Source: Candidatus Hodarchaeota archaeon (lineage in GTDB: Archaea; Asgardarchaeota; Heimdallarchaeia; Hodarchaeales; Hodarchaeaceae). From it: DNA of 38,034 bases. Where the stretch lies: assembly GCA_016840035.1 (NCBI GenBank), contig JAEOTC010000062.1, forward strand, positions 1-38,034. Direction: 5' to 3'. Position numbers and translations under genes: made by a program. Below are positions 1 to 38,034 of this stretch, piece by piece. The notes beneath the pieces were generated by a model. It ran no database searches and had not been told where the DNA came from. It saw only the letters and a program-made list of their open reading frames with translations. Positions within the stretch are counted from its first letter, which is position 1. Each line of letters begins with the position of its first letter.

Positions 1-1
1 A

Positions 2-1705
2 CCTGTCAACGACATTATTGGTACAAGATTTGAGAAGAACATTCATCCCGAATCGATGGAGGAGGTGGTTCAAAGGTATAAAGACCGAATGCGTGGAATC
101 GATGTTCCCTCAATATATGAAACATCTATAGTCATGGTAAATGGAGAGAGGCTCGAAGTCGAACTAAACGCTGGTCTGATCAATTATCAAAATCGTCCGG
201 CTGATCTCATTTTCGTTCGTGATATTTCTGAGAGAAAACGGATCAGTAAAGAGCTAGAGGAAAGTGAAGAAAGGTTCAGAACTTTAATTACAACGATGGG
301 AGAAGGAGTTTGGGTAACGGACAGTAGAGATAGGACTATTTTTGTGAATAAGGCATTAGAAGCAATGTTGGGATATACGGAGGAGGAATTAATGGGTAGA
401 TTAGTGACAGATTTTCTCTCTCCTGATTCGTGGAGAAACTTCGAAGAAGTGGTCAAATCTCGCCTTGAAAAGAAATCTCTTTCCTCAACCTACGATATGA
501 CATGGATCAAGAAAGACGGATCATCATTAATAACTAGAATTTCTGGAACTGTTTTATTGGATGAAAATGAGAAGATGATCGGCTCTTTTGGTGTGTTTAC
601 CGATATTACTATTCAAAAAGCAATTGAACAATCATTACAGGAATCTGAGGAGCAGTACAGAAATCTTGTAGAACGAGCAAATGATGGGATAGCAATCGTC
701 CAGGATAGTAAAATTGCCTATGTAAATCCAAGTCTATCACAGATTAGTGGATATTCGATTCCTGAATTAATTGGTAAGTATTTTGTGAATTTTCTTCATG
801 CTGATGTGATACCTGAAGTTGAAGACATATATCGTCGCCGTATGGCTGGTGAAGATGTCCCAAATATTTATGATTCTCTTATTCGCAAAAAAGACGGGTC
901 AAAAGTAGAAGTCGAGTTTAATGTGGGAATTACTACACATCAAGGTACTCCCGCTGAGTTAGTATTTATCCGTGATGTTTCAGATCGAAAACGGGCTGAA
1001 AAGCTCCTATCACAGGTGAAATTAGAAGAGGAACGTTATCACGCAATGCTGTCCCATTTTGTCAATAATGATCTTCAAAAGATTGTAAATAATCTAGATT
1101 TAATTCGACTGGAATTAAAACACAAAGGGAATACTGATCCAGAAAACATCCAAGAGATTATAAGTATTGCAGATCAGTCGTCAAGGACAATTGAGACTGT
1201 GAATAAAATTTTTGACGTGCTTCAATCACCTGTTAAAGAATTTAAGTCTGTCTATAGCATTTTAGATGTGATAAACGATATTCTTCAGGAAAATCCGGGA
1301 TTTAAGGGCCAAGTATCTGTGAATAAACCAAGTCTTGATCGACTACTATTATGTGATCAATTTCTTAAAACAGCTTTAATTGAGATTTTACAGTTCATTC
1401 AGACTTCCTGTGAAGGAGAAAATGCAAAGACGGTACCTATCAAAATGGAGGGTGGATTACTGGCTGCTTATTACCGCATAGTCATTAAAGATACTTACTC
1501 TCCTCCTATTTCTGAAGAAGTAAGTTATCGTCTTTCAAGTAAGATTACTGACAATTGGGAGTATCAAGGACACTACATAGGATTATCATTATGTTCAGTT
1601 ATTATGCAACACTATGGGGGGACACTAAAAATTCTACCCCTAGTGAAAGAAGGAAATGAATTTCAATTACTCTTCCCCTCAATACTTGTTTCATCAAAAG
1701 AATAA
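2..1705 (+). CDS. Multi-PAS sensor protein with degenerate histidine-kinase-like C-terminus (5' end outside window)
   Basis: The frame is open from position 2 (PVNDIIGTRFEKNIHPES precedes the Met at 56). Three PAS/PAC repeats end in RDISERK, TDITIQK and RDVSDRK. H-box-like LSHFVNNDL; G2-like GHYIGLSLC..IMQHYGG. Confidence 0.85.
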   Translation, partial: PVNDIIGTRFEKNIHPESMEEVVQRYKDRMRGIDVPSIYETSIVMVNGERLEVELNAGLINYQNRPADLIFVRDISERKRISKELEESEERFRTLITTMGEGVWVTDSRDRTIFVNKALEAMLGYTEEELMGRLVTDFLSPDSWRNFEEVVKSRLEKKSLSSTYDMTWIKKDGSSLITRISGTVLLDENEKMIGSFGVFTDITIQKAIEQSLQESEEQYRNLVERANDGIAIVQDSKIAYVNPSLSQISGYSIPELIGKYFVNFLHADVIPEVEDIYRRRMAGEDVPNIYDSLIRKKDGSKVEVEFNVGITTHQGTPAELVFIRDVSDRKRAEKLLSQVKLEEERYHAMLSHFVNNDLQKIVNNLDLIRLELKHKGNTDPENIQEIISIADQSSRTIETVNKIFDVLQSPVKEFKSVYSILDVINDILQENPGFKGQVSVNKPSLDRLLLCDQFLKTALIEILQFIQTSCEGENAKTVPIKMEGGLLAAYYRIVIKDTYSPPISEEVSYRLSSKITDNWEYQGHYIGLSLCSVIMQHYGGTLKILPLVKEGNEFQLLFPSILVSSKE

Positions 1706-1738
1706 GAAAAAGAAAAAAAAATACGGAAAGTCCGTATT
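1706..1738 (-). terminator. Hairpin plus poly-T terminator downstream of gdhA
   Basis: Stem aatacgga (1720-1727)/tccgtatt (1731-1738) with a 3-nt loop, followed on the minus strand by a long T tract. It lies between two convergent genes. Confidence 0.65.
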
Positions 1739-1749
1739 CAAAGTATATT

Positions 1750-3114
<1,365 letters not shown>

Positions 3115-3416
3115 TTAGAATATTTGTTTTCATATTGATTCGGGAGAGATGAACCTTTTTCAAGTTTCAATTGTGGAAACCTGTTGTAATTGCCGGAGGA
3201 AGAAGATGATTTAAACAATTTTTTACTTTCTCAGTCTTTTCTGAGAAGTCTCCTAATGCGATTTCATTCACTCTAGGGAGATTTTTCTTCTAGAACTTTG
3301 ATTAAATGGCTAGAATCTACTTATGGTTCTAATTACAATAAAGTTGAGTTTAATATTATGCGAAAGACAGGGAAAGTTTAATTTAAGTGAAAAAACAAGA
3401 ACGCAACTAGATTGCG

Positions 3417-6401
3417 ATGACAATACCATCTCCGAACCATTCAAAGATTGAAGAGATAAAATTCGATTATAAACCGAAATATCAAATTTTCCATGAGTTA
3501 ATGATTAATCGGATTAATAAAGTTCTCCTCGTCTCAAGTTATTATGATAATTTTATACTTGAGGAAGACGGAAGGCTTTCTGATCAAATTTTCGAAGAAT
3601 TTCACAATTTAAATCTCCGAACTCTCCCTGTGATTACACGTGTGGCAACCGCAAGTGAAGCATTAAGCCTTCTTCGAGAACATACTTTTGACCTTGTTAT
3701 CACTATGCGACGATTGGGGGATATTGATCCTTTCTCATTTGGTACACAGGTAAAAGCAATACAGAAAATACCTGTCGTGCTTTTATTAAACAACCCTGCT
3801 GATGTTCCGTATCTCCCAGATATCACATCAGGTGAAGGAATCGATAAGATATTTCTATGGAATGGTGACTCTACAGTCTTTGTAGCTATCATTAAACATC
3901 TTGAAGATAAATTGAATGTTGAGCATGATACGCGTGTAGGACTGGTTCGAGTAATAATTGTTATTGAAGATTCAATCCGTTATTATTCCGTGTTTCTTCC
4001 TATTATCTACAGTGAAATCATGAAACAAACACATCGTTTAATTTCTGAAGGAGTGAATGATTACCACCACCTCTTGCAGATGCGAACCAGACCTAAGATC
4101 TTATTGGCTTCGAATTATGAAGAAGGTATGCAGTATTATACAGAATATCGGAAATCAGTGATTGGGATAATTTCTGATGTTCGTTTCTCTCGTGAGGGAG
4201 TTTTAGATGAATCAGCAGGGTTAAAATTTATCAAATACATCAAAGAAGATAATCCCACATTACCAGTAGCTTTACAATCAAGTAATGAGAAAAATCGTAT
4301 ACGTGCTGAAAAATTAGGAGTGTTTTTTATTAACAAATTCTCTAGGAAATTATTGAAGACACTTCGTGGATTTATGCTTAACTATCTTGGTTTTGGTGAT
4401 TTTAAATTTAAACTAAATGATGGAACAGAAGTTAGTAGAGCAAAAAATATACTAGAGCTTGAACGAGGTATTGCAACTGTGCCTGAGGAATCACTGATTT
4501 ACCATGGTTCGCATGACCACTTTTCTGGTTGGTTAATGAATCGTGGAGAATTTGATATTGCCCAGAGAATTAAACCAAGGAAAGTATCTGAGTTCACACA
4601 ACCTGAAGATTTACGCAACTTTCTACTTTCAGCTGTTAATTCTATAGTGGAAGAAAAGACTGGAGGAGTTATCAATGACTTTTCCAGAGATACTTATCAT
4701 TCCTCAATTCGTTTTACTCGTCTTAGACCGGGTTCTTTAGGGGGGAAGGGACGGGGGATTGCATTTCTACAATTTTTGTTGAATTCGTTTCTCTTGGCAG
4801 ATGAATTATCAGAACAGGTATCTATCCGTATTCCAAAAACTGTGGTCATAGGGACAGATGAGTGGGATCGTTTTATGGATGATAACGAAGAACTACATGA
4901 AATTGCGTTATCTGATACTTCTGACGCTGAAATTAGAAAAAGATTCACTAAAGTGAAACTAGATAAAAAACTTGTTTCTGATCTTCGTCACATCCTTAAA
5001 ACACTTACCGGTCCACTCTCAGTGCGCTCTTCCAGCTTAATGGAGGATTCCCAGTTTCAACCTTTCGCTGGAGTATTCGAAACTTTCTTTTTAAGTAATA
5101 ACCAAGATTTAAAAACACGTGTTGAATTACTTTGCACCGCCATCAAGTTAGTATTTGCTTCTTCTTTCTTGGAACAGGCAAAAAGCTATGCAGAGTCAAC
5201 AGGTCAATCCATAGAGGAGTCTAAGATGGCTGTGGTAATTCAACAGGTAGTTGGTAGAAAAAGACCAAACAATTTGTCCTATCCTTGTTTTTCTGGAGTA
5301 GCTACATCATATAACTATTATCCAGTCTCATACATGAAACCTGATGACCGAATTGTATTTTTAGCCGCTGGATTAGGAAAAACTATTGTAGATGGTGGAT
5401 TAACCTATAGATATTGTCCAAAATTTCCTGAACTCAGCTTTTATTCTACCCAAGATCAGACGTTCGTAAATAGCCAAAAAGACTTTTTTGCCATAGATTT
5501 AGGTTCCAAATCAAAATCTTTCGAAAGAGGGGAAGACTCCTTCCTTATAAATTCAAGTATATTTGATTTAGACCCTATAACTCTAGATCGGATTGCTGAT
5601 ACGTATGATCATAATGATCAAATCATTAGGCCAGGATATAGTGGTGAAGGCGCACCAGTTATTAGTTTTAGCAGACAGTTAAAATATGGTGGATTTCCAT
5701 TTGCCAAACTGTTATCCAAGATTCTTCTATTGGGGGAGCAAACAATGGGAAGTTCGGTTGAGATAGAATTTGCGGGAAATTTTCAATTAGATCCCAAGAA
5801 GAAGACAACATTCTACCTATTACAGATTCGTCCTTATACACAATATGAGGCTATTCTAGAGGAAGAAAAAGAAACTGCTCCAAAGGATCAAGTATTAATA
5901 CGATCAGGTCTTGCCTCTGGTAATAGCATTCTAAAAAACATTCATGATGTAGTTTATATTAAACCCGAGACGTTTGATAAGTTGAAAACTCCAGAGATGG
6001 TTCTAGAAATTGGAGAGATAAATAAACGATTGAAGAAAAAGGACACCCCTTATATTTTGATCGGATTTGGGAGATGGGGAACATTTGATTCATCTTTAGG
6101 TATTCCAGTGAAATGGCACCATATTTCAGGTGCTCACGTCATCATTGAAGCTGGATTAAAGGATTTTCAGGTAGAACATTCTCAAGGGAGTCATTTCTTT
6201 CAAAATATTACCACAGCTAATATAGGCTATCTGTTTATTAATTATAAGTCCGAAGATGATATCATAGATTGGGAGTGGCTTTCAAAACAAGAAGAAATAG
6301 AAGATATGATTTATTCCAAACATATCCGAGTACAAAATCCCTTTTATGTGAGAGTAGATGGGCGTAAACGTAAAGGGTTCATCCTTAAACCAGACGATTG
6401 A
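3417..6401 (+). CDS. Receiver-domain-containing PEP-synthase/PPDK-N (ATP-grasp) family protein
   Basis: Two N-terminal receiver-like folds (FDLVITMR; IISDVRF). PPDK_N motifs GGKGRG, VRSSSLMED, FAGVFET, MAVVIQQVVG, GLGKTIVDG, EIEFA..LLQIRP. C-terminal GRWG...SQGSHFFQN domain. No PEP/pyruvate-binding barrel. Confidence 0.85.
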   Translation: MTIPSPNHSKIEEIKFDYKPKYQIFHELMINRINKVLLVSSYYDNFILEEDGRLSDQIFEEFHNLNLRTLPVITRVATASEALSLLREHTFDLVITMRRLGDIDPFSFGTQVKAIQKIPVVLLLNNPADVPYLPDITSGEGIDKIFLWNGDSTVFVAIIKHLEDKLNVEHDTRVGLVRVIIVIEDSIRYYSVFLPIIYSEIMKQTHRLISEGVNDYHHLLQMRTRPKILLASNYEEGMQYYTEYRKSVIGIISDVRFSREGVLDESAGLKFIKYIKEDNPTLPVALQSSNEKNRIRAEKLGVFFINKFSRKLLKTLRGFMLNYLGFGDFKFKLNDGTEVSRAKNILELERGIATVPEESLIYHGSHDHFSGWLMNRGEFDIAQRIKPRKVSEFTQPEDLRNFLLSAVNSIVEEKTGGVINDFSRDTYHSSIRFTRLRPGSLGGKGRGIAFLQFLLNSFLLADELSEQVSIRIPKTVVIGTDEWDRFMDDNEELHEIALSDTSDAEIRKRFTKVKLDKKLVSDLRHILKTLTGPLSVRSSSLMEDSQFQPFAGVFETFFLSNNQDLKTRVELLCTAIKLVFASSFLEQAKSYAESTGQSIEESKMAVVIQQVVGRKRPNNLSYPCFSGVATSYNYYPVSYMKPDDRIVFLAAGLGKTIVDGGLTYRYCPKFPELSFYSTQDQTFVNSQKDFFAIDLGSKSKSFERGEDSFLINSSIFDLDPITLDRIADTYDHNDQIIRPGYSGEGAPVISFSRQLKYGGFPFAKLLSKILLLGEQTMGSSVEIEFAGNFQLDPKKKTTFYLLQIRPYTQYEAILEEEKETAPKDQVLIRSGLASGNSILKNIHDVVYIKPETFDKLKTPEMVLEIGEINKRLKKKDTPYILIGFGRWGTFDSSLGIPVKWHHISGAHVIIEAGLKDFQVEHSQGSHFFQNITTANIGYLFINYKSEDDIIDWEWLSKQEEIEDMIYSKHIRVQNPFYVRVDGRKRKGFILKPDD

Positions 6402-6436
6402 TTAGTATTCCCTTTTTACTTGAATAATATTACTCT

Positions 6437-7006
6437 ATGAAGGGGTTCTTCTGTTTGTTTAGTACAGATATTTCCGAAATTGAAAAAAAATTAAAGACAT
6501 GGAAAAATGTTAAATTTTATTTTCCCTATAAAGAATTAACAGGCATTCCAAAGTGGCAGACAGTGGTATTGACATGTATGGATTGTCGAATTATTTCCAA
6601 CGTGTTTGGGGTTGATGATCCAGGAGAATTAACAATTATACGTAATGCTGGAGCATTATTAACCCCAGATAGTCTTCGTTCTCTCCTGATAGCAATATAT
6701 GAGCTTCAAGTGCGTAATATTATAGTGTGTGGTCATACTAACTGTGGAGGACAGATGACAAAGGAACGAATGAATATAACAATACAGAAAATTTCAGAAC
6801 GGACAAATAATCCTCCTGAAAACATTTTCCAAATCCTTGGAGCACGAGATTCAAGCCAAGTATTTTTAGGATTTAACGATGTCTCCCAACAGGTAACAAA
6901 GACTATCTCTTCAATCAAAAATCACCCTCTTATCTCACCACTGAATATAGCTGTAAGTGGGTGGGTTTATGAAACTGAAAATGGGGAATTCATTAAGATC
7001 TGTTAA
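6437..7006 (+). CDS. Beta-class carbonic anhydrase (Cab-like)
   Basis: Zinc-ligand motifs CMDCR and HTNCG, plus IRNAGA and C-terminal GWVYETENG. Confidence 0.9.
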   Translation: MKGFFCLFSTDISEIEKKLKTWKNVKFYFPYKELTGIPKWQTVVLTCMDCRIISNVFGVDDPGELTIIRNAGALLTPDSLRSLLIAIYELQVRNIIVCGHTNCGGQMTKERMNITIQKISERTNNPPENIFQILGARDSSQVFLGFNDVSQQVTKTISSIKNHPLISPLNIAVSGWVYETENGEFIKIC

Positions 7007-7724
7007 TTTTGGTCCAAAATTCGATGTATAATACTTTTTCTTTTTTCCCTACTAGAGAATCTATGAATGATAATTTCAGAATTTGAGGTACATTATTCAC
7101 AATTTTCTGATGGTACTTCTGGATAATAGATTCAATTTCTTGGTGGTTTTCGATTTTTATTATACAAATCACACGAGCAGGATTTTCATTGGATCTAGCT
7201 AGATGTAACAACGATATAATTTTATCCAAGAGGAATAAGGGATCAATTGTGAGATCTATTGTTACTAAATTGAAATTCTGTTTTGATAATTCAGGGAGTG
7301 AATCAAAAACATCATTGATATGGTAAGAAAAATTCGATTTTTCTCTCTTTAACAATTCGAGATAAGGCTCGAACTGGGGAGATATTTCGATAGCATATAA
7401 ATTTTTAATATTCTGTTCAAGGAGAAACTCACAAAATCCCCCTGCACTAGCACCTATGTCTAAAACGTGATCATTAGGAAAAAATTGAATATCGGCTTGA
7501 TTCACTAGAAATTTTAGTTTCTGATATCCGAGAGGAAGATCATATTCTGCTAATTTGTTTTCATTCAGAATTATTTCGTCATTATTCTTTACGATGTAAG
7601 CAGGTTTATTACACTGTCTTTTATTAACCTGTACTCCGATTTTTCGGATAAAACGGTTTGCTTTTGTACGTGAAGATAGATACCCCATCTTCACTAACCA
7701 TTCATCAACTCTCATTATCTTCAT
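6993..7724 (-). CDS. TlyA-like S4-domain rRNA methyltransferase (likely start 7715)
   Basis: S4 domain MRVDEWL..GYLSSRTKA; GYQKL; SAM motif LDIGASAGGF. Confidence 0.8.
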   Translation of the reverse strand: MKIMRVDEWLVKMGYLSSRTKANRFIRKIGVQVNKRQCNKPAYIVKNNDEIILNENKLAEYDLPLGYQKLKFLVNQADIQFFPNDHVLDIGASAGGFCEFLLEQNIKNLYAIEISPQFEPYLELLKREKSNFSYHINDVFDSLPELSKQNFNLVTIDLTIDPLFLLDKIISLLHLARSNENPARVICIIKIENHQEIESIIQKYHQKIVNNVPQILKLSFIDSLVGKKEKVLYIEFWTKINRS

Positions 7725-7839
7725 CAGTCAATCTTTCATGCTTACTTCGTCGCCAAAACTTTTTCCCTTGTTTGATTTTCTCACGAAAACGTTTTTCCTC
7801 ACGTAAGATTCTTCGAACCCCTTTCCCTTTTCTAGGCAT
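7705..7839 (-). CDS. Small highly basic protein, 44 aa (not in ORF track)
   Basis: Manual translation MPRKGKGVRRILREEKRFREKIKQGKKFWRRSKHERLTDEDNES*. GAGGT lies about 10 nt upstream, and the stop overlaps the start of the TlyA-like gene. Confidence 0.55.
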   Translation of the reverse strand: MPRKGKGVRRILREEKRFREKIKQGKKFWRRSKHERLTDEDNES

Positions 7840-8008
7840 CTCTTCATATACCTCAATTTTCTTTTACAATAAGCGATAAGAGAGTGACGTTTTAATACCT
7901 TTTTTCTTTCAAATTTTTAGAAATTCAGATTAAATACTGATAATCAGCCATTTTCAATAATCTCTGTCTCTTTCAAATTTAAATTCTTCAGTATTGAATA
8001 ATAATTGT

Positions 8009-8149
8009 ATGGTTCCCTCCAAACAAAACACTCCAAGTGCGATGGAAAAATCGCCATCCAAGACTGAAAAATACCTAGAGCGAAAATATGGCAAAGAACC
8101 TAAAATTTCCTTAGAAGAATTGAAGCAAATTCGATGGAACTGGCACTAA
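8009..8149 (+). CDS. Small hypothetical protein, 46 aa (not in ORF track)
   Basis: Manual translation MVPSKQNTPSAMEKSPSKTEKYLERKYGKEPKISLEELKQIRWNWH*. It fills an otherwise empty gap and is followed by a T-rich tract. Confidence 0.4.
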   Translation: MVPSKQNTPSAMEKSPSKTEKYLERKYGKEPKISLEELKQIRWNWH

Positions 8150-8315
8150 TTGCCTCAATTTTTCTTCTTATTTGAGAATTTTTTACTGTAACCAAGGTAT
8201 TTAATAAATGCACCTTCTTATTGAAACTAAACGATCTTTTGAGTTTCGCAATTAATAACAACTTATTTATACCGAGACTTAGTTCTTTCAGTCTATAATT
8301 CGAGAGTGATTTTTT

Positions 8316-8525
8316 ATGGCCAGAAAAGACTTGCTTAAACAGCTACTCATAGGTTTATTGAGTCTCATAATAGGTTTGGGATGTATCTACGTCGGTACCG
8401 AGGTTATGGATCCTGATATGTTAATTCTTATTATTATTGGAATTCTCTTATCAATCTTAGGAATCTTCTTCATATTATTATTTATTGCACCTGGAACCAT
8501 GCTTAAGATATTAAGGCAACGCTAA
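8316..8525 (+). CDS. Small two-TM membrane protein
   Basis: Two long hydrophobic segments with basic termini. Confidence 0.7.
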   Translation: MARKDLLKQLLIGLLSLIIGLGCIYVGTEVMDPDMLILIIIGILLSILGIFFILLFIAPGTMLKILRQR

Positions 8526-8624
8526 AGACAAATTCAGGTTTGGGATCTAATTCCACCAGAATAGAGATCTAAGAGGGGTTTTTTTCTTAAATTTGAAGAC
8601 CGAGTTATCAATTTCAAGATTTTT

Positions 8625-9161
8625 CTAATAATCACGTGAAAATTTTTCAGCGATCCATTTTTGAATATCCTCTGGTTCCTCCTCCTCTGTCATCTCATGT
8701 TTCCTCCAATATTCCATTTTCTCCGAGAAGTCCTCTGTGGAAATGATTTTTCCTTCTTCAATAGTCAATTCTATTACTGTTTGATACGAAGTTGGAGCCT
8801 GGAATCCCATGTGTACATATAACTCTTGAATGAAGTCTTTAGCAATCAATAATTTTCCAGAAAAATCACTGGTATATTCTAGGTTTTCATACAAATAGTC
8901 AAAGAAGTAATCCTTCCCATCAATTGGCGATTTTTCGTTAATAGGAACAGGCGTGTCTTTTATATTAATTAAAATTCCTTGCAATATAAGACGATCGTTA
9001 AGAACCTCATAGTAGAGGGTAAATCCTCTCCAACAAGCTGTACAGGAAGAATATGGGGTAATTCCCGCAGATATGGGATCAAACAACATATCACCTTTAA
9101 TTCCCGCAATTACATACTCTTCATCATTATACTTTAGGGTATCCGACATTTGACCAGTCAT
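8625..9161 (-). CDS. Hypothetical protein
   Basis: 178-aa ORF with normal protein-like composition (SSCTACWRGF, YVHMGFQ). No family I can name. Confidence 0.75.
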   Translation of the reverse strand: MTGQMSDTLKYNDEEYVIAGIKGDMLFDPISAGITPYSSCTACWRGFTLYYEVLNDRLILQGILINIKDTPVPINEKSPIDGKDYFFDYLYENLEYTSDFSGKLLIAKDFIQELYVHMGFQAPTSYQTVIELTIEEGKIISTEDFSEKMEYWRKHEMTEEEEPEDIQKWIAEKFSRDY

Positions 9162-9315
9162 ATGAAGACGTTCCGTTTAGTATTAAGATCTCTTGCAGAA
9201 ATGAGCGAATTCAGGAAGAGAACTATGCTAGGAGAAAGGATTCGTGTTTTAAAGATTCGTATTCTGGAAAACAAGATTTAAAAAGAGAAGAGAGTGAAAA
9301 ACACTCAGATTAAAG

Positions 9316-10290
9316 TTGACGAGAGATCAAATCGATAAAAAAGTAAAATTTATTGGTGGGGTTACAATTGGAATCCTCTTTTTAGCAAGCCTTCTTGCAG
9401 GATATTTCTTCTTATCATTTAAACAGATTGGATATAATGAATTTGGTTTAAATCAAGATACAATAAGTCAAAGGATTGAAGAAAAGGTATATGAAAAAGG
9501 ATTGTATCATGTTGGAATATTTCATCGATTCATAAAATTTCCAAAAACAGTTCAGAAAATTGAATTTTTTAATACCTTGGGAAGTTCAGGAGATCCATTA
9601 GGTCCATTAAATTCACGGACGCAAGATGGGTTATTGATACATATCCAGTTAGCATTTCACTATCGTCTTCAGAAGAATGATATCCTGAATTTATATGGTA
9701 CATTCGGTTTAGACTATGAAGATCGGTTTGTAGGCCAAGCACGGACTACATTACGAGATGTAGTCAGTTTCTATTCAGCTATCGAGTTCTTTACTAATCG
9801 AACAATAATTGCGGAAACGATGGAGATTGACCTCAATACTGACTTACAGGATATGTATGTAGATGTTGTATTTTTTCAGATGCGTGAAATAGATCTCCCT
9901 GATGAGTTTGAAGAAGCCTTGAAACAAGTACAAATAGCCCAGCAGCAATATCAGATCGCTCTTTATGAACAGGAAGCAGCAATTGTACGTGCTCAAACAG
10001 CCATAATCGAAGCCCAAGCTCAAGCAAATATCACTGTTCTTACCGCTGAAGCCGATGCAGAAGCGTATCTTATCTCTATAGACGCACAAGCCCAAGCAGT
10101 AAATATTACTTTGACAGCCGAAAAACTTGCATATTATGCTATGGGACAGCAACTTAATTTAACTTCAAGCGAGCTTCTAGCTTTATTGTGGGTTATGGCC
10201 GTTCGAGATCACGATTCATCGCTCCTTATAATTGGTGCAGATACCCCAATTTTGATTGAAAACGAATTAAATACTACAAAAAGTCTTTAA
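9316..10290 (+). CDS. SPFH/band-7/prohibitin-domain membrane protein
   Basis: N-terminal TM; RTQDGLLIHIQLAFHYRL; QMREIDLPDEFEEA; Ala/Glu-rich coiled coil (EAQAQA...AEADAEA). Confidence 0.88.
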   Translation: MTRDQIDKKVKFIGGVTIGILFLASLLAGYFFLSFKQIGYNEFGLNQDTISQRIEEKVYEKGLYHVGIFHRFIKFPKTVQKIEFFNTLGSSGDPLGPLNSRTQDGLLIHIQLAFHYRLQKNDILNLYGTFGLDYEDRFVGQARTTLRDVVSFYSAIEFFTNRTIIAETMEIDLNTDLQDMYVDVVFFQMREIDLPDEFEEALKQVQIAQQQYQIALYEQEAAIVRAQTAIIEAQAQANITVLTAEADAEAYLISIDAQAQAVNITLTAEKLAYYAMGQQLNLTSSELLALLWVMAVRDHDSSLLIIGADTPILIENELNTTKSL

Positions 10291-10499
10291 TTCTTCTTTC
10301 TTTTTTCCCAGATCACCTGGAGATTCAAGGGAATTTTTCAGCAAGTAGGGGGCTTTTTGCATTCAGGATCACAAATTTATTTTATCTAATTTCTGGGATG
10401 TTGAACTTTATATTCTGATGTGCATGTACAATATTTTAAATTGCATAGGTTGGTTTTCAGGTTCTTCGGTCAGAATATTTGAATAAGGATACGTAATTC

Positions 10500-11987
10500 A
10501 TGACTAAATTTCTTCATTTCTTTGCCCCCTTAATCTCAAGGATACCTGAGGTTAACACCCCATCCAAAGAGCAATCTTTTGGTAAGAAACTCGGATTAAC
10601 TCTAGCTGTTTTCCTGATTTTTAATTTACTCACACTTCTTCCAGTGGTTTATGAGGATCGTGATCCATATAGATTTTTTCGGACTTTCACAAGTTTTCCT
10701 CAATTTAATCTAGCGGTACTAGGGGTTCTCTCGATGATACTTGCAGGATTGACTTTGCTTTCATTCCAAGGACTAAAAATAATCAATATCGAATGGAATA
10801 ATCAAGAAGATCGCTACCTCTACAATGGAACTCTAAAAGTTCTTAGTTTGATATTTACAGTTATCGGTGCCTTATTACTAATAATTACAGGATTTTTTGG
10901 TGAGTATCTCCTTCTTGGGGATATGGTTTCAATATTTATACAACTGGGATTTGCTGGAGTGCTAATTGTCTATCTTGATGAAACGCTTAAGAAAGGATGG
11001 GGCTTTGGCTCGGGTCTTTCTTTATTTATAGGAAGTGTTGCGCTTAGTGAGATTACAGCGGGATTATTCTCTGTCCAAAGGATAAATGAAGGATCACCTC
11101 GTACTATTTCATTTGAAGGACTTGTTCCTGCGTTCCTTAATTGGATCCATAAAGAAGGGTTGAATAATGCTTTTAATAAATTGTTTATAAGATATAGCAC
11201 AAATTCTCTTGATTATTTGAAGCTACCTAACCTTTCTATTCTTTCATTGCTTCTCACAGTTCTCGTTGCCAGTCTAGTGATTATTCTTGAATTTAAACGT
11301 CCAAAAATTACATTTCATAACGAAATCCAAAGAGAATCTTACCTAACGCCCTTAATTCCTCTTCTCTTAGTCACCTTTGTGCTTATGATAATTCGATTTG
11401 CCTTGCAATTTACAATTTCTGTTTTTGGAATAAGAGGAGGGGCTTTCATAGGGATGTATGAATTTGATCCTCATTCGGGAAGGTACATTCTAACAGGAGG
11501 CCTCCTCTCTTTTCTGCTTCCCCCTCATTCAGTGATCATAGACATTCTAAAAAATCCTCTGATGACCTTAATAAGAGTATTAACTTTTTCCTACGTTTTT
11601 CTCTTTACATTTATGAAAATCACAAATGTCATGTTTAAACAAATGGGTTTTAAATCCACTAATGAAAACACGGTCCTTCTCAAAACTCGCTGGACAATTA
11701 TTGCTGTTATCGCGGTTTGTGCGGAGATTTTCAACCCTTGGGGGATAGGATTTCTGATGGTTCCTTTAACACTAATTTTAATCGAGTATTATAGATTATT
11801 TGTTGAGAGCGAATCAGCTCTATTCGTAAATTTTGACATTAGTCTTGTGAGGCATAAGTACTCTCATACTTCCGATATCCCTTACATAAGAGGATTCCAT
11901 TTTTGGATCATGGTAGGTCTAATTAGTATAGGGATGTTCTTACTCCGCTTCGTCTTATTTACCTCTGAGATTCGGAGAACCTTTTAA
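10500..11987 (+). CDS. Divergent SecY/Sec61-alpha paralogue
   Basis: IPEVNTP..QSFGKKL, DPYRFFR, EDRYLYNG and YLDETLKKGWGFGSGLSLFI resemble archaeal SecY/Sec61-alpha. About 10-11 TM segments; the C-terminal half is strongly diverged. Confidence 0.8.
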   Translation: MTKFLHFFAPLISRIPEVNTPSKEQSFGKKLGLTLAVFLIFNLLTLLPVVYEDRDPYRFFRTFTSFPQFNLAVLGVLSMILAGLTLLSFQGLKIINIEWNNQEDRYLYNGTLKVLSLIFTVIGALLLIITGFFGEYLLLGDMVSIFIQLGFAGVLIVYLDETLKKGWGFGSGLSLFIGSVALSEITAGLFSVQRINEGSPRTISFEGLVPAFLNWIHKEGLNNAFNKLFIRYSTNSLDYLKLPNLSILSLLLTVLVASLVIILEFKRPKITFHNEIQRESYLTPLIPLLLVTFVLMIIRFALQFTISVFGIRGGAFIGMYEFDPHSGRYILTGGLLSFLLPPHSVIIDILKNPLMTLIRVLTFSYVFLFTFMKITNVMFKQMGFKSTNENTVLLKTRWTIIAVIAVCAEIFNPWGIGFLMVPLTLILIEYYRLFVESESALFVNFDISLVRHKYSHTSDIPYIRGFHFWIMVGLISIGMFLLRFVLFTSEIRRTF

Positions 11988-12134
11988 TTTCGTTCTAGAG
12001 GGAAAAAAGTATCCTCCAGTTCTTAAACTCCCTTTTTTTCCTATTTGCATTGAATATCGACACATTGTCGTTAGTAATATTCTTATACTTATTTCTCCCA
12101 AGTATGAGATAATCATTATTGTGGATGGTATGCA

Positions 12135-12473
12135 ATGAGAAAGCAATTGTTTGTTTTATTTAATTATAACAAAGGAATATTCACCCATATCCTACTAAAT
12201 GTATTAGATTTAGCAGAAAAAGGCTATCAAGTGGGTGTAATCTTCGAGAGTGAGGCCTGCAAATTCATTACAGACTTTGAAGATAAAGGATACGATAAGT
12301 TTGAACAACTAAAAGAAAAAAACCTAGTTTACGCAGTATGCGAGGTATGTGCCAAGTCCATGAAAGCCCTCGAAAGTGCTCAACGACAGGGATTGCCAAT
12401 AAATGGTAATTTGTCTGGTCATCCCCCATTACGAAATTGGATTAAGCTTGATTATGATGTGATGCTAATATAA
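12135..12473 (+). CDS. DsrE-family protein
   Basis: VIFESEA, AVCEVCA and LSGHP pattern of DsrE/F-like proteins. Confidence 0.7.
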   Translation: MRKQLFVLFNYNKGIFTHILLNVLDLAEKGYQVGVIFESEACKFITDFEDKGYDKFEQLKEKNLVYAVCEVCAKSMKALESAQRQGLPINGNLSGHPPLRNWIKLDYDVMLI

Positions 12474-12569
12474 TGAATTGAGGAATAAAATTGAGGTAAA
12501 AGAAACTGAATTAAATCAAAAAGATTCATCTTGCTATCACCTTACGAAGCATGTAATTGAACTTAAGAG

Positions 12570-13991
12570 ATGAAAGTTGTGACAGAATACGCTGATTTAG
12601 CAGATTTCGGGATGGAATACGCCCGTAACCAAGGGGCGGATTATTCGGAAGCCAGATTAATCGATGGGCAACGAGTTGCTTTTATTTTACAAAATGGTAA
12701 TTTAATATCTGGATCGGAACTCCCTTGGAAGGGAATCGGATTCAGAGTGCTGTGTAACGGTGGATTATCATTTGTTTCTGTAGATAATCTTACTAAGAAA
12801 GCTATTAAGAGTGCTATTAATTCTAGTGTGAAAATGGCAAAGAATTCGAACCCTAAGGAAAAGATTGATTTTGGTGAACCAGTCTCTAATGTAGCAAAAT
12901 GGGAAGTTCCTACAAAGGAGAATTTGAGGGATGTAACCAGCGAAACAATGATCAAAAAATTGCAGGAAATGGATCAAGTAGCCGAAGATGCGGGAATTAA
13001 TACCCGTGCTTGTATTTTTGAATCTCAAAGTCTAACAAAATATTTAGTCACATCTGAAGGAACAAAAATTGAGTCTGATCTATCCCTACTAAAACTCTAT
13101 GGAATTTTGACCGCTAAAGGTATTCTAGACTCCGAACAACGGTTTGTTGACCTCACTCGCAGCACAGGTTGGGAAGGAACGAAAACTTGGGTAGATGAAT
13201 ACGAGAATGAGTGTAAACGAATAGTCAAAGTTTCAGCTCAAGCAGATTATAAATTATCAGGAAAAGTCGATTTTGTTGTTGGGCCTGAAGTAGTGGGGAT
13301 TATTTGCCATGAAAACGCAGGACATCCCTCAGAAGGAGATAGAATCATGGGAAGAGAAGGTGCTCAAGCAGGAGAGTCATTTTGGCGGGATTTAACCCTT
13401 GGAGAATCACGTGTGGGATCAAACCACGTTACCATTCTTGAAGATCCAACTATTCCAGGTACGGGAGGATATTATCTATATGATGATGAAGGTGTTAAAG
13501 CTCGTGAACGTGTTCTCATTAAAGAAGGTATAATCACAGAACCTCTCTTGAATCGTGAATTCGGAGTTAAGTTTGGGATGGGTTCTAATGGATCCTCCCG
13601 ATCTTCAGATTTTAATCGTGAACCGATAATTCGAATGGCTAATACATACATGAAACCAGGTGATTTTCCCCTTGATGAATTAGTTGAAGATGTAAAACAC
13701 GGAATCTACATGCTCTCCTTCACTGAATGGAATATTGATGATCGAAGATATCAATCGAAATATGTAGGGTTTGAATGTTATGAAATCAAGGATGGAGAGA
13801 TTACTGACAAGATGGTCAGAAGGCCCGTAATGGAATTAACTTCTATTGGATTGTTTTCCTCCATTGATGGAGTTACTAAAGATCTCAAATTTGATTTCCC
13901 AGGAGTTTGTGGTAAATCAGACCCAGGACAAGGAGTTCCTGTTTATGCAGGTGGTGGATCGATTAGAATGCGAGGTATTAGACTAGGTTAA
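12570..13991 (+). CDS. tldD: TldD metalloprotease subunit
   Basis: HENAGHPSEGD (HExxxH), YDDEGV, RMANTYM and C-terminal CGK..GQGVPV..GG. Confidence 0.93.
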   Translation: MKVVTEYADLADFGMEYARNQGADYSEARLIDGQRVAFILQNGNLISGSELPWKGIGFRVLCNGGLSFVSVDNLTKKAIKSAINSSVKMAKNSNPKEKIDFGEPVSNVAKWEVPTKENLRDVTSETMIKKLQEMDQVAEDAGINTRACIFESQSLTKYLVTSEGTKIESDLSLLKLYGILTAKGILDSEQRFVDLTRSTGWEGTKTWVDEYENECKRIVKVSAQADYKLSGKVDFVVGPEVVGIICHENAGHPSEGDRIMGREGAQAGESFWRDLTLGESRVGSNHVTILEDPTIPGTGGYYLYDDEGVKARERVLIKEGIITEPLLNREFGVKFGMGSNGSSRSSDFNREPIIRMANTYMKPGDFPLDELVEDVKHGIYMLSFTEWNIDDRRYQSKYVGFECYEIKDGEITDKMVRRPVMELTSIGLFSSIDGVTKDLKFDFPGVCGKSDPGQGVPVYAGGGSIRMRGIRLG

Positions 13992-13992
13992 G

Positions 13993-15381
13993 GTGAAGAT
14001 TATGAATGATGACATAAAATCACTTCTAGATTATGCTATTTCAGTCGGTCAACAGAATAATGTTGATTTTATACTCGGTTTAGGTTCCCAGTCGGTCAAT
14101 AATCAGATTCGGTTCTCTCAAAATAAAATCGATATAAACAAACAATGGCAATCTGATCGGATAGAATTAATGGTTGTTGTAGAGGGCAATCAGGTTGCTA
14201 TTGGATCATTTTCACCTAGAGATGAGGAATATATCAAGGATCGTGTGGAAGCTCAGATAAAATTTGCTCACAATATGACTCCAAGTCCCTTCTTTCAAGG
14301 TTTAGAAACCATTCGACACGATGTTTCTCCCTTAACAGGTCATTATGACTCAAAAATTGATGAATACAAAGAAAAAGCTCCTCAAATGATAAATACTTGT
14401 ATAGATAAAGCTGTGAATTCAGGTGCAAAACGTGTTGCGGGATCTTTCCTGTTCGGAAAGAATTCTTATTATCTTTCTAGTTCCGCCGGCCCTTCTGGAA
14501 GTTTCAAAAATACGTTTTACAATCTCACGGTTCGAGCCTTTCAAGATGAGTTAGATGCTTCTGGTCAAGGTTTGGCTTGTGGACGTATCCCTAATGGCGC
14601 AGAGAAGAAACTGACTGAAGCAGCTGGGAAAGCAGGTCGTTTTTCTAAAATGCATAGCAATGCCAAACAAGCTGAAGCAGGAAAATATGATATCATTATG
14701 AGTCCTGCTGTTGCTGCTAATGTTATTGGCACTATTGTTTCTGATGCGAATCCACTAATGATAATGATGGGTCGTAGTTCTTTAGGTGATAAGATGGGTG
14801 AAAGACTTGCGCCTGATTTTGTCAATGTTGTAGATAATGGCTTACAACCAGGAGGTCTGGCAACATCTCCCTTTGATATCGAGGGAACTCCACGATCTAG
14901 CACGTCTATTTTCACCGAAGGGGTGTTAAAAAGTTTTATTCACAACACTACTACAGGAAACATGTTTCAAGCTGAAAGTACAGGAAATGGAGCATTCATT
15001 AACTTTGGAATGGGTAGTAAGATAATGGCTCCTACTCCCACAAACGTAGTTTTTAATAATGGAGATCATTCCTTTGATGAGCTCTTAGAGACATCACGAA
15101 AAACCATTTATGTTACATGCAATTGGTATACACGATTTACTAGCAAGATATCAACGGAATACAGTACTATCCCTCGTGATGCAGCATTCATTGTTGAAAA
15201 TGGAGAATTATCGACACCGATAAAGAATTTCAGAATTAGTGATAAAATCCTAAATCATTTTGCCAATATTGATGCAATGGGTAACGATCGTGTTCAAGTT
15301 CAGTGGTGGGAGGTACGTGTACCCACTTGGCTTCCGACAATGCGGATTAAAGACTGTCGTGTAACAACCGCAACTCAATAA
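13993..15381 (+). CDS. pmbA: TldE/PmbA subunit
   Basis: Directly follows tldD. RFSQNKI, PFDIEGTP, STGNG and IKNFRISD motifs; lacks HExxxH as expected. Confidence 0.88.
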   Translation: MKIMNDDIKSLLDYAISVGQQNNVDFILGLGSQSVNNQIRFSQNKIDINKQWQSDRIELMVVVEGNQVAIGSFSPRDEEYIKDRVEAQIKFAHNMTPSPFFQGLETIRHDVSPLTGHYDSKIDEYKEKAPQMINTCIDKAVNSGAKRVAGSFLFGKNSYYLSSSAGPSGSFKNTFYNLTVRAFQDELDASGQGLACGRIPNGAEKKLTEAAGKAGRFSKMHSNAKQAEAGKYDIIMSPAVAANVIGTIVSDANPLMIMMGRSSLGDKMGERLAPDFVNVVDNGLQPGGLATSPFDIEGTPRSSTSIFTEGVLKSFIHNTTTGNMFQAESTGNGAFINFGMGSKIMAPTPTNVVFNNGDHSFDELLETSRKTIYVTCNWYTRFTSKISTEYSTIPRDAAFIVENGELSTPIKNFRISDKILNHFANIDAMGNDRVQVQWWEVRVPTWLPTMRIKDCRVTTATQ

Positions 15382-15506
15382 TCACTTATTGAGTTTTTAC
15401 ATCTCTTTTTTCCTTTTTCTACCTTTTGGGAATTTTTTTTAATGTGAATGCACATTAAAACCACAAAGGATTTTCTACTACTCACACCTAATAATTTGGT
15501 GGAAAA

Positions 15507-15974
15507 ATGCCTGTATGTAAAAAATGTCGTAATTATGTCATGAGGTTTCCTTGTCCCCATTGTGGAAGCGATCTTTCCCTAACTGACCGAACAGAGCGTG
15601 ATATCCAACCAATCATACCCAAAGAATTACAAGGGAATTTTGAGGAACCACCTGCTCCCTCATACGTTGACGGAATCCCTGATCGTGACAGTATGGGACC
15701 TCCTCCGTCCAAAAAAGAGAAAAAACAGACTGAATCCCCAAGCTACTCTGCCCCTTCAGCATCAAGCTATTCTGGCTCTTCGAGTTCTCCTTCTCTGTCT
15801 GCAGATAGTGTATCAGACTCTTTTGTTCCAAATATGGACAATAGATTATCCATGATGGAAGCCACTATGAAATCCATACAGAATGAGCTTACAACATTAC
15901 TGAAGAGCCAAAAGGTTATAGAGAATATTCTAACAAGGATGAATTCTGAATTACTTAAATTGCGTAAAGAGTAA
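15507..15974 (+). CDS. Zinc-ribbon / Pro-Ser-rich linker / coiled-coil protein
   Basis: CKKC..CPHC at the N-terminus, a low-complexity centre, and a heptad-like C-terminus (RLSMMEATMKSIQNELTTL). Confidence 0.75.
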   Translation: MPVCKKCRNYVMRFPCPHCGSDLSLTDRTERDIQPIIPKELQGNFEEPPAPSYVDGIPDRDSMGPPPSKKEKKQTESPSYSAPSASSYSGSSSSPSLSADSVSDSFVPNMDNRLSMMEATMKSIQNELTTLLKSQKVIENILTRMNSELLKLRKE

Positions 15975-15978
15975 ATCT

Positions 15979-18594
15979 CTAAACTTGAAGGAAACTACTC
16001 ACAAGTAGTCCCTCTAGGAGCTGTTTTTCTTGATTATGGGGAGGTAAGCATTCTGCCACAGCTTGACAAAATGGTCCAAAGGTACTACTTATCGAATCCT
16101 CTGTTGAATCCAAAAGCTGAGTCAATGTTTTCTTGTCATTTGACTTCCAGGCAAGAATTGCTCTATGCATCAGATCAATCAAGTGAGAATTTTCCGTATG
16201 AAATTCTGTCCTCTGCAATGCTGACTTAATAGTTACTTTAGATCCTTCAATTTTAACAAAACCATCATCTTTCGAATAATGTTTTAAATCAATACCGTAA
16301 GCTTGGGCGAGGACTTGAACTTCTCCATATTCTACAGTTGACTCTCCATAAGTCCATCGGTAGGCAAGATAAAATTGCCCTGTTTCATCAATCTTTGCAC
16401 TTGGAGGAATATCAGTCAAAATTTGAAACAAAAAGCTAGTGGAGGTTTTTCTGATATGAGATAATTGCTCTGATATAGAGACTTTTTCTCCAGAATATTT
16501 CAAAATAGTCTTATACTGACTAAATATTTCCATACCTGGACCGATAGCTGAGATAAAAAAGTCCCCTCCACGAACACCATCAGACCAGAATCGCTTCAAC
16601 CGAGTTTTAATATTATTTTCAGCCTCAGCTGCGATTTTTCGAAAGTAGCCATCTGATTTTTGTCTTCCTTTCCGACATACCAGATAGATCGAGGAGGCTA
16701 ACGCAGCGGAGGTTCTCGCTCTTAGCCTAGTTTTCATCTCTGTGTTAATAGGCCACGAAGAAGTGATTGTAAATCCCGCATCTATAAGTGCACCCAGCAT
16801 AGTTTCCCAACCCTTTGTCGATTTATGTGCGTAAACGAATAGAGCAATTCCATCTGGGGAAAGAACTCGGTAGATTTCATTGAATGCCTTTGCAAGTTCA
16901 TTTTCAAAGAAAGCTTTTGGATTCTCTTGACGACCTTTATTAGCTACAATCTCCAGCGTCTTTGGAGTCAAGGGAGTCGAAAACAATTTAGGATGAATTT
17001 CTCCTATGGCTCGTTTAAACCAGACATAGAAAAAATCTGAGAGATCAGCGTAAGGAACATTATCATAATAGGGAGGATCAGTTATAACTGCATCAAAAAA
17101 ATTATCAGGGAAATCTAAATTGGTCGCGGAGGCTTGATTGATACTTGCTTTGGTGCTAGCTTTCCAAGAATTATTTTGTAAATATCGAATTACCCATTCA
17201 GTTTGTTTCGACCAATCACCGTTTGCTCCAGAAAATACATTTAATTCCACATAATCCCATGCCATGGGAAGGGCGGTACGACCGAAAACATGTTCAATTT
17301 TTTCCCCATAGGCATTGTAAAATACTAGATTCGAACATTTGTCAGCTAATCGTCCAAGTATTATAGTCAGATAGGTAATTATGATTTTACTCAAATTATC
17401 ATTATCTATTGTAGAATTGGGATTGGCTTTCTTTAACCATTGGTGAATAGAAGCAGAGCTGGACTTAATTTCTTTTAGAAAATATGCTAGGGCAAGTAAT
17501 TGCCTTTCATTAAACAAGTCTTTCCATTTTATGAGGCCATAATTCTGAACACTGAATCCCAGTGTCCCTATTGGTGGTAATAGCTCATCTGGAATATATT
17601 CTGAAAAATTATTGTCATTCACAATAGTATCCTGAAGAAAGGATCCTGCTGAGTTGTAAATATCAATATCATGAGTCGTTGCGGGACGATAGATTTTATT
17701 AGCTTTCGTTGGATGACGAAGGATTACAATTGTCATGAACTGGTTAATTTTGTCTTCTTTAGCGTACTCTCGAATTGTGTTTGAAGAGATAACTTGTTGA
17801 CAAAAAAGACAACGGGCATTTGCTCTAGAAATCGTCCCCTCTGAGGGATTAAAATCAATCTCATCATTTTCTTGGATAATAAATGAAAGTGGGTTATTTG
17901 AATCAGAAGTAATTACCGGTTTGTAGGCAATTCGACGTTTTTTTGTACGAGCTAACCAAAAATGTTTGATTAGAGGAATTTTATGTCCACAGTTTGGATT
18001 TGCACAAGGAACTGTCCGAGCCCACAAATAGCCAATCGGGATATTTCCATTCTCGTCAGGAGGATAAAATTTTCCCAATTTAATTTTCACTCGATTTTGG
18101 ATTTGTTCAGCCCAATAGGAGACGTAATCTGATAATTCAGACATTCCAAGATGTTGAGGCCATTCCAACGTTGCTTTAGAAATTAAAACAGCTACTGGGT
18201 TCAAATCGGATGCGTAAGTTTCACAGCCTAATCTGAGAGCTTCAAGGGGTATCGAACCTCCACCCGAAAAAGGATCTAAAACTTTTGGGGGAGATTTTTG
18301 CCATTGAGCTCTAATTTTTTCTCTTCCTCTGCTGATAATTGAACTATTTAGAACTTTTATTTCATTCCAAGGGGAAATATCAGAAATTAAGTCAAGTAAT
18401 TCTTCTCGCTCCGAATCTGATGTAGGTAATTCCAATAAGGATGCTAGAATGGTTGCTCTAGAACTAGCGAGAGGACGACGAGCCCACCAGAGGTGTAAAG
18501 TGCTTGGATGACCATGTCTTACACTTTTTTCATGTCTCGAAGCATTTGAAATCTCCAACAATGGAAGATTCCATTCAATCATTCGCCTATCCAA
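15979..18594 (-). CDS. DUF1156-containing adenine-specific DNA methyltransferase with Zn ribbon
   Basis: HPSTLHLWWARRPL, SAM motif DPFSGGGSIP, CANPNC and CLFC, catalytic TDPPYYD. Confidence 0.9.
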   Translation of the reverse strand: MDRRMIEWNLPLLEISNASRHEKSVRHGHPSTLHLWWARRPLASSRATILASLLELPTSDSEREELLDLISDISPWNEIKVLNSSIISRGREKIRAQWQKSPPKVLDPFSGGGSIPLEALRLGCETYASDLNPVAVLISKATLEWPQHLGMSELSDYVSYWAEQIQNRVKIKLGKFYPPDENGNIPIGYLWARTVPCANPNCGHKIPLIKHFWLARTKKRRIAYKPVITSDSNNPLSFIIQENDEIDFNPSEGTISRANARCLFCQQVISSNTIREYAKEDKINQFMTIVILRHPTKANKIYRPATTHDIDIYNSAGSFLQDTIVNDNNFSEYIPDELLPPIGTLGFSVQNYGLIKWKDLFNERQLLALAYFLKEIKSSSASIHQWLKKANPNSTIDNDNLSKIIITYLTIILGRLADKCSNLVFYNAYGEKIEHVFGRTALPMAWDYVELNVFSGANGDWSKQTEWVIRYLQNNSWKASTKASINQASATNLDFPDNFFDAVITDPPYYDNVPYADLSDFFYVWFKRAIGEIHPKLFSTPLTPKTLEIVANKGRQENPKAFFENELAKAFNEIYRVLSPDGIALFVYAHKSTKGWETMLGALIDAGFTITSSWPINTEMKTRLRARTSAALASSIYLVCRKGRQKSDGYFRKIAAEAENNIKTRLKRFWSDGVRGGDFFISAIGPGMEIFSQYKTILKYSGEKVSISEQLSHIRKTSTSFLFQILTDIPPSAKIDETGQFYLAYRWTYGESTVEYGEVQVLAQAYGIDLKHYSKDDGFVKIEGSKVTIKSALQRTEFHTENSHLIDLMHRAILAWKSNDKKTLTQLLDSTEDSISSTFGPFCQAVAECLPPHNQEKQLLEGLLVSSFLQV

Positions 18595-18770
18595 AAAATT
18601 CCCACTTGCAGACCAGTGCGTTAAAAACGACTAGATCTAAATTCATGGAACTTAAAAACATTCCTCGAAATCTCAGAAAAATAATTTTCGAAAAAAAGTC
18701 AGAATGGAGATGGTTTTTTTAGTTAAAATAAAAAGAGGAATTCCTCTAGAAAAAGGAGACATGAGGAAAA

Positions 18771-19376
18771 TTAATCGTCACAAGATCCTTCTGCGTCAGC
18801 AAGCCTAGCTGTTGAACCGGAGATCGCATCCGCCCTTGTAACTAGGGTACGAATTTCCTCGATTACTGTTTTTTCGATATCGACCTGTTCTTTGAGATAA
18901 GCTTTTCGGTATTGCTTTAAAAAGGCATCTTTGTTTTCTTCTTCCCAACCAAATTTCTTTCGATATTCAGAATAAAGAAGATACGCTTTCGTCGAACGTT
19001 CCACCCAACGGTCAAGATAATAGAAGTCTTCTGTAAATACTAAAACCTGGGGAACTTTTTCTCCATTATTTACTTTAGTTACCATGAAAGGAAGATGATC
19101 TTTATTCATGATTTTCATAGTAATGTTAGGACTATTCTCAGCAATATGAGCAATAATTGGAACATTCGTTTGAGAATCCCAACACCAGGTAGTTGCTAAT
19201 ACTAGTAGATTAATGGGATATTTTGTATCAATTCGAAAATCTTCTGGAACGTGTTTCTTCGCACTTTTATCGTAATAGTACTCGAGCCTTTTTCTGTGAT
19301 CTTCAGTAGCGTCTTTTAAGAAGTCATTGAAGGTCATTCCTTCACTGAAAAAGTTGTAAGTTATTCTATCAATCAA
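18771..19376 (-). CDS. Thioredoxin-family protein (single-Cys WCxD type)
   Basis: TWCWDS, cis-Pro motif KVPQV, WVERS. GGTGA RBS before a TTG start. Confidence 0.8.
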   Translation of the reverse strand: MIDRITYNFFSEGMTFNDFLKDATEDHRKRLEYYYDKSAKKHVPEDFRIDTKYPINLLVLATTWCWDSQTNVPIIAHIAENSPNITMKIMNKDHLPFMVTKVNNGEKVPQVLVFTEDFYYLDRWVERSTKAYLLYSEYRKKFGWEEENKDAFLKQYRKAYLKEQVDIEKTVIEEIRTLVTRADAISGSTARLADAEGSCDD

Positions 19377-19428
19377 GATTTTTCACCATATTTTGAAAAA
19401 AGAAGAAAAGGAAAGGAGTGTTAAAAAT

Positions 19429-20085
19429 TTACGCTAAAGCAGCCCTGACCTTTTCCATGACAACTTGAGGAGGAACACCACCAACAACGTCCCAAGAATC
19501 ATTAATTACGGTTTTTGGGACACCTTGTACCTGATACTTCATGGACAATTCTTGAAATTCTGTAGCTTCGACCATATCGGCAATAATATTCTCATTAAGC
19601 ATGGCTAGCTTGAACGCAGTAAGTACAGCTGTAGGACAATAAGGACAAGTTGGGGTTACAAATACCTGCAAGTGAAGAGGTTTATCTATAGCTTTAATTT
19701 CATCTACAAGTTCAGGATCTAGATCAGGTCCAGTTGTTTTTCCTGACATAATGATTGATTCAATCAAACTTCCAAATTCATACCCAGATGGAATACCATA
19801 AAATCGAATTAATCCTTTTCCCTGGCCTTCTACAACGATTGCAGGGTGTCTTTCGATCTTGTATTTTTGAGCTTTCTCACTAGATGTCTCACACTCACAA
19901 TGATCTAATATTACCTTGTCAGATTGAGAAGCAACCTGTTCTACAAGACTTAATGTTTCATTACATAATAAACAATGATCTTTTCGTGTAAACATATGAA
20001 GAGTAACGTCTGTTTCAATAGATTCAAACATACCTTTAATTTCATTCAGAATTTTATCTTCTATCTTAACTTTATGTTCAGACAT
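19429..20085 (-). CDS. Protein disulfide oxidoreductase (two thioredoxin folds, PDO/glutaredoxin-like)
   Basis: CLLC and CPYC active sites; FYGIPSGYEF; VQGVPKTVIN. Confidence 0.92.
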   Translation of the reverse strand: MSEHKVKIEDKILNEIKGMFESIETDVTLHMFTRKDHCLLCNETLSLVEQVASQSDKVILDHCECETSSEKAQKYKIERHPAIVVEGQGKGLIRFYGIPSGYEFGSLIESIIMSGKTTGPDLDPELVDEIKAIDKPLHLQVFVTPTCPYCPTAVLTAFKLAMLNENIIADMVEATEFQELSMKYQVQGVPKTVINDSWDVVGGVPPQVVMEKVRAALA

Positions 20086-20140
20086 GATGATTTCACCTTG
20101 ATTTCACTGTTTATTCGATTCTTTATAAATATTGTTATTG

Positions 20141-20170
20141 TTGAATATTCAAAACAACCTATATATAGGT
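20141..20170. promoter_or_regulatory. Two adjacent perfect palindromes, candidate ArsR operator
   Basis: ttgaatattcaa (20141-20152) and acctatatataggt (20157-20170), between the divergent PDO and ArsR genes. Confidence 0.5.
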
Positions 20171-20197
20171 ACCTGTATATTGTATCAGTGAAGGTAA

Positions 20198-20518
20198 ATG
20201 TCAAAAAAATTGAGTGTATCTACTTCTGAAGAGGAAATGAAAACTTTATTGCTGCAAGCGGAGCTTTGTCAATCACTTACACATCCATTTCGTTTGAAAA
20301 TTCTTCGAATCCTTAGTGATGGTAAGAAAAATGTTTCCCAGATTTTGGAAGCAACTCAGAAACCTCAACCATTCATTTCACAACACTTGAGAGTCTTAAG
20401 GGAGAAAAAAGTTGTAAAAACGGAACGGGAAGGGAATGAAGTTTACTATTCTCTGAGTGACCCCAAGATCGAAAAGATCTGTGCCTTAGTAGCTGAGCTT
20501 ATCAAAGAACAGGATTGA
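20198..20518 (+). CDS. ArsR/SmtB-family transcriptional regulator
   Basis: LTHPFRLKIL, QPFISQHLRVLR and REGNEVYYSL winged-HTH motifs. Confidence 0.92.
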   Translation: MSKKLSVSTSEEEMKTLLLQAELCQSLTHPFRLKILRILSDGKKNVSQILEATQKPQPFISQHLRVLREKKVVKTEREGNEVYYSLSDPKIEKICALVAELIKEQD

Positions 20519-20634
20519 ACTCGAAACTGATATTCCCAGAATAGAATCAAAATTTATAGAAACAGAAGTTTTTTATTAATTTGGAAATTTGATATTTTAA
20601 TTGAAGCAAGTTTAGCGTAGGATAGTTTTTTTCA

Positions 20635-21354
20635 ATGAGAGATTATGTCGTTCTTCGTGGGGCTATTTGGACTGAATTTGATGAACTTCGGGGAGCAAAC
20701 CCAGTTGCATCTACTCCTAACCAGCTTGATGACGAGATTGTTTTCAGTATTTCACTTCGTGGAATGTCTGTATTTTCCAGTCGTCCTACGAATATTTCCT
20801 ATTCTAAAATGATTGCTACTATTCCTTTTCCAGAATATGAGGTATTTTCAGTCTCCACTGTCCTGTATGAGTACTCGGAGGAAAGTAGAGGTGGTTTTAA
20901 GATCAATTTGGTCTCAATTCTTATTCCAGCATTCTTCATGGAAAATTCCTGGGTGGATCTTCGTCAAATTCAAGCGATTTTTCAACAATTTTTTGCCTCA
21001 TACGAAGGAGCTCCCGTTGAAGATAAATTAGCGGTTATCACTGCTGTTGCTTCAGCCATCGATGTGATTCTACAGAGGAAACTCGATATTATTGACCAAG
21101 GAGAAAAGATACGTCTTCAATTAAACCATTATCTGGATTCATATCATGTTCTTTCACTTGAAAGAGAAGAACAGCAGCTAGTGAAAACTCGAGTATATAC
21201 TCTCATACAATTACTCGATCGGGTACTTGAAGCTGGAGATTATGAACGAATCCAACGAGCTTTACAACGAATGAACTTCATCCTTGAGCAGGAGTTAAGT
21301 GAAGAGCTGATAATGATGTATCAGCAATCACTTAGTCGTCTTGTAACGCTCTGA
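20635..21354 (+). CDS. Hypothetical protein with uDENN/longin-like N-terminal domain
   Basis: AIWTEFDELRGANP resembles the uDENN F-D-x-x-x-G-P hairpin. ESRGG..NLVSIL resembles the RG motif. The C-terminus is helical. Confidence 0.55.
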   Translation: MRDYVVLRGAIWTEFDELRGANPVASTPNQLDDEIVFSISLRGMSVFSSRPTNISYSKMIATIPFPEYEVFSVSTVLYEYSEESRGGFKINLVSILIPAFFMENSWVDLRQIQAIFQQFFASYEGAPVEDKLAVITAVASAIDVILQRKLDIIDQGEKIRLQLNHYLDSYHVLSLEREEQQLVKTRVYTLIQLLDRVLEAGDYERIQRALQRMNFILEQELSEELIMMYQQSLSRLVTL

Positions 21355-21362
21355 GCTCATTT

Positions 21363-22892
21363 CTACCGTAAATATCGCTTTCTCACCAAAACAATACTTA
21401 TGCTGAATAAAAGTACATATAGAATTGAAACTGCAGAGGTAGTTTTCCCATCGCTAGTAACTGATGATTGATCATCATCTGATTCTCCAGCAAATACTTG
21501 GAGTGAAACTTTGATATTCTGTTCCGATGAAGGAATATCCCAATAGTAACCTCCTTCTCCACCGTCGAGATGACTCAGAGTGAGGTAGAAGTGATCAAAT
21601 CCTTCCGCTGTTGCATTCAATGTTAAGTGGAGTCCTGCTGAACTATTCTCGGGACTAAGAATGTATGTTTGATGGTCACTGTCAGTGTAATTTAGTGACT
21701 GATTTTCTTTTATAATACTAACTCCAAAAAGGTGATCTCGAGATTCTTCTGGGATGGTAACGGATACAGTTACATTATTCGGGTCGGGAAAATCGCGAAA
21801 CTGTATTATCTTTGTTGCCCAAGGGACAATTTTCGCAGTTGAATCATAAGGATACTCCTGTTGGTATACTCCTCCAGCAGGGAACCTTAATGGACCTGGT
21901 TTAGAGATATATTTGTCATAATAGAGTTCTCGTTTTTCACCTTCGTACTTATCATCGAGGATTGTTGCTTTAATGAAATTCATGTACAGTTTTTCAAAGG
22001 TTAGATCGGGGAAATATTGATTCACAATATGCATGATGGCGGTGGAGCTTTGTAATTTGTTACCTCCGCTTTCTGCGTGGTAAATATCCGAAAGATTCTG
22101 GGCACCATACTGATCTTGTAGGTACGCAATGAAAGTTAAGGCTGCTTTATAATCAGATCCTAACCCCGCGTTGTCGTAGTCCCAGAATAGAAGAGAAATA
22201 TCATGAGGATAGTATAATGAGTGAGGTTCAGAGAATCCTTCAGCATAATCAAGCAAGAATTCACTAAACATGGAGCATCCCTCGTTGAACCAAATTGTTT
22301 CCTGTGAATCATATCCATGATTTACTAAATGTTGTAATTCGTGAATAACAGTATCTTCTCGTAATGCACCATTTTCACCATTGATATATACAATTTCTCC
22401 CGTATAAGAATCACTAGGAGAGAAATATCCACCCGCGCCATTAATAGGTGTGTATAATATTATTACACGATCGTTACCATCTACATCAGGGGGAGTAGCA
22501 AAATTAGCTGATAATATTGGAATCATGTACTCGTCAACCTTCTCACTAATAGTAGTATAATTAGTTCCAAGAGGTATATTATTATCTAAAAATACATACG
22601 ATTCATTGCCTATCGCACGACAAGTAGCAGTCACAGAATTTTTTTCCTGTGTATGGAAATTCCAGACGCTGAACGATTCTTCATCCCCAATATTATAAGA
22701 ACCAAATTTTATCTTATTAGATGACACGGGTAATTGGTTATCGTCTGTAGAAAGAACTGATGTATTCCAGCTCATGCCTGAAAAGAGTAGAAGATTCGAT
22801 AATATCAGCATGGTAAGAATACCTCTCTGAATTCCAGTAGAGGAGGATGTTGATCGAATTATTCGTAGGATAAAGTTGTACTTTGAACCCAT
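21363..22892 (-). CDS. Secreted, C-terminally anchored zinc metalloprotease (M30/hyicolysin-like)
   Basis: N-terminal hydrophobic signal; DVDGNDRVIILY; GGYFSP; IHELQHLVN (HExxH); WFNEGCS; Ser/Thr linker, TM helix and basic tail VRKRYLR. Confidence 0.82.
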   Translation of the reverse strand: MGSKYNFILRIIRSTSSSTGIQRGILTMLILSNLLLFSGMSWNTSVLSTDDNQLPVSSNKIKFGSYNIGDEESFSVWNFHTQEKNSVTATCRAIGNESYVFLDNNIPLGTNYTTISEKVDEYMIPILSANFATPPDVDGNDRVIILYTPINGAGGYFSPSDSYTGEIVYINGENGALREDTVIHELQHLVNHGYDSQETIWFNEGCSMFSEFLLDYAEGFSEPHSLYYPHDISLLFWDYDNAGLGSDYKAALTFIAYLQDQYGAQNLSDIYHAESGGNKLQSSTAIMHIVNQYFPDLTFEKLYMNFIKATILDDKYEGEKRELYYDKYISKPGPLRFPAGGVYQQEYPYDSTAKIVPWATKIIQFRDFPDPNNVTVSVTIPEESRDHLFGVSIIKENQSLNYTDSDHQTYILSPENSSAGLHLTLNATAEGFDHFYLTLSHLDGGEGGYYWDIPSSEQNIKVSLQVFAGESDDDQSSVTSDGKTTSAVSILYVLLFSISIVLVRKRYLR

Positions 22893-23071
22893 TAATTATT
22901 CACCTTAAATAATGCTTCATACTCCCCATATTTTAAATTCTCCTTTATATGCTAATAGACGGGAGATGATAGGTTTAAAACATCTATTGGAATGAGTGAC
23001 TTTTCTAAATATCTAACGAAATGGATTTGAAATTACAGCACTATAAAAAAAAGAAAATAGGAGAATTTTAT

Positions 23072-23884
23072 TCAAATTGCAAATTCTCGTAGATGGAAGA
23101 TATAAAGGGCACTGGAGAGAGCAAGTATTCCAATACCCACTACAATGAACATTTCCCCTATTGGAAGCATTCCAGCCTCTTGAATAGCTCCTAGGCTAAA
23201 GTAATTAAATAACGAAAGCCCTTCAAAATTTCCAAATGCTGCCAACATACTTCCCATACTATCCAAGAAATATTGACCTCCAATAACAACACCTGCTGCT
23301 GCTAGAGATTTACTTGAGTCTAAGAAAATAGTGGCACAGAGTAAAGAGAGAGCTCCCAACGTAAAGAGTAATATAAAATATCCTAGGGAATAATTAAGGA
23401 CAAGAGACGTTGTTATGGTTTCACCTAAGAGTGATGTGCTACCAAGCATTACTAGTACCATAGCTAGAGGAACCAGTATACTATATGATATATAAACTGC
23501 AAATTTCTCAAGTAGGTAGCGCCATCTCGGAATTGGGAGACTCAACATAATATCGAATGTTTTCTTATCGATCTCGGTCGAGAGTAAACGAGCAGGAATG
23601 AATATAGCTATACATAATAATAAAATATTCATTGTACCACCTGCATACATAAATAGGACCGCTTCCCAAGTAGCTCCTAAACCAGCTAATCCTAAATCAC
23701 CTAAAATCGCTTTCATTATGGGATTATCCATAGTTTGCAATCTTTGGAGTAACAGTTCTTGCATTGATGACCAGCTAAGAGAAATAGTCCCTACAAAACC
23801 AATAATGACTACTGGTGGAACTATTCCTGATAGCCATGATTTTCTTAGATTTTTATTATATACACTTACCATGTTCTTCACCAT
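23072..23884 (-). CDS. ABC-2 type exporter permease
   Basis: About 6 TM segments; EIDKKTFDIMLSLPIPRW..LLEKF; adjacent to an ABC ATPase. Confidence 0.88.
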   Translation of the reverse strand: MVKNMVSVYNKNLRKSWLSGIVPPVVIIGFVGTISLSWSSMQELLLQRLQTMDNPIMKAILGDLGLAGLGATWEAVLFMYAGGTMNILLLCIAIFIPARLLSTEIDKKTFDIMLSLPIPRWRYLLEKFAVYISYSILVPLAMVLVMLGSTSLLGETITTSLVLNYSLGYFILLFTLGALSLLCATIFLDSSKSLAAAGVVIGGQYFLDSMGSMLAAFGNFEGLSLFNYFSLGAIQEAGMLPIGEMFIVVGIGILALSSALYIFHLREFAI

Positions 23885-23887
23885 CTT

Positions 23888-24844
23888 CTATTCATAATAC
23901 TGCAGAAAAATCTCTTCAAGATCTGCATCCTCACATATAAAACGTTCTAAATCATACTCTGAAAGGAATTTTAAGACTTCTGCGACATCTTTTCCAATTT
24001 TCAGTTTGTACGTATTGTTTTTAATTTTTTCAAACGAAATTACTGCCTTTAGTGTAGTTAGATCTTCCTCTGAAGGGATTTTGGCCCCTTTGAATTGGAT
24101 TGTAACATTTTGTAGGAATTTTGATTTTAATTCAGAAACCACCTCTACGAGAATCATTTCCCCATTTCGGATGATCCCCACACGATCACAAATCGCTTGA
24201 ACTTCTGCTAAATCATGGGAACTGAGAAAAATAGTAATTCCTTCCTTTTGAAGATTTTTAAGAATTTTATGAAAATTAGCCGTCATGAGTGGATCAAGAC
24301 CGCTTGTAGGTTCATCCAAGATTAATAACAGAGGTTTAGAGGCCATTACAGCAATAAGACCGACTTGTTGTCTATTTCCTTTTGAAAGAGACTTAATTTT
24401 CTTATATAATTTTACCCTGAATAATGAGCGAAGTTTTTGAAGAAACTCTTGATCTATTGGTCGAAACTTACCAAAATATTCAATCAGCTCTTCTCCAGTA
24501 AAATCACCAAAGAGATTCATATCTCCAGGGACATATCCTATACGCTTTCGGATCTCAACTCTGTCATTTCGATGATCATATCCAAAGACTTCAACTTTTC
24601 CGTTTTCAATTCTAAGATAATCTAAAATTGCTCTCATTGTCGTTGTTTTTCCAGCCCCATTAGGGCCTAAGAATCCAAATATTTCCCCCTTTTTTATCTG
24701 AAAACTTACATTATAAGCACCTCGCACCTGCTGGCCGAATTTTAGTCTATCACCAAAATATCTACCACCAAGGCGTAATTGATGGCCATAAGTTTTTGTT
24801 AAATTTGAAACTTGAAGAACAGTTTCAGAAATCGTTTCTGTCAC
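23888..24844 (-). CDS. ABC transporter ATP-binding protein
   Basis: Walker A GPNGAGKT, signature LSKGNRQ, Walker B LILDEP, H-loop SSH. Confidence 0.95.
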   Translation of the reverse strand: MTETISETVLQVSNLTKTYGHQLRLGGRYFGDRLKFGQQVRGAYNVSFQIKKGEIFGFLGPNGAGKTTTMRAILDYLRIENGKVEVFGYDHRNDRVEIRKRIGYVPGDMNLFGDFTGEELIEYFGKFRPIDQEFLQKLRSLFRVKLYKKIKSLSKGNRQQVGLIAVMASKPLLLILDEPTSGLDPLMTANFHKILKNLQKEGITIFLSSHDLAEVQAICDRVGIIRNGEMILVEVVSELKSKFLQNVTIQFKGAKIPSEEDLTTLKAVISFEKIKNNTYKLKIGKDVAEVLKFLSEYDLERFICEDADLEEIFLQYYE

Positions 24845-24941
24845 TTTTTATACCTCCGATTTTATTTTCTATACCTTTTTGTGTATTTAGTGTTTCTTCT
24901 TTTTGATTGCATAACTGACGCAACATTTGAAACTCATGGAA

Positions 24942-24965
24942 ATTTATCGGATAAATCTTTATAAA
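24942..24965. promoter_or_regulatory. Inverted repeat abutting a TATA-like box between the ABC operon and its regulator
   Basis: atttatc-g-gataaat (24942-24956) next to tttataaa (24958-24965). Confidence 0.4.
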
Positions 24966-25083
24966 TCTTTTCGTAAAGCCAAAAATTCAAAAAAACAGAA
25001 ATTCCAAAAAGATAAATATGACGTTAAAAAGCCCTTGAATGAAAGAGAAGAAAAGAATCAAAGGACCCTAGGGGGTTAAAGTA

Positions 25084-26166
25084 ATGTCGAATCAATCAGA
25101 TCCTCTTCTTGCACTGAAAAATGATTATCTAAACTTTATAGCACAAGCAAATAAATCTCTGGGATATAATCCCTATTTGAAAGGTATACTTTTTGCTTTA
25201 ATGTTAGAAGGAGATTTACTTACCCAAGAGCGCATTATGAAATTAACTGGTTATAGTCGCTCAATGGTTTCAGAGATTCTTTCTGAATTAACGGATTTTT
25301 CAAGTAGATATCCCGTCCGAGAGACACGAATACCAGGGAAGAAAAAGAAATACTACACTTGTTCGTTATCTTTTACTCAGTACACAAAGATCTTAGCAAA
25401 AGCTAATTTAGAATCCTCCGAAACCAGTTACGATTTTATAGACAAAATTTTACCTCGTCTAGAAGCTCTTTCTCCAAGAACTCCTGATGTTAAGCATGTT
25501 ATAGATTTGATGGAATTCCTCAAATCTACTTATTCTAGTGTCCAAGCGCTTATCACCTATGTTGAGGATCAATTAGACTTAATTTTAGAAACAGGTGGAT
25601 TTCCTGATTTTGATCCGTATATCAAAAAATCTCAGCAAGAACATGTAAGAACTGAACAAATTTCGGAAATCAATATTCCAGAATCAGATAATATAACTCA
25701 AATAAAACGTGACTTTATTTCATATCTTCTCGATCTTCTTCCCCCTACAGGGAAACAGAGAGATTTAGTTACAATCTACTTCGGGTTATACTTAGAACAT
25801 GAACCAATTACACAAGAAGAACTCAGGGAAATAACAGGAGCTAGTAGAACATCAGTCTCTGAAAGTCTTTCCTTATTTTTAAAAATTAAAACCGTTAAGC
25901 TGATTAAAAAACCGAAAGATAGGAAGAAATATTATACTCCAAACATAAGCATGGCTGATTATAGCTTAACAAAATATACAAACCAAAAACGAGTTTTTAC
26001 TCAGATTAAGAATGGGATTAATACCGAGATTTTACCAACCTTATTATCGTTATCAGGAAATAGGAAAGAGAGAGAGAAGTTCGAGAACTTTTTAAAAGAA
26101 AATCTCTACTGCTACCAAATACTTGAGGATTTTATCACACTAATGTTTCAATCATTTAATAAATAA
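25084..26166 (+). CDS. Tandem-duplicated GbsR/MarR-like winged-HTH regulator
   Basis: Two homologous halves: LTQERIMKLTGYSRSMVSEIL...KKKYY and ITQEELREITGASRTSVSESL...RKKYY. Confidence 0.8.
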   Translation: MSNQSDPLLALKNDYLNFIAQANKSLGYNPYLKGILFALMLEGDLLTQERIMKLTGYSRSMVSEILSELTDFSSRYPVRETRIPGKKKKYYTCSLSFTQYTKILAKANLESSETSYDFIDKILPRLEALSPRTPDVKHVIDLMEFLKSTYSSVQALITYVEDQLDLILETGGFPDFDPYIKKSQQEHVRTEQISEINIPESDNITQIKRDFISYLLDLLPPTGKQRDLVTIYFGLYLEHEPITQEELREITGASRTSVSESLSLFLKIKTVKLIKKPKDRKKYYTPNISMADYSLTKYTNQKRVFTQIKNGINTEILPTLLSLSGNRKEREKFENFLKENLYCYQILEDFITLMFQSFNK

Positions 26167-26209
26167 AACACAATTGAAGTAGAAGAGATATGTTAAATTC
26201 GAGAGAATG

Positions 26210-26239
26210 AGAAAAAAGAGAGGGGAGCAAAAAATGCTC
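26210..26239 (-). terminator. Short hairpin plus pyrimidine/T tract after actin
   Basis: gagca/tgctc stem (26225-26239), followed on the minus strand by ccctctctttttt. Confidence 0.45.
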
Positions 26240-27382
26240 TTAGATAGCTCGTTTGATAACGCCTGGACCTTGCTCTTGATATTCTTTGCGAGCAACCCAT
26301 AATCTTTGGAAGGTCTTGAGGGAGGAGAGAATAGAACCACCAATCCAAACAGAGTAACGACGTTCGGGAGGGGCAACGATACGAATTTCCACATTATCAG
26401 GGACAAGCTCGGTGAGTTCTTTGTGGAGACGTTCTTTTAATCCAGGGAACATGGTTGATCCACCAGATAGAACAATATTTTGGTAAAGTTCTTTTCGAAG
26501 GTCAATATCACAAAGTTGAACGGATGCATAGATAGCTTCATCTAAAGGTGTTTCTTCTTTTCCGATAGCTGATGGATTGAAGAATGCTTCAGGGGCTAAG
26601 AATCGTTCAGGACCAATGGTTAAGGTTTCACCGTCAGGTAAGGTATATTGTTTTTCCATACCAGAGACTTTTTCAGCTAGTTTGAGTTCCTTTTCAGGAT
26701 CCAAAGCAACATAACATAATCGCTCTTTGATATCTCGCACAATTTCTCGTTCTGCGGAAGAGGTTAATGCACGACCTCGGGTACGTAATAATCGACGTAG
26801 ATATTCAGTAATATCACGACCAGCAATATCAATACGACTAATTGCATGAGCAATTGCGAATCCTTCATAAATGGGTACGATGTGTATAACACCATCACCA
26901 GCATCGATAACTAGACCAGTTGTTCTTCCAGAAGCATAGAGTGAAAGCACAGCTTGCATAGAAACATACATGGCTGGAACATTGAATGTTTCAAAGAGGA
27001 TTTCAGCCATCTTTTCTCGGTTCTTTCCTGGATTAAGAGGAGCTTCGGTCAAGAGAACTGGATGTTCGCTTGGGTTGACTCGTAGGTCATTATGGAAAGT
27101 ATAGTGCCAAATCTTTTCCATTGCATCCCAGTCGGTAACTACTCCATGGACAATTGGGTAAATAAGTTTTAATACACCCCGTAGGTTCATAGCTTCTTCA
27201 CCTACGTAATATTCACGGACATAGTGATCTACATCAGACATAATGGATTGGTATTTGGGATATCCAATTAATGTAGGAAAAACTGAACGAGGTTGATCCT
27301 CACCAGCGTAACCATTTTTTGATAAACCAGTACCATTATCAATAACGAGGGGTTTACCTGTAATTCCTTCTGCTAGGGACAT
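26240..27382 (-). CDS. Asgard (Lokiactin-like) actin
   Basis: [78 protein letters not shown] and [16 protein letters not shown] are close to eukaryotic actin. ATG at 27382 preferred over GTG at 27391. Confidence 0.97.
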
Positions 27383-27560
27383 TTTTATCACTTAGTTTTT
27401 TCGTTGTATTTTGTTTCTCAAACCTAAGTATACTCCACCACTCTATTTTTTGATTTCGTGGTTTTCCTTTTATATACTCGAACAGATATCGTTTCACTCG
27501 AGTAAGTGAAACTGTTTCTGCGGGTTCGATTGGCTTAATGCAAGTCAAAGATGTTCTTGT

Positions 27561-27584
27561 TTTATTATAAAGGTTACCTTTCGC
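27561..27584 (-). promoter_or_regulatory. Candidate BRE/TATA promoter for actin
   Basis: The minus strand reads cgaaaggtaacc-TTTATAATAAA. An alternative TATATAAA lies at 27476-27469. Confidence 0.4.
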
Positions 27585-28099
27585 TAGATAAAGATCTTTA
27601 AACCGGTTTTATGACAATTACGAGGGTTGAAATGCTCATTATCTCACATATATCTGTTGGATACTAAAGTAATAGACTTTTGTCGTATCATTTCCAAAAA
27701 AGATGAAGAATGTGTCAATTTCTGCTCACGATAAGATTCTCTAGTAAAACTATCCGCTTAATCTTTATTACTAGTTAGATGGAGAGTATGAAAGATTTCT
27801 ATGGTTTATCTAAGATTCCTTAAGTACAGTGATCTTAAATCCAAAACAACATCCGAATTTCCCTTTGATTTGGTTTTAACAAGAATTTAGTTATTAAAAT
27901 ATATGATGGAGTCTAGAACCTCAAAGAAGTTTAAGTTTGTAATTCTCGAATGTAATCTTCCAAACATTCATTCTCCCTTCAATTTAAAAAAGTATAAAAA
28001 ATCTCTTGGGTTGGAGTTGATTATCTACGAAATTCTGAGGAAGAAAATACACTTCCACGAAAAAATAGCAATTTCAAGACTTCTCATGAGGTTTAATTT

Positions 28100-29098
28100 A
28101 TGTCACAGGAAAAGTATCGATTTGATTTAAGTGATGGATTTGGAAAAGATGATATCTTTGCCATTTTCGGTGCTATTTGGCGTTTTATCGCATTTATATT
28201 GAAAATAATCTTCTATCCTTATGTTTGGATCTTCAGGATGTTTGGACGATCCATTCGTTTTGCACGAACTAAGAAATCCCCTGAAAAAGCTCTAGAACCC
28301 GATGAGCGTAGTTTTATGGAAAGCGTTCCCGGATTTTTTGTTTTAGTTGGTTTCTTTGGTGGTATCTTATTTGCAGCAGTCGTCTGGCTTTCTGATCAGA
28401 CAGGTTTGAGTGATTTTTTGGATGATATTAACCTAACATCCATTATAGAGCTCTTAGGGCACTTTTTCGGTTTTCTACTTGAAGTACTTCTTTGGATAAT
28501 TGGTATTGATAAGAAAGATGCCGCTGGCGAAGTCGTATTAGATCGTTTCGGCTTATTGGATATTATTTTTGATGTTTTATATGAGGGAATCCTGCTTAAT
28601 ATTGTAGGATTCGTTGCTCAAGATGCGATTATGACATTCATCGGAATTGGTATTGTCGGTGTTATTCTAGCAATAATTTGGATTATCATTAGTGAAACAG
28701 GAATTGTTGGCGGCATTATCGGTATTGTCGTGAAGGTTGTAACTTTTATAATTACAGTTCCAGCCAATTTTTGGGAACGTTTGAACAGTGTTTATGTTAA
28801 GTTCAATAACATATTAGCTTCAATTGTTATCGGACAGGAAAGACTTGACGAAAGAAACATCGGGTTTCATCGCAAAATTCTGCTATTAACGTTAGGATTA
28901 GGGGTCTATACGTTTGTTGCAGGAATTGTTGTAGGTGTAACGAATCCACAGGATCTAATTAATCCTATTGGATACATTTTTGTAGTGATACTCGTCTTAG
29001 GTATCGGTGTCGGCATTTTTGAAATGTTTCTAATTGTTAGAATCCTTGATCTTGTATCTCGCAAGAAATATGCTCCAGGATTATCAGCTGAAGAATGA
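28100..29098 (+). CDS. Multi-pass membrane protein of unknown function
   Basis: Several hydrophobic, Gly-rich helices. No recognisable motif. Confidence 0.8.
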   Translation: MSQEKYRFDLSDGFGKDDIFAIFGAIWRFIAFILKIIFYPYVWIFRMFGRSIRFARTKKSPEKALEPDERSFMESVPGFFVLVGFFGGILFAAVVWLSDQTGLSDFLDDINLTSIIELLGHFFGFLLEVLLWIIGIDKKDAAGEVVLDRFGLLDIIFDVLYEGILLNIVGFVAQDAIMTFIGIGIVGVILAIIWIIISETGIVGGIIGIVVKVVTFIITVPANFWERLNSVYVKFNNILASIVIGQERLDERNIGFHRKILLLTLGLGVYTFVAGIVVGVTNPQDLINPIGYIFVVILVLGIGVGIFEMFLIVRILDLVSRKKYAPGLSAEE

Positions 29099-29108
29099 AT
29101 TTAACCTT

Positions 29109-29140
29109 AAGTAAGGGGTGTCCTCTTACTTTTCTTTTTC
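29109..29140 (+). terminator. Hairpin plus T tract terminator
   Basis: aagtaagggg-tgt-cctcttactt followed by ttctttttc. Confidence 0.6.
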
Positions 29141-29196
29141 TGTCATCATAAAAATCTTGAAAAACGGGGATGAAGAGTGAGATTCTTAGATGAATT

Positions 29197-29721
29197 ATGA
29201 CCCTCTATCAATTTGAAGGTGCTACTCCAGTTATTGGAAAAGATTCGTATGTAGCTAGCTCTGCGGAAATCGTGGGGGATGTAACAATTGGTCACAACTG
29301 TTATATTGGACCTGGTGCAAAAATTCGTGGGGATTATGGGAAAATCAAAATCGGGAATCGTACATCAATACAGGAAAACTGTGTAGTACATGCTGGTTCT
29401 AATCAAGTTGCTGTCATTGGAGATAATGTTACAGTTGGACATGGAGCTATTGTACATGGTCCCACAATTCATAACAATGTTATCATTGGTATGGGAGCCA
29501 TTATCAATGATCATGCGGTAATTAATGATTGGTGTTTGATCGCTGCGGGTTCTCTTGTTGTTGGAAAACAAGTTATTGAGGGTGAATCCTTGGTTATTGG
29601 TGTACCTGCAAAAATTGTAAGGAAAATCTCTGAGACTAATCGTGCATTGATTGAATATTCAGCAAATTTATATGCTCAATTAGCTCCTCGTTATCTAAAA
29701 GGTCTCGAAAAAATAGAATAA
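29197..29721 (+). CDS. Gamma-carbonic anhydrase family (hexapeptide repeat, YrdA/PaaY-like) protein
   Basis: IRGD, IQENCVVH and TVGHGAIVHG (three metal-binding His) in a left-handed beta-helix. Confidence 0.92.
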   Translation: MTLYQFEGATPVIGKDSYVASSAEIVGDVTIGHNCYIGPGAKIRGDYGKIKIGNRTSIQENCVVHAGSNQVAVIGDNVTVGHGAIVHGPTIHNNVIIGMGAIINDHAVINDWCLIAAGSLVVGKQVIEGESLVIGVPAKIVRKISETNRALIEYSANLYAQLAPRYLKGLEKIE

Positions 29722-29776
29722 TAATTTAGCAAAACCTGGACTGACTTGTCTGATTGGACTATAGGAAGCTTCAGTA

Positions 29777-32389
29777 TTGGAACTAAACCAAAAAATCAAT
29801 GTTGAGAAGGAATTAATTCTTTTAGATGCAGATTATTCTATTTCCTCCAATCAACAATCTTCCAATATTCATCTCTGGGGGAGAAGTGGTCCACAAAGAG
29901 TGGAAGTCGTTGTTACTGGATTTTTTCCTTATTTTTATGTTGAAGCTCCCGAAATAGCAGTCCAAGATTTAATAAAAACAGAGGATGAGACATTAAAATC
30001 CTGGATTATCCGAACCGAAACATCTCAAAAGCATACCTATTTTGGAGCTGAGAAAAAAAGACTTACCCGAGTGGTTGGACGACGACCGTATCAGGTTCCC
30101 AAGATCCGTGATATCTTCAGAAAGAATGGATTCAAAGTCTTTGAAGCTGATATTCCCTTTACAAAACGTTTTATGATTGATCAGAAAATAAGAGCTCTTC
30201 ATTTTCTTACCGTAAGAGGGAGGATTATTAGTGAAACTTCCAAGGAGCTGGTATTAGAAACAAACTACCGAAATGTGCAATTCAATGACTTACAAGAACT
30301 AGATTATCGTCCCTTAATTCTTGCATTCGATATTGAAGTTAATGAACAGGGGGAATCTTTTCAGGAATTATTTGCTGATAAAAAGCGTAGAATAACTGCG
30401 ATTTCTTATGCATGGGGAAAAACAGGAGTATCTATTCCTGATTCCAATGCACTCATCCTAACTGAGGATACTGAATTTGCTGAAAAGAGACTATTAACCG
30501 AATTTTTGAATACTATTCGAAAAATTGATCCAGATATTCTTGTGTCCTTCAATGGAACATATTTTGATTTTCCCTATCTTCAAGCACGAATGGGTCGTTA
30601 TGGCCTTTCTTTAGGTTCACTCGCGTTATTCGAAAGACGTCAAAATGACATAATTAGAACCACTGTTCCCAATGATGGATATCGGTTGAAAGGACGAGCC
30701 ATTGTGGATTTGATCCCCCTCACTCGCTATATTCATCCCTTATCAGGAAAAAAGAATTTGGATACTATTGCGAATTTACTTTTGGGGGAGATGAAGGTTA
30801 AATCGGAGAAGAGTCTTGGGCAATTGTGGAGAAATGGAGTAAAAGGATCGCTTACTGATGCCAAACAATTTTATGATTATTCAATTACTGACTCCATTCT
30901 AACGTTTCGATTAGTTGCCGAATTAGGCGTTCTTACCAGTATTGAGCTCTGTAAATTATCAGGGTATCCCCTACCAGAAGGTTTACTCTCCACAAGTCGT
31001 AATATTGGAGAATTTGAATTAATGCGTATTTTGCATGAACGAAAGATTCTTATTCCTTCTAAACCCACAAAATCCGAGATTTCAGAACGGAATACATTAA
31101 AGGAGAAATATCCTCATCTTGGAGGGTGGGTTATTGACCCTGAAGTAGATGAAGCGTTATTTGTGGCTATTTTTGATTTTCGATCTCTTTATCCAAACAT
31201 AGTACGGACCCATAATATTTCTGGGGAAACTCTCATACCCCATTCAGAGAATAGAAAACCTGAAGCTCGTTTCCTAAAGAATCCAAGGGGTGCTTTTGCA
31301 GACCTTATGGATCGAATTCTAAAAGAAAGATATCAGTCTTTGACAACTCTAACTTCTCTTAAGAAAGAAGAATTATCTCCCAAACGAAAACATGAAATTC
31401 AATTACTTGAAAAACAACAACGTTCATTGAAATTAATGGCAAATTCATTATGTGGAGCCGCCAATTACCCACGCGGACGTTTTTACCACCATCTTCTTTC
31501 AAATAGCATTACAGGTATTGCTCGAGAACTATTGGGTGAACGTTTACAGGATTGGACAAAAGAGTTTTCCAAAATCCGTGATTTTACCGTCGAAGTGCGA
31601 TATGGCGATACAGATTCGATTTTTTGCGAGTTCATTAGCATTAGCTTAGACCCGACAAAATTTCTATCCTCTCACCCTGAGAAGAGTCGAGAAAAGAGTA
31701 TTAAAGTACTTAAGAGCTATATTCAAGAATATCAGGCGTTTCTTTCGGAGAAATTGCCAGACCTCCTTGAGCTGAAACTTGAAGATATTGCTCTCAGGAT
31801 AATTTTAAAGAAAGGAAGGAAAAAGGCTTACGCCTATCTCTCTCTCCTAACCCAAGAGGTTATTATTCGCGGGTTTGAGGCGGTTCGATCTGACTGGTCT
31901 CCTCTTGCAAAAAAAACTCAACGGAAATTACTTGAAATATTGCTAATGGATTTTAGTGAGAGTCGTGTATATAATGCTCGGAAATTTGTGATTGAGACAT
32001 GTCGCTTTATCCTTCGATCACCTGTTGAAATCTTACTTTCAGAGCTAAGTATACGTGGCCCAGTTAAACGAGCCCCCACAAAATATAAAACTCGAACTCC
32101 TGCCGTGGGAGCATTTTTAAATTATTGTAAAGCCCAGAATCTTGATCCTGAGGTTGAATGGAAACAGTGGGATGGATTTCCATACATTATTGCAAAATCT
32201 TCTATCAATCAACCACAATTTAAGCGAGCGTTTCATCCTGATATTTTTCAGAAAGGTAGAAAGGAAATAGACCGGTTTCATTACATTAAAGAAATACTTG
32301 GAGCAAGTAACCGATTCGGGATCTCACTCAATGAGAACGAAGCCTTTCACGGTCGTTTCATTATTCCCTTGACCGAATTTTTTGCCTAA
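29777..32389 (+). CDS. polB: Family B DNA polymerase with 3'-5' exonuclease domain
   Basis: ExoI FDIE, ExoII FNGTYFDFPYL, ExoIII YSITDS; motif A DFRSLYPNI; motif B KLMANSLCG; motif C YGDTDS; RGFEAVRSDW; C-terminal LTEFF. Confidence 0.93.
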   Translation: MELNQKINVEKELILLDADYSISSNQQSSNIHLWGRSGPQRVEVVVTGFFPYFYVEAPEIAVQDLIKTEDETLKSWIIRTETSQKHTYFGAEKKRLTRVVGRRPYQVPKIRDIFRKNGFKVFEADIPFTKRFMIDQKIRALHFLTVRGRIISETSKELVLETNYRNVQFNDLQELDYRPLILAFDIEVNEQGESFQELFADKKRRITAISYAWGKTGVSIPDSNALILTEDTEFAEKRLLTEFLNTIRKIDPDILVSFNGTYFDFPYLQARMGRYGLSLGSLALFERRQNDIIRTTVPNDGYRLKGRAIVDLIPLTRYIHPLSGKKNLDTIANLLLGEMKVKSEKSLGQLWRNGVKGSLTDAKQFYDYSITDSILTFRLVAELGVLTSIELCKLSGYPLPEGLLSTSRNIGEFELMRILHERKILIPSKPTKSEISERNTLKEKYPHLGGWVIDPEVDEALFVAIFDFRSLYPNIVRTHNISGETLIPHSENRKPEARFLKNPRGAFADLMDRILKERYQSLTTLTSLKKEELSPKRKHEIQLLEKQQRSLKLMANSLCGAANYPRGRFYHHLLSNSITGIARELLGERLQDWTKEFSKIRDFTVEVRYGDTDSIFCEFISISLDPTKFLSSHPEKSREKSIKVLKSYIQEYQAFLSEKLPDLLELKLEDIALRIILKKGRKKAYAYLSLLTQEVIIRGFEAVRSDWSPLAKKTQRKLLEILLMDFSESRVYNARKFVIETCRFILRSPVEILLSELSIRGPVKRAPTKYKTRTPAVGAFLNYCKAQNLDPEVEWKQWDGFPYIIAKSSINQPQFKRAFHPDIFQKGRKEIDRFHYIKEILGASNRFGISLNENEAFHGRFIIPLTEFFA

Positions 32390-32588
32390 AGATAAAAAAT
32401 TTACTGGTTGAATATCTTGTTAGCCCTTTACATCCAGTTAAGGATCATTCTCTGAAAATAATCTTGATTGGTGGGCGTTACTAATTCTTAGGACACCCAT
32501 CAAATACCTGTTCTAATACTTGGTATCTAATATGACTCAAGGTTTTGTCTGATGTAGAAATTAGATTCTTTCTCTTACCAGAAACGTG

Positions 32589-35500
32589 ATGAAAATGATT
32601 AAATTTAGAGTATTTAGCCTAACTATTCTTGCAGTCTTGTTACTTGGTGTGATACAAGTTACATCAGCTAATTTATCCTTGGATCAAGGTATTAAAGGAA
32701 AAACAATCTTAAATAATCAGGAGTATCAAGTACCTGATTTTGAAACTGAAATTCAGCCTATAGATCAACCTGAATTATCAGTACCCAATACATTCGATCC
32801 TAGTCCTATATCCCTTAACAGTCTATCCCCAGAAGTATCGTCAAAAGTAACTCAGGCTGATGAAGAACGGTTAATCATTCAGATTGACCTTGAAAAGACA
32901 ATTACTCAACCAGGTCAACCCCTCAAATATATCATCCAAGCTTCACGTGGTTTAAATCCTGCGTCCGGAGAAAGACTCAAGCTCGAGATAATCAAAGGAG
33001 AAGACTGGGGTTGGTATCATTATTATTACTATGATACAATCGAGTATGAGGATCGTATCGTAGAACAAAAGATTGTTACCACTGATGCAGATGGACAATA
33101 TGAGGGAGTATTTCAGACATCTAATAGTGGAAGATATTCCATTATCATCCGGGATGAATGGGCAGATAATTATTATAAATCACGTTCATTCAATATTGCT
33201 GATGTGGGTATTTTCTGGCGAGTATCACGTGAATTTGTTAAAGGCCAGCCCCACTATTCGGTTGCTTATGTGTTAAATACATCTGACTTTTCTCCGATCA
33301 TAGGGGCAACAGTCACATTAACGGGAGAATTATACGATTATCACTGGGAATCTCGCACGTATTCTGTAGAATCTGAGCATCTATTCGGTGGAATTTCCGA
33401 TGCTCAAGGTATAACAGAAATAACATTTACTCCCCCATCCAATTTTAGTGAAAATTATAATTTTATGGCCAACCTTTCCGTGACGTATAATGGTGAGACA
33501 ACTTATGTACTAAGGAATCTGTATCGTGGAGGTTACTATTGGACCTCAGACGGGTATCAAGAGTTCACTCCTTACGAATTTATTGTAACTACTGACAAAC
33601 CAATTTATAACCCAGGAGAAACAGTACAAGCTCGGATTCTTTTATGGCATAATGATTATTTGAAAGCGACGAAGGAACCTGTCTCTACATCGTTCATCTT
33701 GAAGTTGCTTACCCCCTCTCAACATACATTATTTCAAAAAACTCTGACTACAAATTCGTATGGAGTAGCTGAATATTCTTTCGAACTTGATTTGGAAAGT
33801 GAGTTAGGAGATTATAGTATTATTACGCAGAAGGAAGAAGTAATATCCACAACAGATATCCGCGTTGATAAATATGAAAAACCTGCATATCGGGTTGAAA
33901 TTGAATTAGACAAAGAGTATGTTGCTCCTGGCCAAAAGGTTTCAGGGATATTAAGTGCTATTTATTATTTTGGCAAACCTGTGATCAATGGAGAAGTGGA
34001 ACTGAAGATAGGCGAATTAAGTACCCTATCTGGAGTTACAGATGAAGATGGATTATGGACTTTTTCCTATACTTTACCAAAATCCTTGGAGAATAGTGGT
34101 TTACACGCATTATCCCTAAACGCGACAGTAATTGATACTGTAGATCGGGAAGTAACAGTTTCTACCTCAGTTCAAATAACGGAAGACGTTTATGTCTATG
34201 CATGGGTGAATCCTTGGTTCCCAAAAGCTGATGAGAATGTGAGTTTATATTTCGGTGCATATCAATATACAGCTGGATTATATTATTGGAGAAGCTATCA
34301 ACCTATGCCAGAAGCTCCTGTCACCATCAAACTCTATGGTTTGATATCAAATACTGTATCCATTTATTTGACCTCTTATCAGACACAAACCGATGCAAAT
34401 GGATATGGGCGATATGAATTTGCTGTACCACAAGAAATCCTAGTTTTAACTACCAGATTCAAAGGAGTTATAGAATTAAATTCGGATGATGGACGAACTG
34501 GTGAATCTACGTTTTATTTCTCAGTAGATCTATTAAAAGCGGATGTTTCCCTTGACTCGGAGACTTATTCACCTGGTGAAACTGTGAATGTAAACGTGAA
34601 CCTCTTGAGTATCCTCACATTTAGTCAACTCTCTGGAAGTGTCCGTGTTCGTATATTTGATGCAGATTATGAACTAATTGGAGAAAAATCTAGTGACATT
34701 CCCACATCTGGGGGAACTTTTTCATTCCAATTATCCTCCTTTGCACCTAATGGCCGATATTATGTACATATTTATGTAAGAAAAACTTTTACATATGAAT
34801 GGGGGTCCTATAACTATTATAAGTACGATACATCTGTAACGTTTACTGTAGGCTCTTCTCAAGAGCTTCTATTGAATTTGGATAAACCTAGTTATTCACT
34901 AGGCGATAGTATGACAATTTCAGGACAATTACAAGGTGAAACTAACGCCCCAATAATGATTCAATTTGTCAAGAAGGGAATTCTTACAACCCAGTATATT
35001 CCTCAGAACACTGTGAGTTCATTTAGTTTAACTGTTAGCGATATTTCTTTGTTTGCACCCAAAGTTTGGATATATGGTTTTGCAATATTAACCACAGGAG
35101 TAGTACAAGAGGTACGTTTGTATGTAGAAATAGATCCTACTCTTACAGTAGAAATTGAATCAAATAAGAATACCTATACCCCAGGTGAAGAAGCTGAAAT
35201 AAACATTCAAGTTTACGACGCTAATAAAAACCCTATCTCAACTGTTCTAGCAATCTCTTTCATCGACAGTTCTGTTTTTGGCGTTGAGCCTGATCCTGAA
35301 AGTGAACTCGAACACTTCAAAGAACAACAATTCTGGCCCTCAGTTTGGACTGTTACATCGTGGAAAAGTCGACAGTTCGACTGGTGGTTCTGGTGGTATG
35401 ATGATTTCTATGGATTTGGCTATCCTTCCAATTGGAGAGGAGGAGGAGGTTTTTTCATGGAAGAGGATTACGCAGTAGCTGGAGATCAGGGAACAAAATC

Positions 35501-38034
35501 ACCTTCGGAAGCTCCTGTCGAGGCTGATGTGGGCCAAAAGATTCGAGATAATTTACCTGAAAATGCTTACTGGATGCCCTTTGTTGTCGTAGAAGACGGT
35601 TCCATTTCCATTTCTATCGTACTTCCTGATACTATCGGAGAATGGACAGTTCGTGTTGTGGCAACCTCCACGACCTCTGGTATTGGTACGTTAGAAAAAT
35701 ATGCCTTTAAAACATTCATTCCGTTCTTTGTTGAGATTGTCAAGGATCCTTTTGTCCTCCAAGATGATATTTTCATTATAAAAGGAGTTGTGTACAACTA
35801 TCTAGGTGAATTAACGGACATAGATGTATCGATTGATCCAGCGGATGGAATTACTGTATTAGGTGATGATACACAAAGACTTAAACTCCCAAGTGACTTT
35901 TTGGGTTCAATTTCTTGGGCTTGCTTAGCTGAAGATGCTAATTTCGTAAATGTTACATTATATGCAACTACCGAGTTGAATAACGGATCTCGTTATTCCG
36001 ATGCCATCAGAAAAGCTGTAGACATTATCCCCAATGGAGTGGAGACAGAATTCAAAACAAGCGGATTTGTTTATCAAGATCCACAATTCGATTATTTCCG
36101 CTATACAGAATCAGTAAAACAGGTTGAATTCCTTGAATTATCATTAGGTCTTGGATCAACTGCAATTAGCTCTTGGGAACGTCTAGTGGGTTATCCTTAT
36201 GGATGCACAGAACAAACTATTTCTCGTGTTGTTCCTGATACTCTTATCCTAGATTATCTCAACGAAACTAATCAATTAACGAATGAGACTAAAGATCTAC
36301 TGACTGATATGATTGTTACAGGCCTATCTCGTTTGTACAGCCAGCAGCATCACGATGGTGGATGGGGATGGTGGTCAAGTGATTCTTCCAGAATTTATAT
36401 GACCTCCCTTGTCCTCTATGGTTTAAGTGCGGTTAGAGATGTAGGAATCTATGTAGAACCTTCGGTAGTGAAAGAAGCATTATATTCCATCCTAGAAAAA
36501 CAAAACTCTGATGGAAGCTGGACTGTTGACTCCTGGAGGAATATCGATAAAGTAGCATTTACTGCATTTGCTTTACGCTCCCTAATCTATTGGTCATCCG
36601 AGTTATCAGACCTAGATCCAATAAATGATGCCCTTGCCTATATTTCTAGTACGTGGAATGGAGATTCAACTAAACGATCTTCATACTTAGCAGCTCTTTA
36701 TCTCGATGCAGTTATGGATTCACCCTTCGGTTCAGCTGCATTCGAATCATCCGTACTAGCCTATCTACTAAGTGAAGTTCAATTATCAGGAAACGGTAAC
36801 TTTTGGAAATACACCACCTCATCTGGATATTATTGGAGAGCTCTCGGTGGAGATGTAGAAATAACTGGTCTAGCATTAAAAGCATTAGTTAAGTCTGATC
36901 CTGCGGCCCACATGCCTATCATCCGCGGAGCAGTTCAATGGATGTTAGGAAGACAATCGAGGTGGGGTTGGGGCAATACAGCAGATACCTCTGCAGCAAT
37001 TTCAAGCCTAATAACTATCAGTAAAGAGGGATTTAGTTCGAATGACGATGCTAATGTAAGTGTATTTCTGAATGAGGAAGAAATTGGAAACTACAATCTT
37101 TCTGTAAGTGGAGATTCCGTTATATATTTGAATCTTAAATCTTATATCCAACCCGGGGAAAATAATTTTACTTTCAGCAAATCTGGGACAGGTAATGTGA
37201 GTTACTATTTCTATGGTCATCAGACATTACGGTCATTACCCGATATCGTTTTACCTGCAAAAATCAGTGTAGGTGTGGATCAAGAAGTAAATCTTCCTAT
37301 TCAGTTATCTCCAACTTCAACAGCGATTTTCGCAGCAAATCTGACAATAAATCCAGTACAAGGAGATATACTTCCAATCATTAATCTCCCTCAAACTATT
37401 CAGTTATTGACACAAGTAACTACCCTTAACTTTAGATATGAAGCTCCTTCGATTCCAGGGACTTATTCAATTCCTGGATTTGAAATCTCTTACCTTCTAT
37501 CAGATAGCGCTCAATCTTCGTTTTCACCTGGTATACTGAGTCGTCAATATGGACCAATTGAGCTAGAAGTACTTAGCTCAATAGAAGGAATGCTTCCAAC
37601 ATCAATATCCATTCCAGAAGAACTTCCTGAACCTAAAGTCCAAATGAGCCGATTAATGGAATCTAGTGTTACAGGTTTAACCTTAGAACGAGAATTTTCA
37701 AGCCAAAGGAATATCCAACCTGGTGATTTAATCATTGTTACTCTTAGAGTTACGAATGCAAATGAGTCAATGAACTTTTTGATGTTAGAAGAGTCCATCC
37801 CTGCTGGTTTCTCTCTAGATCCAAGTACAATCAAGCATTCTCAGGAAACATATACAATTACAAGTGTAGGTATTACTTTCTTCTTTTCTCAATTACCTGA
37901 AGGAGATACTCAGGTGAAATATGGACTCATTGCATCAAATATCCGTCAATCACTTGTAATCCCTTCAAAATTATCAAGCATGTACGATGATTGGATGGTG
38001 AAAAGTACACCTGCAGTTCTAGGAGAAGCACGAG
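32589..38034 (+). CDS. Secreted alpha-2-macroglobulin / thioester-containing protein (3' end outside window; absent from ORF track)
   Basis: Manual translation, all in one frame: signal peptide MKMIKFRVFSLTILAVLLLGVIQVTSA; TDKPIYNPGETV (33591); VDKYEKPAYRV; IRDNLPENAYW; LPDTIGEW; YPYGCTEQ (CTEQ at 36204-36215); QHHDGGWGWW; DVEITGLAL; WGNTADT; EESIPAGF; SMYD near the window end. Confidence 0.93.
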   Translation, partial: MKMIKFRVFSLTILAVLLLGVIQVTSANLSLDQGIKGKTILNNQEYQVPDFETEIQPIDQPELSVPNTFDPSPISLNSLSPEVSSKVTQADEERLIIQIDLEKTITQPGQPLKYIIQASRGLNPASGERLKLEIIKGEDWGWYHYYYYDTIEYEDRIVEQKIVTTDADGQYEGVFQTSNSGRYSIIIRDEWADNYYKSRSFNIADVGIFWRVSREFVKGQPHYSVAYVLNTSDFSPIIGATVTLTGELYDYHWESRTYSVESEHLFGGISDAQGITEITFTPPSNFSENYNFMANLSVTYNGETTYVLRNLYRGGYYWTSDGYQEFTPYEFIVTTDKPIYNPGETVQARILLWHNDYLKATKEPVSTSFILKLLTPSQHTLFQKTLTTNSYGVAEYSFELDLESELGDYSIITQKEEVISTTDIRVDKYEKPAYRVEIELDKEYVAPGQKVSGILSAIYYFGKPVINGEVELKIGELSTLSGVTDEDGLWTFSYTLPKSLENSGLHALSLNATVIDTVDREVTVSTSVQITEDVYVYAWVNPWFPKADENVSLYFGAYQYTAGLYYWRSYQPMPEAPVTIKLYGLISNTVSIYLTSYQTQTDANGYGRYEFAVPQEILVLTTRFKGVIELNSDDGRTGESTFYFSVDLLKADVSLDSETYSPGETVNVNVNLLSILTFSQLSGSVRVRIFDADYELIGEKSSDIPTSGGTFSFQLSSFAPNGRYYVHIYVRKTFTYEWGSYNYYKYDTSVTFTVGSSQELLLNLDKPSYSLGDSMTISGQLQGETNAPIMIQFVKKGILTTQYIPQNTVSSFSLTVSDISLFAPKVWIYGFAILTTGVVQEVRLYVEIDPTLTVEIESNKNTYTPGEEAEINIQVYDANKNPISTVLAISFIDSSVFGVEPDPESELEHFKEQQFWPSVWTVTSWKSRQFDWWFWWYDDFYGFGYPSNWRGGGGFFMEEDYAVAGDQGTKSPSEAPVEADVGQKIRDNLPENAYWMPFVVVEDGSISISIVLPDTIGEWTVRVVATSTTSGIGTLEKYAFKTFIPFFVEIVKDPFVLQDDIFIIKGVVYNYLGELTDIDVSIDPADGITVLGDDTQRLKLPSDFLGSISWACLAEDANFVNVTLYATTELNNGSRYSDAIRKAVDIIPNGVETEFKTSGFVYQDPQFDYFRYTESVKQVEFLELSLGLGSTAISSWERLVGYPYGCTEQTISRVVPDTLILDYLNETNQLTNETKDLLTDMIVTGLSRLYSQQHHDGGWGWWSSDSSRIYMTSLVLYGLSAVRDVGIYVEPSVVKEALYSILEKQNSDGSWTVDSWRNIDKVAFTAFALRSLIYWSSELSDLDPINDALAYISSTWNGDSTKRSSYLAALYLDAVMDSPFGSAAFESSVLAYLLSEVQLSGNGNFWKYTTSSGYYWRALGGDVEITGLALKALVKSDPAAHMPIIRGAVQWMLGRQSRWGWGNTADTSAAISSLITISKEGFSSNDDANVSVFLNEEEIGNYNLSVSGDSVIYLNLKSYIQPGENNFTFSKSGTGNVSYYFYGHQTLRSLPDIVLPAKISVGVDQEVNLPIQLSPTSTAIFAANLTINPVQGDILPIINLPQTIQLLTQVTTLNFRYEAPSIPGTYSIPGFEISYLLSDSAQSSFSPGILSRQYGPIELEVLSSIEGMLPTSISIPEELPEPKVQMSRLMESSVTGLTLEREFSSQRNIQPGDLIIVTLRVTNANESMNFLMLEESIPAGFSLDPSTIKHSQETYTITSVGITFFFSQLPEGDTQVKYGLIASNIRQSLVIPSKLSSMYDDWMVKSTPAVLGEAR

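Follow-up and report, generated by a model that had tools for sequence, protein, structure and literature searches.

The window (the whole stretch of 38,034 nucleotides that was analysed) belongs to a metagenome-assembled genome (MAG) of the Hodarchaeales, which comprises 4.3 Mb in 293 contigs, with 87% completeness and 4% contamination. Its forward strand carries an intact gene for a divergent relative of SecY/Sec61alpha, preceded by an SPFH/Band7 gene and followed by a gene for a 112-aa unknown protein and then a TldD/PmbA pair. The gene, denoted as the window copy below, and its parts are:

10500..11987, forward strand: whole gene, putative SecY(Sec61alpha)-SecE(Sec61gamma) fusion paralogue; intact open reading frame, 495 aa, 11 predicted transmembrane (TM) helices
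10656..10700, forward strand: plug region, residues 53-67 (DRDPYRFFRTFTSFP); D-P...R signature kept, pLDDT <50
10719..10742, forward strand: TM2b gate motif LGVLSMIL, residues 74-81; from alignments
11295..11342, forward strand: degenerate cytosolic loop 6/7, residues 266-281 (KRPKITFHNEIQRESY); from the alignment, pLDDT low at ~271-280
11352..11426, forward strand: TM7, residues 285-309; from alignments
11637..11672, forward strand: truncated cytosolic loop 8/9, residues 380-391 (KQMGFKSTNENT); from the alignment
11808..11891, forward strand: cytosolic linker after TM10, residues 437-464; predicted coil, pLDDT ~53
11892..11981, forward strand: TM11, helix attributed to SecE/Sec61gamma, residues 465-494 (30 residues); AlphaFold2 (AF2) helix, pLDDT ~82

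A phmmer search of the PDB with the window copy placed eukaryotic Sec61alpha at the top (human Sec61alpha, E 1.2e-28, residues 3-383), and archaeal SecY followed at ~1e-17 in the same search. The resemblance to Sec61alpha described earlier for the N-terminal part of the protein thus covers three quarters of it. Identity to the canonical SecY of the same genome amounts to 38% over residues 2-379. The archaeal SecY equivalog model (NCBIfam NF006341) yielded 92.6 bits, well short of its cut-off of 300, and Pfam gave no match to the protein at E<=1. An AF2 model built from a 47-sequence alignment shows eleven long helices (pLDDT 83.9, pTM 0.85), the last of which is the extra C-terminal TM helix noticed in the preliminary description. 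Foldseek returned 7tm3_1 as the best match of this model (E 5.5e-17, TM-score 0.70/0.74); 56 PDB matches were obtained at E<=0.001, and among those listed 50 of 50 are SecY/Sec61alpha chains. Model and structure search hence agree with a SecY fold, the check that had been proposed for the reading as a SecY relative, and the 10-TM clamshell of two halves is retained as far as the model is concerned.

Several core elements of the channel are preserved as well. D55 and R61 of the plug signature are nearly invariant over 47 SecY sequences, and the GWG.GSG core motif is kept. Five of the six pore-ring positions could be mapped by alignment (V76, I80, L173, I177, and L289; the sixth, in TM10, lies outside the alignment mapping), and all five are aliphatic.

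The lateral gate and the cytosolic loops depart from the canonical pattern, and here the motif changes given in the preliminary description hold. LGVLSMIL occupies residues 74-81, where the canonical counterpart reads LGIGPIVT; S78 stands in for the conserved Pro of TM2b and L81 for the gate Thr, and the window copy alone has V73 in place of the Glu of 'ELG'. In TM7, I297 corresponds to the polar gate site (N300 in human, Asp in the canonical SecY of the genome), so that the polar cluster of the lateral gate (human T86/Q127/N300; T/E/D in the genus) reads L81/G123/I297. Two residues beyond this gate site, R299 is an Arg in every member of the fusion family, whereas canonical copies have Tyr. 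The alignment also bears out that both loops are short and devoid of YPIKL and PGFR-type motifs: from the end of TM6 to the 'IP' marker of TM7 there are 21 residues versus 29 in the canonical protein, with no RIEIP...YPIKL hairpin, and loop 8/9 measures 12 residues versus 40, the ribosome-contacting PGW/FRR hairpin being deleted.

The genome harbors four SecY-like genes, one canonical and three divergent fusions. To our knowledge, SecY/Sec61 is universal and nearly always single-copy in archaea, and its ribosome and SecE contacts are textbook invariants. The second, canonical secY anticipated in the preliminary description is located on contig C71 and encodes 502 aa with a PF00344 match of 216 bits and the motifs GIGPIVT, YPIKLLYVSNIP, and PGWRR. 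It lies ~24 kb from the nearest uL15-like gene, outside a ribosomal-protein cluster. The earlier remark that no ribosomal-protein genes are found near the window copy is accurate for its neighbours, but it is not diagnostic and carries no weight in this lineage because the canonical secY is likewise outside such a cluster. The divergent copies are the window copy, one on C247, and one on C277; given that the genome is a MAG with the completeness and contamination stated above, the count of three fusion copies per cell is not certain. A single SecE gene, adjoining spt5/nusG, and a single Sec-beta gene are present, and no SecA_DEAD match was obtained in this 87% complete genome.

The fusion family consists of the three copies of this genome, single copies in the congeners G014 and G002 (= B3_Heim), and the metagenome proteins P0004, P0005, P0006, and P0012. 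B3_Heim has been placed in the Hodarchaeota clade (PMC8813620). In all eight full-length members, loop 8/9 is exactly 12 residues long and the positions of Q127 and N300 in the gate are non-polar. Loop 6/7 spans 21-23 unconserved residues, versus 28-29 in canonical copies, and the five mapped pore-ring positions are aliphatic across the family. After TM10, the layout is an invariant F-x-x-F-D, a variable linker of ~25 residues, and TM11; in the window copy the motif is F442-x-x-F445-D446 (nt 11823-11837), and the rest of the linker is unconserved.

The range of the family is narrow. When the C-terminal half alone served as the query, 4 of the 83 genomes of the class gave a match; the four belong to a single genus, and one of them (G011) holds only a decayed fusion-type pseudogene interrupted by stops and frameshifts. 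A profile search across 1.84 billion representatives contributed only three full-length members and a few fragments. A scan of metagenome contigs gave 28 loci, none covering the tail and none adding a family member; they resemble ordinary SecY/Sec61, with identities that, among those listed, are mostly 23-37%. A feature search of the ESM Atlas returned ordinary SecY/Sec61 clusters only. The family is a lineage-specific SecY/Sec61alpha paralogue in one sub-clade of one Hodarchaeales genus. The pseudogene of G011 speaks for a range of the fusion that is somewhat broader or older, and it shows the family to be dispensable.

Two points go beyond the preliminary description: the extra TM helix corresponds to a fused SecE/Sec61gamma helix, and the window copy is one of three such genes in its genome and the most eroded of them.

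The origin of TM11 is best seen in the sister copies. The SecE of the genome ends in IRFIIFVILGREL (longer stretch ...GLVAFVIRFIIFVILGREL), and the sister fusion tails end in LRFIVFVILGREL/V/M; the tails of C247, G014, G002, P0006, and P0012 follow the pattern ...LRF(I/V)(V/I/A)FVILGRE(L/V/M/I). Sister tails and SecE agree at 11 of 12 residues, the polar LGREL end among them. By BLASTP, the G014 tail matches SecE with 14 of 21 identical residues (E 6e-8). An HMM built from nine tails was run against the 33,317 six-frame ORFs of the genome and found SecE at the top after three self matches (E 1.3e-4), and the 3' ends of fusion genes and SecE align at the DNA level, too. Sec-beta was rejected as the source, as the tail HMM scores it at 2.0 bits. 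Among the SecE proteins of the genus, the LGRE(L) ending occurs only in G000, G004, G014, G002, and G020, i.e. the sub-clade carrying the intact fusions, and the SecE proteins of other congeners end differently; six of the nine tails score best against SecE of this sub-clade. On this sequence evidence, TM11 of the family is derived from SecE/Sec61gamma.

The similarity is confined to about the last 21 residues of the tails, and the amphipathic helix and hinge of SecE (KPDRSEV in the genus) were not detected in the tails, where the linker is predicted as coil. In the window copy, the ...FVILGREL signature is eroded to ...LFTSEIRRTF (end ...LRFVLFTSEIRRTF), and its own match to SecE is marginal (E 0.048); the SecE origin of its TM11 thus rests on descent within the clade, in which its sister P0006 keeps RFVIFVILGREL. 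A terminal frameshift does not account for the odd end, as no other frame encodes ILGREL; the end has diverged, perhaps through small indels. The shortness of a match within a TM segment and its non-significance for the window copy itself are what a helix of de novo or Sec-beta-like origin, resembling SecE by convergence, would show. Such convergence is extremely unlikely to yield near-identity over 12 residues with a polar end, specificity for SecE from precisely the sub-clade in which the fusions occur, similarity in DNA, and SecE as the top non-self match genome-wide, with Sec-beta at 2 bits. The C-terminus of SecY (the end of TM10) is cytosolic, so that TM11 must run from inside to outside, like the TM helix of SecE.

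In the phylogeny, the fusions form a monophyletic clade (SH-aLRT 100) of the three genome copies and five relatives from two congeners and metagenomes. The window copy is sister to P0006 (SH-aLRT 93); no other branch of the clade is as long as its own (1.74). The fusions group, with a support of 99, with a second clade made up of divergent copies that lack the tail (P0007, P0008, P0010, and G017_C8). Both divergent clades stand beside the canonical copies of the genus, within a clade (support 100) that excludes the SecY of the neighbouring family; in the unconstrained tree, the divergent copies fall outside all canonical copies of the genus. By an AU test, a tree in which the fusions arise inside the LGREL sub-clade is not rejected (p 0.295). 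Because the divergent copies group with the canonical SecY of the genus, the duplication is lineage-specific and not ancestral to anything eukaryotic; no sign of ancestry to a eukaryotic feature was found, the tree placing the duplication inside the genus. In G001 and G017, the tail-less SecY is accompanied by a SecE2 gene of its own directly upstream. Taking these pairs and the fusions together, accessory SecY proteins in the genus possess a private SecE, either neighbouring or fused.

Among the three fusions of its genome, the window copy has diverged furthest, and its state was assessed through selection. Against the only ortholog found, P0002 (a 292-aa fragment with 72% identity on a contig of coverage 1.8, whose frame departs from the window copy near the contig end), dN/dS is 0.42 at dS 0.40 over 289 codons. 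The fusion copies of G014 and G002 give 0.40 (tail 0.36), versus 0.17 for the canonical copies of the same pair. Judging from these ratios, selection on the fusion copies is relaxed compared with the canonical gene, yet purifying. The window copy has lost the ELG Glu, the TM2b Pro, and the LGRE end, all of which its sisters keep. A redundant, functionless duplicate that drifts to loss and is intact by chance would be expected to look partly like this: the branch is the longest of the clade, the SecE-like end is eroded and several sister-conserved residues are gone, a relative has already decayed to a pseudogene in G011, the sole ortholog is a fragment from a low-coverage contig, and the upstream region is unconserved (that of the P0002 locus gives no alignment, with no conserved promoter or synteny). 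We nevertheless consider drift to loss unlikely, as the frame of 495 codons is open, the dN/dS value is the one given above, the AF2 model is confident, and all 15 family-invariant residues are present, including R299 and F442/F445/D446.

Neofunctionalisation, as put forward in the preliminary description, is a different matter. The divergent paralogue devoid of ribosome-docking loops stands; a new function is plausible only, on the basis of dN/dS of ~0.4, new invariant motifs, and at least nine members.

Loops 6/7 and 8/9 together with the C-tail constitute the ribosome-docking surface of SecY (PMC6098224). As these elements are lost, co-translational use of the window copy is disfavoured; in the absence of both docking hairpins and of a normal C-tail, the protein would be unable to dock a translating ribosome. 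It might still act co-translationally if the ribosome were held by another surface, e.g. the cytosolic linker with its invariant F-x-x-F-D motif, but loop 8/9 barely joins TM8 and TM9 with its 12 residues, loop 6/7 shows no conservation even among family members, and for the linker a low-confidence coil is predicted, which makes alternative docking very improbable. The SecE clamp helix in cis would render the channel independent of the single free SecE of the genome, and TM11 would be expected at the SecE site at the back of SecY (TM1/5/6/10).

The role of the polar gate cluster has been described for Sec61 (PMC3518225; bioRxiv 10.1101/2022.08.11.503542). In yeast Sec61, non-polar substitutions in this cluster stabilise the closed channel, compromise the export of proteins with weaker signals, and lower the translocation of CPY, and the same substitutions leave the integration of the signal-anchor protein DPAPB unreduced (PMC3518225). 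By analogy with yeast Sec61, the hydrophobic gate of the window copy suggests a high hydrophobicity threshold. With such a threshold, inserting strongly hydrophobic segments would be a more fitting task than secretion. The window copy is most likely (with a probability of roughly 0.6) an accessory channel or insertase that clamps itself, works independently of the ribosome, and handles the strongly hydrophobic segments of a restricted range of clients; this reading draws on sequence features and their counterparts in studied translocons.

The same features may also be read as those of a membrane protein descended from SecY that has given up polypeptide conduction and serves as a scaffold or decoy for translocon partners, or as a lipid-scrambling or ion conduit. 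A gate whose hydrophobic cluster would stabilise the closed state in yeast, an invariant charged Arg in TM7, a poorly predicted plug region, the loss of the usual cytosolic docking sites, and the lack of a detected SecA-like motor in the genome are consistent with this. The hydrophobic pore ring, the GWG.GSG core, the D-P...R signature of the plug, and the 10-TM clamshell are, however, expected to persist if a polypeptide passes, and signal-anchor integration in yeast tolerated such gate substitutions; a non-conducting protein is therefore held to be rather unlikely. The preferred reading as an accessory channel or insertase can be compared with several known systems.

The canonical archaeal SecYE-beta and Sec61 channels (M. 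jannaschii 1RHZ, mammalian 7TM3) share with the fusion the 10-TM clamshell (TM-score ~0.7), GWG.GSG, the hydrophobic pore ring, the plug signature, and a SecE-type helix with N-in/C-out orientation. The fusion differs from them in uniting alpha and gamma in one polypeptide, in its loop 8/9 of 12 residues, and in its degenerate loop 6/7, hydrophobic gate, and TM7 Arg. The bacterial accessory Sec system (SecA2/SecY2, Asp4/Asp5) and plastids (SCY2/SECE2) also possess, alongside the housekeeping channel, an additional divergent SecY, which has a dedicated SecE-like partner and presumably few clients. These systems keep SecY and the SecE-like subunit separate, whereas the fusion joins them, and all three (accessory Sec, plastid SCY2, and the fusion family) are independent duplications. 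Bacterial accessory Sec is driven by SecA2, in contrast to the Hodarchaeales genome with no detected SecA, and neither SecA2 nor glycoprotein client genes are found beside the window copy, where the neighbours are SPFH, the 112-aa unknown, TldD, and PmbA. The closest parallel to accessory Sec inside the genus is the adjacent pair of SecE2 and tail-less SecY2 in G001 and G017.

Yeast Ssh1 (PDB 2WW9) is, like the fusion, a paralogue of the main channel from a lineage-specific duplication; unlike it, Ssh1 keeps the ribosome-docking loops, has been solved bound to the ribosome, and has separate small subunits. An E. coli SecE-SecG-SecY engineered as a single chain (Park and Rapoport 2012, PMC3432775) likewise holds SecY and SecE covalently in one chain. 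The engineered chain is artificial, with another order of parts and with the ribosome- and SecA-binding loops kept, whereas the fusion is natural and loop-less. In the literature searched, accessory SecY systems are known from bacteria, along with this engineered chain (PMC3432775); a natural SecY-SecE fusion was not found, nor were Sec61alpha paralogues in Asgard archaea.

Newly recorded are the three fusion copies in one genome, the SecE match specific to a sub-clade, the SecE2/SecY2 pair of the sister clade, the G011 pseudogene, the family-wide gate and Arg pattern, and a most derived copy that has neither the SecE signature nor the regulator gene described below. Four Sec61alpha homologues in one MAG represent an unexpected multiplication of translocons in the archaeal group nearest to eukaryotes. 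A loop-less channel with the SecE helix in cis offers a test of what the TM helix of SecE contributes alone. The fusion also allows one to ask whether an archaeon with no detected SecA uses SecY post-translationally and how gate polarity sets client choice. In the broadest view, the Hodarchaeales lineage would have built a second, ribosome-independent insertion/translocation system from natural Sec61 alpha-gamma fusions, multiplied to three per genome, which we regard as doubtful. If true, the fusions, together with the SecY2/SecE2 pairs and the near-canonical Sec61alpha duplicates of congeners, would amount to specialised translocons for clients or membrane domains and to an independent parallel to the diversification of eukaryotic translocons. 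The general importance of the family is limited by its narrow range, which takes in a single sub-clade of one genus along with a few metagenome sequences, and by the pseudogene in a congener.

The surroundings of the family members bear on their regulation. A role tied to the SPFH or TldD/PmbA neighbours of the window copy was dropped because no other family member shares this neighbourhood. In five loci (C247, G002, G014, P0004, and P0006), a double-wHTH protein (HTH_HVO_0163_N) is encoded directly upstream of the fusion gene, which points to an ancestral, separately regulated unit. The family would thus have been under a neighbouring double-wHTH regulator ancestrally, and the window copy, with no HTH_HVO_0163 gene inside the window, would have lost that neighbour. 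The genome contains six HTH_HVO_0163_N matches, two of them over the family cut-off.

In two congeners, G017 and G001, a SecE-like gene lies directly upstream of a divergent SecY paralogue that carries no tail, and the two genes form a separate SecE2/SecY2 pair. The arrangement on contig C8 of G017 (locus L046) is as follows:

L046:2707-2946, minus strand, SecE-like gene
L046:1177-2664, minus strand, divergent SecY paralogue without tail

The same order is found at L045 (G001:C6). This second SecE-like gene ends in ...LIRVIVFLILGRSFR; the SecY2 match of G001 contains a TAG. Many species of the genus also harbor two near-canonical Sec61alpha genes with intact ribosome loops, e.g. the single-contig genome G010 (L036 and L041, at G010:C1:2764860 and 3222868).

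Further SecY copies are encoded on metagenome contigs, one of them in tandem with the fusion member P0005:

L128:366-1883, plus strand, fusion gene (P0005)
L128:2131-2922, plus strand, second SecY-like gene (PF00344, 70 bits), cut by the contig end
L125:428-1903, plus strand, very divergent SecY P0066 (Logan SRR29093006), on a contig of only 2.2 kb

In P0066, which has a branch length of 3.4, loop 8/9 is likewise short and the C-terminus carries an additional TM; the protein could be a distant member of the fusion family or an independent case. The congener G006 has a SecY on its 2.1-kb contig C312 (L047) that groups with other lineages (P0024) and not with the genus, and is probably a bin contamination.

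A decayed copy of the fusion type was detected in G011:

L022 (G011:C12:193248-193562 and flanks), minus strand, fusion-type pseudogene

It retains the short loop 8/9, the tail, and TM11, and is interrupted by several stops and frameshifts. In the window's own genome (G000), the second-best non-self match of the tail HMM is a short, hydrophobic 43-aa ORF on the minus strand of C217 (E 0.0016), containing ...FISLILLFSITTFLCHFLHFSL..., which could be a chance match or a remnant.

The gene under study and the canonical secY of G000 have the following neighbors:

window:9316-10290, SPFH/Band7 gene, upstream of the gene under study
window:12135-12473, 112-aa ORF of no family, between that gene and the next pair
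window:12570-15381, plus strand, TldD/PmbA metalloprotease gene pair, downstream
L005:3217-4179 (G000:C71), plus strand, large secreted-protein ORF, divergent from canonical secY

A Pfam search with a 321-aa part of the latter ORF gave no match. Two other window genes encode the following proteins:

window:3417-6401, plus strand, protein of 994 aa that contains a PPDK_N domain; its match to a response-regulator receiver is weak and falls under Pfam's cut-off
window:15979-18594, minus strand, DUF1156 protein of 871 aa that matches methyltransferases weakly

The DUF1156 protein is similar to methylases of defence systems.

Follow-up and report, generated by a model that had tools for sequence, protein, structure and literature searches.

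Two 2026 reviews of the alpha-2-macroglobulin (A2M) family restrict it to metazoans and Gram-negative bacteria, and one of them repeats the hypothesis that bacteria acquired A2M from animals (PMC12939704, PMC13069473). Archaeal A2M homologues have already been published, with Ig/MG domains, a thioester domain (TED) carrying CxEQ and a predicted signal peptide, and were read as surface proteins of the conflict or immunity type (Makarova et al. 2021, Front Microbiol 12:721392, PMC8416519). The text of that paper treats Halobacteria and Methanomicrobia and leaves Asgard archaea unmentioned; its supplementary phyletic table, as machine-converted, appears to list two such proteins in Heimdallarchaeota LC_3. 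In the literature search, no paper was found that joined Asgard archaea to thioester-containing proteins (TEPs) or to the MG2 domain, and the matches to Asgard and macroglobulin together were irrelevant. In bacterial A2Ms the thioester is shielded by a pocket of two TED tyrosines and a Met-Tyr pair of the C-terminal MG (Met1625/Tyr1626 in Salmonella A2M); in eukaryotic TEPs all four pocket residues come from the C-terminal MG, and no Tyr pair precedes GCxEQ (PMC4498604).

In the window (the whole stretch of 38,034 nucleotides analysed here), the forward-strand frame 32586-38033 contained 1,816 codons and no stop, and ran off the contig at its 3' end. The original prediction of at least 1815 uninterrupted codons was borne out, as an in-frame stop was looked for and none was found up to the contig end. 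The gene had also been described as hidden; it was left out of the list of open reading frames merely because no stop codon lies within the window. The last 127 bases of the window were identical to the first bases of contig C263 of the same assembly, and this overlap was exact and unique in the genome. The continuation on C263 (L001:128-549, stop codon 550-552) added 141 residues, giving a complete protein of about 1,956 aa from ATG. The extension recovered the C-terminus, with a TM helix and RKRRI before the stop. The join was supported by synteny with the closed relative genome CP070695.1, in which the order is PolB, A2M and a 246/250-aa gene (47% identity), and the homologues were 1,940-1,991 aa long with the same tail. 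The start codon is likely the ATG at 32589 (MKMIKF...), because the N-termini of homologues read MKMIKH or MIKN; residue numbers are counted from the GTG at 32586. No paralogue was found in the source genome (tblastn, E 1e-3). DNA of the gene was found in marine-sediment metagenomes, probably those of the source study, and no RNA dataset carrying the gene was listed among the public sequencing runs.

Pfam searches and two AlphaFold2 models gave the order signal peptide, MG array, bait-region domain, bait-like loop, MG (A2M), CUB, TED, extra beta insert, bMG10-type MG, Ig-like domain, TM helix and RKRRI (Table 1). This is the domain order of the A2M/TEP superfamily (MG array, bait-region domain, MG, CUB with inserted TED, C-terminal MG). 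Within the sequence, the profiles matched in that canonical order above their curated cut-offs: MG2 (332-427 and a second stretch), A2M_BRD (763-898), A2M (994-1081), TED_complement (1196-1475) and bMG10 (1706-1801). A C-terminal domain was thus present where a receptor-binding-like domain had been predicted, but it was the bacterial bMG10 and not the eukaryotic A2M_recep (PF07677), which had no match in the protein. No A2M model of NCBIfam matched; the only hits there were sub-threshold ones to squalene cyclases, which are explained by the alpha/alpha toroid common to both. The insert between CUB and the C-terminal MG had no Pfam match, and the spacing from the thioester Cys to the Met-Tyr pair was 591 residues in the Asgard clade versus 460 in bacterial bMG10-type A2Ms. 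For the additional Ig-like domain near the C-terminus, Pfam gave only sub-threshold matches to DUF7743 and Big_13.

Table 1. Features of the A2M-family locus (positions in the window).
Feature	Position	Strand	Basis or remark
Family-B DNA polymerase (PolB) gene, directly upstream	29777..32389	+	Pfam; PolB-A2M order also in closed genome CP070695.1
A2M-family coding sequence	32589..38033	+	residues 2-1816, numbered from GTG at 32586; continues on contig C263
Predicted Sec-type signal peptide MKMIKFRVFSLTILAVLLLGVIQVTSA	32589..32669	+	one of two hydrophobic segments in the whole protein; N-terminus alike in homologues
Variable, predicted-disordered N-terminal linker, residues 29-92	32670..32861	+	pLDDT 24-46 (N-terminal model); weakly conserved, many insertion columns
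About six MG beta-sandwich domains and the bait-region-bearing MG	32862..35378	+	Pfam MG2 33579-33866, A2M_BRD 34872-35279; all-beta model; MG count approximate, from secondary structure of the model
Candidate bait region, residues 932-986	35379..35543	+	between A2M_BRD and A2M domain, position as in known A2Ms
MG after bait, Pfam A2M (PF00207)	35565..35828	+	E 2.4e-13; beta-sandwich in model
CUB-like beta domain, first half (TED inserted into CUB)	35898..36155	+	model strands 131-213 preceding the helical domain; aligns with CUB/TED of TEP1, CD109, A2ML1
Thioester domain, alpha/alpha toroid, residues ~1191-1481	36156..37028	+	TED_complement E 4.9e-26; helical model segment 217-507
Thioester site Y1203-P-Y1205-G-C1207-T-E-Q1210 (YPYGCTEQ)	36192..36215	+	reactive Cys and Gln, two TED tyrosines of the bacterial-type pocket
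CUB second half, extra beta-rich insert of ~130 residues, disordered linker 1669-1694	37050..37667	+	model strands 515-689; pLDDT <50 at model 695-720
Bacterial-type C-terminal MG (bMG10, PF17973)	37677..38024	+	E 2.3e-07, 31.5 bits vs cut-off 26.2, residues 1706-1801

The signal peptide was free of Cys and therefore had no lipobox, as predicted; the first Cys did not occur before residue 1112, and the 1,956 residues contained 3 Cys in all, the thioester Cys among them. All full-length homologues likewise had a signal peptide and, at the C-terminus, a TM helix. The predicted topology is that of a type-I membrane protein, with the ectodomain outside and a short basic stub in the cytoplasm. Of the location first proposed, secreted or surface, the second term holds and the first does not, as the TM helix encoded on the next contig would tether the protein. 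The N-x-S/T sequons, described earlier as many, were not enriched (16 observed versus 14.1 ± 3.3 in shuffled sequences).

The GCTEQ motif was intact at residues 1206-1210, close to the Cys position of about 1206 given in the original prediction (Cys 1207 when counted from the GTG, nt 36204-36206). In the alignment of 72 Asgard homologues, the Y, P, Y, G, C, E and Q of the site were invariant, and YxYGCxEQ was found in 105 of 105 Asgard-type proteins. The C-terminal MG contained a Met1799-Tyr1800 dyad (nt 37980-37985), both residues of which were invariant in the same 72 homologues. As judged from these residues, the Asgard thioester pocket is of the bacterial four-residue design. No invariant or near-invariant His was found at residues 975-1816 of the 72-homologue alignment; the column of the C3 His and A2M Asn aligned near Arg1318, in a gapped loop in which the exact column is uncertain. 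The lack of a conserved His fits capture of amines (lysine) as in A2M, and not hydroxyl transfer of the C3 type. Anaphylatoxin (ANA) and C345C/NTR modules had no Pfam match, so that all three marks of the complement C3/C4/C5 subfamily (ANA, C345C/NTR, catalytic His) appear to be missing from the sequence.

The AlphaFold2 model of the C-terminal part (residues 975-1816) had a pLDDT of 82.9, and that of the N-terminal part (residues 26-975) was all-beta, with a pLDDT of 80.0 and a pTM of 0.70. The C-terminal model aligned with native TEP1r, CD109, A2ML1, C5 and A2Moo (Z 28-30, rmsd 3.2-4.0 Å, ~590-630 residues) and fitted native forms (TMq 0.60-0.65) but not C3b (0.29). The modelled TED aligned with C4Adg and C3d (Z 27-29, rmsd 2.7-3.0 Å). 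For the N-terminal half, the best Foldseek E-value was that of native E. coli A2M (5a42), followed by C5/A2ML1/CD109. The entries 4u48 and 4ziq were absent among the best 50 structural matches listed for the C-terminal model; no inference is drawn from this.

The candidate bait region had a conserved aromatic lead-in (DWWFWWYDDFYG), a core of acidic and small residues that varied in length and sequence, and a conserved exit (QKIRDNLP). It was the least conserved internal stretch of the protein, with 92 insertion columns in 90 homologues; among the closest relatives, the identity was 60-64% in this stretch versus 79-85% in the MG and TED parts. The pLDDT here was 22-41 in both AlphaFold2 models. 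The disordered linkers at 29-92 and 1651-1700 match the bait loop in evolutionary rate, and positive selection specific to the bait is therefore unsupported.

The assignment of the host to the Asgard archaea (Hodarchaeales-like) was supported by an actin gene in the window (lokiactin, 1.5e-132) and by closest homologues named Hodarchaeales. Motif and anchor are both conserved in about 100 clusters of homologues, every one of them named Asgard; these proteins already carry names at NCBI. Among 301 sampled Asgard genomes, 30-31 carried the gene (8 of 70 genera). Some 90% of the sampled genomes lack the family, so that its surface function is not an essential one. Within the genus, the gene was kept in 16-17 of 20 genomes at 50-79% identity, which points to purifying selection. 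In this genome the gene lies beside PolB and a histidine kinase gene, and in CP070695.1 beside PolB; unrelated genes surround the orthologue in the cultured Promethearchaeum syntrophicum, and the cultured Lokiarchaeum ossiferum also has an orthologue. Across these three genomic contexts no conserved partner gene, protease or other, was found, and PolB is a syntenic neighbour within the genus and not a functional partner. Many bacterial A2Ms are lipoproteins encoded with pbpC; this gene was looked for beside the A2M gene and was absent in the contexts examined.

In the tree of prokaryotic-type proteins, the Asgard proteins formed one clan with a support of 100 and a long stem. This clan sat with the bMG10-type prokaryotic proteins, and the longest internal branch (0.95, support 100) separated it from a bacterial clade with A2M_recep and without the YxY pair (Myxococcota, Armatimonadota, Chloroflexi, Poribacteria and others). 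The nodes joining the Asgard clan to a sister group had supports of 69-76 in FastTree and were an open polytomy in IQ-TREE. As the trees hold prokaryotic proteins and no eukaryotic TEPs, comparison with eukaryotes was made by profile-versus-PDB scores and shared architecture. The profile of the bacterial A2M_recep clade gave an end-to-end match to human A2M (332 bits) and scored 305 bits on CD109, 228 on C3 and 215 on TEP1, versus 202, 169, 106 and 156 bits, respectively, for the Asgard profile. The match of the Asgard profile to human A2M broke off at position 551 of the 837 in the profile, short of the C-terminal MG. A homologue search with the bacterial protein P0065 (196 bits on CD109) found bacteria only and no eukaryotes, and the best 150 matches of the exhaustive search were all of the prokaryotic type.

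Two readings of the origin of the gene were weighed against these data. A recent transfer from bacteria, or a binning contaminant in place of a native Asgard gene, would agree with the far greater number of A2Ms in bacteria and with the few Asgard genomes that also hold ordinary bacterial-type A2Ms of ~1,600 aa. It is extremely improbable and was rejected on context, GC, synteny and the Asgard-only clan: the gene has an archaeal PolB on one side and Asgard genes on the other, in a contig with a lokiactin, its GC content of 37-39% matches that of the window (genome mean 36%), the closed genome of the genus shows the same PolB-A2M order, and the closest ~100 clusters are all Asgard. The other reading, suggested by the original prediction, takes the Asgard protein as the archaeal stock of eukaryotic A2M/C3/CD109/TEPs. 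The Asgard host speaks for it, as do the PDB searches, in which the protein and its clade profile matched human A2M, CD109 and TEP1 (131-202 bits) much better than they matched the enterobacterial A2Ms (23-52 bits). It is nevertheless very improbable, given the bacterial design of the thioester pocket, a C-terminal MG that is bMG10 and not A2M_recep, the lack of a conserved His, the grouping of the clan far from the A2M_recep bacteria, the higher score of those bacteria on human A2M, and the presence of the gene in just one in ten sampled Asgard genomes. By similarity, the bacterial A2M_recep clade is closer to eukaryotic TEPs than the Asgard proteins are.

As to function, this prokaryotic-type A2M is probably displayed on the outside of the cell membrane, where it would serve as a tethered trap for foreign proteases. 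The mechanism proposed is modelled on the E. coli and Salmonella A2Ms. After removal of the signal peptide, the MG ring, the bait loop, the CUB-thioester domain and the C-terminal MG would be extracellular, held by the Ig-like stalk domain, one TM helix and the short basic cytoplasmic stub. On folding, a thioester would form between Cys1207 and Gln1210, and Tyr1203, Tyr1205 and Met1799/Tyr1800 would shield it from water. A foreign endopeptidase would cleave the exposed, fast-evolving bait loop (~932-986), upon which the TED would swing away from the C-terminal MG and the bared thioester would acylate a lysine of the protease. The captured protease would remain covalently bonded to the trap at the cell surface, where steric hindrance would block it, and the benefit would be protection of the surface proteins of a cell without a wall or an outer membrane. 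With the TM anchor, the ~130-aa insert, the Ig-like domain and no pbpC, the geometry of activation could differ from that of the characterised bacterial traps.

Other functions are less probable to different degrees. His-catalysed transfer to hydroxyls is what makes C3, C4B and TEP1 surface taggers, and a tagger like TEP or C3, or a covalent adhesin, would bond its thioester to the surface of a foreign or partner cell and not to a protease, gluing the archaeon to its syntrophic partners or marking intruders. The opsonins TEP1 and C3 have the same fold, with the native-like packing of the TED, a membrane tether turns any covalent capture into attachment of the cell to its target, and the cultured P. 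syntrophicum and L. ossiferum, which are syntrophic and form protrusions, have an orthologue. This reading is unlikely, since a conserved His that could catalyse transfer to glycan hydroxyls is lacking, as are ANA and C345C modules and partners of the convertase type, and since both the pocket and the C-terminal MG follow the design of bacterial protease traps. A self-triggered covalent capture at the surface in place of a simple protease trap, by which the archaeal membrane would be welded to whatever cleaves or contacts the protein (predatory or partner bacteria, viruses, secreted effectors), is slightly more doubtful still; if true, the prokaryotes most closely related to eukaryotes would have a primitive system of a "complement-like" kind or for cell-cell attachment, cell-autonomous and of an origin independent of animal TEPs. 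It is a little less probable again that the protein is a structural surface coat or spacer of MG/Ig domains, in which the thioester stabilises the molecule internally or is hydrolysed and nothing is trapped. The very large, Cys-poor, all-beta ectodomain, the stalk-like Ig domain, the TM anchor and the lack of linked partner genes are consistent with a coat, and some bacterial A2M relatives have no thioester (CxEQ was absent in several matches). However, every Asgard homologue, even at 28% identity, retains CxEQ, both TED tyrosines and the Met-Tyr dyad without exception, a pattern difficult to account for unless the thioester is reactive and protected. A disordered hypervariable loop also lies at the bait position, and the patchy distribution argues against a core component of the envelope.

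The annotation as a full-length gene of the A2M/TEP family with an intact CxEQ therefore stands. The protein is built like bacterial macroglobulins, and nothing found here makes it the ancestor of the complement-type proteins of animals. Beyond the distribution given in the 2026 reviews, the results add thioester macroglobulins that are anchored in the membrane and form a coherent clan of Asgard proteins. The family as a whole is very diverse in prokaryotes (8,519 representative clusters in the exhaustive search, including a bacterial clade with a eukaryote-type C-terminal domain). With their bacterial design and patchy distribution, these proteins are not to be counted as "eukaryotic signature proteins" or as the root of complement, a sobering result for eukaryogenesis. 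The orthologues in cultured P. syntrophicum and L. ossiferum make the function testable in the laboratory.

Comparison with animal proteins showed that the modelled MG-CUB-TED-C-terminal MG part superposed on the native forms of CD109 (8s3o), A2ML1 (7q1y) and Anopheles TEP1 (2pn5, 4d94), with Z 28.7-29.8 and rmsd 3.2-4.0 Å over 589-632 residues, at 14-20% identity. CD109 is likewise tethered to the surface at its C-terminus, by GPI, whereas a TM helix is predicted for the Asgard protein. The Asgard protein had neither an MG of the A2M_recep type nor a eukaryote-type pocket, nor the conserved catalytic His that TEP1 and C3 have; it was also Cys-poor, whereas CD109, A2ML1 and TEP1 are rich in disulphides.

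Among bacterial proteins, E. coli ECAM/YfhM (4ziq, 4rtd, 5a42) and Salmonella SaA2M (4u48) are monomeric prokaryotic traps. They share with the Asgard protein the long MG array, the BRD, the CUB-TED and the bMG10, and an identical pocket (Tyr pair before GCxEQ and Met-Tyr), and they are also membrane-tethered, facing outward from the cytoplasmic membrane. The sequence similarity was nevertheless low (23-52 bits). The anchor is an N-terminal lipobox in ECAM and SaA2M and a C-terminal TM helix in the Asgard protein, which was longer by ~130 residues between the TED and the C-terminal MG and by a further ~150 beyond that MG, where the Ig-like domain, the TM helix and the tail lie. Unlike the enterobacterial proteins, the Asgard protein is without the pbpC operon (frequent but not universal in bacteria), peptidoglycan or outer membrane.

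With the archaeal A2Ms described earlier (PMC8416519), the Asgard protein shares an archaeal genome, the signal peptide, the Ig/MG domains and a TED with CxEQ. Beyond that description, there is a clan of ~1,950-2,050-aa Asgard proteins with a C-terminal TM anchor, a bacterial-type pocket, an extra insert and a patchy distribution, present in cultured Asgard archaea. Other archaeal A2Ms anchored at the C-terminus were found in Thermoplasmata (P0196), Nanoarchaeota (P0151) and Altiarchaeales (P0188) and among proteins of ~2,400-2,800 aa (P0191, P0186 and P0297). These form separate clans in a polytomy with the Asgard clan and differ from it in length and in their N-terminal parts, but they share with it YxYGCxEQ, the bMG10-type end, the TM helix with a charged tail and the long spacing from the TED to the Met-Tyr pair.

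The reading frame of the A2M gene opened with GTG at position 32586 (+) of the window, with ATG at 32589 as the likely start, and ran for 1,816 codons without a stop to the last base, in agreement with the original prediction of at least 1815 uninterrupted codons. The gene was absent from the ORF listing because there was no stop codon within the contig. The window is the entire contig C289 of a 4.30-Mb source assembly (293 contigs, 36% GC). A tblastn search of this assembly with the gene product revealed no A2M paralogue, but 42 residues encoded right at the beginning of contig C263 were 100% identical to it. The final 127 bases of the window were the initial 127 bases of C263, and this 127-mer was unique within the assembly. 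Across the join the frame gained 141 residues and ended with a stop at 550–552 of L001 (the C263 locus holding the 3' end), so that the proposed extension of the contig yielded the C-terminus, with a transmembrane (TM) helix, and a complete A2M-family protein of about 1,956 aa counted from ATG. The join was supported by the closest homologues (1,954–1,961 aa, with a near-identical TM-plus-RKRG/RI tail) and by the closed Hodarchaeales genome CP070695.1, in which the orthologue was flanked by PolB and by a minus-strand gene of 250 aa whose counterpart (47% identity) was encoded on C263. The A2M gene is therefore real and complete. Bases 1–127 of the window matched, in reverse complement, the beginning of contig C126 (35.7 kb); therefore, the assembly graph connects the window on its left side too.

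In the source genome, the A2M gene was preceded by PolB and followed by a histidine kinase gene and a 246-aa gene, and the order PolB, A2M, 250-aa gene was kept in CP070695.1; the neighbours of the Promethearchaeum syntrophicum orthologue were unrelated. No pbpC, protease or conserved partner was found beside the gene in these three genomes. The kinase, a 655-aa 7TM-PAS-HisKA-HATPase protein at 576–2540 (-) of L001, separated the A2M stop from the conserved 246-aa neighbour, and since CP070695.1 had no gene at this position, it looks like a lineage-specific insertion. The Asgard origin of the contig was confirmed by a lokiactin-type Asgard actin gene at 26240–27391 (-) of the window, 5 kb upstream of A2M (Pfam Actin, E 1.5e-132), and the GC content of the A2M gene was that of the window. 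Public runs matching the DNA were marine-sediment metagenomes, with no RNA run listed among them. The window also encoded an 871-aa protein with N-terminal DUF1156 and DNA-methyltransferase domains (15979–18594, -), an architecture known from phage-defence-associated methylases; a tandem TldD/PmbA-type metallopeptidase pair of 473 and 462 aa (12570–15381, +); and a 994-aa protein with a response-regulator receiver-like region and a PPDK_N (PEP-utilising, ATP-binding) domain (3417–6401, +).

Pfam analysis, which the original prediction had proposed, placed the A2M-family domains listed below in canonical order above the curated cut-offs. Weak squalene-cyclase/prenyltransferase matches mirror the alpha/alpha-toroid fold that the thioester domain (TED) adopts.

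Pfam domains of the A2M protein (residues numbered from the GTG at 32586)
Domain	Residues	Strand	Evidence
MG2	332–427, second stretch near 657–730	+	Pfam
A2M_BRD	763–898	+	Pfam
A2M	994–1081	+	Pfam
TED_complement	1196–1475	+	Pfam, E 4.9e-26
bMG10	1706–1801	+	Pfam

Alignments of Asgard homologues served to build two AlphaFold2 models. The first, of residues 26–975 (pLDDT 80.0, pTM 0.70), was all-beta and comprised about six MG sandwiches and the MG that bears the bait region; its ends were disordered (26–92 and about 934–975). By E-value, Foldseek ranked native E. coli A2M (5a42) first for this model, ahead of C5, A2ML1 and CD109. The model of residues 975–1816 (pLDDT 82.9, pTM 0.73) matched native TEP1r, CD109, A2ML1, C5 and frog A2M with Z of 28–30 and rmsd of 3.2–4.0 A across 590–630 residues, and fitted the native forms of C3 and C5 (TMq about 0.6), whereas activated C3b did not fit (0.29). 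Only two hydrophobic segments were present, the signal peptide (residues 2–28) and the C-terminal TM helix, after which comes RKRRI. The protein is a C-terminally membrane-anchored, prokaryotic-type alpha-2-macroglobulin. The 1,956 residues included three Cys, one of them the thioester Cys. The 16 N-x-S/T sequons, described as many, were at chance level (shuffled 14.1 ± 3.3).

The predicted intact GCTEQ site was present as Y1203-P-Y1205-G-C1207-T-E-Q1210, and the C-terminal MG held M1799-Y1800 within SSMYDDW. The Y, P, Y, G, C, E and Q and the M-Y dyad were invariant in 72 aligned Asgard homologues down to 26% identity, and YxYGCxEQ occurred in 105/105 retrieved Asgard-type proteins. In SaA2M, the thioester is shielded by TED Tyr1175/1177 and Met1625/Tyr1626 of the C-terminal MG; bacterial A2Ms use two TED tyrosines and this Met-Tyr pair, whereas in eukaryotic members the C-terminal MG supplies all four pocket residues (Fyfe et al. 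2015, PMC4498604). The YxY pair and M-Y dyad thus make up a complete bacterial-type pocket, by which the intact thioester site is predicted to be fully protected. In the same alignment, no His was invariant or 90% conserved within residues 975–1816, and the C3 His/A2M Asn column fell in a shortened loop near R1318 (alignment to human A2M), which speaks against hydroxyl transfer of the C3/TEP1 kind and in favour of amine capture.

Residues 932–986, between the conserved DWWFWWYDDFYG and QKIRDNLP, were the least conserved internal stretch, with 92 insertion columns among 90 homologues. They directly follow the bait-region domain, precede the A2M domain and were disordered in both models. In the closest relatives (76–78% identical overall), identity was 60–64% in this loop and 79–85% in MG/TED parts; the disordered linkers 29–92 and 1651–1700 were equally variable. 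Its position thus makes the loop a good candidate for the bait. By analogy with known A2Ms, the protein is probably a surface-tethered covalent protease trap.

Word-indexed searches gave about 100 clusters of 1,940–2,080-aa proteins, and all named ones were Asgard: Hodarchaeales (45–78% identity), Heimdallarchaeota, Kariarchaeaceae, Thorarchaeota and Promethearchaeota/Lokiarchaeota, including cultured P. syntrophicum (P0138), Ca. Lokiarchaeum ossiferum (P0146) and Ca. Harpocratesius. At NCBI they are named 'MG2 domain-containing protein' or 'alpha-2-macroglobulin family protein'. Every full-length member carried a signal peptide, the thioester motif and a TM helix at the C-terminus. In an exhaustive search (8,519 representative clusters at E <= 1e-3), Asgard-type proteins scored at least 275 bits and all others at most 256 bits. 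The family is not Asgard-wide: the gene was found in 31/301 sampled Asgard genomes with the protein query and 30/301 with the Pfam TED profile, in 8/70 genera. It occurred in 16–17/20 genomes of its own genus, in 5/7, 4/68, 0/76 and 0/29 genomes of families f27, f14, f11 and f3, and in 11/90 genomes with completeness of 90% or more and contamination of 5% or less. Loki-type orthologues (P0050–P0060, P0131–P0148; e.g. P0138) had a 40–70-residue cytoplasmic tail after the TM helix, with the acidic motif SF(L/I)D(E/D) conserved at its end, which could serve in sorting or adaptor binding; the Hodarchaeales proteins lacked this motif, their tail consisting of RKRRI only. A few other Asgard genomes (G225:C19, G028:C391, G148:C291, G092:C155) also had ordinary A2M genes of about 1,560–1,650 aa, only 25–27% identical to the present one, which may represent acquisitions of bacterial type or contamination of the bins.

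Trees of prokaryotic proteins based on the MG-CUB-TED core placed the Asgard proteins in one clan, with FastTree support of 100 (44 rows, stem 0.58) and, in IQ-TREE (LG+C20, PMSF), SH-aLRT of 100 (16 rows, stem 0.75). The clan fell in a polytomy with 2,400–2,800-aa C-terminally anchored proteins, including one from Thermoplasmata; a small group encoded on a contig with an archaeal Taw1-type gene; and the bulk of bMG10-type bacterial A2Ms, among them Altiarchaeales and Nanoarchaeota proteins. Two additions were common to the Asgard clan and many other archaeal proteins and missing from bacterial A2Ms: about 130 more residues from the TED to the C-terminal MG (Cys-to-Met-Tyr 591 vs 460) and about 150 more past the Met-Tyr dyad, made up of an Ig-like domain, the TM helix and the tail (170 vs 20). 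This archaeal architecture is distinctive. The giant thioester macroglobulins of 2,400–2,800 aa (P0186, P0191, P0194, P0197, P0206, P0208 and P0297) had a C-terminal TM helix and charged tails; they grouped with a Thermoplasmata protein, the P0191 contig (L005) encoded class-I LysRS, and they are another archaeal A2M lineage, for which no published description was found.

Archaeal A2M homologues with CxEQ have been reported chiefly from Halobacteria and Methanomicrobia, in a study whose supplementary table appears to include, without discussion, two Heimdallarchaeota LC_3 A2Ms (Makarova et al. 2021, PMC8416519). Our literature search found no paper tying Asgard archaea to thioester proteins, and archaea are unmentioned in two 2026 A2M reviews (PMC12939704, PMC13069473). 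The A2M literature overlooks the family, although orthologues are available in cultured Asgards.

The original prediction raised possible archaeal roots of eukaryotic TEP/complement. The Asgard protein and profile matched human A2M (131 bits for the protein in the PDB sequence search), CD109, TEP1 and C4 far better than enterobacterial A2Ms (23–52 bits), which explains that impression. A very large bacterial clade (P0065, P0302–P0415; about 1,500–1,850 aa) from Myxococcota, Armatimonadota, Chloroflexi, Poribacteria, Abyssubacteria and others, some with lipoprotein signal peptides, carried the eukaryote-type C-terminal domain A2M_recep, with M/L-x-F/G/S-GCxEQ replacing YxYGC. The longest internal branch (0.95, support 100) parted it from the Asgard clan. 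An Asgard origin of eukaryotic TEPs is not supported by domain architecture, type of pocket, similarity scores or phyletic pattern, and the Asgard gene provides no evidence that complement has archaeal roots. The bacterial A2M_recep clade, which is relevant to the still-cited view of a bacterial acquisition of A2M from metazoans, matched eukaryotic TEPs end to end and more strongly than the Asgard profile: human A2M, 332 vs 202 bits; CD109, 305 vs 169; C3, 228 vs 106; TEP1, 215 vs 156 (PDB).
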